DNA of 64,000 nucleotides from Minisyncoccota bacterium (GTDB lineage: Bacteria; Patescibacteriota; Minisyncoccia; Phycocordibacterales; UBA9973): NCBI GenBank assembly GCA_017991395.1, contig JAGOQQ010000004.1:32430-96429 (forward strand). Direction: 5' to 3'. The translations under genes and the position numbers were made by a program. A model generated the notes under the pieces. That model was not told where the DNA came from. It searched no databases and saw only the letters and a program-made list of their open reading frames with translations. Position 1 is the first letter of the stretch. Each line of letters opens with the position of its first letter. Shown one piece after another: positions 1 to 64,000 of the stretch.

Positions 1-1044
1 AGTCAGCATGTAAACATTACAGATACATTTACCGCAAAGAGTAGCGGTGGAGATAGTGATTTGGTATTTGATGTGGTTGAAATTGATGAAGAGGTTTTTC
101 GCGAAATTGAAACTACCGAGACGAAAGAGGTTTCAAAAAAAGCTACTGGAAAAGTGACCCTCTACAACAAATCTTCATCACCTCAAGCACTCAAGATTGA
201 TACTCGCCTCGAAACCAAAGACGGAAAAATATTTAAAACAGACAAAGCACTCACTATTCCTGCTGGCAAGACCGTGAGTGGCAAAGTCACTCCAGGTCAA
301 ATAGAAGTCACAGTCACTGCAGACGCTCCAGGTGAAGAATACAACATTCCGCCATCTGACTTCGTTATTTTTGGATTCAAAGGAACAACACGAGCGAGTC
401 AATTTTCTGGAAAATCAACAACTGCAATGCAAGGCGGATTCAAAGGTATGGAAGCAAACATTGGCGAAGAAGAGAGGACGAAGCTCACTGAGGCACTTCG
501 TGAAGAACTCAAAACATCGCTTATGACAAAAGCAGTCGCACAGGTACCAGCCGAATTTGTATACTATGATGACGGAGTTTTCTTCAATCCATCATCAACA
601 CTCCTCGTCACAAAGGTGGACGGCAAGGTCAATGCATCACTCTCTGGAACACTTTCAATAATTTTGTTTGATGAAGGTGCACTCACACGATATCTCGCAA
701 AAGAAAATATTACAGACTACGACAGTTCTGACATAGTACTTCAAGGGTTAAAATCTATGAAGTTCTCTCTAAAAAGCAAAGACACCATTTCTCCAAAAGA
801 AGCCAAAGACTTTTCATTTACATTCTCGGGCGAAGGTGATTTTGTCTGGAGTGTCGATACAGATGCTCTCAAAGAGGCACTTGTAGGAAAGAAAAAGAGA
901 GAGTTTACTTCGCTCCTCTCAAGTTTCAAGTCTGTTGAAAGTGCTGAAGTGTCACTTAATCCTCTTTGGATGACTTCATTTCCAATAGACAAAAATGATA
1001 TTGTGGTGAAATTGAAACCAATAGGATCTGAAAATACCCAATAA
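1..1044 (+). CDS. Hypothetical protein, 5' partial. The reading frame is open from base 1, and the track start at 61 is a TTG.
   Basis: No stop in frame from position 1, so the gene starts upstream of the window. No recognisable motifs. Confidence 0.5.
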   Translation, partial: SQHVNITDTFTAKSSGGDSDLVFDVVEIDEEVFREIETTETKEVSKKATGKVTLYNKSSSPQALKIDTRLETKDGKIFKTDKALTIPAGKTVSGKVTPGQIEVTVTADAPGEEYNIPPSDFVIFGFKGTTRASQFSGKSTTAMQGGFKGMEANIGEEERTKLTEALREELKTSLMTKAVAQVPAEFVYYDDGVFFNPSSTLLVTKVDGKVNASLSGTLSIILFDEGALTRYLAKENITDYDSSDIVLQGLKSMKFSLKSKDTISPKEAKDFSFTFSGEGDFVWSVDTDALKEALVGKKKREFTSLLSSFKSVESAEVSLNPLWMTSFPIDKNDIVVKLKPIGSENTQ

Positions 1045-1089
1045 ATTTGACCAGAGCATGTGTTTCTGGTACTATCTTCATATATCTTA

Positions 1090-1311
1090 ATGAGTGAAAA
1101 TAAAAACGAAAAAATAGCAACAGTGGAAGGTCATGTTACAGAAGCACTCCCAAGTACACTTTTTAGAGTGGAGCTTGCGGATGGCAAGGAGATACTCGCG
1201 TATCTTTCTGGAAAGATGAGAATGAACCGAATCAAGGTTCTTATTGGCGACAGGGTTGAAATTGTCGTCGATCCATACGGGGGAAAAGGGCGCATAGTGA
1301 GACGTGGGTAG
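1090..1311 (+). CDS. infA: Translation initiation factor IF-1
   Basis: The S1-like sequence ATVEGHVTEALPSTLFRVELADGKEI...GKMRMNRIKVLIGDRVEIVVDPY..KGRIV aligns with bacterial IF-1. Start taken at the internal ATG (MSENKNEK). Confidence 0.85.
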   Translation: MSENKNEKIATVEGHVTEALPSTLFRVELADGKEILAYLSGKMRMNRIKVLIGDRVEIVVDPYGGKGRIVRRG

Positions 1312-1434
1312 GTGAAAGCTTGCATTATTTTTAATTTTAAGTTATTATCATTGGACCGATTAGGTTGTGTATAGACACACTAAATTAAGGGACTTAATCC
1401 CTTAGTTTTACGTTGTATCCACAATAGATTTGTT

Positions 1435-1545
1435 ATGAAAGTCAAAGCTTCAGTAAAAAAAATGTGCGATAAATGCAAAATGGTCAAGCGAAAAGGCCAT
1501 CTTCGTGTTATTTGTGAAAACCCTAAACATAAGCAAAAACAATAA
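1435..1545 (+). CDS. rpmJ: 50S ribosomal protein L36
   Basis: Translating 1435-1545 by hand gives a 36-aa [39 protein letters not shown], carrying the L36 Cys/His zinc-ribbon signature. It is not in the ORF track because it is shorter than 60 aa. It sits between infA and rpsM as in canonical operons. Confidence 0.85.
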
Positions 1546-1550
1546 TTATT

Positions 1551-1931
1551 ATGAGAATTCTAGGTATTACAATTCCAAACGAAAAGCGATTAGATATTGG
1601 GCTCACAGCACTCTACGGCATCGGAATCTCTCGAGCACGAAAGATTCTTGACCAAGTAAAGATTGAGCACACACGAAAGTCAAAAGACCTCACGCCAGAT
1701 GAAGAAAACCAGATTCGTAAGGTGGTTGAAGAGCTCAAAATTGAAGGAAATCTAAAGCGTGAAATCAGTGCAAACATTAAGCGTTTGCGAGATATCAAAG
1801 CATACCGTGGTGTACGACACATGAGAGGACTCCCTGTAAACGGTCAGCGAACAAAGACAAATTCACGAACAGTTCGAGGAAACGTACGAAAGACTATGGG
1901 AAGTGGACGACGAAAGGTTGAGAAGACATAA
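1551..1931 (+). CDS. rpsM: 30S ribosomal protein S13
   Basis: MRILGITIPNEKRLDIGLTALYGIGISRARKIL is a typical S13 N-terminus, and the tail is basic. Confidence 0.95.
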   Translation: MRILGITIPNEKRLDIGLTALYGIGISRARKILDQVKIEHTRKSKDLTPDEENQIRKVVEELKIEGNLKREISANIKRLRDIKAYRGVRHMRGLPVNGQRTKTNSRTVRGNVRKTMGSGRRKVEKT

Positions 1932-1968
1932 TCACACTATTTAATTTAAACTAAGATTTTTACGATCA

Positions 1969-2406
1969 ATGGGTAAGAAAAAAATCATAACTAAAGACGG
2001 AGCAGAAGAAACAGTTGCAAAAGTAGCACCTGCTGTTTCTACTAAAACTCCAAAGAAGAAGATCACAGCAGTCACTCTTCACATCGAAGCAACATTTAAC
2101 AACACAAAATCTGTTGTTGCAGACAAAGAGGGAAATACTCTTTTCTGGTGTTCAGCTGGAGCACTAGGTTTTAAGGGTGCAAAAAAGGGTACTCCTTTTG
2201 CTGCGTCAAAGGTTGGAGAAACTCTCGCCGAAAAAGCGCAAGCTATTGGAATCAAAGAATTCGACGCGATTATCAGAGGCGTTGGTTCAGGACGTGAGCC
2301 AGTTATCAGAGGATTTATGTCTCGAGGATTTGAGCTTACTGGAGTCAAAGATATGACACCTGTTCCGCACAACGGACCAAAAGCTAAAAAGCCACGACGC
2401 GTATAA
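1969..2406 (+). CDS. rpsK: 30S ribosomal protein S11
   Basis: Carries the S11 motifs NTLFWCSAGALGFKGAKKGTPFAA and GVGSGRE. Confidence 0.95.
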   Translation: MGKKKIITKDGAEETVAKVAPAVSTKTPKKKITAVTLHIEATFNNTKSVVADKEGNTLFWCSAGALGFKGAKKGTPFAASKVGETLAEKAQAIGIKEFDAIIRGVGSGREPVIRGFMSRGFELTGVKDMTPVPHNGPKAKKPRRV

Positions 2407-2430
2407 CACTATAATCACTCATCACTATTT

Positions 2431-3033
2431 ATGATACACGGACCAAAATACAAACTGTGCCGACGACTAGGATCTCATGTGTTTGAAAAATGTCAAACAC
2501 AAAAATTCGTTCAGTCAGAAGCTAAAAAAGGAATGAAAAAGGGAAAGCGCCCAAAGGCACTTTCTGATTTCGGTACACAGCTTCTCGAAAAGCAGAGAAT
2601 TCGATTTTCATATGGAGTAAGTGAGAAGCAATTTTCAAACTACGTTAAGAAGGCTACTCACGGACAAGGACAAGCGACAGAAAAGCTTTACGAATCACTC
2701 GAAACACGACTCGACAATGTTGTATACCGCCTAGGACTCGCACACACACGAGCGCTTGCTCGACAAGTTGTGTCACACGGACATATTACTGTAAACGGTG
2801 TAAAGACACGCGTTCCGTCATATCAAGTAAAGATTGGAGACAAGATCACTATCCGAGAAGGAAGTAAGAAATCAACACTTTTCAATAGTCTCGAAACAAA
2901 ATTGAAAGATTATTCATGGCCGAATTGGCTCAAGTTTGACGTTGCTAAGGGTGAAGCAGTCGTTGAAGGAAAGCCTCGAAATGCAGATGGTGTGCTTAAT
3001 TTTAACACTGTACTTGAGTACTATAGTCGTTAG
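2431..3033 (+). CDS. rpsD: 30S ribosomal protein S4
   Basis: YRLGLAHTRALARQVVSHGHITVNG is the S4 domain. Confidence 0.95.
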   Translation: MIHGPKYKLCRRLGSHVFEKCQTQKFVQSEAKKGMKKGKRPKALSDFGTQLLEKQRIRFSYGVSEKQFSNYVKKATHGQGQATEKLYESLETRLDNVVYRLGLAHTRALARQVVSHGHITVNGVKTRVPSYQVKIGDKITIREGSKKSTLFNSLETKLKDYSWPNWLKFDVAKGEAVVEGKPRNADGVLNFNTVLEYYSR

Positions 3034-3079
3034 TCTCAGGAGTGTCCGCCCACTTATTTAGCGTGTACCAACATATTAT

Positions 3080-4042
3080 ATGTCTGACTATAAAATAATT
3101 TTACCATCAAAGCCTCGAATTGTTCTTGAAGAAGGAACAAAGGGTGTATATGAAATAGACGGTCTTTACCCAGGGTATGGACATACTCTTGGTAATTCCC
3201 TACGTCGAATTATCCTCTCATCTCTTCCAGGAGCTGCAATCACACTCGTGAAGATCGATGGAGTATCACATGAATTTTCAGTAATGGATGGTGTGAAAGA
3301 AGATGTGATCACAATCTTGCTCAACCTTAAAAAGGTTCGTTTCAAGGTAAGTTCAGATGAGCCACAAATAATTTCACTTTCAATAAAAGGACCAAAGTCA
3401 GTAACTGCAGGCGACATCAAAGCAGGTGGACAAGTAGAAGTACTTAACCCTGAACTCCATATTGCAGAGATAACAGCAAAAGTATCACTCGATATCGAAA
3501 TGACAGTAGAAAAAGGTCTCGGATTTGTTCCAAAAGATACTCACCAAAAAAGTAAAGTAGATGTAGGAACAATCGCACTAGATGCAATTTTCTCACCAGT
3601 ACGACGAGTACACTACGAAGTAGAGAACATGCGCGTAGGAGACAAGACAAACCACAATCGACTTCGAATCGGCATCGAGACAGACGGCACTATTGACCCA
3701 CGAGAAGCATTGGAGCAATCAATTTCAATCATGATTGAACAGCTTCAAGCAGTAGTGGATTTCAAGCCAACTCATGTGCCAAGCGAAACAACATCATCTC
3801 CTGAAGTTTCTGACGAAAAAGATTCAAAGGAAGATATGTCTGACGCAATGAAGACACGAATCGACACACTAGACCTTTCAACGCGAACAATGAACGCACT
3901 CCAAGCAGCAAATATCCGAACAGTTGGAGGAATTGCACGCAAAAAAGTCGAAGACCTTCTTGAAGTAGAAGGAATTGGAGACAAAGGTATCGAAGAAATC
4001 AAAGACGTGCTCAAAAACTTTGGTATCTCACTAAAAGATTAA
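3080..4042 (+). CDS. rpoA: DNA-directed RNA polymerase alpha subunit
   Basis: GHTLGNSLRRIILSSLPGAAI is the alpha N-terminal-domain motif, and a C-terminal HhH domain is present. Position after rpsD is typical. Confidence 0.95.
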   Translation: MSDYKIILPSKPRIVLEEGTKGVYEIDGLYPGYGHTLGNSLRRIILSSLPGAAITLVKIDGVSHEFSVMDGVKEDVITILLNLKKVRFKVSSDEPQIISLSIKGPKSVTAGDIKAGGQVEVLNPELHIAEITAKVSLDIEMTVEKGLGFVPKDTHQKSKVDVGTIALDAIFSPVRRVHYEVENMRVGDKTNHNRLRIGIETDGTIDPREALEQSISIMIEQLQAVVDFKPTHVPSETTSSPEVSDEKDSKEDMSDAMKTRIDTLDLSTRTMNALQAANIRTVGGIARKKVEDLLEVEGIGDKGIEEIKDVLKNFGISLKD

Positions 4043-4064
4043 TTATTAAATAAGCACGAGATAT

Positions 4065-4418
4065 ATGAGACATCATAATTCAGTTAGAAAATTTGGAAGA
4101 ACATCGAATGGACGACGAGCTCTGTTGAAATCACTCGCTCTCGCGCTTATTAACCATGGGCGAATCGAGACAACAGAAGCAAAAGCAAAAGAGCTTCGTC
4201 CGTACATCGAAAAGCTTGTCACCAAGGCAAAGGATGCATCTATTGCATCAAAGCGATTGGTGGTATCACGACTCATGAATCGAAAAGAAGAGTCAGCGAA
4301 GCTTTTTGATGAAATCGCACCAAAATACAAAGATCAAAAGGGTGGCTACACACGCATTATGAAGCTTCCACAAAGACAAGGTGACGCTGCAAAGATGGCA
4401 CTTATAGAATTTGTATAA
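4065..4418 (+). CDS. rplQ: 50S ribosomal protein L17
   Basis: MRHHNSVRKFGRTSNGRRALLKSLALALINHGRIETT is an L17 hallmark. Confidence 0.95.
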   Translation: MRHHNSVRKFGRTSNGRRALLKSLALALINHGRIETTEAKAKELRPYIEKLVTKAKDASIASKRLVVSRLMNRKEESAKLFDEIAPKYKDQKGGYTRIMKLPQRQGDAAKMALIEFV

Positions 4419-4452
4419 TTTGCAAAAGTATAGTAAGGTAATACAACGAATC

Positions 4453-4797
4453 ATGAAATACACAATAGACGCAACAGAAAAGGCAATCGGACGAACCGCT
4501 AGTGAAGTGGCAATTTTGCTGATGGGTAAAAACGATACAAATTTTGTTAAAAACAAAGTTTCTGAAAACAAAGTAGAAATCGTAAACGCAAGTAAGGCAA
4601 AAATGTCTGAAAAGAAAGGGAAGACTGTATTTCATGAGACATACTCTGGATACCCAGGAGGATTTAAGGTCAAGTCAAATGAACAGATCGCAGCAAAGAA
4701 AGGATACGCAGAGCTTTTTAGACTTGCAGTATACGGAATGCTTCCAGGGAATAAACTCCGACCTATTATGATGAAAAACCTAACTATCAAAGAATAA
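4453..4797 (+). CDS. rplM: 50S ribosomal protein L13 (short form)
   Basis: YTIDATEKAIGRTASEVAILLMGK and AVYGMLPGNKL match L13. Start set at the internal MKYTIDA, since the track start at 4411 overlaps rplQ. Confidence 0.85.
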   Translation: MKYTIDATEKAIGRTASEVAILLMGKNDTNFVKNKVSENKVEIVNASKAKMSEKKGKTVFHETYSGYPGGFKVKSNEQIAAKKGYAELFRLAVYGMLPGNKLRPIMMKNLTIKE

Positions 4798-4798
4798 T

Positions 4799-5209
4799 AT
4801 GGAAGCAACAAAATCATCAAAGAAATATATTGAAAAAGTAGGACGACGAAAGACTTCAACAGCGCGGGTGCGAATACTTGAAGCTACAAAGTCATCACTT
4901 GTTGTCAATGAAAAAGAAGGAGAAAAATATTTTATGACAAAAGAACTTCTTTCTATCGTCAACGCACCGTTTGTAAACTCTGAAGTACCAAAGAAGTTTG
5001 CAGTGAGTGTCAAAGTTGTCGGTGGAGGAATTCACTCTCAAGCAGAAGCAGTACGACACGGACTTTCACGGGCACTTAGTGAATACAACGATGAACTTCG
5101 TTCACCACTTAAGAAAGCAGGATTCTTGAAGCGAGATCCACGAATGAAAGAACGACGAAAGTTCGGACTCAAGAAAGCTCGAAAATCTCCACAGTGGAGT
5201 AAGCGTTAA
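4799..5209 (+). CDS. rpsI: 30S ribosomal protein S9
   Basis: GGGIHSQAEAVRHGLSRAL is the S9 motif, and the C-terminus ends ...SKR. Confidence 0.95.
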   Translation: MEATKSSKKYIEKVGRRKTSTARVRILEATKSSLVVNEKEGEKYFMTKELLSIVNAPFVNSEVPKKFAVSVKVVGGGIHSQAEAVRHGLSRALSEYNDELRSPLKKAGFLKRDPRMKERRKFGLKKARKSPQWSKR

Positions 5210-5228
5210 TACAGATGTATACAAATAA

Positions 5229-5257
5229 AAGCACCCGAGAGGGTGTTTTTATTTTAT
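5229..5257 (+). terminator. Rho-independent terminator after rpsI
   Basis: Hairpin CACCCgagaGGGTG followed by a T-tract. Confidence 0.6.
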
Positions 5258-5294
5258 TGAAAAGAGTACAATTTTTAGTATAATAGTCATACTT

Positions 5295-5906
5295 ATGAAC
5301 AAAGATGATGAAATCAAAGACCAAGAGGAATTGGAAGTGCAAAACGTAGCTCCAGAAATCCCTGCAGAAGACGAGGATGATATTGTCGAATTTGTCTACA
5401 ACGAGGACGGAGAGGAAGACTTGAAAGCAACACTTAAAAAACTCAGAAAGGATATCAAAGAAGCTCGCAAGGAAAAAGCAGAGTATCTTGATGGATGGCA
5501 GAGAGCAAAAGCAGACTATCAAAATTATAAAAATGCAGAAGGTGAACGATTGGTATCGTATGCCGTAAATGCAAAGGAAAGATTGATTGATTCACTTTTG
5601 CCTGCACTTGATAGTTTTGATATGGCAATGTCCAACAAAGAAGCATGGGAAAAAGTTGATGCAAATTGGCGAACCGGCGTGGAATATATTTACAATCAAT
5701 TCATTACGTCACTTGGTGAAAATGGAGTGAGTACTATCGACAAGACAGATGTGCCATTTGACCCAAATCTCCATCAGTCTATCGAAACAGAAGACACAGA
5801 CGATGAATCAAAAGATCACACAATCGCACGAATCGTTCAAAAAGGTTACAAAATGGCTGACCGAATCATCCGCCCAGCGAGAGTGGTGGTGTATATAAAA
5901 AAATAA
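5295..5906 (+). CDS. grpE: Nucleotide exchange factor GrpE
   Basis: Acidic N-terminus and coiled coil (LKKLRKDIKEARKEKAEYLDGWQRAKADYQNYK). C-terminal beta domain with FDPNLHQSIE...GY.M.DRIIRPARVVV. Confidence 0.85.
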   Translation: MNKDDEIKDQEELEVQNVAPEIPAEDEDDIVEFVYNEDGEEDLKATLKKLRKDIKEARKEKAEYLDGWQRAKADYQNYKNAEGERLVSYAVNAKERLIDSLLPALDSFDMAMSNKEAWEKVDANWRTGVEYIYNQFITSLGENGVSTIDKTDVPFDPNLHQSIETEDTDDESKDHTIARIVQKGYKMADRIIRPARVVVYIKK

Positions 5907-6380
5907 ATGCTACGCATCAAGGAAGCACGAAACGGAAAAGGACTTTTTACTACCACAAAGTTGAACAAAAATGACTTTGTATTTAAAGTGGTTGGTCAAA
6001 AAGTGCATTTTGAGAAATTACTTGAAATAGAAGGTGATAGTTTAAACAACTCTTTTAGGTATTCACTCAATTATTACCTTATGCCTTCAAAAAAAGATTT
6101 GGCGTATTTTATAAATCACTCTTGTGAGCCGAATGTAAGAATAGTTCGAAAAAATAATGAGCTTGAATTTAGAGCACTACATGACATTAGTGCAAGTGAT
6201 GAAATAGTATTTGATTACTCAACCATCCTTGCAAAAGATGATATTTGGACAATGAAATGCAATTGCGGAGCATCTTGTTGTCGAAAAACAATAAAGCGAT
6301 ACGACAGACTACCAAAAAAAGTACTTTCAAAGTATCTTGATGAAAAAATGATTCCCGGATATATCCTCAAGCTCGGATAA
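5907..6380 (+). CDS. SET-domain protein (putative lysine methyltransferase)
   Basis: FINHSCEPNV is the SET signature NHSC.PN. It is followed by FDYS and a Cys cluster CNCGASCC (post-SET). The ATG directly abuts the grpE stop. Confidence 0.7.
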   Translation: MLRIKEARNGKGLFTTTKLNKNDFVFKVVGQKVHFEKLLEIEGDSLNNSFRYSLNYYLMPSKKDLAYFINHSCEPNVRIVRKNNELEFRALHDISASDEIVFDYSTILAKDDIWTMKCNCGASCCRKTIKRYDRLPKKVLSKYLDEKMIPGYILKLG

Positions 6381-6399
6381 CCTTAAATGAATCAAAAAA

Positions 6400-6433
6400 T
6401 TACGCATTTTACGCGATAGCGTAAAATGCGTAA
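6400..6433. terminator. Perfect 34-bp palindrome, likely a bidirectional terminator
   Basis: TTACGCATTTTACGCgatagcGTAAAATGCGTAA. Confidence 0.4.
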
Positions 6434-6499
6434 TTTTAAATACAAGAATATCTTCTTTATTCAATTACATTTATTTGTTTATAGTCAGAGAAAGTAATT

Positions 6500-6529
6500 G
6501 AGATCCTGAATCAAGTTCAGGATGACACA
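6500..6529. repeat. 30-bp palindromic repeat, left copy of an inverted pair flanking the PaaX-like gene
   Basis: gagatcctgaatcaagttcaggatgacaca. Its reverse complement recurs at 7241-7270 with one mismatch. Confidence 0.6.
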
Positions 6530-6633
6530 ATAAAAAAATGAGGTTGTATTGTGAGTTTGTATCTTTCCGCGTAGTTAAGGGAACACTTATGCAAAGCTCC
6601 GCGTAAAGTCCGCATTAGTAAGTCCGCGATGTG

Positions 6634-7185
6634 TTATTTCCCAAACAATTCAAACAAACTTTTCTTCGTCTCTTCGTCTACCTTGTCAGTTACAAAAATA
6701 ATCATTTCACTTGTAAATCCGAGATCTTTTTTTATATTAGTGAAGAGATGTTCATAAGGGAAAGGGGAAATCCACGCACTATTTTTTAAACATACAAATC
6801 CCGCTTTTTTGAGGAGGTAGCGCACCGCTTCGCGTTCGCTTTTTCGTTCTTCTGGAATATCGATTAGAATTATTCTCCAAAATCCATCCCATGTTGTGGA
6901 AACAAGAGCTCCTTCGGCTTCAAGTGTGATGCTGTGAAGTTTGTTTCGGCCTTCCTGTGTCATCCGGACATAGTCTTGATTGTCTGACTTGAGAATCTCT
7001 ACCATTCCAGATTCTACAAGATTCTTGATTGAGCGAGAAACAGCATATTCTTGCTTTTGGCTACTTGTATCAAAATCATTAGAAATAACCCTTCTTACCT
7101 CATTTTTGAGCTCTAGAATAGGCAATACAGTCTTTTTTGAAAGGGTTTTTAGGACTGTTTTGTTGATTTGGGGCTTTTTTTGCAT
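6634..7185 (-). CDS. PaaX-like winged-helix transcriptional regulator
   Basis: Motif block WDGFWRIILIDIPEERKSEREAVRYLLKKAGFVCLKNSAWISP is PaaX-family-like. The track start at 7248 runs into a repeat, so the start is moved to the internal MQKKPQ. Confidence 0.5.
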   Translation of the reverse strand: MQKKPQINKTVLKTLSKKTVLPILELKNEVRRVISNDFDTSSQKQEYAVSRSIKNLVESGMVEILKSDNQDYVRMTQEGRNKLHSITLEAEGALVSTTWDGFWRIILIDIPEERKSEREAVRYLLKKAGFVCLKNSAWISPFPYEHLFTNIKKDLGFTSEMIIFVTDKVDEETKKSLFELFGK

Positions 7186-7240
7186 ATGAGGTGATAGTGG
7201 AACGTAAAGCGTAGAACGTAGAACGCAAAATACAGGATTT

Positions 7241-7270
7241 TGTGTCATCCTGAACTTGTTTCAGGATCTC
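7241..7270. repeat. 30-bp palindromic repeat, right inverted copy
   Basis: tgtgtcatcctgaacttgtttcaggatctc. Confidence 0.6.
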
Positions 7271-7395
7271 AAGGTTTTTTAATCCTTCTCATTTTGAACG
7301 CGCATAAAATTCTGCTGAATTTTTGCTATGCTCGGCTCGTCAGCCTTGCGCAATGTTCAAAATGAGAAGGATTCTGGTTTGTGGAATCCAAAGCT

Positions 7396-7436
7396 TTACC
7401 CCTCCGCCCTTCGGGCACCTCCCCTCTAGGGGAGGC
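7396..7436 (+). repeat. GC-rich two-hairpin repeat element, copy A
   Basis: ttacccctccgcccttcgggcacctcccctctaggggaggc. One of six family members in the window. Confidence 0.7.
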
Positions 7437-7657
7437 TATAAACCCAATTTACCACTTTCCCACATATTTGCAAGAATTCAGCGGTCACGAAATACTTGTC
7501 AAAACCGTAAATATGAATATAATAGATGTATATCAGTTTATGAAAAGTTTTTAAATACTTTTAGCTTTAAAAAGTACAAGAGAAATTATTAGGAATTTAT
7601 AGCATTTTGTATTTAGCCAGTTGCTAGGCGCTAGATGCTAATTGCTGAAAAAAATAT

Positions 7658-9553
7658 ATGTCAAAAATAATTGGTATCGACTTGGGTACAACAAACAGTG
7701 CGGTCGCAATAATCGAAGGAGGAAATCCAAAGATTGTTGAGAATATCGAAGGATCACGCACCACACCGTCAATCGTTGGAATTGCAAAAAATGGTGATCG
7801 ACTTGCAGGACTTCTTGCAAAGCGACAAGCAGTAACAAATCCCGAAAACACAATTTACGGTATCAAAAGATTTATGGGTCATCATTTTGCTGATCCAGAA
7901 ATTCAGAAGGACCGAGGTGTAATGCCATACAAAATTCAGGAAGGAACAGATAAAGGTGTAGAAGTAAAACTCGGTGACAAGTTTATGCGACCAGAGGAAA
8001 TTTCTGCGATGATTCTTTCAAAGATCAAAGCTGATGTAGAAGCAAAACTTGGTGAAAAAGTTACCGAGGCAGTCATCACTGTGCCAGCATACTTCAATGA
8101 TGCACAACGAAAAGCAACAAAAGACGCCGGACAAATTGCAGGACTTGATGTGAAGCGTATCATCAACGAACCCACAGCAGCGGCACTTGCATACGGATTT
8201 AATTCAAAGAAAGATGAAAAGATTGTAGTGTACGACTTTGGAGGAGGAACATTTGATGTGTCTGTGCTTGAAGTATCTGGTGACGTGATCGAAGTGAAGT
8301 CGACAGATGGAGACTCGCACATGGGAGGACGAGATATTGATCGAAAAATCATAAATTGGATTGCAGACGAATTCAAAAAAGAATCTGGAATCGATGTAAC
8401 AAAAGATCCACTCGCACTTCAGCGTCTCGATGAAGCAGCTGAAAAAGCAAAACATGAACTTTCTACAACTCCTGAAACAGAAATCAATATTCCTTTCATC
8501 ACATCTGGTGCTGATGGACCAAAACACCTTCTTTTGAAGATGAGTAGAGCAACACTTGAATCACTTGCACAAGAATATGTGGATCGTTCAATCGAAATCA
8601 CGAAGCGCGCACTCGAAGCATCGCCATTTAAGATGAGTGAAATCAATGAAATCATTATGGTCGGAGGACAAACACGAATGCCGGCGATTGTGGATGCGGT
8701 CAAGAAATTCTTTGGTGGAAAAGAACCAAATCGTTCTATCAATCCAGACGAAGTAGTAGCACTTGGAGCAGCGGTGCAAGCTGGAGTGCTTCAAGGAGAT
8801 GTGAAAGATGTGCTTTTGCTCGATGTGATTCCACTTTCTCTCGGAATTGAAACACTTGGAGGAGTTGCGACAAAGCTTATCGAAAGAAACTCAACTATTC
8901 CAACTACAAAATCTCAAGTGTTTTCAACTGCAGCAGACAATCAAACATCGGTAGAAATTCACATCACACAAGGTGAACGTCCAATGGCAACAGACAACAA
9001 ATCTCTCGGACGATTTATTCTCGATGGGATTCCACCATCACCACGAGGTATTCCGCAGGTAGAAGTATCATTTGATGTTGATGCAAACGGTATCTTGCAA
9101 GTAAAAGCAAAAGACAAAGCTTCTGGAAAAGAACAGACAATTCGTATCGAAGCTTCATCAGGTCTTACAGATGAAGATATCAAAAAAATGCAATCAGATG
9201 CTGAAGCACATGCAGAAGAAGACAAGAAAAAGAAAGAAGTTGTGGATATCAAAAACACTGCAGAAATGACACTGTATACTGCTGAAAAATCTCTCAAAGA
9301 TGCTGAAGGAAAAGTGTCTGATGAAATAAAATCAGGAGTTCAATCAAAGATTGATGCAGTGAAAGCGGTAAAAGATGGAACTGATGGTAGTGCAATTATG
9401 AAAGCCACAGAAGAACTCTCAGCTGAGCTTTCAAAGATCGGCGAAGCGATGAACAAAGCACAAGAAGCACAACCTCAAGCAGAAACTCCTGCACAAGAAG
9501 AAAATGTGCGTGAAGCAGAAGTGAAAGAAGAGGGAAGTGAAGAAGCAAAATAA
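7658..9553 (+). CDS. dnaK: Chaperone DnaK (Hsp70)
   Basis: [14 protein letters not shown] and [10 protein letters not shown] motifs, with the full ATPase and substrate-binding domains. Confidence 0.97.
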
Positions 9554-9565
9554 CATAGACTAGAG

Positions 9566-9597
9566 CAAAAGAGCCTTATTTATAAGGCTCTTTTGCG
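9566..9597 (+). terminator. Terminator after dnaK
   Basis: aaagagccttatttataaggctcttt hairpin plus T-run. Confidence 0.55.
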
Positions 9598-9603
9598 TAT
9601 CTG

Positions 9604-10008
9604 TTGACTTTGTTGTTAATATATGCTACTATATATTCAAACAGAACACTAAAAACACAAAAAATGAAAACAAAAAACGTAGGCCCACATTATGCGGCAG
9701 AAAATCGCGAATGGAGAGCATTTGTGAAGTATGGACTTCCTGGGATCATCGTCTTAGTACTTTCCCTAGCTTCATTCCATGGTCTTGCGAGTAAGTATCC
9801 TGCATTGTTAGTTATATCACTTGTGGTGTTTCTCGCAGGTCTTTATTTTGATGGCAAAAAAAGTGTACACACAGTAGCAATGATAAAAATAATAAACGTT
9901 CTTATGGTGTTTATCGCAGTTACACTCCTCACAGGAAATGCACTCTTTGCAGTCGTTGGGATCTCTACAAGTTTCGTGCTTGCAATATTGATTCTCCAAA
10001 AAACTTAA
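9604..10008 (+). CDS. Small integral membrane protein, hypothetical
   Basis: Three hydrophobic helices. Start may be the internal MKTKN at 9664. A terminator hairpin follows at 10020-10046. Confidence 0.4.
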   Translation: MTLLLIYATIYSNRTLKTQKMKTKNVGPHYAAENREWRAFVKYGLPGIIVLVLSLASFHGLASKYPALLVISLVVFLAGLYFDGKKSVHTVAMIKIINVLMVFIAVTLLTGNALFAVVGISTSFVLAILILQKT

Positions 10009-10093
10009 TTGTATTTTTCAGCCCCGTATTCTCGGGGCTTTTTTCTTTACATTTTTTCTAGAAAATGGTTATATTTGTAAAAAACTGAACACT

Positions 10094-10666
10094 ATGAAAA
10101 CTATACAAGAAAGTACCATGAATGGTCGGCTCAATCACGACGCGCTTCTTTCGAGAATACAAGATTCATTGAATTTCAAAGAAATTGTCCCTCCTTTTCG
10201 ATATGTAGAGTTACCGCTGTTTTCAAACAAAGTCGAATTCGAAGTTTCTTCAAAGTATAATGAAAAATTTTTGTACGCGCTTTATCGTCGAGCAATCGAA
10301 ATATCACAGTTTAGATTCAAGACTGTGGGTGTATTTCAACTAGGCGATAATTTTTTAAGACACGTAACAGATTATTCAAAGATTTCCATTGAGTCAAATG
10401 GAATTGTTTTTTCAGATGAGAATTTCATTTCTGGAAATTGGAATGTGCATGTTTACACAAATGAAGCACAAGACGAAGATTTAAAAAATCGCGCACCAAC
10501 ACTAATTCTAAATTTTGATAAGAAGAATCCAAGACACATGAGTACATTTCATGAATTATCACCTTATTTCCCATATTCAGATAATGTAAAAATTAGGAAT
10601 GTTCCTTTCAACGAATATTCTCAACTACTTATTCCTTCAAAATTCCTCTTCTATCTTTCTTGGTGA
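10094..10666 (+). CDS. Hypothetical protein
   Basis: ORF between dnaK and dnaJ, followed by the terminator aacccgtctataaggcgggtttttt (10688-10713). Confidence 0.4.
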   Translation: MKTIQESTMNGRLNHDALLSRIQDSLNFKEIVPPFRYVELPLFSNKVEFEVSSKYNEKFLYALYRRAIEISQFRFKTVGVFQLGDNFLRHVTDYSKISIESNGIVFSDENFISGNWNVHVYTNEAQDEDLKNRAPTLILNFDKKNPRHMSTFHELSPYFPYSDNVKIRNVPFNEYSQLLIPSKFLFYLSW

Positions 10667-10849
10667 TATTGTAATTAAGTAAACATTAACCCGTCTATAA
10701 GGCGGGTTTTTTCTTTTCAATTGTCCGCGATTTTTGCGTACGCAAAAAGATTGTTGAAATCGTGTGTGATTATTGTTATAATGCTTATATTAAAAGGTGT
10801 TAATGCATTTTAAAGCTAGAAGCTAAATGCTAGTAGCTTTTTTCTCGAT

Positions 10850-11935
10850 ATGTCAAAAGATTATTACGAAATTCTTGGTGTTTCAAAATCTGCGTCAAAG
10901 GACGAGATAAAGAAAGCCTTTCATAAACAAGCTCACAAATATCACCCAGACAAAAAGGATGGTGATGAGGCAAAATTCAAGGAGGCAAACGAAGCCTACC
11001 AGACTCTTTCTGATGACAGTAAACGCGCACAGTACGATCAATTCGGAAGTGCTGGACCACAAGGGTTTGGTGGAGGTGGATTCGGTGGCGGACAAGGTGG
11101 CTTTGGAGGATTTGATTTTTCTCAAGGACAGGGTGGTTTTGATATGGGCGATCTAAACGATATTTTCTCAGATTTTTTTGGTGGTGGAATGGGCGGAGGC
11201 CGAGGTCGCGCACGACGAGGACGTGATATTTCAACCGAGATTTCAATTTCATTTGAAGAATCAGTGTTTGGTGTAACAAAAAAAATTGCCATTTCAAAAC
11301 AATCTGCATGTAAGACATGTAAAGGATCAGGTGCAAAAGATTCTGGTGTGGAAACGTGCAAAAAATGTAAGGGTGCTGGTCAGATTCGAGAAGCAAAGCG
11401 TACATTTATGGGAACGTTTGAAACAAATCGAATGTGTGATGACTGTGATGGCGCAGGAAAAGTTCCAAAAGAAAAATGTGCTACGTGTCATGGAAGTGGC
11501 GTCACCAAAGGTCAAGAAGAATTAGAAGTGAATATTCCCGCTGGAATACAAAATGGACAAATGGTACGACTCACAGGCATGGGTGAAGCAATCACACGCG
11601 GACAAGCAGGAGATTTGTTTATCAAAATAAATATTCCTCCGCACAAAACATTTACACGTGACGGATTCAACCTCCACACCGATCTTCATGTCAAACTCAC
11701 CGACGCACTCCTGGGTGCAGAACACACACTCCACACACTTGATGGAGATGTCAAAATAAAAATCCCAGAAGGAATAACTCATGGCGAAATGTTGCGTATA
11801 AAAGAACGTGGTGTTCCAAACGGTGCACGAGGAAAGCGAGGTGATATCTATGTCCGCGTTCTGATTAAAATCCCTCACAAACTCTCACGCAAAGAAAGAG
11901 AAATTGTGGAGGGACTTAAAGAAGAGGGATTGTAA
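10850..11935 (+). CDS. dnaJ: Chaperone DnaJ
   Basis: J-domain (YYEILGV...HPDK), G/F-rich linker, and four CxxCxGxG zinc-finger repeats. Confidence 0.95.
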
Positions 11936-12086
11936 TAAAAGGCAGGAGTTCAGAAGAGCGATAAGTGGAGAATAACTATAAGCGTAATATTTTTTAAAAC
12001 ACAAAGTTTATCTTGTGTCAATTTGACATTAATAATAAAAAAAGTATTATTATTAGTAATATGTTCAATCTATAAAAATAAATATC

Positions 12087-12278
12087 ATGATGAAAAGTTC
12101 TTTAAAACAAGAAACTCCTTACAAAAAGGTGCAACTTCCTGGCTTAGTCGGGGGTGGTTTAAAAAAATTGACAGGCAGAGTACCGCTCGTTTTAAAAAAA
12201 ATGGTTCGTTATCCTGGTGCTACTAGTTGGACGACTAGCGGTACTCATAACGATATTGATGGGTCTGACACAACTTGA
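12087..12278 (+). CDS. Candidate graspetide (microviridin-like) precursor peptide
   Basis: 63-aa ORF 78 nt upstream of the MdnC-like ATP-grasp and on the same strand. TTGACA at 12023 with a -10-like element near 12047. C-terminal Thr/Ser/Asp-rich stretch TSWTTSGTHNDIDGSDTT. Confidence 0.35.
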   Translation: MMKSSLKQETPYKKVQLPGLVGGGLKKLTGRVPLVLKKMVRYPGATSWTTSGTHNDIDGSDTT

Positions 12279-12355
12279 TAAAATATTTAACACACTATTA
12301 AAACACCTGCCTTTGTGGGTGTTTTGTTCATTTAAAACAGTATAAAAAAATAAAA

Positions 12356-13324
12356 ATGATATTAGCACTAGGTACATCGGCATCTCAAGATTTTGTTGCA
12401 TTTAAGGCAATAGAGAGTGAGTTAAAAAAACGAAAAAAGGAGATAATCTTATTCAAACAAGATTTATGTTTAAATAATGAAATTATTTCATATAAATTTA
12501 GCGAAAATGGTTCGTTTGTTCCATTAATTAATATTGAAGGAAAAAATTATGACATTGGCAGTTTTGAAGGCGCCATCAATCTTCACCCAATGCTTCCGAG
12601 AGAGCTCTTGGGTTTTTCAAAAATTAGCTTACGGCAATTTATCTGGAAACAATTTTATGAAATGCGTAGAGGTGTCTGGATGATTCTTAAAGATAAAAAA
12701 TGGCTAAATGATCCATTTAGTGCAGAGATGGCAGAGAATAAAGTATTTCAATTAGTTGCTGCTCAAAAAGTTGGGCTAACTATTCCGGCAACGCTAATTT
12801 CGTCATCTCCTTCAGATGTAAAAAATTTTTATTTAAAATGTGGCGGATTAATGATTAACAAAATTTTGTCTACTAGTCCAATTTTAGATAAAGTTACGTT
12901 TACTCACCTTGTTGATGAATGCGATATTGATGATAATTTGTCTATCCTCATTTCCCCAGCTATATTCCAGCCTCTTATTAAGAAAGAGTATGAATTAAGA
13001 ATAACTATAGTTGGAAATAAGTTGTTTTCAACCAAAATAAATTCACAGGAAAATTTGGCAACATCGATAGATTGGAGGGTTCATCCTGTAAAAAAGAAGT
13101 CATCTATACAAATGGAGCCGACTTTAATTCCACTAGAGCTAGAAGTTAAAATTCTTAATTTAATGAGACTATTAAACTTAAATTATGGTGCAGTTGACAT
13201 GATAGTCACACCACAAGGTGATTATGTGTTTCTCGAGATTAATCCATCAGGTCAGTGGTACTTTATACAAGAGAATACACGTTGCAATGATATTGCAAGT
13301 GCAATAGCAGATTTTTTATGCTAG
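12356..13324 (+). CDS. ATP-grasp RiPP maturase, MdnC/MvdD-like (graspetide ester/amide ligase)
   Basis: ELRITIVGNKLFSTKINSQ...DWR and LNYGAVDMIVTPQGDYVFLEINPSGQW match recalled microviridin ATP-grasp ligase MdnC segments (LRITIVG..INSQ..DWR; LNYGAIDMIVTP...FLEINP). N-terminal leader-binding region ILALGTSASQDFVAF. Confidence 0.8.
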   Translation: MILALGTSASQDFVAFKAIESELKKRKKEIILFKQDLCLNNEIISYKFSENGSFVPLINIEGKNYDIGSFEGAINLHPMLPRELLGFSKISLRQFIWKQFYEMRRGVWMILKDKKWLNDPFSAEMAENKVFQLVAAQKVGLTIPATLISSSPSDVKNFYLKCGGLMINKILSTSPILDKVTFTHLVDECDIDDNLSILISPAIFQPLIKKEYELRITIVGNKLFSTKINSQENLATSIDWRVHPVKKKSSIQMEPTLIPLELEVKILNLMRLLNLNYGAVDMIVTPQGDYVFLEINPSGQWYFIQENTRCNDIASAIADFLC

Positions 13325-13325
13325 T

Positions 13326-13811
13326 ATGGTAAACATGGTAATTCAATTACCATGTTTTTTTATGCAAAATAATATTTTACAGAACTTAATAAGTGAAATG
13401 TGTGAAATTGATCAAAAAACAAGAAAAATGGCTTTTGACCAAATTCAAAAAACAGGGGAAAGCTTCTCTATTTTTAATCTCATGATCTACTCTGTTGACG
13501 GCATTCATCAGCAGAGAATAAAACAAATTATAAAAGAATATGGTTATCCAACTAAAGAAAAAATTGGAGTAGATATTCTTAAGAAATTTTGGCTAATCGT
13601 TCAACATCAAGATATGGATGTATTTTTACAAAGAGAATGTCTGAAGAATTGTGATTTTGACATAGAAGAAAAGTCTCATCTGACGGATCGTGTCTTAATC
13701 AATGAGGGAAAAAAGCAAATGTATGGAACTCAGTTTTCGCAAGATATATCTGATGAAGACAGAATTATTTATAATAAAAACAGAGCAGAGGTCGGGTTGG
13801 TTGCTATATAG
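13326..13811 (+). CDS. Hypothetical protein, translationally coupled to the ATP-grasp
   Basis: Starts 2 nt after the ATP-grasp stop. No recognisable motifs. Confidence 0.45.
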   Translation: MVNMVIQLPCFFMQNNILQNLISEMCEIDQKTRKMAFDQIQKTGESFSIFNLMIYSVDGIHQQRIKQIIKEYGYPTKEKIGVDILKKFWLIVQHQDMDVFLQRECLKNCDFDIEEKSHLTDRVLINEGKKQMYGTQFSQDISDEDRIIYNKNRAEVGLVAI

Positions 13812-14020
13812 TTAACAGGAGGCACCAGAAATGGCGCTTTATGTATTGACAAAATAAGAAATAATGATATTATATAAACGTATGACATTTAGACATAAAA
13901 ACATTCGAAATATTGTGGCCCTCTCTGGGTACTGCAAACCAAATATTTTGGCTGGTTTTTGTGTTGTAAATTAAACTCACATTCTAAATTTTAGAACTCA
14001 AACACCAGCAAGAACTGCTG

Positions 14021-14626
14021 GTGTTTGTTCATTTAGAATTGAATATGAAAAATATCAAAACTCAATCAGTAATGTTTCTTCAAGGAAAGAGACTTTATCT
14101 GCGCCCTGTCGAGCGAAACGACATTCCTTTACTTCAAAAATGGATAAATGATCCAGAAGTAAGAAAATATCTCAATAATTCTTTTCCAATGTCATTAACA
14201 GACGAAGAAAAATATTTTGAAAGAATTTCGAATAGTTCGAAAAATGATGTTACTCTTGCGGTGGTAAGAAAGAAAGACAATGTACTACTTGGAAGTGTTG
14301 GTCTACATAAGATTGATTATATAAACGGCACTGCTTCTACGGGTTCAATGTATGGTAGAAAGTCGGAGTGGAACAAAGGGTATGCAACCGAAGCAAAAAT
14401 GATTTTGCTTGAGTATGCTTTTATGACACTTAATTTAAGGAAAATTTGCAGCGTTGCAATTTGTGGCAATATTGGGAGTATAAAACACAATATGAATTGT
14501 GGTTACAAGAAGGAAGGCATTAGGAAAAGTCATTATTTTCGTGACGGACAATATCATGACGCTGTGATGCTTGCGGTTTTCAAAAAAGATTGGGAAGAAG
14601 TTTTGAAGAAAAATTCAAAAAAATAA
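14021..14626 (+). CDS. GNAT family N-acetyltransferase (RimJ/RimL-like)
   Basis: KRLYLRPVERNDIPLLQKWINDPEV is the GNAT N-terminal pattern, and the acetyl-CoA-binding core is downstream. Terminator at 14632-14660. Confidence 0.7.
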   Translation: MFVHLELNMKNIKTQSVMFLQGKRLYLRPVERNDIPLLQKWINDPEVRKYLNNSFPMSLTDEEKYFERISNSSKNDVTLAVVRKKDNVLLGSVGLHKIDYINGTASTGSMYGRKSEWNKGYATEAKMILLEYAFMTLNLRKICSVAICGNIGSIKHNMNCGYKKEGIRKSHYFRDGQYHDAVMLAVFKKDWEEVLKKNSKK

Positions 14627-14715
14627 ACAGAAAAGGGCAGAGATGCCCTTTTTTTTATTTTTGACAAATAGAGTTTTTTGTTATATTATAATTAAAAATT
14701 AAAAACTAAATACAA

Positions 14716-15972
14716 ATGATAACACTACCTAAATTACCTGAAGTTCACATTGGAAAACTTTCCAATGGTATGAGATACGTCTTTGTTCCCGATAAAGGGA
14801 GCGGATTGATTCACGCTGAAGTGCTTGGATATGCCGGCTCAATACTGGAAACAGACCCAGGCACTTATGGAGTCTCTCATTTCCTTGAACATGTAGTTTG
14901 CAATGGTACAAAGAGTTTTCCTGATGAAGATGTACTTACTAATGAGTTTGATTTAATTGGAGCAAGTCGAAATGCAGTGACTGGTTTTACTACAAAAAGG
15001 TATCACCTTCAAACGGATTCTTCAAAAAGCAGAGAAGTAATAAAGTATATTTCTGAATGCATCCTTTGTCCAATTTTAGATAACACTATTATTGAAAGAG
15101 AAAGGTTGGTAATTCAAAGCGAGTTAAAAGATTCTCTTTCTAAGCCATTAGTGCGTGGGAGTATGAACTCTAGAAAAAAGTCGTTTGATCTTGCTCGTTT
15201 ACACGAACATAATCTTGGGACACATGAATCAATTGCAAATATCAAAAGAGATGATCTAATAAATTTTCACCAAAAATTTTATATGCCTTCAAATTTTATA
15301 TTTGGAGTTATGGGTGACATTGATCATTTGGAACTAGTGAGTATTCTAGAAGATGAAATCGGATTCGCACCAAGTGGTAATACGCAAAGTAAAATTTGGG
15401 TTGAGCACAAAAAGAATGGTAAATTTATTTCTTCTGATAAAGGCATCGAAAATTCATCAGTTGAAATCTGTTGGCCACTAACTCAAGAGCAAATATTACA
15501 CGATTACCACAACATATGTAAGCTAATTTCTGTTCTTGGGTCAATGAGAAGGTCAAGACTCTATAGGGTATTAAGAGAAAAACTCTCATCTGTGTACGGT
15601 GTGCATATGGGTTTATCCGGATACAGTAGCTTCAGTTCGTTTTGTTCGATCGATACATCGACAGACAGAGATTCTGTTGATGCTGTCATTGATGCATCTA
15701 TTGAATGTGTGAGATCTTTCTTAAATGATGGGCCTACTGAGAAGGAGATTACGCAGAGCATTAACCAAACAGTATTTTGGATGAAGAAAGAAATGGCTAA
15801 TAAAATGTCTGTACTCAAAAATACAATGGGTGACGTCCTATTTAATCCAAACTTCGTATCTGTAGAAAATGAAATAAATAAATTATTGTCATTTGAAAAA
15901 GATGAGTCGATTGAGGCATTCCGCTCGTGTATTAAGGGAGATCCAGTGATTATAGTTAGAAATCCTGTTTAA
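14716..15972 (+). CDS. M16 (pitrilysin) family zinc peptidase
   Basis: Inverted zinc motif HxxEH in GVSHFLEHVV near the N-terminus. Size fits one M16 unit. Confidence 0.65.
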   Translation: MITLPKLPEVHIGKLSNGMRYVFVPDKGSGLIHAEVLGYAGSILETDPGTYGVSHFLEHVVCNGTKSFPDEDVLTNEFDLIGASRNAVTGFTTKRYHLQTDSSKSREVIKYISECILCPILDNTIIERERLVIQSELKDSLSKPLVRGSMNSRKKSFDLARLHEHNLGTHESIANIKRDDLINFHQKFYMPSNFIFGVMGDIDHLELVSILEDEIGFAPSGNTQSKIWVEHKKNGKFISSDKGIENSSVEICWPLTQEQILHDYHNICKLISVLGSMRRSRLYRVLREKLSSVYGVHMGLSGYSSFSSFCSIDTSTDRDSVDAVIDASIECVRSFLNDGPTEKEITQSINQTVFWMKKEMANKMSVLKNTMGDVLFNPNFVSVENEINKLLSFEKDESIEAFRSCIKGDPVIIVRNPV

Positions 15973-16002
15973 AATTTACAGCACCAGAAATGGTGCTTTT
16001 TA

Positions 16003-16545
16003 TTATTTTCTTTTAATCAAATAACCCAGTACATTCCAGTGTATTTTGTCTCCATTATACAAAAATCCGTCATATTCGAGATTGTTTTTGTAGATCACAG
16101 TATAATCAGTAAATTTTTCTAAATGAGAATCAATTGTTTCCTGTGAGAGAAGTGAAAGTTTTTTTCTATCATCATTCTCTCCGAAAAATGTAACAAATAT
16201 AATTTTCCCCGCTATTAATATTTTTGAGAGATTCACAAGGGGTTCTTTTGTGAAAGGAAGTGTGTGTCTGCATACCACTAAATCGTACACGTCAGTTAAG
16301 AGAAATTCTGGTTCAGTAATATCTTGTTTAATGAATTTGAAGTCATCATTATTTCCATCAATTAAATCCTCTTTGTCTAATAGAGTTATTGATTTCAAGC
16401 CTTGCTGTTTAAAATGCCGGGCAAGGTTTGTATCTCGCGCGCCAATGTCGATTAGAGATTCTTTTATTTCTGTCTGTGTTAGCTTTAAAGCTTGAAGTAA
16501 ATCATTCATAGTAAGATTATAGCAATTTATATACATTTTCACCAC
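16003..16545 (-). CDS. Class I SAM-dependent methyltransferase
   Basis: IDIGARDTNLARHF (motif I-like), SITLLDKED (acidic end of beta-2), DLVVCRHTL (motif II). Confidence 0.55.
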   Translation of the reverse strand: MVKMYINCYNLTMNDLLQALKLTQTEIKESLIDIGARDTNLARHFKQQGLKSITLLDKEDLIDGNNDDFKFIKQDITEPEFLLTDVYDLVVCRHTLPFTKEPLVNLSKILIAGKIIFVTFFGENDDRKKLSLLSQETIDSHLEKFTDYTVIYKNNLEYDGFLYNGDKIHWNVLGYLIKRK

Positions 16546-16666
16546 TTTATTAATTTTGGAAGGACTTTGAGATCACAAATTGGTAGGCTGGCATATTGGA
16601 TAAAAATGTTTGACAAAATCAAGTAAATTTGCCATAATTTTGTTGGAAATTTAAAAATCAAATAAA

Positions 16667-17227
16667 ATGAAAAAGCTAAATTCAGAAGTGTGGGGAAAGG
16701 TTAAAAATATTGACCTCTCACAAATCCTCGTTAGACTAGTTGTAAAACAAAAATGGTCAATAGAGCGAGCAACGGAAGCAATTGAACAGTATAGGCAGTT
16801 CTTGTATTGCTGTGTAGTATTCCCAGGATCATCTTTAGAGCCAACAAGTGAAGTAGATGTTGTGTGGCATGATCATATACTTCATATGAAAAAGTACAAT
16901 GAGGACTGTATCAAATTATGTGGACGGTTGATATTACATGAGCCTTATCCTGTCAATGAAGATGTTGCGAGTGAAATTTTTAAAGCATGCAAGAAGACAG
17001 GTGGTGATTGTCGACTTGAATCTGCTGATCGAGGTGAAGAAACAAACCCTATTCTGATTATTGATGATAAAATCAAAACAGAAATTATCGCAACTAGAAC
17101 AGCTGAATGCACAGGAGATTGCCAGGCAACTACTGGTTGTCAAGAACCACCACCTGCCGACTGCGCATTAAATCGCAATTCTAAAAAAATGGATTTTAAA
17201 AAAATTAGAGCTGAAATTTTTGCTTAA
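16667..17227 (+). CDS. Hypothetical protein; N-terminal region resembles DUF1399 (EVDVVWHDHILH), C-terminus Cys-rich
   Basis: Motif recollection only. C-terminal CTGDCQATTGCQ cluster. Confidence 0.4.
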   Translation: MKKLNSEVWGKVKNIDLSQILVRLVVKQKWSIERATEAIEQYRQFLYCCVVFPGSSLEPTSEVDVVWHDHILHMKKYNEDCIKLCGRLILHEPYPVNEDVASEIFKACKKTGGDCRLESADRGEETNPILIIDDKIKTEIIATRTAECTGDCQATTGCQEPPPADCALNRNSKKMDFKKIRAEIFA

Positions 17228-17346
17228 GTTAATCCTTATATCCCCATAGTACATATACTATGGGGATATTTAATATTGAAAACACATAAAACGATTAAGT
17301 ATACAAGCTTATCAACAATTGAAACATTTTGATATAATAAAATCAT

Positions 17347-18261
17347 ATGACATGGTTTTTATACGCACTCGGGGCGCCAATATTGTGGGCACTTGTAAAT
17401 ATCGCCGATCAATATCTTGTGAATAAACACGCAAAAGGCGAACATCCAGTTGGTGCACTCGTGTTGTTTTCAAGTCTCGTGGGAATTGTGGTGTCTTTCA
17501 TAATCGCACTTTTTACCAAAGGTATTTTTGATATAAGTTTACACGATAAGATAATTTTGATTATTTCAGGGTTCTTCTCACTTGGATGGATAATTCTTTA
17601 TCTCAAAGCATTGGAAATCGAGGATGTGTCGTCTGTTGTGCCATGGTTTTTGACTATTCCAGTATTTGGATATATTTTTGCGTATTTTTTTCTTGGTGAG
17701 ACTCTTACACAAACACAAATGATTGGAAGTGCAATAGTGTTGTTTGGAGGGCTAATACTTTCACTTGAATTTAGTGAAGAAAACAGAGTCAAATTTAAAG
17801 GCAAAATCGCATTGATGATGATTGTCTCATGTATATTTGCAGCATTGTGGGGCGTTTTGTTTAAATTTGTCACCGTGGAGGAACAATTTTGGGTATCCTC
17901 ATTTTGGGAATATATTGGACTCGGACTCGCAGGATTGATTATATGGATATTTGTTCGATCATACAGAAATGCGTTTTCTCATATGATTAAAGTTGGAGGT
18001 AAAAACATATTTGCACTCAATGTCACCAGTGAGAGCGTAACGATGGGAGGGAATTTCATGAACAATTTTGCACTTCTTTTGGCTCCTGTAACGCTCGTTT
18101 TTCTAGTAGCAACATTTCAGCCAATTATTGTACTCGTGCTAACTTTTCTTTGTACTAAATTTTTTCCTTGGATTGTTGAGGAAAAATTTCACTTTCGACA
18201 CATTGCACCAAAACTCGTTGCAATAGGTGTGATGGTAGTGGGGAGCATGTTGTTTTTTTAG
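17347..18261 (+). CDS. EamA/DMT-family membrane transporter
   Basis: About ten hydrophobic helices in two repeated halves, typical of DMT permeases. Confidence 0.55.
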   Translation: MTWFLYALGAPILWALVNIADQYLVNKHAKGEHPVGALVLFSSLVGIVVSFIIALFTKGIFDISLHDKIILIISGFFSLGWIILYLKALEIEDVSSVVPWFLTIPVFGYIFAYFFLGETLTQTQMIGSAIVLFGGLILSLEFSEENRVKFKGKIALMMIVSCIFAALWGVLFKFVTVEEQFWVSSFWEYIGLGLAGLIIWIFVRSYRNAFSHMIKVGGKNIFALNVTSESVTMGGNFMNNFALLLAPVTLVFLVATFQPIIVLVLTFLCTKFFPWIVEEKFHFRHIAPKLVAIGVMVVGSMLFF

Positions 18262-18382
18262 GATACAAAAGTACATTATTGTCAACTAGATGTTTTGGAA
18301 ATAAGTAGTAAAATAGAGTTCAAACAAGGTTTTGTGCAACTAAGCACAAAATAATACATAGTTCATAAAGGAGGATAAGGAA

Positions 18383-18631
18383 ATGTCGAAAAATTCGTCG
18401 TCTGATAATGGAGATGGTACATCATCGTTTATAAGCGGACCAACAAACCACAACAGTAACTCAAGTCAAGGATCTTCAATACAAAGTGATAAATACACTA
18501 TAAACAATGAGGATAAGGGCAAGCCGGACACTCCAAAAGTTCATGAATATTCTGGAAGAAGTCATGATAAAGGAGTTTCTTATGAAGGAGGTCGTGGTGA
18601 AAATTATAACACTAACGATAGTGGAAAATAA
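18383..18631 (+). CDS. Small Ser/Asn/Gly-rich hydrophilic protein
   Basis: Strong Shine-Dalgarno sequence aaggaggataaggaaATG. Low-complexity composition. Confidence 0.4.
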   Translation: MSKNSSSDNGDGTSSFISGPTNHNSNSSQGSSIQSDKYTINNEDKGKPDTPKVHEYSGRSHDKGVSYEGGRGENYNTNDSGK

Positions 18632-18693
18632 ACTTAAAAGGCAACCTTAGGGTGCCTTTTTTATTTTATGCTAAATGATATACTAAATACTAT

Positions 18694-19137
18694 ATGATAT
18701 ATATTAATCATAATTTAATAAATACTTCTACTTTAGTCTCCTTTAAAAAGCATATTGAAGATGGTGAATTTAAAAAAATTGAGCAAGAATGTTTTGCAAA
18801 TAAAGGCATGGAAATTGAGTTTGATTGGTTGATACCTACAATACTTGAGCTTGTTTCCAATGAAGATACAAATAAAGATACCTTGGTGTTTAGAATTAAA
18901 AGACTTTTTGTATTATTAGTCTCTCTTTCAGAGAACAAGAATAATATATATATAAATAGAGATATATATAATCAAAACATTTCTTATCCCCTTGAAAATA
19001 AATTACTCATAGATATTGATGATTTTTTATTTGGTGTTACTGAAAAAATTGATACAAATAAAATAATTGAACATAATTTTTCAGAGGATGAGCAAAAGGA
19101 AATTGGTAAACTATTCTTTAAATCTTTATCTGCATAA
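18694..19137 (+). CDS. Hypothetical protein
   Basis: ORF only; low GC. Confidence 0.35.
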   Translation: MIYINHNLINTSTLVSFKKHIEDGEFKKIEQECFANKGMEIEFDWLIPTILELVSNEDTNKDTLVFRIKRLFVLLVSLSENKNNIYINRDIYNQNISYPLENKLLIDIDDFLFGVTEKIDTNKIIEHNFSEDEQKEIGKLFFKSLSA

Positions 19138-19157
19138 AACCCCTTAATTATAAATAA

Positions 19158-19727
19158 TTAAGGGGTTAGCATTCTTTTAACAAAAGTATTTTTATAAAAA
19201 TTATCCTTATATACTGCAAATACTAATAAATCTACATACACATTTTCTCCTGCACTTGTATGATTTTTAAATCTAGCTTCAATGGGCAGGCCAAGTTTCT
19301 CGAAAATCTCCATAGATTCATTATTGTTTTCGTGAACCTCGCAATAAACTTTCCTACATTTAAGTGTTTCGAATAAAAAATTACATCCAAGTATAAACAT
19401 TTCAGCTCCATAGTAATGCGACTTTCTGTATTTTTCAGAAACAAAGGTTGTTGTATATCCAGTTAAATTTTGCTTATTGAATCGATAAATCCAGCTTGTA
19501 CCTATCGCGCTGTTTCTGGTGTTCCGTGCAATAAAATGTACATATCTATCATTTTTATATGCTTTTGAGATTTCGTCATCAAGCTCGTTTAGTGTGCATT
19601 TTTTAGAATAGGACATGCAATTACTTTGAAACGTTTCCGTGTTTCTCCATTCAAGCAGAACAGGGAGATCATCTCTGTTGATTTCAGTCAGGATGAGTCT
19701 TTTTCCATTGATATTCAAATTTTCCAT
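19158..19727 (-). CDS. GNAT family N-acetyltransferase
   Basis: KRLILTEINRDDLPVLLEWRN N-terminal pattern, and GNAT core YGAEMFILGCNFLFETLKCRKVYCEV. Confidence 0.6.
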   Translation of the reverse strand: MENLNINGKRLILTEINRDDLPVLLEWRNTETFQSNCMSYSKKCTLNELDDEISKAYKNDRYVHFIARNTRNSAIGTSWIYRFNKQNLTGYTTTFVSEKYRKSHYYGAEMFILGCNFLFETLKCRKVYCEVHENNNESMEIFEKLGLPIEARFKNHTSAGENVYVDLLVFAVYKDNFYKNTFVKRMLTP

Positions 19728-19912
19728 AGTGTTACGTTTTAATATTTATATGACATAATTGACATAATGTCAAGTAATTATAATCGTATACTTTATTGAT
19801 CCAGTAGTTTTTTAATCGATAAACTTTTCACCCTTTTAGTTTTAATACCTTGTTGGTATACTGAATAGATATAATATTTAATAAAATATTTGGATTAAAT
19901 GCTTTATAAACA

Positions 19913-20263
19913 ATGGAAAGTATTGAAGAAAAAACATATAAGCTAAGTAGCACCGACAAATTTTTGATGGTTGTTTTTATTGTCTTAATTGGAAGTGCTT
20001 TTATCTCTAATTTTTACCATTTCTATATAAACAAGAATTACACATATATTATTGAAACAGAATGTGATTCAGAGTTTGAAACTTGCTATATAGGAGAGGA
20101 TGATGGAGGGCAATTTTTTTATAATGTCAAGACCATTAATGCATACGATTTTTCAGCGTGTAGTGATAATTCTTGCACAAATGAATGTACAAGTGGCTTT
20201 TTAGAATGCATCACCATTCCATGCGGGACAGATCCTGCTGATGTTTGTTCAAAGAATGAATAA
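19913..20263 (+). CDS. Small Cys-rich protein with N-terminal membrane anchor
   Basis: One transmembrane helix (FLMVVFIVLIGSAFI), then 10 Cys in 70 residues (ECDSEFETCY...CSDNSCTNECTSGFLECITIPCG). Confidence 0.4.
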   Translation: MESIEEKTYKLSSTDKFLMVVFIVLIGSAFISNFYHFYINKNYTYIIETECDSEFETCYIGEDDGGQFFYNVKTINAYDFSACSDNSCTNECTSGFLECITIPCGTDPADVCSKNE

Positions 20264-21107
20264 TAAAATGATTAAAGAAAATTTAGATTTTCATACTGAC
20301 ATCGTATATAGTGACGAAATTAAAGAACAGGTTGAATATCTGATGAAAAATCGTGATGCATTTGATTCGTATGTATATACCTCCGTTGATGAAATTCTTA
20401 ATACTAATAAGTCAGTGCAAATCGAATGCAAAAAAAAGGTTGATTATATACTCAATCCTAATATTAAAAGCAAGTTAAATGGTATTTTATTTAGACAAAT
20501 AAATACACCAAATTACGAAACTCGACGATTTCATCAAATTTGTGAGGGGTATGGAATCAAGCCTTTTTTTGTTCAGTATAAAGAGGATAAATTTACTTCA
20601 AATAACTCACTTAAACGAAGTTACGGAAAAATACCCTGTGTGGTTGGTACTGATAAAAATGGGCAGTACATTATAAACTATGTCAATGTAATAGATTTTA
20701 ATCAAAGTAACGGTAAGAAAATTTCTGATATAAAGACATTACAAGGTGAAAATTTAGTTGAACTACACAATAAACTCTTGTTAGATCAAATACCTTCAAT
20801 CCATGAAAGTTCACTTGTGGAGGCCTCACGATGGTTCAAGAACAATGGTGATTGTGCAGGAAAGTATTATCTCAATTTATTGCTAAATTTTCAGACAGAC
20901 ACTTTTCTATTTGATAATTTTTCATTAAATGGAGAAGAGGAAGTATTTACCAGGAACGTTTTTTTGCCAACATTGATTCACATTAGAAATACGTATGGAA
21001 TAAAACCTATCATTATTGCTTTGGAGCCAACGGAGATTGAGAATAATTTGTTTTGGATTGCTCAGACTCCGGAAGTTTATAGTATAATTAAAAAATACAA
21101 TGATTGA
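20241..21107 (+). CDS. Hypothetical protein
   Basis: Overlaps the upstream gene by 23 nt and the downstream kinase by 8 nt, so they form an operon. Confidence 0.4.
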   Translation: MFVQRMNNKMIKENLDFHTDIVYSDEIKEQVEYLMKNRDAFDSYVYTSVDEILNTNKSVQIECKKKVDYILNPNIKSKLNGILFRQINTPNYETRRFHQICEGYGIKPFFVQYKEDKFTSNNSLKRSYGKIPCVVGTDKNGQYIINYVNVIDFNQSNGKKISDIKTLQGENLVELHNKLLLDQIPSIHESSLVEASRWFKNNGDCAGKYYLNLLLNFQTDTFLFDNFSLNGEEEVFTRNVFLPTLIHIRNTYGIKPIIIALEPTEIENNLFWIAQTPEVYSIIKKYND

Positions 21108-22725
21108 AAATACCTGCACTTTATACGGGAGTGCATATCACACAATTGCATATTATTCTCATCTCGTGCCGGCATTTCTTATAGGAACTCTGGCTGTTTT
21201 GATTTTAATGAAAAACAGAAGTTCATTAATAATCACATTTTGTTTATTTACCGCAACATTTATCTTGTGGTTGCTTGGAGATCTTATAGCCTGGACATCG
21301 CCAAATTACAATCTGATTTCTGCCGTGTGGTCATCACTTGATTTACTCAACATACTTTTTTATATTTTTGGTGCATATTTTTTTACGACACTAGTCAGCG
21401 GAAAAGATGTCAGTTTGTGGATAAAGGTTGCTATTGTGCTGGTGACATTGCCTGCTTGGTATATTACAGTTTCAAATATTAGTATTTCTTCATTCTACTT
21501 GCCTCAGTGTGAAGCAATCAATAATACCTTTCTTACAAATTACAAGATATTAATTGAAGCACTTGTAGTCTTGTTCATTGTTATATATGGTTACATTAAA
21601 TCACGAAAACTGGAGCCAGTTAGAAGAAAAAAAGTTGCACTTGTTGCAGCTGGGCTTATTTTATTCTTTGCAACATTTTCTGTAACTGAATTTATAGCTA
21701 GTCAAACAGGTATATATGAAATAAACTTGTATAGCCTTTTCGTCCTACCTGTTTTCCTTGGAATGATTATTTATGCAACAGTTTCTATGAATATATTCCA
21801 ACTCAAAATTATTGGCGAGCAGGCAATGATTTATGTACTTTTGATTATGGTCGGCTCTCAAATGTTCATACTTGAGAATAGGGACAACAGAATACTTTCG
21901 GTTATTACATTCCTGTTATCATTATTCTTTGCATATGTGTTACTTCAGAGTTCACGAAGAGAAGCAATGGCAAAGCGACACATTGAAGAACTCGTATTCC
22001 AACTCGAAGAAGCAAACTCAAAATTGCATGATCTCGACAAGATGAAAACAGAATTCCTCTCACTCGCATCTCATCAGCTTCGTAGTCCACTTACCGCAAT
22101 CAAGGGTTATGCATCGATGCTTCTTGAAGGTTCGTATGGGCAAATCGTCCCAGAACAAAAAGTACCAGTAGATCGAATCTTTCAATCAAGTGTAAACTTG
22201 GCGCAAATCGTGGAAGACTTGCTTGATGTGTCAAAAATGGAACAAGGTGGAATGAAATTCGAAATGGCAGACGTGGACCTAGTGGGAATCTTGAAAGGTC
22301 TGACAAATGAGCTTCAGGTTTCTGCAAAAAGTCGAAATCTTGATCTTGTGTTCGAAACAAATCTTACAGAAGCAATTGTGGAAGTAGACTCAGTAAAAAT
22401 TCGTCAAGTGTTTGCAAACTATGTAGACAATGCACTCAAGTATACAGAAAAAGGAACAGTCAAAATCTCAATTGCAAAATCAGATGACGGAAAAAAGATT
22501 GTGGTTGGAGTCAAGGATTCAGGAATGGGTATTCCTCCAGAGATTATGAAAACACTCTTCAAAAAGTTTGAACGTGGAGAGGGCGGAAAGGTCAACGCGG
22601 GAGGTTCAGGACTTGGGCTATATCTCGCAAAAGAAATCGTCAACGCACACAAAGGACGCACTTGGGCTGAATCAGAAGGACGAGGCAAGGGAAGTACATT
22701 TTTTGTGGAGCTTAGTTTGAAATAA
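21100..22725 (+). CDS. Membrane-bound sensor histidine kinase (orphan; no response regulator nearby)
   Basis: N-terminal multi-transmembrane sensor region. HisKA H-box LSLASHQLRSPLTAIKGY. HATPase_c region with GGSGLGLYLAKEIVNAHKG. Confidence 0.8.
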   Translation: MIENTCTLYGSAYHTIAYYSHLVPAFLIGTLAVLILMKNRSSLIITFCLFTATFILWLLGDLIAWTSPNYNLISAVWSSLDLLNILFYIFGAYFFTTLVSGKDVSLWIKVAIVLVTLPAWYITVSNISISSFYLPQCEAINNTFLTNYKILIEALVVLFIVIYGYIKSRKLEPVRRKKVALVAAGLILFFATFSVTEFIASQTGIYEINLYSLFVLPVFLGMIIYATVSMNIFQLKIIGEQAMIYVLLIMVGSQMFILENRDNRILSVITFLLSLFFAYVLLQSSRREAMAKRHIEELVFQLEEANSKLHDLDKMKTEFLSLASHQLRSPLTAIKGYASMLLEGSYGQIVPEQKVPVDRIFQSSVNLAQIVEDLLDVSKMEQGGMKFEMADVDLVGILKGLTNELQVSAKSRNLDLVFETNLTEAIVEVDSVKIRQVFANYVDNALKYTEKGTVKISIAKSDDGKKIVVGVKDSGMGIPPEIMKTLFKKFERGEGGKVNAGGSGLGLYLAKEIVNAHKGRTWAESEGRGKGSTFFVELSLK

Positions 22726-22737
22726 TATAAAGTAAAT

Positions 22738-22778
22738 TAAAAATCACATCGCGCAAATTTACGCGGTGTGATTTTTAA
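22738..22778 (+). terminator. Terminator after the histidine kinase
   Basis: atcacatcgcgcaaatttacgcggtgtgat hairpin plus T-run. Confidence 0.55.
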
Positions 22779-22838
22779 TAAAAATTGACAAACTGTCAAA
22801 GAGTGATATTATGACGTAAAATCTAAAAAACAAATAAA

Positions 22839-23843
22839 ATGGAGAAAAAACTTTTAATAATTAGCAATTCTGATGAATTGTATTATTACAAACCCGTTAT
22901 TAAGGTTATTAATGAGATTTACAATCACGATGTGTATGTATTTGATTTCAATCAATATCCACGCACTGCGACAATGTCGGTGTCATTAAGTAATAGCAGG
23001 AAAGTGTGTGGGTCACTCAAAACGACACAGTGGAGTAAAGGGCAATCAAGAAAAGGTGTCATGCTTGAAATTAATGATGTATTTAAAGTGTGGCCGATAC
23101 GCATTGGTAATACCAATATAAGCCCTGAACTAGATCCTGTCTCTGCTTTTTTTGCAAAAAAGCAGGCGCACTATGCGATTGAGTCTTTGCTTGCACTTTT
23201 TGAGTGTGAGGTAATAAATCCTCCACGTATCGCTAGATTTGTACAGCACAATAAGTTATATCAATTAGAAATTGCAAAATGGGCAGGATTATCGATTCCC
23301 GATACACTAGTATCATCCAATTATTCTGATGTGTGTGAGTTTGCAGAAAAATGTGGTGGTAGTATGTTAGTAAAATCAATATACACAATGCCGTTCTTAA
23401 ACGAAGACACCAAGGAAATGTTTGGTATATATTCAAGTATTATTACAAAAAGAGAACTTACTTCCTTTTCAGTAAAAGCTTGTCCAAATATCTATCAAGC
23501 ATATATTGAAAAGAAAGTGGAACTACGGATTTCGTACGCCAATGGGAAAATTATGACTTGTTCCATTGATTCGCAATTAAGCGAAAAAACCAAGATTGAT
23601 TGGCGTAATTATGACTTTGGTAATGTTAAACATACTACTTACAAATTACCTAAAGACATTCAGAGAACACTTGTAAAATATATGACACGCATAGGGTTAA
23701 AGTATGGGCAAATAGACATGATACTTACCCCTAATGACGAGTATGTATTTTTGGAAGTAAATCCGTCTGGGCAATGGGGATGGATTCAAGGATTGACTGG
23801 CCTTGAGATTGATCATTCAATTGCTAAGATGCTCATTGAATAG
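22839..23843 (+). CDS. Second ATP-grasp RiPP maturase, MdnB/MdnC-like
   Basis: VELRISYANGKIMTCSIDSQ...DWRNY and LKYGQIDMILTPNDEYVFLEVNPSGQW. N-terminus LLIISNSDELYYYKPVIKVINEI. Paralogous to the 12356 ATP-grasp gene. Confidence 0.8.
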   Translation: MEKKLLIISNSDELYYYKPVIKVINEIYNHDVYVFDFNQYPRTATMSVSLSNSRKVCGSLKTTQWSKGQSRKGVMLEINDVFKVWPIRIGNTNISPELDPVSAFFAKKQAHYAIESLLALFECEVINPPRIARFVQHNKLYQLEIAKWAGLSIPDTLVSSNYSDVCEFAEKCGGSMLVKSIYTMPFLNEDTKEMFGIYSSIITKRELTSFSVKACPNIYQAYIEKKVELRISYANGKIMTCSIDSQLSEKTKIDWRNYDFGNVKHTTYKLPKDIQRTLVKYMTRIGLKYGQIDMILTPNDEYVFLEVNPSGQWGWIQGLTGLEIDHSIAKMLIE

Positions 23844-23860
23844 TAAAAACCCTTTGGAAT

Positions 23861-24700
23861 TTAATTTCCAGGGGGTTTTCTTAATCCTAATTCAATTAAA
23901 TATGGCATTGTCATTTCTTCAAATGTCGGTTCGTATTTAATTAACTTTTCAAATACAGTTACGAACTTTTTTTTAATCGTACTCAACATTTCTTTATTAT
24001 TCTTTTTTAGCTTTTCGTACATGTACAGTCTCGCAAGATAATTTTGATACGCTGAGTACAAACTCATGACTGAACTTTTTTCTGACAATTTATTTTCATA
24101 CGATAGGAGTTTTTTAAACCCGACAGTAGTTTCAAGATTGATTTTCTTTTTGTCCAAGACTAAACTAGCAATATGATTTAAAACTTTACCTGCTTTTTTA
24201 TAAGAAAGTATCAACATTGAAACATCTTTTGCACTCAGTGAATTTTTGCCGTTTGAATAAAAATAATTAGAAATTCTTTTGTATGTTTCAAAGTCATTTG
24301 ACAAAGTATGGTTATATATATCAAATACCGCACTTGCGACATGTCGTGAGGTAGGGAAAACACTCAACATTTTATCTGCAATCGCTTCGTTCGTAGTTTG
24401 TGTAAAAAATTGGTATCCTGAAAGAATCAATGTTTTGTTTTTGGTAGTAGAAATTTGGTCAATCAAACTCAAATACAAGCTCGCCCAATCTTCAGTAAGA
24501 ATTTGTTCATTGTAGTTGGTCTCAAGCTCGAGTAGTAAATTGGTTAACTTTTTATTATGAATGTCGGTATGTGTGGCAATTTCCTCCTCTGATAACTCAA
24601 TAGAATAAAGAATTTTCGAAAAATCTTCAATAATTTTGTAGTATTTTCTTTTGAAGACTAGTAATGAGTTCATACTGGACATTATTGCATAAAAAAACAA
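23861..24700 (-). CDS. Hypothetical protein
   Basis: ORF downstream of the small peptide gene on the minus strand. Convergent on the ATP-grasp, with the bidirectional hairpin 23848-23880 between them. Confidence 0.4.
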   Translation of the reverse strand: MFFYAIMSSMNSLLVFKRKYYKIIEDFSKILYSIELSEEEIATHTDIHNKKLTNLLLELETNYNEQILTEDWASLYLSLIDQISTTKNKTLILSGYQFFTQTTNEAIADKMLSVFPTSRHVASAVFDIYNHTLSNDFETYKRISNYFYSNGKNSLSAKDVSMLILSYKKAGKVLNHIASLVLDKKKINLETTVGFKKLLSYENKLSEKSSVMSLYSAYQNYLARLYMYEKLKKNNKEMLSTIKKKFVTVFEKLIKYEPTFEEMTMPYLIELGLRKPPGN

Positions 24701-24737
24701 AAGTAGGCAATAAGTGAATATTGCCTACTGAATTGAA

Positions 24738-24947
24738 TTAGTCTCCTTCGTCAAACTTATAATCGCTCTTTACTCCTGTTGCGTAATGAGTGTGGCAACC
24801 TGCAGCTGCGCATACTCCGGGAGATGTTTGAGTTGGAATTGGTTTAAGTTGACCAATAAGTAGTGGTTTTCGCTTGTTTCTCAACAAGGATTCATTAAAG
24901 ACAGTAATTTTTGATTCACGTACTGCTTGCTTTGATGATGTTTTCAT
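24738..24947 (-). CDS. Small 69-aa protein, candidate RiPP precursor
   Basis: C-terminal TGVKSDYKFDEGD contains the Thr/Lys/Ser/Asp/Glu set of microviridin cores (TxKxPSDxEE). Consensus promoter immediately upstream. Confidence 0.3.
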   Translation of the reverse strand: MKTSSKQAVRESKITVFNESLLRNKRKPLLIGQLKPIPTQTSPGVCAAAGCHTHYATGVKSDYKFDEGD

Positions 24948-24979
24948 GACTTCGGTTTTTGAAAGATTAAATTAGCTAT

Positions 24980-25007
24980 ATTATAGATTGTAGTTTTCAA
25001 TTGTCAA
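24980..25007 (-). promoter_or_regulatory. Near-consensus sigma70 promoter (TTGACA-N16-TATAAT) for the small ORF
   Basis: Minus-strand reading is ttgacaattgaaaactacaatctataat. Confidence 0.6.
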
Positions 25008-25038
25008 TACTGTCTTTTTACATCTGTAGAATATCAAT

Positions 25039-26415
25039 TTATTTCACTTCAATATCCGGACCGTCGGGTGTGTCGTTGATTTCAAAACCAAGCGTACTGA
25101 TTTGATTACGAAGCATATCTGAAGTTGCCCAATCTTTTTCTTTTCGTGCATCTTCACGTTGATTCACCAATTCACGAATATTTTCCGGTACTACTACGTT
25201 AGAAATTGCTCCTAGTCCGAGCCCGAGAACTTTGTCGAAATAAAGTGCAGTCGCATATTTGTCTTCTTTTGATACTTCAGTATCTTTCAAGAGTTCCCAG
25301 AGTGTTGCAACAGCATCAGCGGTGTTCAAATCATTTGATAACGCCGTCTCAAAGCGTTCCTTGTACAAAGAGTGTACATTTCCTATTCCAGCATTCTTTA
25401 GTGTGCGTACGTGAGAATAGAGACGTTTGAGGGCTTGTGAGGGTCCTTCTAGGGATTCCCATTTGAAGTTCATTACTGTTTTATAGTGCGCACCAAGAAC
25501 CCAAAGTCTGTATGCGACAGGATTGAATCCTTTGTCGATAAGTGTTCGAAGTGTAATGAAATTTTCACCAGACTTTGCCATTTTGTCTTCACCAATATTT
25601 ACAAAGTCAGAGTGGAGCCAATACTTTACATACTGCACGCCTGTTACTGATTCTGATTGTGCGATCTCATTGTTGTGATGAACTGGAATATGGTCAATTC
25701 CGCCTGTGTGAATATCAAAAGTATCACCAAGATATTTTCGTGACATTGCTGAACATTCAATGTGCCAGCCGGGAAATCCTTTTCCAAACGGGGCGTCATA
25801 ACCGAGTTCTTCGTTCCATTTCCAAATTGCAAAGTCGCGGGGATTTTTCTTTTCGTCATTTAGTCCGATTCGTGAATGTTCGCCATCAAGTGAGACAACA
25901 CCACCAAGTGCACCATATGACGGAAATGTCGCTGTATCAAAATATATTCCATCACTTGTTTTGTAGGCGTGATTCTTTTCAAGAAGAGTATTTACCATTT
26001 CGACATCCTCGGCAATATGATCTGAGGCAAAAGGGAAATGAGTTGCGGGTGTGATGTTGAGTGAGTTTAAATCTTCTTTGAATTTTTCAAAATAAAAATC
26101 TGCGACTTCTCGCATAGCTTGAAGTGTCATTGGTTTTCCTTCGCGCTTGAGTGCTTTGGACATTTTGTCCTCACCGTCGTCGCCGTCACTTGAAAGATGA
26201 CCAATGTCAGTCACGTTGATCACTTGAGTTACTTCGTATGAAGCGAGCTCGAGAGTCTTTCTTAAAACATCAGCAAAAATATACGCACGGAGATTTCCGA
26301 TGTGCGCATAGTTGTAGACTGTTGGACCACAGTTGTACATTCCGACTTTGTTGTCGGAAATGGGTGAAAACTGTTCTATTTTCTTGGTCAGAGTGTTGTA
26401 AAATTTTAGATCCAT
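25039..26415 (-). CDS. cysS: Cysteinyl-tRNA synthetase
   Basis: MYNCGPTVYNYAHIGNLRAY (HIGN motif), DKMAKSGENF (KMSKS variant), and Cys/His zinc ligands. Confidence 0.9.
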   Translation of the reverse strand: MDLKFYNTLTKKIEQFSPISDNKVGMYNCGPTVYNYAHIGNLRAYIFADVLRKTLELASYEVTQVINVTDIGHLSSDGDDGEDKMSKALKREGKPMTLQAMREVADFYFEKFKEDLNSLNITPATHFPFASDHIAEDVEMVNTLLEKNHAYKTSDGIYFDTATFPSYGALGGVVSLDGEHSRIGLNDEKKNPRDFAIWKWNEELGYDAPFGKGFPGWHIECSAMSRKYLGDTFDIHTGGIDHIPVHHNNEIAQSESVTGVQYVKYWLHSDFVNIGEDKMAKSGENFITLRTLIDKGFNPVAYRLWVLGAHYKTVMNFKWESLEGPSQALKRLYSHVRTLKNAGIGNVHSLYKERFETALSNDLNTADAVATLWELLKDTEVSKEDKYATALYFDKVLGLGLGAISNVVVPENIRELVNQREDARKEKDWATSDMLRNQISTLGFEINDTPDGPDIEVK

Positions 26416-27317
26416 TTTTTGCCTTTGAAGAATATGAACATCACTAAACCAAGGAAAAGCATAGCCAAAATTACATACATGAATTCAGCTGAGCTATTGA
26501 TAAAGACGATTTCACTATTCATACCGAATATACCTGCAATTAGCGAAAGAGGCAACATGATGAATGAAAGTGCAGTGAGCACTTTTACGGTCTGGTTTGT
26601 CTTTGCAGAGAGTAATGTGTCGTTTGTTTCGCGTAGGTCACGAAGGATTTCTTTGTGTCCCTCGAGGAGATTGTTGACCTTGTTGTATTCTCCGGTGATT
26701 GCTGAAAGATAATACGAGAAATTGTCTCCATAAAAGTTTTTACCTGCACCTTCAAATGATTCAAGTACATTTCCATGAAAACGAATCGCTTGTTTGAAAT
26801 CGAGCAACTTTCTGTTGGTTTCCGATATTGTGTGCACCATTTTTCCTTCCTTTCCATCAAAAATATTTTTTTCAATATCTTTGAGGTTGTCGTTGATGCC
26901 TTCGAGTGCTTCCATTGAGTCTTTGTAGAGTTCTTTTATGAGGTAGTAAAAAAGAAAACCGGCGTGATCACCAATTGCATGTTTATTTTCAACTGTATGA
27001 CTTTCAAATGAGTGTGCACAGTGTGAAAGTGCACGAATTTTTTCATAGTGAACAGTGATCACATAGTCTTTGCCGAGCAAAAAGTCGATTTCTTGTTCTG
27101 TAGTTTGATCACCTTTTGAGTGAATTTTTGGAAAATGCAAAATAAGATAAATCGTGTTGTGATGGAGATCTACTTTCGAACGGACAGTTTTTGAGAGAAG
27201 CTCTTTTGCGGCAATTTCCGGAATACCGTATTCTTCAATGAGATGTGTGATCTCATTTTGAGTCGGCGATTCAACGTCAATCCACGTAAGATTGCGATAC
27301 TTGTTTGTACAAATCAT
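26406..27317 (-). CDS. corA: CorA-family Mg2+/Co2+ transporter
   Basis: GMN motif (IFGMNSE) between two C-terminal transmembrane helices, and a basic tail KGKKWI. Confidence 0.75.
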   Translation of the reverse strand: MICTNKYRNLTWIDVESPTQNEITHLIEEYGIPEIAAKELLSKTVRSKVDLHHNTIYLILHFPKIHSKGDQTTEQEIDFLLGKDYVITVHYEKIRALSHCAHSFESHTVENKHAIGDHAGFLFYYLIKELYKDSMEALEGINDNLKDIEKNIFDGKEGKMVHTISETNRKLLDFKQAIRFHGNVLESFEGAGKNFYGDNFSYYLSAITGEYNKVNNLLEGHKEILRDLRETNDTLLSAKTNQTVKVLTALSFIMLPLSLIAGIFGMNSEIVFINSSAEFMYVILAMLFLGLVMFIFFKGKKWI

Positions 27318-27523
27318 ATTAATAAGTATAAAGCTAAAAGTTGAAAGCTGAAAGGGGATTTCAGAAGAAGTTCAGAAAGCGCTGAAAATTAGTTTGCAAT
27401 ATATGCTTAGTTTGTCAAATTTTTCCCTCATATTCTCATATATATTCCTTATGCTTTGGGCTTTTAGCTTTGAGGTTGCTTTTTCTTGCATTTTTCTGCA
27501 AATAATATATAATCTTCCTACAT

Positions 27524-27862
27524 ATGGCAAAAGTGGCTAAAAAAGATGAATTTGCAGTTTTCTTTACTGGAGGCAAACAATACAAGGTCTCAGTTGGAGA
27601 CGTGCTCAAAATTGAGAAGCTCGACGGCGAACACAAAGCTGGCGATGTGCTTTCTTTTGACAAAGTTCTCCTTGTAGACAACGGAACTGATACAAGTATT
27701 GGTACACCGTATATTGCAGGAGCACAAGTTACCGCAACTTTGAAGAAAATCGACCGATATCCAACAGTTCGAGTAGTACGATACAAGCAAAAGAGTCGTT
27801 ACCACAAGGAAAATGGCCACCGCCAACCTTACGCAGAAATCGAAATCACAGGAATCAAATAA
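27524..27862 (+). CDS. rplU: 50S ribosomal protein L21
   Basis: FAVFFTGGKQYKVSVGDVLKIEKLDG is an L21 hallmark. Terminator at 27868-27898. Confidence 0.95.
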   Translation: MAKVAKKDEFAVFFTGGKQYKVSVGDVLKIEKLDGEHKAGDVLSFDKVLLVDNGTDTSIGTPYIAGAQVTATLKKIDRYPTVRVVRYKQKSRYHKENGHRQPYAEIEITGIK

Positions 27863-27917
27863 CTCAATTAAAACCCACCCGAAAGGGTGGTTTTTTGAAA
27901 CCGATTCGTATGGAATA

Positions 27918-27962
27918 AGCCTGACCTAGAGGGGAGGTGTCACGAAGTGACGGAGGGGTAAG
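27918..27962 (-). repeat. GC-rich two-hairpin repeat element, copy B (reverse orientation, variant stem GTCAC/GTGAC)
   Basis: Reverse complement reads cttacccctccgtcacttcgtgacacctcccctctaggtcaggc. Confidence 0.65.
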
Positions 27963-28317
27963 AATTAACAACCTCAGTTATCTTTTCACAACACGAATCA
28001 AAACTTTCTATAATTTCATTGTTTGTAAAACGAATTACTTGAACTCCAAGATTTTTCAAATCTTTACTTCTGTGTTCATCATAATTTTTTGATTTATCTG
28101 AATCAAAGTGTGAATCTCCATCAATCTCGATTGCGAGCATGATTTTAGGAATATAAAAATCCAAAATATAGTTTCCGACGGGTCGCTGTCGAATACATTT
28201 TGGTTCTAGGTTTCGCAAAAAATCGTACCAAATTTTTTTCTCACAAAATGTCATATTCTTTCTCAAATCTTTTGCGCGACTTTTGAGGTTTGAATTGTAG
28301 TTTTTGTAGGATTTCAT
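27940..28317 (-). CDS. DUF559-type endonuclease-like protein (restriction-endonuclease fold)
   Basis: LAIEIDGDSHFD is the hallmark EIDG..H of DUF559/Vsr-like domains. Confidence 0.55.
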   Translation of the reverse strand: MKSYKNYNSNLKSRAKDLRKNMTFCEKKIWYDFLRNLEPKCIRQRPVGNYILDFYIPKIMLAIEIDGDSHFDSDKSKNYDEHRSKDLKNLGVQVIRFTNNEIIESFDSCCEKITEVVNSYPSVTS

Positions 28318-28323
28318 AAATAC

Positions 28324-28366
28324 TTTTACCCCTCCGCCCTACGGGCACCTCCCCTCAAGGGGAGGC
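28324..28366 (+). repeat. GC-rich two-hairpin repeat element, copy C (stem GCCCtacgGGC)
   Basis: ttttacccctccgccctacgggcacctcccctcaaggggaggc. Confidence 0.7.
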
Positions 28367-28451
28367 TTGGGCTCACTAAAGTCTAAAGACTAGCGACTAA
28401 AGACTGCATTTTTCTTCTTTCAGCTTTAGACTTTTGGCTTTTAGCTATGCC

Positions 28452-29066
28452 TTATCCTCGATTCTTAAGTGCATTCATTATTGTATCTCTATCCGAATAC
28501 TCAAGCTCGGTGCCTGTCGAAAGTCCTCGTCCGAGGCTCGATAATTCGATTCCACTGTTTTCAAACAAAGAATTCAAGCTTTCTCGTACATATGTATCTG
28601 TGTGATCACCTTGAGGACTCAATGAAAATGCTAAAATTACTTCTTTTAAGACACCTGAATCTTTGTCTTTTTGAATTCGTGTTTTGAGTTCATTTATTCG
28701 TACACGTCTCGGTGTAGACTTTTCAACGATAGGCACAAGTCCGCCGAGAACAAAATATCTGCCATTGTACGAACCACTTTTTTTAATACTTTCCAAGTCT
28801 GCATCTTTTTCTACCACAAGAAGAAGTGAATCATCACGCTTTATTTCTGCACACTCATTGCAAATAACTTTTCCGTTAATCTGAAAATATCTATAACACT
28901 TTGAACATTGCCCAATCGATTTCTTTATTTCGGTGAGCGTCTGCGCGAGACTATTGAGATACCCTTGATCTTGAAGGAGCAAGAAATAGACAAAACGCTT
29001 GGCTTGTCTCTCGCCAATTCCAGGGAAGTGTGAAAATAATTCTGCAAGTCGATCGATTGGGTTCAT
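28452..29066 (-). CDS. recR: Recombination protein RecR
   Basis: HhH N-terminus FPGIGERQAKRFVYFLL, C4 zinc finger CSKCYRYFQINGKVICNEC, and Toprim domain. Confidence 0.9.
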   Translation of the reverse strand: MNPIDRLAELFSHFPGIGERQAKRFVYFLLLQDQGYLNSLAQTLTEIKKSIGQCSKCYRYFQINGKVICNECAEIKRDDSLLLVVEKDADLESIKKSGSYNGRYFVLGGLVPIVEKSTPRRVRINELKTRIQKDKDSGVLKEVILAFSLSPQGDHTDTYVRESLNSLFENSGIELSSLGRGLSTGTELEYSDRDTIMNALKNRG

Positions 29067-29167
29067 TGAAAGTTGTCAGTTGTTAGATTTTAGTTGTTAG
29101 TAGATACTTTAGATATAATAATATATTTTTTTCACTTTTTTTAAGAAAAAAATTCTTATAATTCATT

Positions 29168-29209
29168 CTTACCCCTCCGCCCTTCGGGCACCTCCCCTCA
29201 AGGGGAGGC
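29168..29209 (+). repeat. GC-rich two-hairpin repeat element, copy D
   Basis: cttacccctccgcccttcgggcacctcccctcaaggggaggc, followed by a degenerate word array (atccgcg/atccgtg/tctagt). Confidence 0.7.
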
Positions 29210-29294
29210 TTCATACATCCGCGACCATCCGTGGCTCATATCCGTGTAAAATCCGCGTCTAGTCAGCGTTAAATCTGCGTCTAGTTCGCGACTG

Positions 29295-30695
29295 CTAGAA
29301 TTCATCCAATGCACTCTTTGGTGTCGCGGTTGAGGCATAATCTCCGAGATTGCTTTTTTCAAGTGAAAGGAAGCTTGTAGTATTTCCGTCGAAGTAAAGT
29401 TGTACAGAACCAGTTGGACCATTTCTGTGTTTTTCAATGAGAATTTCCGCAATGTTTGTGCGTTCTGATTCGTCTTTGTATTTGTCCTCGCGGTGAATAA
29501 ACATCACTACGTCGGCGTCCTGTTCGATAGATCCAGAGTCTCGAAGGTCAGAGAGTCTCGGCTTTCCACCACGTTGTTCCACTGCACGAGAAAGCTGAGA
29601 AAGTGCAATCACTGGCACATCAAGTTCACGAGCGAGCTGTTTGAGTGAGCGAGAAATTTCTGTTACCTGATTCACCATTGAGTCATGATTTTTTGCAGTT
29701 GTCATGAGCTGGAGATAGTCGACAATAATCATATCGAGACCATACTGACTTTTGAGGCGACGTGCAGCGGCACGCATTTGGTTGATTGAGTTCCCGGCTT
29801 GGTCGTCGATGTATATTGGTGCTTTCGAAAGTTTGTCGAGTGATTCACGAATTTGAAGAAAGTCTTGGTCTTTCAAATTTTGACCTGTTCGAATACTCCA
29901 TGCACTTACGCGTGATTCAGAAGAAAGAAGACGCGAAGCGAGTTGCTGAGAACTCATTTCAAGAGAAAATATTCCCACCTTTGAACCGTACTCTGTAGCT
30001 GATCGTCGTGCAATATCTAGTGCGAGTGTCGTTTTCCCCACAGAAGGACGCGCAGCGAGTATGATTAGGTCAGAACGTTGAAATCCTGCAAGAAATCCAT
30101 CAAGTTCCAAATATCCAGATGGTATTCCACGTACTTCTCCTTTGTTTTCGATGAGCTTGTTGAGCTGTTCAAATGTTTGCGTGAGAGATTCTTTGATGCC
30201 TACGAAATTGTGCTTTTTATTTACAGATTGAGTAACGCCGAAAATAGTTTTCTCCGCAGTGTCGAGCACATCAGACACAGGAACATCTGTTTCTTTGAAT
30301 CCAAGCTCGGCCACAGTGTCACCCGCAACAATTAGATTTCGAAGTGTTGCTTTTTTGTGAACAATTTCGGCATAGTACACGACGTTTGTTGAAGAAGGAA
30401 CACTTGAGGTGAGTTCCGTCAGGTATGCATTTCCACCTGTTTGTTCAAGTACGCCTTTGTCTTTGAGTCTTGTTGAAAGTGAAAGCAGGTCAATCGGCTC
30501 GTTTCTTTGTGAAAGCTCAGCCATTGTGCGGTATATGATTTGATTTCGTTCACTATAAAAATCTTCGGGCACTAGAAGCTCATTGATCTCGTGCATTGAG
30601 CCAGCACGCATCATAACAGAGCCAAGAACAGCCTTTTCTGAATCAAGACTTTGAGGAGGTATTCGCAAGTGCGGGTCACGACGTTCTTTTGACAT
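29295..30695 (-). CDS. dnaB: Replicative DNA helicase DnaB
   Basis: N-terminal domain (PPQSLDSEKAVLGSVMM), Walker A ARPSVGKTTLALDIA, and the RecA-like core. Confidence 0.95.
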   Translation of the reverse strand: MSKERRDPHLRIPPQSLDSEKAVLGSVMMRAGSMHEINELLVPEDFYSERNQIIYRTMAELSQRNEPIDLLSLSTRLKDKGVLEQTGGNAYLTELTSSVPSSTNVVYYAEIVHKKATLRNLIVAGDTVAELGFKETDVPVSDVLDTAEKTIFGVTQSVNKKHNFVGIKESLTQTFEQLNKLIENKGEVRGIPSGYLELDGFLAGFQRSDLIILAARPSVGKTTLALDIARRSATEYGSKVGIFSLEMSSQQLASRLLSSESRVSAWSIRTGQNLKDQDFLQIRESLDKLSKAPIYIDDQAGNSINQMRAAARRLKSQYGLDMIIVDYLQLMTTAKNHDSMVNQVTEISRSLKQLARELDVPVIALSQLSRAVEQRGGKPRLSDLRDSGSIEQDADVVMFIHREDKYKDESERTNIAEILIEKHRNGPTGSVQLYFDGNTTSFLSLEKSNLGDYASTATPKSALDEF

Positions 30696-30888
30696 GGGTG
30701 TATTGTACCACCCAGGGTTCGAGCAAGAGAACTTGTCAAAGAGGAAAAGTGTGTGCGTATACTGTGGACAAACATATTGGCGTGATTTGTCCTTATAAAT
30801 CGTTTGATCTTTGCTTGATTTAGAGCAAAGTTTGACTTAACCGAGCTCAAGAGGCATAATTGTGTAAACGATCCTAACACAAAATCAT

Positions 30889-31428
30889 ATGAAAGATTCC
30901 GGACTCACTACGGAAGTACAAACCAGCACACGGTTCACAATTGTTCCACTGATCTCGATCTCTGATCAAGTATCTGTCGGCAACACCACACTTGTGGTGC
31001 GACTTACAGACATTGGCATGTTTGAAAAAAATCATCGCGACTCGATTGGTATGCTCGATCTCCATCGGGGAAGTCCATCACATTCAATCCACATTGGACT
31101 TGGTCATCACTTGCACAATTCGCATTCTGAAGCAGTACTGCTTCTTCAAAAATTGCGAAGTTCGGATTTTAAAATCAAAAGTGTCACTGGATTGTGCGTA
31201 GGGAAAACTCCTGAAAACATTTCAGAAATCGCACATCTAAAAAATTCGGATGCTCATGTATTGATAAAGGAGGCTAGTCTTCCAAGAGATCAACACGCAA
31301 ATTTTTTGCTTGGAATTGTTACGCAAGACAGTACGGGCAAAAGTATTTCAAACAAAGAGTTTTGGAATTTGTCAGACATGGTTTCAAAGACATTACAAAA
31401 TTGTTTTCCCGAAGTCATCATTTGTTAA
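30889..31428 (+). CDS. Hypothetical protein (atypical His/Ser-rich composition) in a self-contained transcription unit
   Basis: Promoter TTGACT-N17-CATAAT at 30832-30860 and terminator hairpin ccgcagagtattatgggactctgcgg plus T-run at 31455-31500. No Shine-Dalgarno sequence, and coding status is uncertain. Confidence 0.3.
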   Translation: MKDSGLTTEVQTSTRFTIVPLISISDQVSVGNTTLVVRLTDIGMFEKNHRDSIGMLDLHRGSPSHSIHIGLGHHLHNSHSEAVLLLQKLRSSDFKIKSVTGLCVGKTPENISEIAHLKNSDAHVLIKEASLPRDQHANFLLGIVTQDSTGKSISNKEFWNLSDMVSKTLQNCFPEVIIC

Positions 31429-31523
31429 GGTTGGTCAAGTATTGACTAAGAGAAAACACACCGCAGAGTATTATGGGACTCTGCGGCTTTTTTATTTTTT
31501 ATAAAATTTGATACTATATATGT

Positions 31524-32528
31524 ATGTCAAAACAATCTATTGTACTCACAGGTGATCGCCCTACTGGAAAACTCCATTTGGGGCATTTTGTCGGTTCTAT
31601 CCAAAATCGCATCGAGCTTCAAGCCAAACACGATACAGTCTTTTATATGATTGCCGATGTGCAAGCGCTCACCGACAACGCCGAAAATCCAGACAAAGTG
31701 CGCAACAACGTACTCGAAGTCGCCCTCGACAATATTGCGTGTGGAGTGGATCCATCAAAAACTATTTTCTTTATTCAATCTCAAGTTCCTGAAATCGCCG
31801 AACTCACAATATTTTTTATGAATCTTGTAACTCTCGCTCGGCTCAAAAGAAATCCTACGGTCAAAAATGAAATGAAGCAAAAAGGATACGATGAAGACGT
31901 GCCTGCAGGTTTTTTGTGCTATCCAATTTCTCAAACAGCCGATATTCTCGCATTCAAAGCAAATATTATTCCTGTAGGAGAAGACCAGCTTCCAGTGATT
32001 GAGCAAGCAAATGAAATTGGCCACAAGTTCAACACACTCTACCAAGATATTTTCCCAAAGATTGAACCAGTAGTTAGTAAAACTTCACGACTGATGGGGC
32101 TTGACGGCAATGCAAAAATGTCAAAATCTCTCAACAACGCAATTTATCTTTCTGATTCTCCAGAAGAAATTGAGGCGAAGGTCAATCAAATGTATACGGA
32201 CCCAAATCATATCCGAGTGGAAGATCCAGGAAAAGTAGAAGGGAATGTAGTCTTTCAATACCTCGATATTTTTGACACTAACAAGGAAGAAGTTGCCGAA
32301 CTCAAATCACAATACGAAAAGGGTGGACTTGGTGATGTGGTTCTCAAGCGACGTCTCACTGCAATTCTCCAAGACATCATCAACCCAATTCGTGAACAAC
32401 GTGAATATCTCGCAAAGAATCCAAAGGAAATAATGGAAATTTTGGAAAAGGGAACTCAAAAAGCGCGTGAATACGCAAAAGAAACTCTTGCCGAAGCAAA
32501 AAGAGCAATGAAAATTGAGTATTTTTAG
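31524..32528 (+). CDS. trpS: Tryptophanyl-tRNA synthetase
   Basis: TGDRPTGKLHLGHFVG (HIGH region) and KMSKSLNN (KMSKS). Confidence 0.95.
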   Translation: MSKQSIVLTGDRPTGKLHLGHFVGSIQNRIELQAKHDTVFYMIADVQALTDNAENPDKVRNNVLEVALDNIACGVDPSKTIFFIQSQVPEIAELTIFFMNLVTLARLKRNPTVKNEMKQKGYDEDVPAGFLCYPISQTADILAFKANIIPVGEDQLPVIEQANEIGHKFNTLYQDIFPKIEPVVSKTSRLMGLDGNAKMSKSLNNAIYLSDSPEEIEAKVNQMYTDPNHIRVEDPGKVEGNVVFQYLDIFDTNKEEVAELKSQYEKGGLGDVVLKRRLTAILQDIINPIREQREYLAKNPKEIMEILEKGTQKAREYAKETLAEAKRAMKIEYF

Positions 32529-32595
32529 CATATTTCACCTTTGACAAAATGGTATTTCTGTGCTATTATGTACTTAGACAAAAACACCTCGACAT

Positions 32596-34431
32596 ATGAA
32601 TAACAAAGAAAAAGAAACAAAGAAGCTCGACTTCAATGATTACAAAGTCGGTACAAAAATTATTTGGAATGAGATAGTATCTCGTTACAAAAAAGGTACT
32701 TATGTACTTATTTTTGCAGCTGTATTGATTGCAATTGGAGATGGTGTTGTGCCACTTATATCTGGAAGGTTTTTTGATTCACTCAATTTACTTTCAGGTC
32801 AAGCTGGTACTCCACTTACACTAAACAATTCGGTATGGATTTCACTTCTAACACTTTTGGCATTTACTGCACTGTCAGCATTTGGTCAAAGGTGGAGTGG
32901 TGTTGCGCGCGAAAAAGCGTGGTATAAGATTTTTACCTCATACCTTGCAGATGGCGCACGAAAATTGACTAGACTTCCGATGTCTTTTCACAACAACAAC
33001 CCAATATCCGAAGTTGATCAAAAAATGATTCGTTCAGGAAATAATCTCTCACAGATGTTTGGAGATGTCATTTTGGAGTTGTTGCCCGCGTTTCTCAGTA
33101 TTATTGTTGCAACAATAGCTATCTTTAGTATCAATTTGCATTTGGCTCTAATTATTATTATTGGAGTCACAATCTATGTATTGATTCTTATAAGAACAGT
33201 TGGGCAAGGTGCTGAATTACAGCGCGAAAATCACAAAGCATGGATTCATGCATGGAGACAACAATCAGATGGTATTTCAAACATCTCAACAGTCAAGCAA
33301 TTTAGTGCGGAAGAGTATGAAGACAAGAAGAATCGAAAGAACTTTATTGATGGAGCATACGGTACACAACTCAAGCTGATTAATCTTTGGAAAAAGATTT
33401 CACTTTGGCAACGTATCATCGTGCTTTTCTCTCAATTTCTTGTACTGACACTATCGGTAGTTTTTATTCAAAAAGGACTACTTAGTGTGGGAAAAGTAAT
33501 TGCACTCAATGCCTATATTGGAATGATGTTTGGACCGTTTATGCGACTTGGAAACATGTGGCGAACTATCCAAAATTCAATCATTTCGGTAACAGATGCT
33601 CACAAATTGCTTACGACAGAAGAGGAAGATTATGACAACAAAGATGCGATATCAAAAGAAATAAATGGAGATATTGAAATCAAAGACGTTGTATTCTTCC
33701 ATGACGAGCGAAAAATTATTCTTGACCAGCTAACTACAAGTGTTAAAAGTGGACAAAAGATAGCACTTGTGGGAGAAACTGGTTCCGGTAAAACTTCACT
33801 AATAGAACTGATCTATAGATTCTACTCACCCAACAGTGGTTCAATCATTATTGATGGTGTACCTATCGAGAAGTACAATTTGCAAAACCTTCGTTCACAA
33901 ATCGGCGTAGTGCCTCAAGAGCCTGTATTGTTTGATACATCAATCCTTCACAACATTACCTATCCACACAATAATGTGCCAATGGAAAAAGTAATTGAAG
34001 CAGCGAAAAAAGCGGAGTTGTTTAACTTTATTGATGAACAACCGGACAAATGGGAAACGATAGTGGGTGATCGAGGCGTCAAACTCTCTGGAGGTCAGAA
34101 GCAACGTGTTGCGATTGCTCGTGCAATTATTGGCAACCCGCGAATCTTGATTCTCGACGAATCAACTTCTGCGCTTGATGCAAAGACTCAACACAGTATC
34201 GAAAAGGCACTTGATGAGCTGATGGAAGGTCGTACGACATTCATCGTAGCTCACCGACTAAGTGCAGTGCGAAATGCGGATGTGATTTGCGTACTTCACA
34301 AAGGACGCATTATCGAACAGGGAACGCATAAAGAACTTATGCAAATTCCTGATGGTAAATACCGAACTTTGTACGATCTTCAGTTTCAAGAGACAAAACT
34401 TGTTGAAGAAGAGGACAAAGTACTGGAATAA
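32596..34431 (+). CDS. ABC exporter, fused permease/ATPase
   Basis: Six-helix transmembrane domain. Walker A GETGSGKTS, signature LSGGQKQRVAIARA, Walker B ILILDE. Promoter TTGACA-N17-TATTAT upstream, and terminator at 34449-34478. Confidence 0.85.
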   Translation: MNNKEKETKKLDFNDYKVGTKIIWNEIVSRYKKGTYVLIFAAVLIAIGDGVVPLISGRFFDSLNLLSGQAGTPLTLNNSVWISLLTLLAFTALSAFGQRWSGVAREKAWYKIFTSYLADGARKLTRLPMSFHNNNPISEVDQKMIRSGNNLSQMFGDVILELLPAFLSIIVATIAIFSINLHLALIIIIGVTIYVLILIRTVGQGAELQRENHKAWIHAWRQQSDGISNISTVKQFSAEEYEDKKNRKNFIDGAYGTQLKLINLWKKISLWQRIIVLFSQFLVLTLSVVFIQKGLLSVGKVIALNAYIGMMFGPFMRLGNMWRTIQNSIISVTDAHKLLTTEEEDYDNKDAISKEINGDIEIKDVVFFHDERKIILDQLTTSVKSGQKIALVGETGSGKTSLIELIYRFYSPNSGSIIIDGVPIEKYNLQNLRSQIGVVPQEPVLFDTSILHNITYPHNNVPMEKVIEAAKKAELFNFIDEQPDKWETIVGDRGVKLSGGQKQRVAIARAIIGNPRILILDESTSALDAKTQHSIEKALDELMEGRTTFIVAHRLSAVRNADVICVLHKGRIIEQGTHKELMQIPDGKYRTLYDLQFQETKLVEEEDKVLE

Positions 34432-34478
34432 TCCTTGTATCAAAAAAAATAAAGCCACTCAATTTGAGTGGCTTTTTC

Positions 34479-35081
34479 TTACTTTTTCTTCAAAATTATA
34501 TCTCTCAACGACCGACAAACTTTATTTGCATCACCAACTGGAATCTTGTTATATGAGTAACGAGCATCGGTTCTGAGTGTGTCCAGCACAGAATCAATCC
34601 AAAAAAATTTATCAGATTGTTCATAATAATATGGGTTCGTACCTTTCCATGCAAACTGCGGATTTGTATCATAATCTCTCGCAATAAGCCCTACGGGTAT
34701 TCCATATCGTACAGCCCAGGCAATCACACCAATTCCATGAATATCTAATTCTTTCGCAAACTCATCTCGTCGTAAAAATAAATCAGTAATTATTCCATCA
34801 GGAAGTTTTTTTACTTTTGGTCTTGTTTCGGGAATTGGTATTTTCTTTGAAGCATCTTGCGGGTCAGTTTCATTTCTAGGTATTAATCTGTCTAAAAAAA
34901 CATTATGGTTCAGTGGAGTCTTCATGTGATTTTCAAAATCTTGGATTGTTTCAATTACAACCGGATTGGCTTCTGTATGAGTACCCAATAAGAAGAAACT
35001 CATTCTTTCCAATGTTTCCTCCAATAACTCACCTTTTCTGCTCGAAACTAGAATTACATTTAGTTTTTTACTTGATTCCAT
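34479..35081 (-). CDS. Hypothetical protein
   Basis: ORF with no confident family assignment. Confidence 0.4.
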   Translation of the reverse strand: MESSKKLNVILVSSRKGELLEETLERMSFFLLGTHTEANPVVIETIQDFENHMKTPLNHNVFLDRLIPRNETDPQDASKKIPIPETRPKVKKLPDGIITDLFLRRDEFAKELDIHGIGVIAWAVRYGIPVGLIARDYDTNPQFAWKGTNPYYYEQSDKFFWIDSVLDTLRTDARYSYNKIPVGDANKVCRSLRDIILKKK

Positions 35082-35218
35082 TTGTATATGTTTTTATGGT
35101 TTTCAATATTTTATCAATGTATTTATGTTTTGTCAATAGCAGTCAAAATTTAAGATTGTAAAAATTTATTCTTTGACAAATATGGACATTTTATGTAGTA
35201 TGGGCAAAAACATAGCAC

Positions 35219-35758
35219 ATGATAGAGATACTAACCACATTTGCTTTCTTTGCCCTATTCGTAATATTGGCAATAAAGCTATTGAACGGCAGAGTTCAAA
35301 TTCAAACAGCACAATCACTCGAAGTAATTGATGAATTGCATAAACCACTTCAGATTCTATGGCTTAAATCAAATTTTTTCAGCGAATTTCAACAATCAGC
35401 ACTTCGTAGAATTGCGAAAAAAGATTCTGTGCAAATTGAACGCATGATAACTCTTGATCAAAAACTTGAAATGTTCTTCAAGTACAAAAATTCAAAGGCG
35501 GTCAATCAAAACAAAGCGATTTATATGGAGACCATTGGATTGATTAGCAAATCAGTACTTGCAGGAATTATCGACAGCATGTCGAAAGAAAACTTTACTG
35601 AAACAGTTGAATTGTACAACCGAATTGAACAGTCAGGCAAAGTCTATCCACCAACAAAGGAAATGTACAACAAAATTCAAAATTTCTTTGAATTGACGCA
35701 TCATGATTTCAATTCGCAAACAATCTACAAACAGTTTCGGTTAAAGTATCGAAACTGA
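35219..35758 (+). CDS. Hypothetical protein with N-terminal membrane helix
   Basis: Hydrophobic N-terminus FAFFALFVILAIKLL. Terminator hairpin ggcaatgattattaaatcattgcc at 35760-35792. Confidence 0.4.
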   Translation: MIEILTTFAFFALFVILAIKLLNGRVQIQTAQSLEVIDELHKPLQILWLKSNFFSEFQQSALRRIAKKDSVQIERMITLDQKLEMFFKYKNSKAVNQNKAIYMETIGLISKSVLAGIIDSMSKENFTETVELYNRIEQSGKVYPPTKEMYNKIQNFFELTHHDFNSQTIYKQFRLKYRN

Positions 35759-35932
35759 CGGCAATGATTATTAAATCATTGCCGTTTTATTTTTCCGAAA
35801 TAATATTGTATACTTGTAGTACCAATGAACCGGCTGACACCGGGGAGGACAGAGGAAGAAAGTCATATCGTGATGAGTAGAACCTCTCGTACCTGCAACG
35901 TTATGCAGAGAAATTAGCCCCTCACAACTTTT

Positions 35933-36190
35933 ATGTATTATGTGTATGTTTTAAAAAGTACTGTTGATGAAAAATTGTACATCGGGTTTACAGGTGATCT
36001 AAGAAGACGGTTTCAAGAGCACAACTCGGGTAAATCAACTTCAACATCATACAGAAGACCTTTAGTCCTTGTATACTACGAAGCATACACTTCTCGTGCT
36101 GACGCTTTCGAACGGGAAAGAAAGCTTAAGCATTTCCAAAATTCTTATAAGCAACTCAAGAAAAGAATTGGAAGAAGTATAGAATTATAA
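35933..36190 (+). CDS. GIY-YIG nuclease-family small protein
   Basis: YYVYVL...KLYIGFTGDLRRRFQEHN is the GIY-YIG motif. Confidence 0.7.
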   Translation: MYYVYVLKSTVDEKLYIGFTGDLRRRFQEHNSGKSTSTSYRRPLVLVYYEAYTSRADAFERERKLKHFQNSYKQLKKRIGRSIEL

Positions 36191-36309
36191 AAGTTGTGGG
36201 GGGAGAAAGTAGGGTGGCACCGCGACCAAAAATCGCCCCTGCGAATTTATTATTATTTGATAAGTTCGAAGAGGCGATTTTTTGTATCTCTTCGCAAAAA
36301 AAAAAATAT

Positions 36310-37665
36310 ATGAGTAAAAGAATTTATATCAAAGACCTTTCAACACACAAAGGTGAAGAAGTTCTAATCAAGGGATGGGTTCATGTTCGTCGTGATCAAG
36401 GAAAAATGATCTTTTTTGATTTTCGTGATATGACAGGGATAATTCAAGGTGTAATACTTTCACAAAATATCGAAACACTCGAGATTGGAAAACAATTGCG
36501 ACAAGAATGTGTAGTTGAGGTTACAGGAAAAGTGAACGAACGTCCACCGAAGAATATTAATCCCGAAGTAGTAAATGGTGAAATAGAATTGGAAATTCTA
36601 ACTATCAAAATATTGGCAATGGCTGAGACGTTACCATTTGATATGTCATTGGATGGATTTAATCTTGACCTGACAACAGAGCTCAACAACCGAGCACTCA
36701 CACTTCGTCATCCAAAAATTCAGGCAATCTTCAAGATAAAAGAAACAATAATTGATTCGTTTAGAACATGCATGAAAAATAATATGTTCTTTGAATTTCA
36801 AGCACCAAGTATTGTACCGGCTACCGCAGAAGGTGGTGCTGAAGTTTTTAAAATTAACTATTTCAACAAAGAAGCCTATCTATCGCAGTCTCCTCAACTT
36901 TATAAACAAATAGTAATGACAGCGTTTGAGAGATGTTTTTCAGTAAACAAGGTCTTTCGGGCTGAACCAAGTTCGACTACTCGCCATATTACAGAAATTG
37001 TTTCGCTTGATGCTGAGATGGCATTTATAGAAAGCTGGACTGATGTCAAAGATATGGCAGAGGAGACAATTCGCTTCATTATCGATGAGATAAAAAGAAA
37101 AAATAGTGCGGAGCTAAAAATGCTCGACGTTGAACTTCCTACAATGATTGACTCAACTCCTACACTTTCACTCAGAGAAGCCCACCAAAAGATTTTTGAT
37201 GTGTATGGAAGAGACAACAGAGGAGACAAAGATCTTTCATCTCAAGATGAAGTAGAAATTTCTGAAATCATCAAAAAGGAAACTGGATCTGACTTCGTGT
37301 TTGTTTATGGGTATCCCACAAAACAAAAGCCATTTTATGTGTATCCAAACGAAGCCGAGCCGGAATACAATGAAGGAGTTGATTTGATCTGCCGAGGCCG
37401 TGAGCTTCTGTCTGGTGGACGACGTATCAACGACTACAATCAACTTACAAAGCATGTCACAGAATGGGGACTGGATCCAAAATCGATTTCTATGTTTCTG
37501 CAATCTTTCAAGTATGGAGTACCACCTGAAGGAGGTTTTGCTTTTGGGGCTGAAAGAATTACAATGCAGTTTCTAAATCTTGTAAATATTAGACAGGCAT
37601 GTATGTTCCCAAGAGATATGAACAGAATTGATGAGAGGTTGAATGACGACGAAAACGCATTCTAA
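36310..37665 (+). CDS. aspS: Class IIb aspartyl/asparaginyl-tRNA synthetase (archaeal/eukaryal-type AspRS-like)
   Basis: OB-fold N-terminus, QSPQLYKQ, FRAEPSSTTRHITE (motif 2), and GFAFGAERI (motif 3). Start moved to MSKRIY at 36310, which is preceded by a hairpin. Confidence 0.85.
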   Translation: MSKRIYIKDLSTHKGEEVLIKGWVHVRRDQGKMIFFDFRDMTGIIQGVILSQNIETLEIGKQLRQECVVEVTGKVNERPPKNINPEVVNGEIELEILTIKILAMAETLPFDMSLDGFNLDLTTELNNRALTLRHPKIQAIFKIKETIIDSFRTCMKNNMFFEFQAPSIVPATAEGGAEVFKINYFNKEAYLSQSPQLYKQIVMTAFERCFSVNKVFRAEPSSTTRHITEIVSLDAEMAFIESWTDVKDMAEETIRFIIDEIKRKNSAELKMLDVELPTMIDSTPTLSLREAHQKIFDVYGRDNRGDKDLSSQDEVEISEIIKKETGSDFVFVYGYPTKQKPFYVYPNEAEPEYNEGVDLICRGRELLSGGRRINDYNQLTKHVTEWGLDPKSISMFLQSFKYGVPPEGGFAFGAERITMQFLNLVNIRQACMFPRDMNRIDERLNDDENAF

Positions 37666-37738
37666 TACTTTGTATCATAGGAATAAAGCATAAAGAAAAG
37701 CCCCATTACGGGGCTTTTTTATTGCAACAATCATGAAA

Positions 37739-38047
37739 TTACATACCAGGAATGCTTATAGAATTAAAAATGTTTTTTGCATCAATGCTTGCATGTTTTG
37801 AATATCTTTGGATATCATGCCGGGTCAAATTAGTCTCTGATACAATTTTATCTATTTCATTTGAATCAGTATTTAGAAGATCACCGAGTTCAATTTTGGT
37901 TTCAAGGATTTTGTCTCGATTTTGATTTCGCCTAAACAACCACATTGTGAGTGTATAGTGGGTTTCCAAAACACGAATGTCTGGATTTGAAATAATTAAT
38001 TCATTGAGATTCTTTGATCGCTCGTTCGAAGTTCCTACAGTCATCAT
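37739..38047 (-). CDS. Hypothetical protein
   Basis: ORF only. Confidence 0.3.
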   Translation of the reverse strand: MMTVGTSNERSKNLNELIISNPDIRVLETHYTLTMWLFRRNQNRDKILETKIELGDLLNTDSNEIDKIVSETNLTRHDIQRYSKHASIDAKNIFNSISIPGM

Positions 38048-38097
38048 TTTTTTGTGTTTTTTAAGGTTTCAACTATTTATACAGTATTTCTATATGT

Positions 38098-38952
38098 GTG
38101 TCAATAATCGCAATTTGTCACTTACGCGATAGAATAGAGACAATGGAAACAACGGAAACGCTTTCATACAAAGTGAAGACGGCGGTCTTTGAAGGTCCTT
38201 TGGAGCTTCTTCTTTCACTTATCGAATCACGAAAGCTTTTCATCAACGAAATTTCTCTCGCTCAAGTCACCGAGGATTATATCTCGTATATTCGCACACT
38301 CAACGAACGTTCAATTAGTGATATCACAGGATTTATCGGTATCGCTGCGACACTCATACTCATCAAATCTCGCTCGCTTCTGCCGGGAATTGCTCTCACG
38401 CAGGATGAAGAAAAAAGTATTGTCGATCTCGAATCACGACTTCGCATGTACCAAGTTATCAAAGAGGTCAGTGAGGACATGAGAAGAGTGTATGGAAAAA
38501 ATATTATATTTACCGCACCGGATAAACGCACCATGTCATTTGAGGATTTATTTGTTCCTGATGAACGAATATCCACTCAGACAATGCTCACGTGTGCATA
38601 TGATGTCATTCATGCATTGCCCAAAAAGGAGGCTCCGCTCCCAAGTGTTGAAATAAAAAAGGTGTTTAGTATCGAAGAAATGATAGACTCGCTGACGTCC
38701 CGCATCACCAGTGCGATGAAAATGTCGTTCAAGGATTTTGCAGAAAGTCACTCTGGTGACGCTGAAACTCACAAAGAAAAAAAGGTGTATGTCATCGTGA
38801 GTTTTCTTGCTATGCTAGAACTTGTACGCCAAGGTCTCGTTGATGTAGTTCAACACAGCGCATTTGATGATATGGAAATTGTAAAATACGAAGAAATTAC
38901 AATTGAGAGAGTGGATGATTCAGAGGATGAACTCACCGACAGGCCTTCATAG
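38098..38952 (+). CDS. scpA: Segregation and condensation protein A
   Basis: FEGPLELLLSLIESRKLFINEISLAQVTEDYISYI is the ScpA N-terminus. Start may be the internal METTE at 38143. Confidence 0.8.
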   Translation: MSIIAICHLRDRIETMETTETLSYKVKTAVFEGPLELLLSLIESRKLFINEISLAQVTEDYISYIRTLNERSISDITGFIGIAATLILIKSRSLLPGIALTQDEEKSIVDLESRLRMYQVIKEVSEDMRRVYGKNIIFTAPDKRTMSFEDLFVPDERISTQTMLTCAYDVIHALPKKEAPLPSVEIKKVFSIEEMIDSLTSRITSAMKMSFKDFAESHSGDAETHKEKKVYVIVSFLAMLELVRQGLVDVVQHSAFDDMEIVKYEEITIERVDDSEDELTDRPS

Positions 38953-38957
38953 TGTGC

Positions 38958-39075
38958 TTTACCCCTCCGTCCTTCGGACACCTCCCCTCATAGGGGAGGC
39001 AAGAATCCAGGATTCTCGTGCTCAATGTTCTAGTGTCCCGTGATTTTACGCTCTACGCTCCACGTTCTACGTATT
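38958..39075 (+). repeat. GC-rich repeat element, copy E, with a 75-bp extension shared with copy F
   Basis: tttacccctccgtccttcggacacctcccctcataggggaggcaagaatccaggattctcgtgctcaatgttctagtg...cgctctacgctccacgttctacg. Confidence 0.7.
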
Positions 39076-39121
39076 ACGAATCTTCCTACTTCCTACTTAT
39101 TACTTACTACCAACTAACTTC

Positions 39122-39688
39122 ATGACTTTATCCGCACAAATCGAAGCACTGCTTTTTTATAAAGGTGAATCACTTACTTGCCAAGAAATGGCAAAGATTT
39201 TGAAAGTTACTGAAAGTGATATTGAAGAAGGATTGCGATTGCTCACACAGTCGCTTGAGGACCGTGGTTTGACATTACTCCAGATTCACAATCAATACAC
39301 ACTCGGCACACGAAAAGAAGCGTCACAAATTCTCGAAGAACTTCGCAAAGAAGAGCTCAATAAAGAACTTTCAAAAGCGTCTCTCGAAACACTCGCAGTG
39401 ATACTGTACAAAGGTTTTGCCACTCGTGGTGACATCGACTATATTCGCGGAGTAAACACAAGCTTCATTTTGAGAAATTTGCTTATGCGTGGACTGATTG
39501 AAAAAGCTGTAGATAAAGATGATTCAAGAAAGCTCGTCTACGCACCCACAATCAAGACTCTACAGTATATGGGTATCACAAGTCTCGACGAACTCACCGA
39601 CCGTGACAAAGTGATTCGTGCACTCGAAGGAGTAATCGAAGATACAAAAGATGATTTACAGGAAATAGGTGAGTCAGCCGAACAATAA
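39122..39688 (+). CDS. scpB: Segregation and condensation protein B
   Basis: IEALLFYKGESLTCQEMAKIL, with two winged-helix repeats. Confidence 0.85.
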   Translation: MTLSAQIEALLFYKGESLTCQEMAKILKVTESDIEEGLRLLTQSLEDRGLTLLQIHNQYTLGTRKEASQILEELRKEELNKELSKASLETLAVILYKGFATRGDIDYIRGVNTSFILRNLLMRGLIEKAVDKDDSRKLVYAPTIKTLQYMGITSLDELTDRDKVIRALEGVIEDTKDDLQEIGESAEQ

Positions 39689-40658
39689 TCAAATGGATAA
39701 AGAATGGAAAGTTGAACTAAAATTTTTGTTTGCATTTTTTGCCGTGCTTGTGCTCGGTGTGATGTACTTTTATGGATTTGGGCAAATTCGTATTCAACAA
39801 CAACTCATCGCGTCAAAAATCGCCCAAGTACCACAAGTGTTTGAAGGGTACACTCCAAATGCCCGCTCAGTCTTTGTCTACGCACCCAAAAGCGACTATA
39901 TTCTTTATGCGCATCACGAACTCACACCGCTTCCACTTGCGTCTCTTGCAAAGATTATGACGGCGACTGTGGCGCTTGATGTTATGGATACTGGAGGACG
40001 TGTGCTCGTTGACGAAGAAGCACTCAAAACATACGGCGAAAACGGTCTCATGATCAATGAATCATGGGTACTTAGGGATCTCATTAAGTTTATGATGTTT
40101 ATTTCATCAAATGACGGAGCAGAAGCTATTGCTCGACATCATGATTCGTATTTGATATCAAATGATCCACTCAACAGCACAACATTTGTTTCAAAAATGA
40201 ATTCAACCGCACAAACACTCGGACTTTCTTCACTTTCATTTCAAAATTCGTCTGGACTTGATGAAGGGAACACAGCGACAGCATTTGGTACTGCAAAAGA
40301 TATTGCTCAGTTGTTCTACAAATTGCATTTTGAACACAGTGATATTGTAGAAAATAGCGCCATTTTCAAACAAACATTTACAAGCATAGACGGCATACCT
40401 CATGCAGTCACAAACACAAATGTCTTGCTTGAGTACGATTACGATAGAATTATAGGCTCAAAAACAGGATACACAACCACTGCCGGTGGAAATCTAATAG
40501 TTCTCCTTGATACACCACTCGAAGAACCCGTGGTACTTGTGGTACTCGGAAGCACCATCGACGGCAGGTTTGGCGAAATGCAAACAATCCTGGCTGAAGC
40601 TCGAGAGCTGACCGACGCCCTGTATTCACTTGGTCTTTCATTCACAAATCTAAAATAA
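39669..40658 (+). CDS. D-alanyl-D-alanine carboxypeptidase (PBP5/6-like, S11)
   Basis: SxxK motif in LASLAKIMTATVAL, SSNDGAEA (SxN), and KTGYT (KTG). Confidence 0.8.
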   Translation: MSQPNNNQMDKEWKVELKFLFAFFAVLVLGVMYFYGFGQIRIQQQLIASKIAQVPQVFEGYTPNARSVFVYAPKSDYILYAHHELTPLPLASLAKIMTATVALDVMDTGGRVLVDEEALKTYGENGLMINESWVLRDLIKFMMFISSNDGAEAIARHHDSYLISNDPLNSTTFVSKMNSTAQTLGLSSLSFQNSSGLDEGNTATAFGTAKDIAQLFYKLHFEHSDIVENSAIFKQTFTSIDGIPHAVTNTNVLLEYDYDRIIGSKTGYTTTAGGNLIVLLDTPLEEPVVLVVLGSTIDGRFGEMQTILAEARELTDALYSLGLSFTNLK

Positions 40659-40685
40659 AGGTAATATAGTATAATAAAAAGCACT

Positions 40686-41738
40686 ATGAGTATAATCAAA
40701 GTAATCTTTCCCACAATATTGAGTTTCGTCATTGGTATGGCAATCACGCCATTTTTTGCACACTATTTTTACAAATATAAACTTTGGAAATCTGTCAGTC
40801 GCAAAGAAAACAATCCACACGAAATGTCACAAGCATTTCAACAAATTCACAACGGTCATGATGAAGTCAAAACTCCACGTGTGGGAGGAATAATTATTTG
40901 GGCATCTGTCGGACTGACATCTCTTTTACTTTTTATACTTTCTCGAGTATTTCCAAATGACATTAGCACAAAGCTCGAATTCGTAAGTCGAAATCAAACA
41001 TGGTTGCCATTTCTTGGACTTTTCATTGGAGCACTCATTGGACTCTTCGAAGACTTCTTGGAAATATACGCAAACTCAAAAAAGTTTATTCACGGACTTT
41101 CAAGTCGGTATCTCATTTCTATCGTGGTCTTGATTGCCGCACTTTGTGGCTGGTGGTTTTATTCAAAGCTTGGCATGACTTCAATTGCGATTCCGTTTAG
41201 TTATTTTCGACTCGAGCTCGGATACGCATTTATTCCATTTTTTGTTCTTGTGATGCTTGGAACATTTTCAAGTCGAGTTATCGACGGCATAGATGGACTC
41301 GCAGCAGGTGTAATGGCAAGTATTTTTGGCGCATTCACCGTGATCGCCTATTCGCAAAATCAAATCGACATCTCGGCACTTTGTGGAGTCATTACTGGAA
41401 GTATCCTTGTCTTTCTATGGTTCAATATTCCACCAGCGCGATTTTATATGGGAGAAACAGGAATGCTCGCGCTCACAGTGACGCTCGCGATTGTGGCATT
41501 CCTCACCGACTCAGTGCTCTTGCTCCCAATCATTGGATTTCCGCTTGTAGCTACTTCTATTTCGTCTGCACTTCAAATTTTTTGGAAGAAAAACTTTGGC
41601 AAAAAAGTATTCAAGATCGCACCACTCCATCATCATTTTGAAGCATCAGGATGGTCTAGGCCCAAAATTACTATGCGGTATTGGGTTGTGTCTGTAATAT
41701 GTGCGATTCTCGGAATTCTCATTTCACTATTTAGTTAA
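40686..41738 (+). CDS. mraY: Phospho-N-acetylmuramoyl-pentapeptide transferase
   Basis: DGIDGLAAG and NIPPARFYMGETG, with the multi-transmembrane topology. Lies between the dac and ftsW genes. Confidence 0.8.
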   Translation: MSIIKVIFPTILSFVIGMAITPFFAHYFYKYKLWKSVSRKENNPHEMSQAFQQIHNGHDEVKTPRVGGIIIWASVGLTSLLLFILSRVFPNDISTKLEFVSRNQTWLPFLGLFIGALIGLFEDFLEIYANSKKFIHGLSSRYLISIVVLIAALCGWWFYSKLGMTSIAIPFSYFRLELGYAFIPFFVLVMLGTFSSRVIDGIDGLAAGVMASIFGAFTVIAYSQNQIDISALCGVITGSILVFLWFNIPPARFYMGETGMLALTVTLAIVAFLTDSVLLLPIIGFPLVATSISSALQIFWKKNFGKKVFKIAPLHHHFEASGWSRPKITMRYWVVSVICAILGILISLFS

Positions 41739-41746
41739 TATCTTTT

Positions 41747-42868
41747 ATGCTCAGAAAACTCTTTCAAAAAAGCGATAAAGTCTTTTTGGGAATTACTCTC
41801 TCGCTTGTCGTGATTGGAGTTGTTGTTTTTGTATCTGCGTCACTCGGTATTCTGGCACGAAGTGAACAAAAATTTTACGGCGTAGTATTCAATCAAATTT
41901 TGTTTGGAGTCATTTTCGGAATGAGTGCTCTTGTGATAATGATGAATTTTGATTACCAAAATTTAAGAAAGTACGCATTTCATATTCTTGTTGGCACACT
42001 CATACTCACCGCACTTGTATTTGTACCAGGACTTTCATATGAACACGGAGGAGCGAGACGATGGATTTCGATTGGTTCTATCCAATTTCAACCTGCAGAA
42101 TTTTTGAAAATTGGATTCGTGATTTATTTTGCAGCATGGCTCACATGGATGAAAAATAAGGTGCATGATTTCAAAAAAACACTTTTACCATTTAGTATTT
42201 TGCTATTGGTTATCGCAGGAATACTTCTCAGACAGCCAGATACCAAAAGCTTGATTTTGATTGTAGTGGCAGGAGTTGCGATGTGTATTGTCGCGGGAGT
42301 TCCGTGGAAATATGTACTTGGTTTTACAGCCGTGGCAGCGGTTGCATTTGTGGGTTTTGCATTTGTAAAAGGAGATTATCTAAAAGATCGAATCAGTACT
42401 TTTATACGCCCATCAGATGACACACTCGGAAAAAGTTGGCAGATCACTCAGTCACTAAATGCGATTGGGTCCGGAGAAATGTTTGGTAGAGGACTCGGTC
42501 AGAGCGTTCAAAAATTTGGAAATCTCCCCGAACCACAAGGTGACTCTATTTTTGCAGTACTCGGAGAAGAGTTTGGATTTATTGGTACAACCATCGTGGT
42601 CATCTTGTATTTATTTTTTGCACTTCGTGGACTTCGCATTGCATCTCATGCACCGGATCAATTTGGAAAACTTCTCGCCACAGGACTGATTGTGTTGATT
42701 CTCGGTCAATCATATCTCAACATCGCATCACTTGTAGGACTTTTCCCACTCACGGGAGTACCACTTGTGTTTATGAGTCATGGAGGTACATCGATGATGA
42801 TTGCACTTGCCGCGACGGGAATTGTGCTCAATATTTCAAAAGCGAAGCGTGCACAGAGCCAAAAATAA
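41747..42868 (+). CDS. ftsW: SEDS-family peptidoglycan glycosyltransferase FtsW/RodA
   Basis: Ten transmembrane helices and conserved PEPQGDSIFAVLGEEFGFIG. Confidence 0.85.
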   Translation: MLRKLFQKSDKVFLGITLSLVVIGVVVFVSASLGILARSEQKFYGVVFNQILFGVIFGMSALVIMMNFDYQNLRKYAFHILVGTLILTALVFVPGLSYEHGGARRWISIGSIQFQPAEFLKIGFVIYFAAWLTWMKNKVHDFKKTLLPFSILLLVIAGILLRQPDTKSLILIVVAGVAMCIVAGVPWKYVLGFTAVAAVAFVGFAFVKGDYLKDRISTFIRPSDDTLGKSWQITQSLNAIGSGEMFGRGLGQSVQKFGNLPEPQGDSIFAVLGEEFGFIGTTIVVILYLFFALRGLRIASHAPDQFGKLLATGLIVLILGQSYLNIASLVGLFPLTGVPLVFMSHGGTSMMIALAATGIVLNISKAKRAQSQK

Positions 42869-42918
42869 CTGTATAGTGAAGGTACTTATTAGTCACATCT
42901 AGCAATTTATCAAATCAT

Positions 42919-44064
42919 ATGAAAATCGTATTCACTGGTGGAGGGACCGCAGGACATTTTTATCCAAACATTGCGATCGCTGAAAATTTCTACAATCTAG
43001 TTGAAGCTGAGAACATTGTTTCAGTTGAACTTTTTTATTTTTCTGATACTGAGTACGACAAGTCAGCACTATATGAAAACAAAATGAAATTTGTGAAAAT
43101 TCCTGCAGGAAAGCTTCGAGTAGGTGGAGGCGGGATTCAAAACTTTTTTGATATGTTTGTCACTGCATACGGAATACTCATTGCTATCATGAAGCTCTAT
43201 TCAGTGTATCCCGATGTGGTAATGGCAAAAGGTGGATACGCGAGTTTTCCTACGCTTTTTGCAGCACGCTTGCTCAAAATTCCAGTGGTCATTCACGAAT
43301 CAGATTCTACACCAGGACGCGTGAGTCAATGGGCAGGGAAGTTTGCACAACGAGTCGCAGTCTCATACGAAGACGCAGCAAAATTTTTTAATCCTGCAAA
43401 AGTTGCACTCACAGGACAACCTATTCGCGAAGAATTGAAGAGTCCTGCAAGTGAAGGCGTGTTCGATTTCTACAAACTCGACCCAACAGTTCCCGTAGTT
43501 CTTGTGCTTGGAGGTTCACAAGGTGCAGAAATCATCAACAACGCTCTTTTGGACGCACTTCCAACTCTTTTGCCAAAGTATCAAATCATTCATCAAACAG
43601 GCATGAACAATCTTGAGTCAGTCAAAGGACAAGCCGATATTACAATGGCAGACAGCAAAGATCTTCTTAGAGATCGATACCGAGCAATCGGATTTCTCAA
43701 CGTGCTTGGAATGCGGATGGCGGGCGGATCATCATCTGTGGTCATCACTCGTGCGGGTTCAACACTTTTTGAAATCGCATCATGGAATACTCCATGCATC
43801 GTGATTCCAATCACCACATCACAAGGTGATCATCAACGCAAAAATGCATACTCATATGCTCGTAGTGGTGGATGTGTCGTGATTGAAGAAGCCAATTTGA
43901 GTCCGGCGATTCTCGCACAAGAAGTAGAAAAAATTCTTGATGAAGAACCACGACGACTCAAAATGATTGAAGGTGCGAAAAGTTTTATTGGTGCAAACAA
44001 CGCAGGCCTTGTCATTGCACAAGAATTGCTCTCGATTGCACTGTCGCATGAGACGAAGGAATAA
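42919..44064 (+). CDS. murG: UDP-GlcNAc:MurNAc-pentapeptide-undecaprenol GlcNAc transferase
   Basis: MKIVFTGGGTAGHFYPNIAIAE is the MurG G-loop, and the C-terminal GT-B domain is present. Confidence 0.9.
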   Translation: MKIVFTGGGTAGHFYPNIAIAENFYNLVEAENIVSVELFYFSDTEYDKSALYENKMKFVKIPAGKLRVGGGGIQNFFDMFVTAYGILIAIMKLYSVYPDVVMAKGGYASFPTLFAARLLKIPVVIHESDSTPGRVSQWAGKFAQRVAVSYEDAAKFFNPAKVALTGQPIREELKSPASEGVFDFYKLDPTVPVVLVLGGSQGAEIINNALLDALPTLLPKYQIIHQTGMNNLESVKGQADITMADSKDLLRDRYRAIGFLNVLGMRMAGGSSSVVITRAGSTLFEIASWNTPCIVIPITTSQGDHQRKNAYSYARSGGCVVIEEANLSPAILAQEVEKILDEEPRRLKMIEGAKSFIGANNAGLVIAQELLSIALSHETKE

Positions 44065-44065
44065 G

Positions 44066-44195
44066 GGACGTTGTTCATAGAACATGGAGCGTAGAGCGTA
44101 AACATAAAACACTAGAACGTTGAGCACAAGAACCCTGGATTCAAGCCTCCCCTAGAGGGGAGGTGCCCGCAGGACGGAGGGGTAAAAAGTAATAA
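44066..44195 (-). repeat. GC-rich repeat element, copy F (reverse orientation), with shared extension
   Basis: Reverse complement reads ttttacccctccgtcctgcgggcacctcccctctaggggaggcttgaatccagggttcttgtgctcaacgttctagtg... Confidence 0.7.
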
Positions 44196-44204
44196 TGAGC
44201 GGCG

Positions 44205-44400
44205 GCCAAGGCCGCCGCTCATTTGCATCTCATCCCCTCCTTGTTGAGGAGGGGTGCCTGGAAGGCGGGGTGGTGTATTTCCCACCTCTCCTAGACAGGA
44301 GAGGAAGACACGAAGTGACTGGTGAGGTGGATTGAATACTCTATACAAATACACCGCCCCGTCGCTTCGCGCCACCCCTCCTTGAAAAGTAGGGGAAAAA
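44205..44400. ncRNA. Cluster of GC-rich nested hairpins (candidate structured RNA or repeat hotspot)
   Basis: GAGCGGCGGCCaaGGCCGCCGCTC; CCCCTCCttgttgaGGAGGGG; nested GGTGTATTT/CCCACCTC/CTCTCC...GGAGAG/GAGGTGG/AAATACACC; CCCCTCCttgaaaagtaGGGG. Confidence 0.35.
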
Positions 44401-44537
44401 ATACAACTAAATACTGAACCCATCTTCTTTCAGCTTTCAACTTTTAACTTTCAGCTCTCCCCATGTTCGCGTAAGTCAGCGTCTAGTCTGCGTTCAGTTA
44501 GCGTTTAATCTTTTTTGCGTTATAATTGAAAACACAG

Positions 44538-45857
44538 ATGAACAAACGCGTTTTTATCTACACCTTCAAGCTTCTTTCAATCATTGCACTTATTTCTATG
44601 AGTGCATTCTCTGTCATAGACAAAACTCCACGCACTCTCTTTGCCCAATCAGCAGACGAACTTCGCGACAAGATTGATCAACAAAACAAAGAAATCGAGC
44701 GTCTCGAAGCAGAGATCAAACTCTATTCGGCTCAGCTCGTTGAGACAGGCAAGCAGGCAAACTCTCTTCAAAACGAAGTCAAAGCACTCGACCTTTCTCG
44801 AAAAAAACTTCTGACCGACATCAAGGTCACCGAAAACAAAATAAACGGAAAGAATTTGCTTATCAAAAAACTCGAACTCGAAATTGGAAAGAAAAGTAAT
44901 TCTATCGATACCAACACGACCGCAATCCACGAAGGTATTCGCCGTGTCAACGAACGCGATCAAACAACTCTCATTGAAGCATTACTCAACAATGGCGACT
45001 TTTCTGATATATGGCGTGAAGTAGACGAAACACTTATGGTTCAAGAAAAAGTTCGCGGGCATATTGTCGTACTTCATGAGGTCAAAGGCGAACTCGAAGG
45101 AGACAAAGATGAAGAAACAAAAGCAAAACGCGAACTCGAAGGATTGAAAAGTGAACTTGGTGCACAGAAAAAAATTGTCGATCAGAACACTGCCGAAAAA
45201 AATCGCTTGTTGAAAGAAACAAAAAACCAAGAATCAGCATACAAAGCACTCGTTGCTCAAAAGCAAGCACTCAAAGCACAATTTCAAAAAGAAATCGACG
45301 AATTTGAATCAAAGCTTCAATACATTCTCGATCCAAGCAAGCTTCCAGATGGTGTAGTGTTTTCATGGCCACTCGACAATGTCTTTGTCACACAACGATT
45401 CGGTATCACATCTTCTTCAGGCCGTCTATACGCTTCTGGTTCGCACTCTGGTATCGACTTTAGAGCATCAGTCGGAACTCCGGTCCGCGCAATGGCAGAC
45501 GGTGTTGTGGAGGGAATTGGAGACACAGATCTATCGTGTCGTGGAGCATCATTTGGAAAATGGGTATTTATCCGATACAACAATGGACTTGCGAGTACAT
45601 ACGGACATCTTTCACTCGCAACAGCCCAAGAAGGTCAAAAGGTTCGTCGTGGCGACATTGTGGCGTATTCTGGAAACACTGGATACTCTACTGGTCCACA
45701 TCTTCACGTGTCAGTGTACGCAAGTGAAGCGGTGAAGGTGGATTCAAAGCCATCAATAAGCTGTAAGGGAAAAATTTTCCGTCAGCCTCTCGCAGCCCGC
45801 ACTGCATACCTCGACGCACTCCAATATCTTCCACGAAACTTCGCTTCGAAAGAATAA
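44538..45857 (+). CDS. M23 (LytM) metallopeptidase with N-terminal coiled coil (EnvC-like)
   Basis: HSGIDFRASVGTPVRAMADGVV, YGHLS, and GNTGYSTGPHLHVSVY (HxH). Long heptad-rich N-terminus, and the track start at 44526 is a TTG. Confidence 0.85.
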   Translation: MNKRVFIYTFKLLSIIALISMSAFSVIDKTPRTLFAQSADELRDKIDQQNKEIERLEAEIKLYSAQLVETGKQANSLQNEVKALDLSRKKLLTDIKVTENKINGKNLLIKKLELEIGKKSNSIDTNTTAIHEGIRRVNERDQTTLIEALLNNGDFSDIWREVDETLMVQEKVRGHIVVLHEVKGELEGDKDEETKAKRELEGLKSELGAQKKIVDQNTAEKNRLLKETKNQESAYKALVAQKQALKAQFQKEIDEFESKLQYILDPSKLPDGVVFSWPLDNVFVTQRFGITSSSGRLYASGSHSGIDFRASVGTPVRAMADGVVEGIGDTDLSCRGASFGKWVFIRYNNGLASTYGHLSLATAQEGQKVRRGDIVAYSGNTGYSTGPHLHVSVYASEAVKVDSKPSISCKGKIFRQPLAARTAYLDALQYLPRNFASKE

Positions 45858-45890
45858 TATTTTTATACACAATATTAATATAAAAAATAT

Positions 45891-46475
45891 ATGAAAAAAG
45901 ATTTTTCAATAAGAAATTTTTGGAGTTTGAACACTGATGAGACAGTGACAATTGGACTTCTTCAAAGAAATACTAATAGGGATATTGAAGTTTTCATGCC
46001 AATGAATTCACAGATGAAGGACATTGATTTGATTATTGCTAATACGAGAAATCAAAAAATGTTAACATTACAAGTTAAAGCAAGTAAAGCATATATACCT
46101 TCACCAGCTCAAAATAAACGTTTTGGTAATGGCTCAGGAACTTTTGTCTCAATCAAAGCAAATTCGCTAGAAAAATCTAATGCTGATTATTTTGTTTTTA
46201 CTTTGTATGGAATGTCTTCATCTGACAAAAACTTCAAAGGTAAAATAAGTGTCCAACCATATATTTTGATCATTTCTACTCGCGAATTGATAAAAAAAAT
46301 TAATTCATATAAAAGAAAATCGAATTCAGGTTCATACATATTTCATTTCTGGATAAACGCGGATAAAAACGAGATTTTCGACTGGCGAGATCTTAAAGAC
46401 AAGAATTCATATGGATATTACAGTGAATTCCTTGATGATTTGGGATTAAAGAATTTGATAAGACATTTATCTTAA
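45891..46475 (+). CDS. Hypothetical protein, possible PD-(D/E)xK nuclease fold
   Basis: DIDLIIANTRNQKMLTLQVK resembles a D...(E/Q)xK core. Weak, inference only. Confidence 0.3.
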   Translation: MKKDFSIRNFWSLNTDETVTIGLLQRNTNRDIEVFMPMNSQMKDIDLIIANTRNQKMLTLQVKASKAYIPSPAQNKRFGNGSGTFVSIKANSLEKSNADYFVFTLYGMSSSDKNFKGKISVQPYILIISTRELIKKINSYKRKSNSGSYIFHFWINADKNEIFDWRDLKDKNSYGYYSEFLDDLGLKNLIRHLS

Positions 46476-46539
46476 CTTCTCTTATATTTGACCACGCAAC
46501 TATCCGTATTTTACGGATAGTTCAATTTGTTCTTAATAT

Positions 46540-46860
46540 ATGACACAATACTACACAGTCATGTCATACTACGCTGGAATCGGTGCCAAACACAACAAAT
46601 ATCCGCAAATACCGGAACTCATTTTGGATTTTCATGGATACACCACGCTCGAATGCAAAGACGAACTCGACGCGCTCATCTCTGAAGGGAAGTTTGGGCA
46701 TATTCGCATAATTGTAGGGAAAGGAAAGAATAGCCAAGAAGGTCCAATCCTGCCGAATTTTGTACGAAATTACCTCACAGACCATCGTATCCGCTTCAAC
46801 CAATCAAAGCTCCAAGACGGCGGCGAAGGGGCATTGGAGGTGTATCTGGAGATTAGTTAA
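46540..46860 (+). CDS. Smr-domain protein
   Basis: LDFHGYTTLEC...GHIRIIVGKGKNSQEGPILPNFVRNYL is the Smr pattern. Confidence 0.7.
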   Translation: MTQYYTVMSYYAGIGAKHNKYPQIPELILDFHGYTTLECKDELDALISEGKFGHIRIIVGKGKNSQEGPILPNFVRNYLTDHRIRFNQSKLQDGGEGALEVYLEIS

Positions 46861-46910
46861 GTATCATAATTATGATTGATTTTTAGACCACTAGATGGGA
46901 TGATAGTAAT

Positions 46911-47561
46911 GTGAGACTTAAAGATACCAATATTAAAGACAGACCACGAGAAAAACTCGAAAAATATGGTACCAGCAAGCTTACTGATGCTGAACTTTTA
47001 GCGATTTTACTACGAACAGGTACCAAAGATTTAAATGTATTAAAATTATCTCAAAAAATTTTACAGAAATTTGGAAATGAAAAGTTTATAGATATAAGCA
47101 TAGATGAATTAAAAACTATTCATGGATTAGGTACAGCTAAGGCTTGTGAGATTATTGCTTGTTTTGAGCTTGGGAAACGCATGTTGAAAGGTAAAAAAAC
47201 ATCAATTATACTTACTCCTAAAGATGTTTGGGAGCGAATGGAAGATATTAGAGGAAGTAAAAAGGAACATTTTGTTGTTTTTTACTTAGATAGTAGGAAT
47301 CAAGAAATAAATAGAGAAATTATATCGGTTGGAACTCTAAATGAGAGCTTAGTTCATCCACGAGAAGTTTTTGAAGGTGCAATAAAGCATAATGCTGCAG
47401 GAATAATATTGGCACACAATCACCCATCTGGTGACACAGAGCCATCGGAAGCAGATATTGAAATTACAAAAAAATTAATCCATGCTGGAAAAATTTTAGA
47501 TATTAAAATTATTAGTCATATTGTTGTAACAAATAATTCTTTTTTACAACTAGAATTTTAA
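46911..47561 (+). CDS. radC: RadC-like JAB/MPN-domain protein
   Basis: HhH N-terminus LTDAELLAILLRTGTKD. JAMM motif HNHPSGDTEPSEAD. GTG start. Confidence 0.85.
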   Translation: MRLKDTNIKDRPREKLEKYGTSKLTDAELLAILLRTGTKDLNVLKLSQKILQKFGNEKFIDISIDELKTIHGLGTAKACEIIACFELGKRMLKGKKTSIILTPKDVWERMEDIRGSKKEHFVVFYLDSRNQEINREIISVGTLNESLVHPREVFEGAIKHNAAGIILAHNHPSGDTEPSEADIEITKKLIHAGKILDIKIISHIVVTNNSFLQLEF

Positions 47562-47574
47562 CAAAAATTATATT

Positions 47575-48960
47575 ATGAATAAAGAAACCCGTATAAAAAA
47601 TATAGCTGAAATTATTAAGAGAGATAAGGAGCATGGCAGACAGGATATCCCATGGAAAGATAAGCTGGAGCCGATGTCAGTTTATTTAATTCCTTTAGAG
47701 TACCTAGTTTACAATAAATACAATGGGCGTATTTTAAGTAGAACTAAGTCATTAGAAATGCAGGGTTACGAAATTGATGCTGCTTCTAAGGAAGGCAAGG
47801 TTTTAATAGAAAAGCTTCTCATGGATTCAAATCCATCTAGAAATAGACAGACACTTGAAAGCATTAATAAAATTGGGCAGGAAAAAGTTGGTATAATTAC
47901 TCGAGATGGAATCATAATTGATGGTAATAGACGCGCGATGTTATTAAATAAATCAGGTAAATATGATTATTTTAAAACCGTTGTTTTAGATGTTACTTTA
48001 GAAGAAAATCCATTAGAAATTGAGAAACTTGAAACTACTTACCAAATGGGAGAAGATGAAAAATTAGGTTACAAAGCAATAGAGAAATATTTAAAATCAA
48101 AACTACTACACAAAAGAAACATATCTGTTGATAAAATTGCCGATTGGATGGGAGAGGATAATTCTAAAATAAAAGAGTACTTGGACGTTATGAATGTTAT
48201 GGACGAGTACCTAGAATATCTTGGATGCAAGGGAATATATACTCAATTAGATGAGAGAGAGGATCAATTCATAAGTCTTACAAGATGGCTTGATACTTTT
48301 TATGGAGAGAGTAGCTCGAAAGGATTCGATGGATATACAGATAGTGATGTTGATGACCTTAAAATTATATCATTTGATTACATAAGAGCTATCTATGAAG
48401 GTAAGGAATTTCGTAATATTGGGTATGGTTTAAGAGATAATCATTTTTTTGGGGATAGAAAAATTTGGGAAAGTTTTAGAGACTTTCATTTTAAAAAAGT
48501 TGATTTAATAAAAGACAAAGAATCGAAAATTGATTTTAAATCTGATAATCTTGAAGCTTATCTAAAAGACAGAGATTCTAGGTACTATCAAAATACAAAA
48601 AATAATGAAGGCGAAAGTTTTTTAGAAGAAAATATTAGAATTCATAAACAGCAACTTCAGAACAAAAAATCAGCCAACGAACCTTCTAAGCTTGTAAGTA
48701 CGGCAAGTGATGCGTTAAATGCAATCAATCAAAAGAATTCTTCATTTTCAAGTAGTGATGTTTCTAACGGTCTTGAGAGGATAAGCGAAAAGGTTATAAA
48801 CATGATTGCGGTAAATTCTCCCGACAAGATTATATTTCAAGTCGTTAAAATGCTAAAATCAATTCCTTTAGGTAAGGATAGTACTCTTAAAAAGCATATG
48901 TTAGTAAAAATAAAAGAGATTGAAAAGATTGTTGATCTTATTAAAAAAGATATTGAGTAA
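47575..48960 (+). CDS. ParB/Sulfiredoxin-fold (ParB-like nuclease/NTPase) domain protein
   Basis: NPSRNRQTLESINKIGQEKVGIITRDGIIIDGNRRAMLL matches the ParB N-terminal domain pattern, and a long C-terminal extension is present. Confidence 0.6.
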   Translation: MNKETRIKNIAEIIKRDKEHGRQDIPWKDKLEPMSVYLIPLEYLVYNKYNGRILSRTKSLEMQGYEIDAASKEGKVLIEKLLMDSNPSRNRQTLESINKIGQEKVGIITRDGIIIDGNRRAMLLNKSGKYDYFKTVVLDVTLEENPLEIEKLETTYQMGEDEKLGYKAIEKYLKSKLLHKRNISVDKIADWMGEDNSKIKEYLDVMNVMDEYLEYLGCKGIYTQLDEREDQFISLTRWLDTFYGESSSKGFDGYTDSDVDDLKIISFDYIRAIYEGKEFRNIGYGLRDNHFFGDRKIWESFRDFHFKKVDLIKDKESKIDFKSDNLEAYLKDRDSRYYQNTKNNEGESFLEENIRIHKQQLQNKKSANEPSKLVSTASDALNAINQKNSSFSSSDVSNGLERISEKVINMIAVNSPDKIIFQVVKMLKSIPLGKDSTLKKHMLVKIKEIEKIVDLIKKDIE

Positions 48961-48965
48961 AAGGA

Positions 48966-50939
48966 ATGAATAATATTATATATATCGATATAGATAACTC
49001 AACATCTTGTTTCAAATTAACTGGTGATATAATAAATATTACCATAAATACAAGATTAGTTTTTTCACTTAAGAGATTCGGTTATAGTTCCATTGATGAT
49101 TGCATATTAATACCTTTTAACCAGAAAACAAAAATTAAAATATTACAAGACTTAATTTCTTTGCTCGAAAAATTTAATTTTAATGCAAAGCTAACTAACG
49201 AAACAAGTAGTGAAGTATTTAGTTTTGAGCAGGAAAAAAAGTTATTTACTATTTTTTCGAAAAATGCTAAAAATATTCGCAATAATAAATTTGAAGATAA
49301 TCCCGAACTTGTAGAGAATTTTAATAAATTTCAAAGTGTTTTGAAGGAAAAATTGGTACGTCCGCTTTATCCACTGCAATTACTGTCAGCTTTTCATATG
49401 GCTTTTTCACAAAATTCATGTAATTTTGCTGTACCTGGTGCTGGAAAAACTTCAATTGTATATGGAGCGTATGCGTATCTAAATAGCCTGCCTGTAGACG
49501 ACCCAAAGCACGTCAATAAAATACTAGTAATTGGACCTTTGTCATCTTTTTCACCATGGGAAAAAGAGTTCAAAGAATGTTTTGGCAATAAACCATCATC
49601 CCAGAGATTATCTGGTGATAATACAATTTTAAGGTCTCATAAGGAGCAGCATCTTTTTTCTGGTAACCCCGCGGAACTGACACTAATAAATCACGGGGGT
49701 GTTGATAATTTACAATATGAAATTATTTCTTTCTTAAAGAAAAATAAAACTATGGTTGTGGTTGATGAAGCACATAGAATAAAAAATCCTGAAGGTGTTT
49801 GGGGGAAGAGTGTTGTCGAAATATCAAAAGAAGCGCAGGCTAGAGTAGTTTTAACTGGAACACCAGTTCCCAATGGTTATGAAGATTTATTTAATTTATT
49901 TCAATTTCTATATCCATATAAATATAAGGATATATTAAAATTACATTTCTTAAATCTTGTAGATATGACTATGAACTCATCTACTGACAGTGATAGAGTT
50001 AAGGAATTTATAGAAAACATCTCACCATATTTTATTCGAATTAAGAAAAAAGATTTAAAGTTACCTCCAGTTAATGAAATATCAATTAGTGTTACTATGG
50101 ATTTATTACAAAGAGAAATTTATGATTTCGTAGAAAACAAATATATCAAACAGTTTAAAAATAATAGTTCTGCTGCTGTTAAAGATTTATTAAACAAGGC
50201 TAAATTAATACGTTTAAGACAGGCTTCTACGAATCCATCTCTTCTTCTTAAGCCAATCTCAGAAAATCTAGATCCAGATGATTATGGGCAAGGAATTGAT
50301 TTTAATAAAGATATGCCAGACGAGTTTCAAGATGATTCACATATTATTTCTAAAATAATGAAGTACGCAAATAATGAAACCCCTATGAAATTTATTGCGA
50401 TTAAAAAATTGCTAGAAGAAAAAATTTTTGTTGGTAACGGTAAAGTTATTATTTGGACTATTTTCATTCAAAATGCCAAAGAGCTTCAAAATTTTCTTTT
50501 GAAGAGTAATATAAAATCTAAATTATTAATAGGCGAAATCGTACAAAGCGACCGTGAGGTTATTATCGATATGTTTAATAATCCTCTGAATACAGAATTT
50601 CAGGTTATTATAGCTAATCCATTTTCTGTATCTGAATCAATCTCCCTTCATAAAGGTTGTCATAATGCTATTTACATGGAACGCGATTATAATTGTTCTA
50701 ATTTTTTACAATCTAAAGATAGAATACACCGATATGGTTTATCTCAGAATCAAGAAACTAATTATTATTATTTAATATCTTCTGATTCTATTGATGAAAT
50801 TATTAACGAAAAACTAGATTTAAAAGTTAAAAGAATGGAAAAAATAATTGATGATGATATCCCACTTTTTTCGCGTATAAACGATTCTGATGAGACTGAC
50901 CTAATTAAAGCTTTGTTAGAAAGTTATTCTAAAAATTAA
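48966..50939 (+). CDS. SNF2-like SF2 helicase
   Basis: Walker A FAVPGAGKTS, motif II VVVDEAHRIKN, motif III LTGTPVPN. C-terminal helicase lobe present. Confidence 0.8.
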   Translation: MNNIIYIDIDNSTSCFKLTGDIINITINTRLVFSLKRFGYSSIDDCILIPFNQKTKIKILQDLISLLEKFNFNAKLTNETSSEVFSFEQEKKLFTIFSKNAKNIRNNKFEDNPELVENFNKFQSVLKEKLVRPLYPLQLLSAFHMAFSQNSCNFAVPGAGKTSIVYGAYAYLNSLPVDDPKHVNKILVIGPLSSFSPWEKEFKECFGNKPSSQRLSGDNTILRSHKEQHLFSGNPAELTLINHGGVDNLQYEIISFLKKNKTMVVVDEAHRIKNPEGVWGKSVVEISKEAQARVVLTGTPVPNGYEDLFNLFQFLYPYKYKDILKLHFLNLVDMTMNSSTDSDRVKEFIENISPYFIRIKKKDLKLPPVNEISISVTMDLLQREIYDFVENKYIKQFKNNSSAAVKDLLNKAKLIRLRQASTNPSLLLKPISENLDPDDYGQGIDFNKDMPDEFQDDSHIISKIMKYANNETPMKFIAIKKLLEEKIFVGNGKVIIWTIFIQNAKELQNFLLKSNIKSKLLIGEIVQSDREVIIDMFNNPLNTEFQVIIANPFSVSESISLHKGCHNAIYMERDYNCSNFLQSKDRIHRYGLSQNQETNYYYLISSDSIDEIINEKLDLKVKRMEKIIDDDIPLFSRINDSDETDLIKALLESYSKN

Positions 50940-50942
50940 TTC

Positions 50943-52337
50943 ATGAAAGCATACCAAACAAAAATAGAAGTTTTAGAACAATCAAGAATTATACTAGATA
51001 AATCTTTGCGTGAAGTAATACCATCTAATGAAATAGAAGAAATTGAGAGAAAAATTTACGAATATAAAAACAAAAGAAAAGGATATTTAGGAGAATTAAT
51101 TGAATGGTATGTGTTTGATAAAAAACCAGACGGCTTAAGTCAGGCTGATTTTAATGTTGCTGGAGTAGAGTTAAAAGCCACACCTCTTAAAAAACACGCA
51201 AAAAGCATTTATTCGTCTAAAGAAAGATTGGTTTTTTCAATGATTAATTATGATGAGATTGTAAACGAGGAATGGAATTCAAGCTCATTTCTTAAAAAGA
51301 ATAAAGTCGTACTTCTGATGTTTTATCTTTGGATACAAAGTCAAAGTATTATAGATTATGAATTTAAGTTTGTTCATTTGCTTGATTTGCTCAACGATTT
51401 GTCTGAGGAAGATGTTTTTCAGATTCAGAAAGATTGGGAATATATAGTAGCAAAAATTAGAAGAGGAGAAGCGCATTTACTTTCAGAAGGAGATACCTAT
51501 TACCTTGGCGCTTGTACTAAGGCCGCGAATAGTCAGGTGGTACGAGATCAACCAATGAGTCGTAGACCAGCAAAACCAAGAGCTTTTTCTTTTAAACAGC
51601 AGTATATAAATTATTTAATTCAGACAAAACTTCTTGGAAAGAAAGCGAGTACAGATTCGATTTTTAATAAACAAAGAAGACTAGAAACAATAGAAGATGT
51701 GGTTAAGGAAAAGTTTGCGCCTTTTATCGGAAAAACAGATAGAGAGATACTTTTTAAGTTAAACTCGGATTTAGGGAAGAAATCAAAGAGTTACAAAAGA
51801 CTTATAGTTAATCGTATTCTTGGTGTTAAATCAAGTCACATTGAAGAATTAGAAAAAGCAAACATAACACTTAAAGTTATTACATTAGAGTACACAGGAA
51901 ATTTAAAAGAATCTATTTCATTTCCAGCTTTTGACTATAAAGATTTGTTAAATGATTTATGGTATGACGAAGAAGAAGAGATAATGACAGATTTTCATTT
52001 GCAACTTGAAACAAAAAAGTTTTTATTCGCGGTCTTCCAAAAACAAAAAGATAATGATGATATTGTTTTAAAGAAAACAATGTTTTGGAATTTCCCCATG
52101 AAAGATATAGGTGAAGCTGAAAAAGTTTGGCAAAAAACTGTTGATTGTATAAAAGAAGGGAATTATGATGAGTTGCCCAAAATTAAGGATAGCTTTGTTG
52201 CTCATGTTCGCCCACACGGAAAAGACTCAACAGATACAATAGAGACCCCTCAAAAAACCCAGGAAATGAAACGCTGTTTTTGGATTAACGCTAAATATAT
52301 ACAGCATGCCATAGAAAACGATAAAGATCAAGATTGA
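50943..52337 (+). CDS. Sau3AI/MutH-family restriction endonuclease (probable GATC specificity)
   Basis: KGYLGELIEWYVF and DFNVAGVELKATP align to the MutH catalytic segments KGWIGVLLEIWLG and DFAALGVELKTIP. Two-domain size as in Sau3AI. Confidence 0.7.
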   Translation: MKAYQTKIEVLEQSRIILDKSLREVIPSNEIEEIERKIYEYKNKRKGYLGELIEWYVFDKKPDGLSQADFNVAGVELKATPLKKHAKSIYSSKERLVFSMINYDEIVNEEWNSSSFLKKNKVVLLMFYLWIQSQSIIDYEFKFVHLLDLLNDLSEEDVFQIQKDWEYIVAKIRRGEAHLLSEGDTYYLGACTKAANSQVVRDQPMSRRPAKPRAFSFKQQYINYLIQTKLLGKKASTDSIFNKQRRLETIEDVVKEKFAPFIGKTDREILFKLNSDLGKKSKSYKRLIVNRILGVKSSHIEELEKANITLKVITLEYTGNLKESISFPAFDYKDLLNDLWYDEEEEIMTDFHLQLETKKFLFAVFQKQKDNDDIVLKKTMFWNFPMKDIGEAEKVWQKTVDCIKEGNYDELPKIKDSFVAHVRPHGKDSTDTIETPQKTQEMKRCFWINAKYIQHAIENDKDQD

Positions 52338-52368
52338 TCAATTACATTGAATCTGATAGAATCTTAAT

Positions 52369-53640
52369 ATGAAAAAGATTAAGGTCGTTGAACTATTTGC
52401 AGGAGTTGGTGGTTTTCGTATTGGACTCGATAGGGCTAGTAAAAAGGACATGCAATTTGAAACTGTATGGAGTAGTCAATGGGAGCCTGGGGCAATTACT
52501 CAACATGCTTCCGAAATCTACAAAGCACGATTTGGAACTGAGAATCATTCCTGTGAAGACATCCAAGAAGTTATTGAGAAGAATTTTAAAGAAATTCCAA
52601 ATCATGATTTACTAGTTGGTGGTTTTCCATGTCAGGATTATTCAGTTGCAAGGACTGCAAATCAGGCAAAGGGTATTTTCGGAAAAAAGGGTGTATTGTG
52701 GTGGTCAATTCACAAAATTTTAGAAAAGAAGGGAAAAGATTCTCCTAATTTTTTAATGCTTGAAAATGTTGATCGATTATTAAAGTCTCCATCTGCACAA
52801 AGAGGACGGGATTTTGCTGTTATGCTTGCATCACTTTCGGATTTGGGATATGCGGTTGAATGGAGAGTTGTAAATGCTGCTGATTATGGATTTCCTCAAC
52901 GAAGGAGACGGGTATTTATATTGGGCTACAAGAAAGGAAGCAAAATTTATAATGAAATTAAAATTGAAAACGACAAAAAAAATTGGATTTTCAAGAAGGG
53001 GGTATTAGTAAAAGCTTTTCCTCTTACTAAAGAAATAGGCATACTTAAAGACTTTGACCTAAAAGGAGAGCTCCAAGAAATATCAGTAGAATTTTCTAAA
53101 TCAGGACCTTCAAAAAGCCCCTTTGAGGTTTCAGGAATAATGTTCGATAGACATGTATATACAGTGAAAACAACCCCCGAACACCATGACAAAAAAGTTG
53201 TACTAAATGATTTAATCATATCCAGCGAAAAAGAAATACCACGAGAATATTATATAGATCCCGGAGATTTAAAACGTTGGCACTATCTTAAAGGAGGGAA
53301 GAAAGAGGGGCGTAAATCAAAGGATGGTTTTGAGTATGAATATGCAGAAGGACCAATGGTGTTTCCAGATCCTCTAGATAAGCCCTCACGTACAATTGTT
53401 ACAGGAGAAGGTGGAACTTCTCCCTCGCGTTTTAAGCATGTCATAAAAACAAAATCTGGGAAACTTCGAAGGTTAACACCCGTTGAACTTGAACGCTTAA
53501 ATATGTTTCCTGATAATCACACAAAGTTTATGCATAATGGTAAAATTACACCAGACAACAAAAGAGCTTTCATAATGGGTAACGCTTTAGTGGTTGGTGT
53601 GATTGAGCGTATAGGCAAGGCATTATTAAAGCAAATCTAA
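52369..53640 (+). CDS. DNA (cytosine-5)-methyltransferase
   Basis: Motif I ELFAGVGGF, motif IV GGFPCQDYS, motif VI LMLENV, motif VIII FPQRRRRVFILG. Confidence 0.9.
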   Translation: MKKIKVVELFAGVGGFRIGLDRASKKDMQFETVWSSQWEPGAITQHASEIYKARFGTENHSCEDIQEVIEKNFKEIPNHDLLVGGFPCQDYSVARTANQAKGIFGKKGVLWWSIHKILEKKGKDSPNFLMLENVDRLLKSPSAQRGRDFAVMLASLSDLGYAVEWRVVNAADYGFPQRRRRVFILGYKKGSKIYNEIKIENDKKNWIFKKGVLVKAFPLTKEIGILKDFDLKGELQEISVEFSKSGPSKSPFEVSGIMFDRHVYTVKTTPEHHDKKVVLNDLIISSEKEIPREYYIDPGDLKRWHYLKGGKKEGRKSKDGFEYEYAEGPMVFPDPLDKPSRTIVTGEGGTSPSRFKHVIKTKSGKLRRLTPVELERLNMFPDNHTKFMHNGKITPDNKRAFIMGNALVVGVIERIGKALLKQI

Positions 53641-53692
53641 TTGGAAAATAAACAGCTAATTAACATCGCTCAACTAACATCTCATCCATCCC

Positions 53693-53739
53693 ATTTCCAT
53701 GTATAATAAAACCATATCAGTTAATATTTTTATATGGAT
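53693..53739 (+). promoter_or_regulatory. 45-bp direct repeat, copy 1; extended -10 promoter (TGTATAAT) plus 5' UTR
   Basis: atttccatgtataataaaaccatatcagttaatatttttatATGga is identical to 54283-54327 apart from one extra T. Confidence 0.55.
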
Positions 53740-54237
53740 TCAAAAGAATATTACTATAAAAGATTTCGAGAACAGTTTGACGAATGGGTAAAAAAGACTC
53801 AAGCACACGAGCATCAAGGAGAGGGTATTTATATTTCTATTCAGAATTTAAAGCCCGAATATTTATCTCATATTTCAAAAGAAGATTACATGTTATTTCA
53901 TTGCGCATTAGCATGTACAGTGTTAATTGATCAAGTTATGTATACTCATTTCAAGCAAGATTATTTGAAATTCCAACAAATGACACTATATCCCAAAATT
54001 GAATATGGCATCACTAATATAAATGTTAATCCATGGGTAATTACACATAGCGGAATAGGTTTAACTACACTAGAGCATTTTTTAGAGTTTTTTGTTTCTG
54101 ATTTGAAAGAGTTTTACAATAAGTGCAAATTTGAGGTTGCAAATTGGGACAACTTAAAAGATTCCATACTAAATGATAAAGATTGTATTAGTGGATCTCA
54201 TGGAGAAATCTTGAAGACTATTTTATCAAAATACTAA
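53734..54237 (+). CDS. Hypothetical protein
   Basis: ORF flanked by the two direct-repeat promoter copies. Confidence 0.4.
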   Translation: MDSKEYYYKRFREQFDEWVKKTQAHEHQGEGIYISIQNLKPEYLSHISKEDYMLFHCALACTVLIDQVMYTHFKQDYLKFQQMTLYPKIEYGITNINVNPWVITHSGIGLTTLEHFLEFFVSDLKEFYNKCKFEVANWDNLKDSILNDKDCISGSHGEILKTILSKY

Positions 54238-54282
54238 AGCTAAAAATAAAATAAAATGGGAATCCTCATCTCGTATCTTAAT

Positions 54283-54327
54283 TTCCATGTATAATAAAAC
54301 CATATCAGTTAATATTTTTTTATGGAA
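54283..54327 (+). promoter_or_regulatory. 45-bp direct repeat, copy 2 (promoter plus 5' UTR of the DoxX gene)
   Basis: atttccatgtataataaaaccatatcagttaatatttttttATGga. Confidence 0.55.
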
Positions 54328-54687
54328 ACACTTCTCATTGTTTTGCAACTTGTAGCGGGGCTTGGAATTTATAATGTGTGGCTTCTTCGTCCTCAAATGG
54401 CAACAGAATATCGCGGAAAAGGAGCACGTACTCTCAAAGATGAATTTCGCGCGTATGGACTGCCGGATGGAGCACTTTATGTTGTGGGAACTATCAAACT
54501 CGTATCTGCTACCGCACTTTTGGCTGGAATATGGTACCCATCATTCATCATTCCTTCTGCTGCTGTTTTGACGATTATGATGATCGGCGCAATTTCTATG
54601 CATGTCAAAATAAATGATCCGATAGAGAGATCTCTTCCGGCATTCATTATGCTCTCAGCTGTGCTCGGAATTTTGTATTTAGTTTAA
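54322..54687 (+). CDS. DoxX-family small membrane protein
   Basis: Four transmembrane helices; DoxX-like LQLVAGLGIYNVWLL...VVGTIKLVSATALLAG. Confidence 0.55.
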   Translation: METLLIVLQLVAGLGIYNVWLLRPQMATEYRGKGARTLKDEFRAYGLPDGALYVVGTIKLVSATALLAGIWYPSFIIPSAAVLTIMMIGAISMHVKINDPIERSLPAFIMLSAVLGILYLV

Positions 54688-54760
54688 ACACATCAAATAC
54701 AATCGTCCTTAATCCAGAGGAGGGGGGTTTTCTTAAAGAACTATTGATTGCCATAATTTT

Positions 54761-55489
54761 TTGTATAACATACATGATATTATTTTAAGTATGAATGATG
54801 ATGAACTAAAAATTTCTGAACAAGCTTTTTTGTGGGTTAAAAATAATGAGAAATACATTATTGAAAAATTTACAAGTGGAGTAGAGTATGTTCCAGATAT
54901 TCAACCAACAACACTTTTCATGGCTGGCTCACCAGGTGCAGGAAAAACAGAAATCTCTAAGCGATTTATGGAAAGGTGGAAACAAAAACCAATACGAATT
55001 GATGCTGATGAAATCAGAGTTTTGTGTCCTGGCTATTCAGGAGTGAATGCACATCTTTTTCAAAAAGCTGCAAATAAAGGTGTAAATATTTTGTACGATT
55101 ATGCACTTGGGAAAGATTTAAATATTATTCTTGATGGTACTTTTGCATACGGAGGAGCGGAGGTGAATATTCAACGATCTATTAAGCACAAGCGAAAAGT
55201 TGAAATATTCTTTGTATACCAAAATCCACTACAAGCTTGGGAGTTTACTAAAAAGCGTGAAATAGAAGAATCAAGAAGGGTTTCGAAAGATATATTTATT
55301 AATGCATATTTAAAATCCCAAGAGAATGTCAATCAAGCAAAGATAAATTTTAATACTCAAATTGAGTTACATCTGATTATTAAAGATTTTGAAAAGGACT
55401 TGGAACAAATTGAATTTAACATACAATCAGTTGACCCATACCTTAAAAAAGAGTACACTGAGGAAACATTGAGGGAAATACTTATATGA
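54761..55489 (+). CDS. Zeta-toxin-like P-loop kinase
   Basis: Walker A FMAGSPGAGKTEISKRF and a zeta/AAA-kinase-like core, about 240 aa. Confidence 0.55.
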   Translation: MYNIHDIILSMNDDELKISEQAFLWVKNNEKYIIEKFTSGVEYVPDIQPTTLFMAGSPGAGKTEISKRFMERWKQKPIRIDADEIRVLCPGYSGVNAHLFQKAANKGVNILYDYALGKDLNIILDGTFAYGGAEVNIQRSIKHKRKVEIFFVYQNPLQAWEFTKKREIEESRRVSKDIFINAYLKSQENVNQAKINFNTQIELHLIIKDFEKDLEQIEFNIQSVDPYLKKEYTEETLREILI

Positions 55490-55671
55490 TACAAAAGATT
55501 AAAAAATTTATTGGTTTGTCTGAGGGTAAAAAGCCGACAACTGACTTTTCTGCCTTTTTTCACAATGCGACTTCTTCGGAAAAAAAGAAACTGCTTGAGC
55601 AAGTAGTCAGGGAAGCAAATAAAGACCAAAGAGACTTAGTTGAAAAGTACAACAGAACAAAAACCGCATAA
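55486..55671 (+). CDS. Small basic protein overlapping the kinase stop (ATGA)
   Basis: 61-aa ORF; terminator aaaaccgcataatgcggttttt at 55658-55688. Confidence 0.3.
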   Translation: MIQKIKKFIGLSEGKKPTTDFSAFFHNATSSEKKKLLEQVVREANKDQRDLVEKYNRTKTA

Positions 55672-55812
55672 TGCGGTTTTTGTTTATGTGATTTTTGGTA
55701 TCAAATGCTCGCCCTACATACCCAGAAAATGAATCCGAAATAACCAATGAAAAGTAAAACCACACAGTCTTTTTCTGTACACAATTTCTCATACACCATC
55801 CGTCGGACAAAG

Positions 55813-56322
55813 ATGTCGAAGCGGATCAAGCTCAGTGTACATAACGATGGGCGATGTGTCGTGAGCGCGCCGAGATATGTTCCGCAATATCTCATCAAGC
55901 AATTCGTCATTTCAAAATCAGATTGGATTATGGAGCGTTTGGATAAAATCGAGAAGGCAAAAGCAAGTAGACCAAAACCTCCCACAAAAGCCGAGATTGA
56001 AAATTTGAAGAAAACTGCACTCGCACTCATCAAAGCAAGACTTGAGTATTTCAACATATCATATGGATACGAGTGGAAAGATATTCGTATCAAAAATCAA
56101 AAGACACGATGGGGAAGCTGTTCAAAAAGAGGCAGCCTCAATTTTAATTACAAAATCGCACTTCTACCACCACACATGGCGGACTATATTATCGTGCATG
56201 AGCTTTGTCATCTGGGAGAATTCAATCATTCAAGAAATTTTTGGAAGTTGGTTGAAAAAACTATTCCAGACTACAAAGCAATTCGTGACGCACTCAAAAA
56301 AGAAGGGATTCAATTTGGCTAG
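55813..56322 (+). CDS. YgjP/DUF45-family metal-dependent hydrolase
   Basis: TRWGSCS..GSLNFNYKIALLPPHMADYIIVHELCHLGEFNHS (HExxH). Start moved to the internal MSKRIK. Confidence 0.7.
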   Translation: MSKRIKLSVHNDGRCVVSAPRYVPQYLIKQFVISKSDWIMERLDKIEKAKASRPKPPTKAEIENLKKTALALIKARLEYFNISYGYEWKDIRIKNQKTRWGSCSKRGSLNFNYKIALLPPHMADYIIVHELCHLGEFNHSRNFWKLVEKTIPDYKAIRDALKKEGIQFG

Positions 56323-56358
56323 AATATTTGAATCTTTCGACTGTGATACACTTGTACT

Positions 56359-56883
56359 ATGAACAAGAAAAATATCATTCCATTTATTTTTGCAATTGGC
56401 GCCATGGTGGCATTTTTGATTATCACAAACAAAAGCGCTCCCAAAAATCCTGAACAAAATGTGATTGAAAATCCGACACCAGTACAAGTAGCCAAAATTC
56501 CTGATGGGAAGTATTGCTATCAATATTCTCAAAAAGCGACTTTCGAAGCTCCATATGCCGTGGAGGAGTATGTGCAACTTTCGATCACTCAAGGAGTAGT
56601 TTCTGGTCTAAAAATCGGCTCACAATCCGGTCCAGATCTTTCTGGAGGATATGACGGGACTATCTCTGGCACTATTGGAGATGACAACAATATAGTGGCA
56701 ATATTTGCACACACAGTGGAGGGCTCAAAAGGACAGGAACAAGAAGAATACACTATTTCTCCCGAATTACTCGTCAAACATCGATATACACTCAAAGAAG
56801 ACGGTCCTTTGCTCGTACCAAACAAAGATACGTTTTTACGAGATATGATGTATCCAAAAGTGGAGTGCAGGGAAGCACTTTAG
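56359..56883 (+). CDS. Hypothetical exported protein
   Basis: N-terminal signal/anchor IIPFIFAIGAMVAFLII. Confidence 0.4.
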   Translation: MNKKNIIPFIFAIGAMVAFLIITNKSAPKNPEQNVIENPTPVQVAKIPDGKYCYQYSQKATFEAPYAVEEYVQLSITQGVVSGLKIGSQSGPDLSGGYDGTISGTIGDDNNIVAIFAHTVEGSKGQEQEEYTISPELLVKHRYTLKEDGPLLVPNKDTFLRDMMYPKVECREAL

Positions 56884-56905
56884 TATGTGTGTTAGAATAT
56901 AAAAT

Positions 56906-57658
56906 ATGACCAAAAAAATTATTTCATGGATTCTGGTTCTTGCTGTCATCGGATTTGCAGTTTTTGCGCTTTCAAATTCAAAAAATGACACTACAAAGAA
57001 GACCGAGGAGGAGCTTCCAAAAATACTTAGCACTGCAGTGTACATGGACGAAGCCGGCTACACTATACCAGTGCTCTACTATGAAGATGCGGTAGTCTTT
57101 ACCACCAAAGAAACAGGCGACCTCGTACTTCCACTCGCTATTTCAGCATCAGGTGCTCGATATACAAACGAAGACGAGAGTGTAGTGTTTTGGAACAAAG
57201 GTGATTCGATCACTATCACTTACAAAGGTGAAGAAATATTTTCTGGTGCAACATACGACAGCTCAGAGATTGACGGTGAAGGGAAGAGTGTCGTGGATCC
57301 AATAAAAGTTTCTTCATCTCTCACCGACTCTCCATGGAATTGGGTTTCAACAGGACTCAGTAGCAACGACACAATCGCTCCAAAAAAAGCTGGCTCATTT
57401 TCTCTCACATTTACAAAAGACGGAAAAGTTTCTGGTACGACAGATTGCAACAGCTTCGGCGGAACGTACACGATTGATAAGGAAAACAAAATTTCATTTG
57501 GAGAACTCGCAAGTACTCAAATGTTTTGTGAAGGCTCACAAGAAAGCGCATTTATAGATATGATTTCAAAGACTGACCGATATACTTTCACAAATGAGGG
57601 CAATCTCGTACTCTTACTCATGCAAGATGCTGGATCGGTGATGTTTCGAAAAAAGTAA
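56906..57658 (+). CDS. MliC-like lysozyme-inhibitor domain fused to META (HslJ-like) domain, membrane-anchored
   Basis: SASGARYTNEDESVVFWNKGD is the MliC SxSGAxY motif. CNSFGGTYTIDKENKISFGELASTQMFCEG is the META domain pattern. Confidence 0.6.
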   Translation: MTKKIISWILVLAVIGFAVFALSNSKNDTTKKTEEELPKILSTAVYMDEAGYTIPVLYYEDAVVFTTKETGDLVLPLAISASGARYTNEDESVVFWNKGDSITITYKGEEIFSGATYDSSEIDGEGKSVVDPIKVSSSLTDSPWNWVSTGLSSNDTIAPKKAGSFSLTFTKDGKVSGTTDCNSFGGTYTIDKENKISFGELASTQMFCEGSQESAFIDMISKTDRYTFTNEGNLVLLLMQDAGSVMFRKK

Positions 57659-57759
57659 GTAAAATATAGCTAAAAACACCACAGCAATGTGGTGTTTTTA
57701 GCTATATTGACAAATATCTATACTGTGCTACAATACGAACAAACAAACATATTAGAACC

Positions 57760-58008
57760 ATGAAAAACATAAAGTATCTACTTATTGGATTCTACTTGGT
57801 ATCTTCAACCTGTTACGTCAGTATCACCGCATTGTTATTGATGTTTGGGCATGACAAGTACTTTATTTTAAACGAAATTGATTTCACCGGGGCATTAGTA
57901 TACTTCGGTGTAGCGATTGTTGCGTTTATTTTAGCAGTATTCAGCTTAACAACACTTTTAAGTGTTATGAATTTCAAAAGGGATCAGGAGATCGCACAAC
58001 TTGGGTAG
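57760..58008 (+). CDS. Small two-helix membrane protein
   Basis: Two hydrophobic helices. Terminator gccgcctcgcaagaggcggctttttt at 58043-58070. Confidence 0.35.
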   Translation: MKNIKYLLIGFYLVSSTCYVSITALLLMFGHDKYFILNEIDFTGALVYFGVAIVAFILAVFSLTTLLSVMNFKRDQEIAQLG

Positions 58009-58083
58009 TTCATGCGGAACACGAGCGCCCAGTGTGCAGTATGCCGCCTCGCAAGAGGCGGCTTTTTTGTATCCACTTGCACA

Positions 58084-58097
58084 AGAACGTACGTTCG
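58084..58097 (+). promoter_or_regulatory. Cheo-type SOS (LexA) box upstream of lexA
   Basis: aGAACgtacGTTCg is a perfect GAAC-N4-GTTC palindrome, 15 nt before the lexA ATG. Confidence 0.55.
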
Positions 58098-58111
58098 GTA
58101 TACTTATAAAT

Positions 58112-58744
58112 ATGGAAAAGAAAAATGACTTTGGTGTATACCAAACATACAGAGACAAACTCTATAGATTTTATGAATCACACAAGCGTATGCCTTCATA
58201 CAGCGAAACGGCAAAGCTCTTTGGATTCAAATCAAAAGACTCAGCATATAGAGCAATCCAAAAGCTCATCACGCTTGGCTACGCCGAAAAAGATCACGCA
58301 GGTAAAATAATTCCCAAAATTTCTAGCGCAAAGCAATCCCACTTGCAACCAGTCAAAAGTCCTATTCCGCTTCGAATGCTCGGACTTGTTGAAGCAGGAT
58401 TTCCTACACCAGCAGAAGAAAATCTTCTCGACACTGTATCTCTCGACGAATGGATCATCCGCAAAAGAGATTCGAGCTTTATGCTTCGAGTCAAAGGTGA
58501 TTCTATGAAAGATGCCGGTATCAACAACGGAGATATGGTCGTGGTCGAAAGACAAGACAATGCACGACTCGGAGACATCGTGATTGCAGAAGTAGACGGC
58601 GCGTGGACAATGAAATATCTACGCAAAGATGCTCAAAAAAGATTTTATCTAGAGCCCGCAAATGAATCGTTTGAAAACATTTATCCAAAAGAAGATTTGC
58701 GGATCCAGGCAGTGGTCCGCGCAGTAATAAGAAAATATGACTAA
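58112..58744 (+). CDS. lexA: LexA repressor (S24 peptidase)
   Basis: N-terminal wHTH, cleavage region VEAGFPTPAEE, Ser/Lys dyad in VKGDSMKDAGI...TMKYLRK. Start moved to MEKKND. Confidence 0.8.
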   Translation: MEKKNDFGVYQTYRDKLYRFYESHKRMPSYSETAKLFGFKSKDSAYRAIQKLITLGYAEKDHAGKIIPKISSAKQSHLQPVKSPIPLRMLGLVEAGFPTPAEENLLDTVSLDEWIIRKRDSSFMLRVKGDSMKDAGINNGDMVVVERQDNARLGDIVIAEVDGAWTMKYLRKDAQKRFYLEPANESFENIYPKEDLRIQAVVRAVIRKYD

Positions 58745-60020
58745 ACACACATACATCATGCACATAGACGGAGACAACTTTTTTGTCGCGTGCGAAGTCG
58801 CCCGACTTCCACATCTTGTCGGAAAGCCGGTAATAGTCGGCGAAGAACGTGGCATCGCCTCAGCCATGAGCAAGGAAGCAAAGAAGCTTGGTGTCACTCG
58901 CGGTATGCCAATTTTTAAAATCAAAAAAGAATTCCCACAAGTCACAATACTTCCTGCACACTTTGATCTATACCAACACTACTCAATTCGCATGGCATCA
59001 ATCGTCGAAGAATATTCTGACAGTGTTGAGCACTATGGTATTGATGAATGTTTCGGATCTGTCAGACTTGAAATAGACAAAAACGAAGAATCATTTCTAG
59101 AAGACTATATTCGCACACTCCAAGATGAGCTCACAAAAACACTTGGCATTAGCTTCTCTGTTGGTATTGCTCGTACAAAAACTCTCGCAAAGGTAGCTTC
59201 AAAAAGAAACAAACCTCATGGACTATGTGTCATCACAGAAAAAAATCGCCAGGATATTCTTGCCGAAACTCCTATCGAATCAATCTGGGGAATTGGACGC
59301 GCACTATCAAAAAGACTTCTGACCTCACGAGTAGGGGAGGCGGGCACATTTGTAGCACTTCCTGAAAGCGTAGTCCGTACGCGATTCACCAAGCCCACAG
59401 TCGATACCTATAATGAACTCAAAGGAATACAGAGCATACCACTTGAACATTCATCATCTCATCGAAAGTCACTTCAGACGACGAGAATGATGAGTCCTTA
59501 TTCTTCCGAACGTTCGTTTGTCTTTTCTGAAATTTCTCGAAATGTCGAAATCGTCTGTTCTCGTATGCGCGCAATGAATCTCAAATCAAAGAAGATAACA
59601 TTTTTTATCAAACAAGTTTCGTACCACAATGACAAAAGAAGCATAGTTACGGATGGTCGAGAAGTTGAACTTGAGCTTTATACATACAATCCAAGCGACA
59701 TAGTCAAATCTATAGAAAGTATCTTTAATCAAATATTTGATTCTTCAAAAAAATATCGTGGTACAGGCATCACAGTCCATGACTTGAAACAGACAAATGA
59801 AATACCGCTCGATCTCTACAACAATCAGGAAAACAAAAACAAAAAAGAATTGTACACACAAGTGTTTGATCACTTAAGAAAAAAGTTTGGCTCGTACGCA
59901 CTCTTTATTGGATCAAGTATGAAGTCCATACACTCTCGCAACAAAGAAAATGATGTACGGACCAAAAATCATCCGTATGAATACAATCTACCACTACCAT
60001 ATCTTGGTGAAGTATTTTGA
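58737..60020 (+). CDS. Y-family DNA polymerase (DinB/UmuC-like)
   Basis: IMHIDGDNFFVACEVARLPHLVGKPVIVG and SIDECFGSV (catalytic D/E). Overlaps the lexA stop by 8 nt. Confidence 0.85.
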   Translation: MTKHTYIMHIDGDNFFVACEVARLPHLVGKPVIVGEERGIASAMSKEAKKLGVTRGMPIFKIKKEFPQVTILPAHFDLYQHYSIRMASIVEEYSDSVEHYGIDECFGSVRLEIDKNEESFLEDYIRTLQDELTKTLGISFSVGIARTKTLAKVASKRNKPHGLCVITEKNRQDILAETPIESIWGIGRALSKRLLTSRVGEAGTFVALPESVVRTRFTKPTVDTYNELKGIQSIPLEHSSSHRKSLQTTRMMSPYSSERSFVFSEISRNVEIVCSRMRAMNLKSKKITFFIKQVSYHNDKRSIVTDGREVELELYTYNPSDIVKSIESIFNQIFDSSKKYRGTGITVHDLKQTNEIPLDLYNNQENKNKKELYTQVFDHLRKKFGSYALFIGSSMKSIHSRNKENDVRTKNHPYEYNLPLPYLGEVF

Positions 60021-60466
60021 CCCGCTCAACACCAATAGTTCAATGACTGATATATCCTCTCCAAAAACTCTCTGGGCCTTAAAAGCGATTTAAAACGGTC
60101 GATATGGTGACAAATGAGGGATACGACATGAACGACAGTATTTGGGTAATAAAATTAAAAAATTTAAAAAAATAAATTTCAGACGGGAATAATAGTAGGA
60201 AAAATAACTTTGAGAAATATTTTTTAAAAAATAAAAAGTGATAAAAAACTGAGGGGATACAAAGGGAAATTAAGTGAGACATATGAGCACGTAAACACAT
60301 GAGCACAGACACACAGAGGAATACAGGGAGATATATAAAGAGCCGGCTTACGCCGGCCTTTATTTATCAAGCTATATTTTATTTGTACATGTCGCAAAAG
60401 ATATATTGTGCGACACGCTAATAGTTATCCACAGTCACCTTATTAGACCACATATCTGTCAAATGG

Positions 60467-61381
60467 CTAGATTCCCTTTGTACAGTCGTTGAACTTTTTT
60501 ACTTGAGAATTATATTGAGATATTTTCTTCTTGAGATCTTGTAAAAGAGTATTGTATTCTTCCGCGAGAAGGTTGTACTCGTCTACCCTGTCGTTGTACT
60601 CAGGTGAGAGGGTGCTTGTTGAATCAACCTCGGCCTTTTTTGCATCCAACTCCCCTGCTTTGGCGTCGATGATTTTTTCTTCAGCACTAATTGCATTTTT
60701 TAATTCTGAATCAACTTTGTCACACAAAGAAAGTGGCGCACCAAAATGTTGTACAGCAATCCATACACGACGACCATCATACATGCCTTCACGTACTGCT
60801 ATTCCAATTTCAGTGAACTGAGTATTCAATATATTTGCACGATGACCTGGGCTCTTCATCCACTCATCCACAATTTCGCTTCCTTTATCAAAATTTCCCA
60901 TTGCAAGATTTTCACCGATAATAATGTACTCATATTCAGCATCGTTGATCACGTCCGAGAGAACAGTTCCGCGAGGTGATGTGTGTTCAAAATAATTGAG
61001 TGAGAACATATCTTCAAGTTTTGTGCTCGCTGATGCATTGAGCTTTTGATTGAGTGTGAGTGCATTCATTCCACCATTTTGTAAACGACCAAGATTTGTT
61101 GCGTCAAGAATTTCTTTTTGTGTAATTGAAACAAATGATACTGGAGCATCATTTTCCATCGTCACTTTTTTTAGTGGGCCAGGAAGTGAGACTTGAAGTT
61201 CTTTTATGTTCTCAATTTGAATTACCTGAGACACACCACTTGCTGTCTTGTCTAAAATAGTTTTAAGCGAATTGTTTACAGTTGTCGGAACATTTCCCAA
61301 AAGATTAAAATACGCGCCATACACAAGTGCAAATGCACCGGCAAGTATTAATGCTATTTTGATTTTTCTTGATGGAGACAT
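60467..61381 (-). CDS. CAP/SCP-domain (YkwD-like) membrane-anchored protein with coiled-coil tail
   Basis: YFEHTSPRG...GENLAMG...VDEWMKSPGHRANILNTQFTEIGIAV. Start trimmed to MSPSRK, because the track extension translates a tandem repeat. Confidence 0.7.
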   Translation of the reverse strand: MSPSRKIKIALILAGAFALVYGAYFNLLGNVPTTVNNSLKTILDKTASGVSQVIQIENIKELQVSLPGPLKKVTMENDAPVSFVSITQKEILDATNLGRLQNGGMNALTLNQKLNASASTKLEDMFSLNYFEHTSPRGTVLSDVINDAEYEYIIIGENLAMGNFDKGSEIVDEWMKSPGHRANILNTQFTEIGIAVREGMYDGRRVWIAVQHFGAPLSLCDKVDSELKNAISAEEKIIDAKAGELDAKKAEVDSTSTLSPEYNDRVDEYNLLAEEYNTLLQDLKKKISQYNSQVKKFNDCTKGI

Positions 61382-61555
61382 TTTAGATAGAAGTAAGTAT
61401 GAGAAGTTAGTATGAGTATGGATACAGAAGAAGTAAATAATGCAGTATGAGTATAAGAAGATAGTATGAGTAGAGATGCAGGATACAAGAGATACAAGAT
61501 GCGGAAGACAAAATGCGGAAAACCAATACATCTATAAGTATACCTCAACAATTAG

Positions 61556-62059
61556 CTATTTCTTTGAACAGGATGTGGAGAGCGTATATCCATTTGCCTC
61601 AGCTTCTTCTTCAGACGAAAAGTATACTTTGTTTGCCTCGCTTAGCGTCTTTGCCCCGCTACAGTAGGTATAGTAGTATTTACTTCCCCGAGATGAGGCC
61701 ACAATATCACTTTTTGGATCGGGAATGCTTTCCTCACTATTTTCCTCCACAGCTGATTCACCAGCCACTTCTTGCTCACCAGGAGTGCTATTTTGTTCAC
61801 TTTTTGACAGGGTAGGAGACTCCGATGTCGCACCAGAGAGGGTCTCCCTGCCCTCGCCTTCCTTGTAAAAATAGTCGGTCACAGATGGGTCAAATTTGAC
61901 CACCATTGGCTTTGTCGCATCTTTTTGGGTAATTGACAGTCTTCCCAGTGTAAACGACGAAATAGCCACACAGACCATGACCACCAGAACCAGGACATCC
62001 TTCCCTTTCTCGCTCTCGGCAAAGGACTTGATTTTTTCTATATAGTTAGGTATACTCAT
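61556..62059 (-). CDS. Hypothetical membrane-anchored protein, Ser/Glu-rich
   Basis: One transmembrane helix (VLVLVVMVCVAISSF), then a low-complexity region. Confidence 0.4.
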   Translation of the reverse strand: MSIPNYIEKIKSFAESEKGKDVLVLVVMVCVAISSFTLGRLSITQKDATKPMVVKFDPSVTDYFYKEGEGRETLSGATSESPTLSKSEQNSTPGEQEVAGESAVEENSEESIPDPKSDIVASSRGSKYYYTYCSGAKTLSEANKVYFSSEEEAEANGYTLSTSCSKK

Positions 62060-62133
62060 CTGACAGTTTAATTATAGTTTAAATAAGAAAAAAGCGCCAA
62101 ATATCCTGTATATTTAGGCCACATTAAAACACT

Positions 62134-62406
62134 ATGGCACATAGAAAATCCGGCGGAACAGCCTCAAACCTAAGAGATTCAAATCCAAAGTACCTCGGTA
62201 CGAAGCTTTATGATGGCGAAGTAGCACAAGCAGGATCAGTAATCGTACGACAACGTGGAACTCGAATCCTTCCAGGGAAAAACGTTGGACTCGGCAAAGA
62301 TCACACTCTTTTCGCACTCAAACCAGGAAAAGTAAAATTTGGAAGTACACGAAAAATCCACTTCAATGGTAAAACAATGGTGAAGAAAAACGTTCACGTT
62401 GAATAA
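62134..62406 (+). CDS. rpmA: 50S ribosomal protein L27
   Basis: [29 protein letters not shown]...[26 protein letters not shown] bidirectional terminator follows at 62407-62446. Confidence 0.95.
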
Positions 62407-62442
62407 TACAAAAAAAACCGACACACATGTGTGTCGGTTTTT

Positions 62443-62886
62443 TTATTGCTTTTCAATTACGAGTGTAAATGTAGATTTGTGTCCTTCGATTGATACAGTG
62501 ATCTCATGTGACCCAAGATCTTTTATTGGTGACGCCAAAACGAGTGATTCAGGCAACAGTGTGATGTGGTGAATCTTTTTGAGCTGATCCACAATATCCT
62601 TTTCATGAATCGCTTTAAACAAATTGCCTTTGTCGTTTGAAAGTGCCTTGAGTGTGACAATTTTGCCCGCAATATCTTCAAGATTTTTCTTCAACAAACT
62701 CATATGAATCTCTTGTTGCATTCGAGCTGTTTCCTTTATCAAATTTATCTTTGATACTTGCTTGTCAGTTGCTGGTTCTGCAAGCTTTTTTGGAATAAGA
62801 AAGTTTGCTGCATATCCATCATTCACTTCTTTGATATCGTATTTCTTTCCTATTTTTGGAACGTCTTTGAGTAGTATTACTTTCAT
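62443..62886 (-). CDS. rplI: 50S ribosomal protein L9
   Basis: MKVILLKDVPKIGKKYDIKEVNDGYAANFLIPKKLA. Confidence 0.9.
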   Translation of the reverse strand: MKVILLKDVPKIGKKYDIKEVNDGYAANFLIPKKLAEPATDKQVSKINLIKETARMQQEIHMSLLKKNLEDIAGKIVTLKALSNDKGNLFKAIHEKDIVDQLKKIHHITLLPESLVLASPIKDLGSHEITVSIEGHKSTFTLVIEKQ

Positions 62887-62897
62887 ATCTGCCGTTG

Positions 62898-64000
62898 TTA
62901 CTTTTTTAATATTTCGAGCGCTTTTTCGTATTGTGCGTCTTTTTCATTTTCAGGATCTTCACTCACTTCCATTTCGACTACAACATCCGGAGTCAGGCCT
63001 TGTTCTGATATAGAGTGTCGCTTTGGAGTGAGCCATTTTGCTACAGTCACCTTGAGAGCTGAATCATCACCAAATGGTACTACTTCTTGCACTGATCCTT
63101 TTCCATATGTCTTTTCTCCCACAAGTGTCGCAAGATTGTATTCACTAAGTGCTCCGGCGAGAATTTCTGATGCCGACGCCGAACCTCCATCCACCAACAC
63201 AACAATCTTTGATGGCTTTTTTGGAATAGTGAATCCTTTACTTCGATATATTGTTTCAGATTTGTTGTTGCCAAATTCTTCAATCACAACTGGCTCACCG
63301 CCATCCACAAACCAACTTGCGATTGTGATTGCTGAATCCAAATATCCTCCAGGATTTCCGCGCAAATCAATAATCATTTTGTCTGTGTTACTTTTTGCAA
63401 ACTCTTTCAATGCTTTTGCAAACTCATCTTCAGAATTTTCTGAGAAACTATAAAAATTTATCAAAAATACTCCATCTTTTATTTCTGTTTCAAGTGGTGG
63501 CACCACAATAGTGTCACGCACAAGACTTACGTCGATAAGGTCTGCATTATCTTCACGAAAAATTGTGAGTCGAACAGTTGTTCCTTTTTCTCCACGAATC
63601 AATCCAATAGCTTTTTCGGTACTCATGCCTTCGGTTGAAGTATCATCAATTTTGAGAATAACATCACCTGCCAATATTCCTGCCTTAAATGCTGGTGTGT
63701 TTTTGAGTGGTGAGATCACGGTGAGTACTTTGTCTCGAAGACCAATCTCCATTCCAACTCCAGAAAATTCTCCTTTGATTGATGTTGCAAATTCTTCTGC
63801 TTCTGGTGGAGTGAAGTATACAGTGTATGGATCCTTTACAGAGTCTACCAATCCTGAAATTGCTCCCCATACTCGGTCTTCGGTAGAAACATTTTTTGCG
63901 TCAGGATATTTTTCATCAAGAGTTTCCCATACTTCCCAAAATGTCGACAAATTGACATCAGAAAAATCAGCCTCTTTTGTAGATCGAGCTTCAGATTGAG
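62898..64000 (-). CDS. ctpA: S41 C-terminal processing peptidase (Ctp/Prc), 5' partial
   Basis: IIDLRGNPGGYLDSAI and a PDZ region. The frame stays open to the window end, so the gene starts beyond 64000. Confidence 0.85.
   Translation of the reverse strand, partial: QSEARSTKEADFSDVNLSTFWEVWETLDEKYPDAKNVSTEDRVWGAISGLVDSVKDPYTVYFTPPEAEEFATSIKGEFSGVGMEIGLRDKVLTVISPLKNTPAFKAGILAGDVILKIDDTSTEGMSTEKAIGLIRGEKGTTVRLTIFREDNADLIDVSLVRDTIVVPPLETEIKDGVFLINFYSFSENSEDEFAKALKEFAKSNTDKMIIDLRGNPGGYLDSAITIASWFVDGGEPVVIEEFGNNKSETIYRSKGFTIPKKPSKIVVLVDGGSASASEILAGALSEYNLATLVGEKTYGKGSVQEVVPFGDDSALKVTVAKWLTPKRHSISEQGLTPDVVVEMEVSEDPENEKDAQYEKALEILKK

Follow-up and report, generated by a model that had tools for sequence, protein, structure and literature searches.

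What is the task of two adjacent genes, one for a ParB-like protein and one for an SNF2-family ATPase, that stand directly upstream of a restriction endonuclease gene in the window (the whole 64-kb stretch of DNA analysed here)? An earlier note on this DNA had described them as two ORFs 5 bp apart and had suggested that the pair serves the nuclease. The explanation we prefer, with a probability of roughly 0.55, is that the two genes are the core of a defence system that is widespread, mobile and linked to restriction-modification (R-M), in which a divergent ParB-fold protein and a dedicated SNF2 protein would act as an NTP-gated clamp and translocase licensing a nuclease. No description of such a ParB-like/SNF2 system was found in the model libraries and literature searched.

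Layout and conservation of the gene pair

The coordinates of both ORFs and the positions of the motifs quoted for them were borne out (Table 1). Five nucleotides (AAGGA) separate the stop codon of the ParB-like gene from the start of the SNF2 gene, the Sau3AI-type nuclease gene begins 3 nt past the SNF2 stop, and a RadC gene ends 13 nt upstream of the ParB-like gene. The run of ParB-like, SNF2 and Sau3AI-type genes thus has gaps of 3-5 nt and lies on one strand in one low-GC block.

Table 1. Features of the locus and their coordinates in the window.
Feature	Position	Strand	Residues or length	Evidence and invariant residues
RadC gene (UPF0758_N + JAB domain)	46911..47561	+		Pfam PF04002 4e-40, PF20582 6e-25
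ParB-like gene	47575..48960	+	461 aa	ATG start
Box I-like segment, YNKYNGRI	47710..47733	+	aa 46-53	Y46, N47, K48, N50, G51, R52, I53 invariant in family
GIIIDGNRRAMLL, putative equivalent of box II (GERR-type, phosphate-binding)	47908..47946	+	aa 112-124	D116, G117, N118, R119, R120 invariant
LETTYQMGEDEK, box III-like helix	48028..48063	+	aa 152-163	L152, E153, T154, Q157, M158, G159, D161, E162, K163 invariant
IADWMGEDNSKIKEYL, predicted helix-turn-helix segment	48136..48183	+	aa 188-203	Model helices 185-192, 196-216; covered by Foldseek alignments
SNF2-family ATPase gene	48966..50939	+	657 aa	ATG start
Walker A / motif I, PGAGKTS	49434..49454	+	aa 157-163	V156, P157, G158, G160, K161, T162 invariant
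Motif II, DEAHRIKN	49764..49787	+	aa 267-274	D267, E268, A269, H270, I272, K273 invariant
Motif III, LTGTPVPN	49851..49874	+	aa 296-303	L296, G298, T299, P300, P302, N303 invariant
Motif VI with arginine fingers, QSKDRIHRYG	50709..50738	+	aa 582-591	Q582, S583, D585, R586, I587, H588, R589, G591 invariant
Sau3AI-family type II restriction endonuclease, two MutH-like domains	50943..52337	+		NF040973 9e-124, PF02976 5e-24, PADLOC REase_II 6e-80
M.Sau3AI-like C5 cytosine DNA methyltransferase	52369..53640	+		PF00145 3e-64, PADLOC MTase_II PDLC03329 8e-163

Both ORFs are real genes and not chance products, as follows from their length at 29-33% GC, their many homologues in the databases (at least 1809 for the ParB-like protein and at least 3319 for the SNF2 protein) and a low dN/dS. 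Measured against L005 and L006, the nearest two loci, dN/dS lies at 0.06-0.08 for each gene, with a dS of about 1, i.e. with synonymous sites near saturation and within a clade that has no adaptor-effector gene (see below). The pair is under strong purifying selection.

RadC has a counterpart at the equivalent position in L006, 84% identical, and the two loci have in common a block of five genes (RadC, ParB-like, SNF2, Sau3AI-type, Dcm), whereas their flanks differ. The ParB-like/SNF2 block is a low-GC island (29-33% GC), and in other loci integrases and replication genes adjoin the system. The low GC and these neighbours suggest that the system is horizontally mobile, which is covered by the probability given above for the preferred explanation as a whole.

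The pairing of the two genes was evaluated among loci with enough sequence. In all 73 non-redundant loci, from many phyla, the downstream neighbour of the ParB-like gene is the SNF2 gene and the two abut, with a gap of -8 to +18 nt (median -1). Relatives of only 27-38% identity retain the arrangement, and it was also found in the Streptococcus prophage Javan191, in plasmids of L. reuteri, Exiguobacterium and Enterococcus, and in loci L090-L092. The distance matrices of the two proteins correlate with a Mantel r of 0.87, a value reached by none of 999 permutations, although this co-divergence may reflect co-inheritance alone. Loss of synteny, one of the two findings that the earlier note had named as refuting its reading, was thus not seen in any related locus examined; the other, a fold other than ParB/Srx, was not seen either (see below).

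The neighbours of the distant relatives vary. One pair is found with a type III (Mod/Res) system, one adjoins a gene for an 869-aa HTH protein, and for one the PLSDB annotation, which is incomplete, lists no methylase. In one relative a PLD-like domain, scoring just under the Pfam cut-off, is apparently fused to SNF2.

Folds and motifs of the two proteins

Sequence searches with the ParB-like protein gave no match in Pfam, NCBIfam, PADLOC or PDB. Against Pfam nothing was found even at E<=10, ParBc (PF02195) and PF03235 included, and a profile search of the PDB sequences found no ParB. The assignment as 'ParB-like' comes from structure prediction and Foldseek only. The AlphaFold2 (AF2) model has a pLDDT of 89 and a pTM of 0.81, and ranks 1-34 of a Foldseek search against PDB are all ParB, Noc, KorB, Spo0J or pNOB8-ParB structures; for ranks 1-33 the E values run from 8e-5 to 2e-2 at a probability of 0.99-1.00, with a TM score of up to 0.6 on the target. 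The alignments of 210-300 columns span the N-terminal domain and the HTH of truncated ParB/Noc/KorB structures. In the model the protein consists of a ParB/Srx N-terminal domain (approximately aa 20-160), an HTH (approximately aa 169-216) and, in its C-terminal half (aa 220-461), helices only.

The ParB/Srx fold proposed earlier for the first protein is thereby confirmed at the level of the predicted structure, in which an HTH follows the N-terminal domain. The additional proposal of a DUF262/DndB-type protein did not hold: there is no PF03235 match, and structures of DUF262, GmrSD and SspE are absent from the Foldseek top 50. The nearest structures being those of classical ParB, Noc and KorB, DUF262/DndB is the wrong subfamily. 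The D-G start of the DGNRR motif does resemble the DGQQR of DUF262.

The DGNRR motif is invariant in 31 aligned ParB-like sequences and is kept in homologues of 27-38% identity. A pairwise hhalign alignment with B. subtilis Spo0J places GIIIDGNRRAMLL opposite GERRFRA, LETTYQMGEDEK opposite LLENLQRED and IADWMGEDNSKIKEYL opposite LAKRLGKSRPHIANHL, but is not significant (E 0.34). The invariant YNKYNGR and LETxYQMGEDEK segments lie at the places expected for ParB boxes, the former being equated with box I by its place in the fold and by eye. Since the sequence similarity to ParB is not significant, the assignments to a putative nucleotide pocket draw on one predicted structure and an alignment made by eye.

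The second protein is a true SNF2 ATPase with intact motifs. It scores 100.4 bits with PF00176 (cut-off 24.9; 1.3e-28) and 31.6 bits with Helicase_C PF00271 (cut-off 23.5; 2e-7). A family-specific N-terminal alpha/beta domain (aa 1-130) is followed by two RecA-like lobes; a fold search of PDB with this N-terminal domain (model pLDDT 81) gave no significant match. The PADLOC and NCBIfam matches to ZorD, DpdE and DrmD are partial only, and in PADLOC no model beyond ZorD, DpdE, DrmD, BrxH and DrmA was matched.

Across 32 family members, some down to 45% identity, VPGAGKT, DEAHxIK, LTGTPxPN and QSxDRIHRxG are invariant. The classical DEAHRIKN and LTGTPVPN described earlier are accordingly present with their key residues invariant. 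Of the 'SNF2-like helicase with an atypical Walker A', the SNF2 part stands (PF00176), whereas VPGAGKT is an ordinary SF2 motif, constant in the family and unusual only in comparison with the motif I of eukaryote-style SNF2 proteins.

Partner genes in related loci

In the commonest arrangement (form A) a C5 cytosine methylase of approximately 570 aa is followed by the ParB-like gene, the SNF2 gene and a fourth gene. The protein from the fourth gene carries a conserved N-terminal adaptor domain of approximately 190 aa joined either to a NOV_C (PD-(D/E)xK) nuclease or to a TIR domain. The adaptor domains of the two versions are homologous (hhalign probability 99.6, E 9e-24), and the TIR effector domain matches ThsB at 3e-45. 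The adaptor-effector gene overlaps the SNF2 gene by approximately 17-26 nt in 66 of 68 loci, and a C5 methylase lies within 9 kb in 76 of 78. The form A methylase of the family has a C-terminal extension of approximately 190 aa. Vsr genes adjoin the C5 methylase.

In the arrangement of the window (form B) the partners of the pair are a C5 methylase like M.Sau3AI and an endonuclease of the MutH/Sau3AI type (GATC), and an adaptor-effector is absent here. Form B was found in 8 loci with ParB-like identities of 34-87%, and the methylase in the window is 44-77% identical to those of the other seven. The adaptor-less arrangement also occurs in L005, L006, L090 and L091. Neither the methylase specific to the family nor the adaptor-effector could be traced anywhere within the 64-kb window.

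The Sau3AI-type nuclease in the window is full-length, scoring 414 bits with NF040973 (cut-off 300), and has the catalytic D...ELK motif in ADFNVAGVELK. GATC is depleted: its observed/expected ratio comes to 0.68 for the window, and for the flanks of form B loci to 0.61, the lowest value of any 4-mer palindrome there. From this depletion the Sau3AI module looks active, GATC specificity itself being a prediction. Short, single-domain MutH-like nucleases of approximately 250 aa are encoded in L005, L034 and L090. E. coli MutH is latent until activated by MutL, and by analogy these short nucleases resemble a latent nickase that would need an activator.

A task of the pair in the service of a nuclease, as suggested earlier, fits these findings. 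The pair does stand beside a nuclease or effector and a methylase, and some of the nucleases are MutH-like and single-domain. The nuclease in the window, however, is a complete Sau3AI-type enzyme with its own methylase and not the commonest partner: in most relatives a C5 methylase dedicated to the system lies upstream, and the downstream gene encodes an effector of the adaptor-NOV_C or adaptor-TIR kind.

Role of the pair

The preferred explanation, a defence core that licenses a nuclease, can be set out as a series of steps. In this reading the ParB-like and SNF2 genes form one translationally coupled unit of inheritance. The methylase would mark self DNA. The ParB-like protein would contact DNA through its HTH, and NTP binding would close a clamp as in ParB, Noc and KorB. 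The SNF2 motor would translocate along the DNA bound by the ParB-like protein, and the two, which would be in physical contact, would jointly bring the nuclease to unmethylated sites or license it there, presumably on the DNA of invading phage. In form A the same signal could fire a TIR effector instead. This logic may be likened to MutS/MutL activating latent MutH, or to that of DISARM and of the type I/III enzymes, except that the sensor would be a ParB-type switch. Several points count against it. The window has no adaptor-effector, which most relatives carry. Sau3AI-type enzymes and their methylases make up type II systems that suffice by themselves, so a licensing module has no obvious need to fulfil. 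As there are two different families of partner methylases, the sensor would have to read methylation generically, or the families would have to share a target. The co-divergence of the two proteins may reflect co-inheritance alone, the assignments to a nucleotide pocket draw on one predicted structure and an alignment by eye, and the neighbours of three distant relatives, set out above, depart from the usual ones.

An unlikely reading is that the pair serves the methylase and not the nuclease: clamp and motor would aid the access of the C5 methylase to DNA or its movement on it, much as HELLS/DDM1 do for the DNA methyltransferases of eukaryotes, or a KorB-like sliding regulator would time methylase against nuclease expression. 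The C5 methylase is indeed the most constant neighbour (76 of 78 loci), whereas the effector varies between NOV_C, TIR, MutH-type and PLD-like fused to SNF2; the structural matches include KorB, a transcriptional clamp that depends on CTP; and the C-terminal extension of the family methylase could be a docking domain. However, the overlap of the adaptor-effector gene with the SNF2 gene points to an executioner role, TIR effectors would make no sense as an aid to methylation, distant relatives occur with a type III system or no listed methylase, and bacterial type II C5 methylases act unaided. We give no more credit to the pair being a self-contained defence or mobile-element module, merely co-located with R-M and uncoupled from the Sau3AI genes in the window. 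It is found with several different neighbours, the Sau3AI-type system is complete alone, and defence genes are known to cluster. Against this stand the close spacing on one strand within a single low-GC block, the five-gene block held in common with L006 while the flanks are not, and the recurrence, in 8 loci of widely ranging ParB-like identity, of a MutH-type nuclease together with a methylase of one family. Moreover, nearly all loci have a C5 methylase, and the short MutH-like nucleases of three loci resemble an activator-dependent nickase.

Somewhat less probable again is that the ParB-like protein is itself the effector, a ParB/Srx nuclease or NTPase carried by SNF2, with R-M as a second layer of defence only. 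The window has no adaptor-effector and yet the pair is strongly selected, and DNase and NTPase activities have been reported in the ParB/Srx superfamily (cited in PMC12839542 and PMC10853773), e.g. for Osa and RK2 ParB. The best structural matches, however, are non-nuclease CTP-switch proteins with an HTH, and most loci have a separate, dedicated effector. A last reading takes the pair in the window for a remnant, now decaying, of a four-gene system that has lost its methylase and effector, and neither of the two can be traced in the 64 kb. Both ORFs and all catalytic motifs are intact, though, the adaptor-less arrangement recurs in four other loci, and the dN/dS of 0.06-0.08 against L005 and L006, at a dS of about 1, brings this reading close to refutation.

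The system differs from those to which it can be compared. With canonical ParB/Noc/KorB the ParB-like protein has in common the fold of the N-terminal domain and the HTH behind it (Foldseek probability 1.0), a putative arginine-rich box II at the equivalent place (DGNRR against GERR) and box I- and III-like segments. It lacks significant sequence similarity to them, has a helical tail of 240 aa where ParB has a small dimerisation domain, and is tied in the genome to SNF2, methylase and nuclease and not to segregation; a Pfam scan of the genes on either side of the pair in the window found no ParA. In the Dpd (7-deazaguanine) system DpdB is ParB-like, so that Dpd is likewise a locus linked to DNA modification with a ParB-superfamily protein and an SNF2 protein (DpdE). 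DpdA (tRNA-guanine transglycosylase) and preQ0 genes are absent here, however, and the match to DpdE is partial (E 7e-15). The ATP-dependent type II enzymes CglI and NgoAVII combine a C5 methylase with a nuclease, R, and a helicase-like ATPase, N, that is needed for cleavage. They resemble the present system in having the nuclease and an SF2-type ATPase as separate proteins, whereas the families of the nuclease (PLD + B3-like) and the ATPase differ and a ParB-like component is missing. MutS-MutL-MutH offers a functional analogy, in which a nucleotide-gated sliding clamp would activate a distant, latent MutH-type GATC endonuclease in a methylation-dependent and helicase-aided manner; the form B nucleases have the MutH fold, some being single-domain and MutH-sized. 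There is no MutS or MutL homologue here, and methylation is of C5-cytosine in contrast to the N6-adenine methylation by Dam.

In Menshen (NsnABC) a DNA sensor of the ParB superfamily is combined with an ATPase as transducer and with a third protein, whose N-terminal domain is conserved and whose C-terminal effector domains are polymorphic (PMC12065111). The three-part logic of sensor, ATPase and variable effector is similar, but NsnA is of the DUF262 type with a ParBDB domain in contrast to the ParB/HTH type here, NsnB is an ABC ATPase and not an SNF2 protein, and Menshen has no methylase. The ParB-like protein matches no model of PADLOC, a library in which Menshen should be covered.

DISARM class 1 (DrmD SNF2, methylase and DrmABC) and the BREX-related and Hma systems (SNF2-nuclease fusions) are also multi-gene and methylation-linked, with an SNF2 motor and a nuclease, and HmaA carries a NOV_C nuclease domain (PMC11232893) as do form A effectors. 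Here the nuclease is separate, with an adaptor domain, and the ParB-like protein is obligatory; DrmA/B/C, DUF1156/DUF499 and PglZ/BrxC are absent from this locus. The DrmD and ZorD models match the generic ATPase core only, in part (E 1e-12 to 1e-24, DrmD at 1e-12). DISARM was rejected as a PADLOC scan of nine neighbouring proteins found no DrmA, DrmB (DUF1998) or DrmC (PLD). Zorya type I was rejected as the ZorD models cover only aa 158-426 of 657 and the scanned neighbours include no ZorA, ZorB or ZorC. Hma was rejected as the SNF2 protein, at 657 aa, has no NOV_C domain and the methylase is of the C5 type, not DUF1156.

A further-reaching and more doubtful proposal is that the family represents a new class of methylation-guided immunity, in which a ParB-type NTP-gated clamp and an obligate SNF2 translocase would be the sensor and would set off executioners that can replace one another (GATC nucleases of the MutH/Sau3AI type, NOV_C nucleases or TIR NADases). 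If true, this would be the first immune use of a classical ParB/HTH clamp, as opposed to DUF262, and a single methylation-reading sensor would drive either DNA cleavage or abortive infection. As a corollary, the family C5 methylase of approximately 570 aa would target a GATC-type site like M.Sau3AI.

The ParB-like and SNF2 proteins

The ParB-like protein gave no match in Pfam (E<=10), NCBIfam (E<=1), PADLOC or, by phmmer and profile, the PDB. A search for homologues yielded at least 1809 relatives, with 55-70% identity across CPR bacteria, Bacteroidota and others and a 100% match in a Candidatus Pacebacteria MAG; among the matches listed, all were named 'hypothetical protein' and none carried a Pfam domain. 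An exhaustive profile search of 1.84 billion representative proteins gave a family of 1543 clusters at 50% identity, 887 of these at E<=1e-10. Relatives were found in 136 species when one genome per species was scanned (CPR bacteria, Bacteroidota, Proteobacteria, Firmicutes and others), and on only 2 of 2.9 million viral contigs.

An AlphaFold2 model of the protein was built from 31 homologues (pLDDT 89, pTM 0.81) and compared with the PDB using Foldseek. Ranks 1-34 were all ParB, Noc, KorB, Spo0J or pNOB8 ParB, where ranks 1-33 had E-values of 8e-5 to 2e-2 and a probability of 0.99-1.00, with a TM-score of at most 0.60 on the target. These matches are proteins of the ParB-CTPase class with an N-domain and a helix-turn-helix (HTH). 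The model thus lies within the ParB fold that an earlier note, made from the sequence alone, had assigned to it. The label 'DUF262/DndB-type' from the same note was not borne out, as no DUF262 structure was present in the Foldseek top 50. Three segments are invariant, YNKYNGRI (aa 46-53), DGNRR (aa 116-120) and LETxYQMGEDEK (aa 152-163), and in the model they sit at the places of ParB boxes I, II and III, followed C-terminally by the HTH at aa 185-216. An hhalign comparison of the family profile with B. subtilis Spo0J paired the three box-like segments at a non-significant E-value of 0.34, and should therefore be taken as a lead rather than a test. The C-terminal 240 amino acids are helical without any match. 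In three loci there is also a second ParB-like paralogue, a divergent one with 34-40% identity to the query, which lies a few kb away from the main operon (see the table).

The SNF2 protein matched PF00176 with 100.4 bits and is a genuine SNF2 ATPase that belongs to a dedicated family. The ZorD, DpdE, DrmD and SCO1167 models covered its ATPase core only, far under their cut-offs. No variation was seen in VPGAGKT, DEAHxIK, LTGTPxPN or QSxDRIHRxG across 32 family members, the most distant of which have 45% identity. All motifs quoted for the two genes in the earlier note were found in place; PGAGKTS, there called an atypical Walker A, is a normal SF2 motif fixed in the family and not a degenerate one, since VPGAGKT never varies among the 32 members. 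The N-terminal ~130 amino acids form a family-specific alpha/beta domain (model of the N-terminal 150 amino acids, pLDDT 81), for which no significant PDB fold match was obtained, the best being aIF1-like (E 0.03).

From the species scan, 80 loci were fetched; handles beginning with L denote related loci from other genomes or plasmids. By ORF-level BLAST, the ParB-like gene is followed by the SNF2 gene in every locus with enough sequence. In 73 non-redundant loci, the stop of the first and the start of the second are between -8 and +18 nt apart (median -1). Their distance matrices correlate with a Mantel r of 0.87, a value reached by 0 of 999 permutations. The pairing is kept at merely 27-38% identity, in the Streptococcus prophage Javan191, in plasmids of L. 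reuteri, Exiguobacterium and Enterococcus, and in L090, L091 and L092. The two genes are an obligate pair, in agreement with the functional pairing proposed in the earlier note. Neither of the two outcomes which that note named as refuting, a fold outside ParB/Srx or a lack of synteny in other genomes, was obtained.

The four-gene operon and its Sau3AI-linked variant

The usual operon, found in 58 of 78 loci, consists of a ~570-aa C5 methylase, the ParB-like gene, the SNF2 gene and a ~325-aa protein with a C-terminal NOV_C domain (DUF3883, PD-(D/E)xK), whose gene overlaps the SNF2 gene by ~17-26 nt. In a subclade of six loci (L068, L071-L074 and L076) the fourth protein ends in a ThsB-like TIR domain instead (PF13676 1e-12, PADLOC ThsB 3e-45). 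An hhalign comparison shows the first ~190 amino acids of the two versions to be homologous (probability 99.6, E 9e-24); they are thus a common adaptor domain to which an exchanged effector is joined. A TIR executioner in a methylase-linked system is unusual in itself. In the Exiguobacterium plasmid locus L088, the SNF2 partner appears to have an N-terminal PLD-like domain, with a match just under the Pfam cut-off, and a 1117-aa protein with bacterial Ig repeats lies 3' of it; nuclease and motor may here be fused in one protein.

Where motif IV is usually FPCQ, the methylase of the four-gene operon has PPCVxFS; it also carries a ~190-aa C-terminal extension without Pfam match, a candidate docking domain for the pair. 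In BLAST it has 21% identity to the methylase of the window (Dcm), over the core only. Profile-profile alignment shows the two to be homologous as C5 methylases, the target-recognition region being uninformative. Several loci have Vsr genes adjoining the methylase, consistent with genuine 5mC formation, and integrases, replication genes or primases are often adjacent to the system. When palindrome avoidance was used to look for the target of the ~570-aa methylase, GATC came only third-lowest (O/E 0.79) in the pooled flanks of 65 loci.

Eight loci lack this methylase, and in all eight an M.Sau3AI-like methylase (44-77% mutual identity) is found together with a MutH-fold nuclease. The nuclease is long and Sau3AI-like (464-485 aa) in the window, L006, L037 and L091, short and MutH-sized (248-266 aa) in L005, L034 and L090, and a 1001-aa fusion in L069. 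These loci are dispersed over the ParB-like tree, with 34-87% ParB-like identity. The adaptor-NOV_C gene is retained in three of them (L034, L037, L069); in the window, a six-frame search of the 64 kb found neither that gene nor the ~570-aa methylase, remnants included. Other replacements were seen in three cases only: L074 has a BglII-like nuclease together with a C5 methylase, Javan191 a DpnII/BanI-like nuclease, and L. reuteri a type III Mod/Res. In L005, which belongs to the small clade of the window, the methylase has 57% and the nuclease 30% identity, yet the pair has 85-87%.

GATC is the second-lowest 4-mer palindrome in the window (O/E 0.68) after GGCC (0.63), and the lowest in the flanks of L005, L006, L034, L037 and L069 (O/E 0.61). 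This depletion is consistent with active GATC restriction, and the low GGCC may reflect a second, HaeIII-like restriction activity of the host. The downstream nuclease to which the earlier note referred is present, as part of a complete Sau3AI-type restriction-modification (R-M) partner in a recurrent variant of the larger system. Positions 47575-53640 should be seen as one variant of that system, linked to Sau3AI, and not as a plain type II R-M system next to two unrelated genes.

The window locus and its flanking genes

The genes lie in a low-GC block at 45.9-53.7 kb (GC 0.29-0.33 compared with ~0.40 in the flanks), with every gene on the forward strand and intergenic gaps of 13, 5, 3 and 31 nt from RadC to the methylase. 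The block RadC, ParB-like, SNF2, Sau3AI and Dcm is common to the window and L006 with 75-87% identity, while the flanks differ. RadC has 84% identity and an equal position in L006, and may be either a cassette member or a conserved insertion neighbour; Smr is not common to the two.

Features of the window and of related loci
Feature	Locus	Positions	Strand	Remarks
Second long low-GC stretch	window	12000-22000		GC 0.30-0.345
Gap between murG and M23 peptidase gene	window	44065-44525		460 nt, comparatively GC-rich
Odd 103-aa ORF	window	44112-44423	-	inside the gap; rich in Gly/Pro/Ser
194-aa ORF	window	45891-46475	+	no Pfam, NCBIfam or PADLOC match
Terminator-like hairpin	window	46498-46522		3' of the 194-aa ORF
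Smr	window	46540-46860	+
RadC/JAB	window	46911-47561	+
ParB-like protein	window	47575-48960	+	461 aa
SNF2 protein	window	48966-50939	+	657 aa
Sau3AI-family restriction endonuclease	window	50943-52337	+	NF040973 414 bits (cut-off 300)
M.Sau3AI-like C5 methylase (Dcm)	window	52369-53640	+	PF00145 3e-64; PADLOC PDLC03329 8e-163
167-aa ORF	window	53734-54237	+	right after the methylase; sole match AbiEi, weak, sub-threshold (E 0.007)
Small membrane protein by appearance	window	54322-54687		upstream of the zeta-toxin gene; appears not to be an epsilon antitoxin
Zeta-toxin family kinase	window	54761-55489	+	PF06414 3e-31; just past the R-M genes
Methylase of the four-gene operon	L001	8289-9989
Fourth gene with TIR, example	L068	13256-14296
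SNF2 partner with PLD-like domain	L088	9136-11709		857 aa; PF13091 26.4 bits (cut-off 27)
ParB-like paralogue	L017	6319-7590	-
ParB-like paralogue	L065	6349-7617	-
ParB-like paralogue	L075	14343-15602	+

The 194-aa ORF contains 'DIDLII...LQVKASK', which by eye resembles a PD-(D/E)xK nuclease motif, and in L005 a homologue with 43% identity precedes the ParB-like gene by 3 kb. It might be another island-linked nuclease. The second low-GC stretch may be another horizontally acquired island. No tRNA, tmRNA or Rfam family (gathering threshold) was found across the whole 64-kb window, and a permissive Rfam scan of 43900-44700 gave sub-threshold, chance-level matches only; the gap between murG and the M23 peptidase gene could be an undescribed structured RNA or mere spacer. 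Promoter and terminator scans of 45.5-54.8 kb found fewer sites than in shuffled controls and are therefore silent on operon limits.

Proposed mechanism, alternatives and relation to known systems

The observations are a ParB-fold/HTH protein whose arginine motif is conserved, its obligate pairing with an intact SNF2 motor, purifying selection, a C5 methylase and a nuclease or effector accompanying almost every pair, and the modularity of that effector. Our main reading, with a probability of roughly 0.8, is that the pair is a functional unit of an R-M-linked defence system. For its mode of action we consider licensing somewhat better than an even chance: the methylase would mark self DNA, the ParB-like protein would bind DNA and close as an NTP-gated clamp, the SNF2 motor would translocate, and clamp and motor together would give the nuclease or TIR licence to act on unmethylated DNA. 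MutH is a latent nickase requiring a clamp-type activator, and the short MutH-like partners are for this reason suggestive of licensing. The characterised two-domain Sau3AI enzyme requires two sites and DNA looping; for the Sau3AI-like enzyme of the window, translocase and clamp could provide the communication between sites.

The pair could also be a helper or regulator of the methylase, which we regard as unlikely. Just as unlikely is an independent module merely co-located with the R-M genes. That the ParB-like protein itself is the effector is less probable still. Within the clade of the window, dN/dS is 0.06-0.08 for both core genes (dS ~1); this indicates that the pair is maintained without the adaptor-effector gene, and essentially excludes a decaying remnant.

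Membership in DISARM, Zorya, Hma, Menshen and Dpd was rejected, since the locus lacks the partners that define these systems, and the corresponding models hit generic cores or nothing. In working, Menshen is closest, having a ParB-superfamily sensor, an ATPase and an adaptor-effector; a common adaptor with an exchanged effector has been reported for it (PMC12065111). Methylation-linked SNF2 systems (DISARM class 1, Hma and BREX-related) are also alike in working. Unlike all of these, the window system uses a classical ParB/HTH-type protein, a dedicated SNF2 protein and a C5 methylase. We rate it as a multi-gene, methylation-linked defence system, a kind already known. No description of the ParB-like/SNF2 gene set was found in the open literature, most subscription journals, DefenseFinder and REBASE being outside the scope of the search; the novelty of the system is thus provisional, as the lack of a published description is not proof of it.

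The ParB-like family goes undetected by Pfam, NCBIfam and PADLOC and is therefore overlooked when defence systems are annotated or the ParB-CTPase fold is surveyed; one such survey takes Pfam as its starting point and cannot have included it (10.1101/2025.10.10.680097). If the mechanism is true, the ParB nucleotide-switch principle would apply to immunity as well as to chromosome segregation and transcription control, in a compact modular system of sensor, motor, exchangeable effector and methylase. Such a system would furthermore allow one to ask by what means methylation status is sensed, and how the signal reaches a nuclease or a TIR suicide effector.
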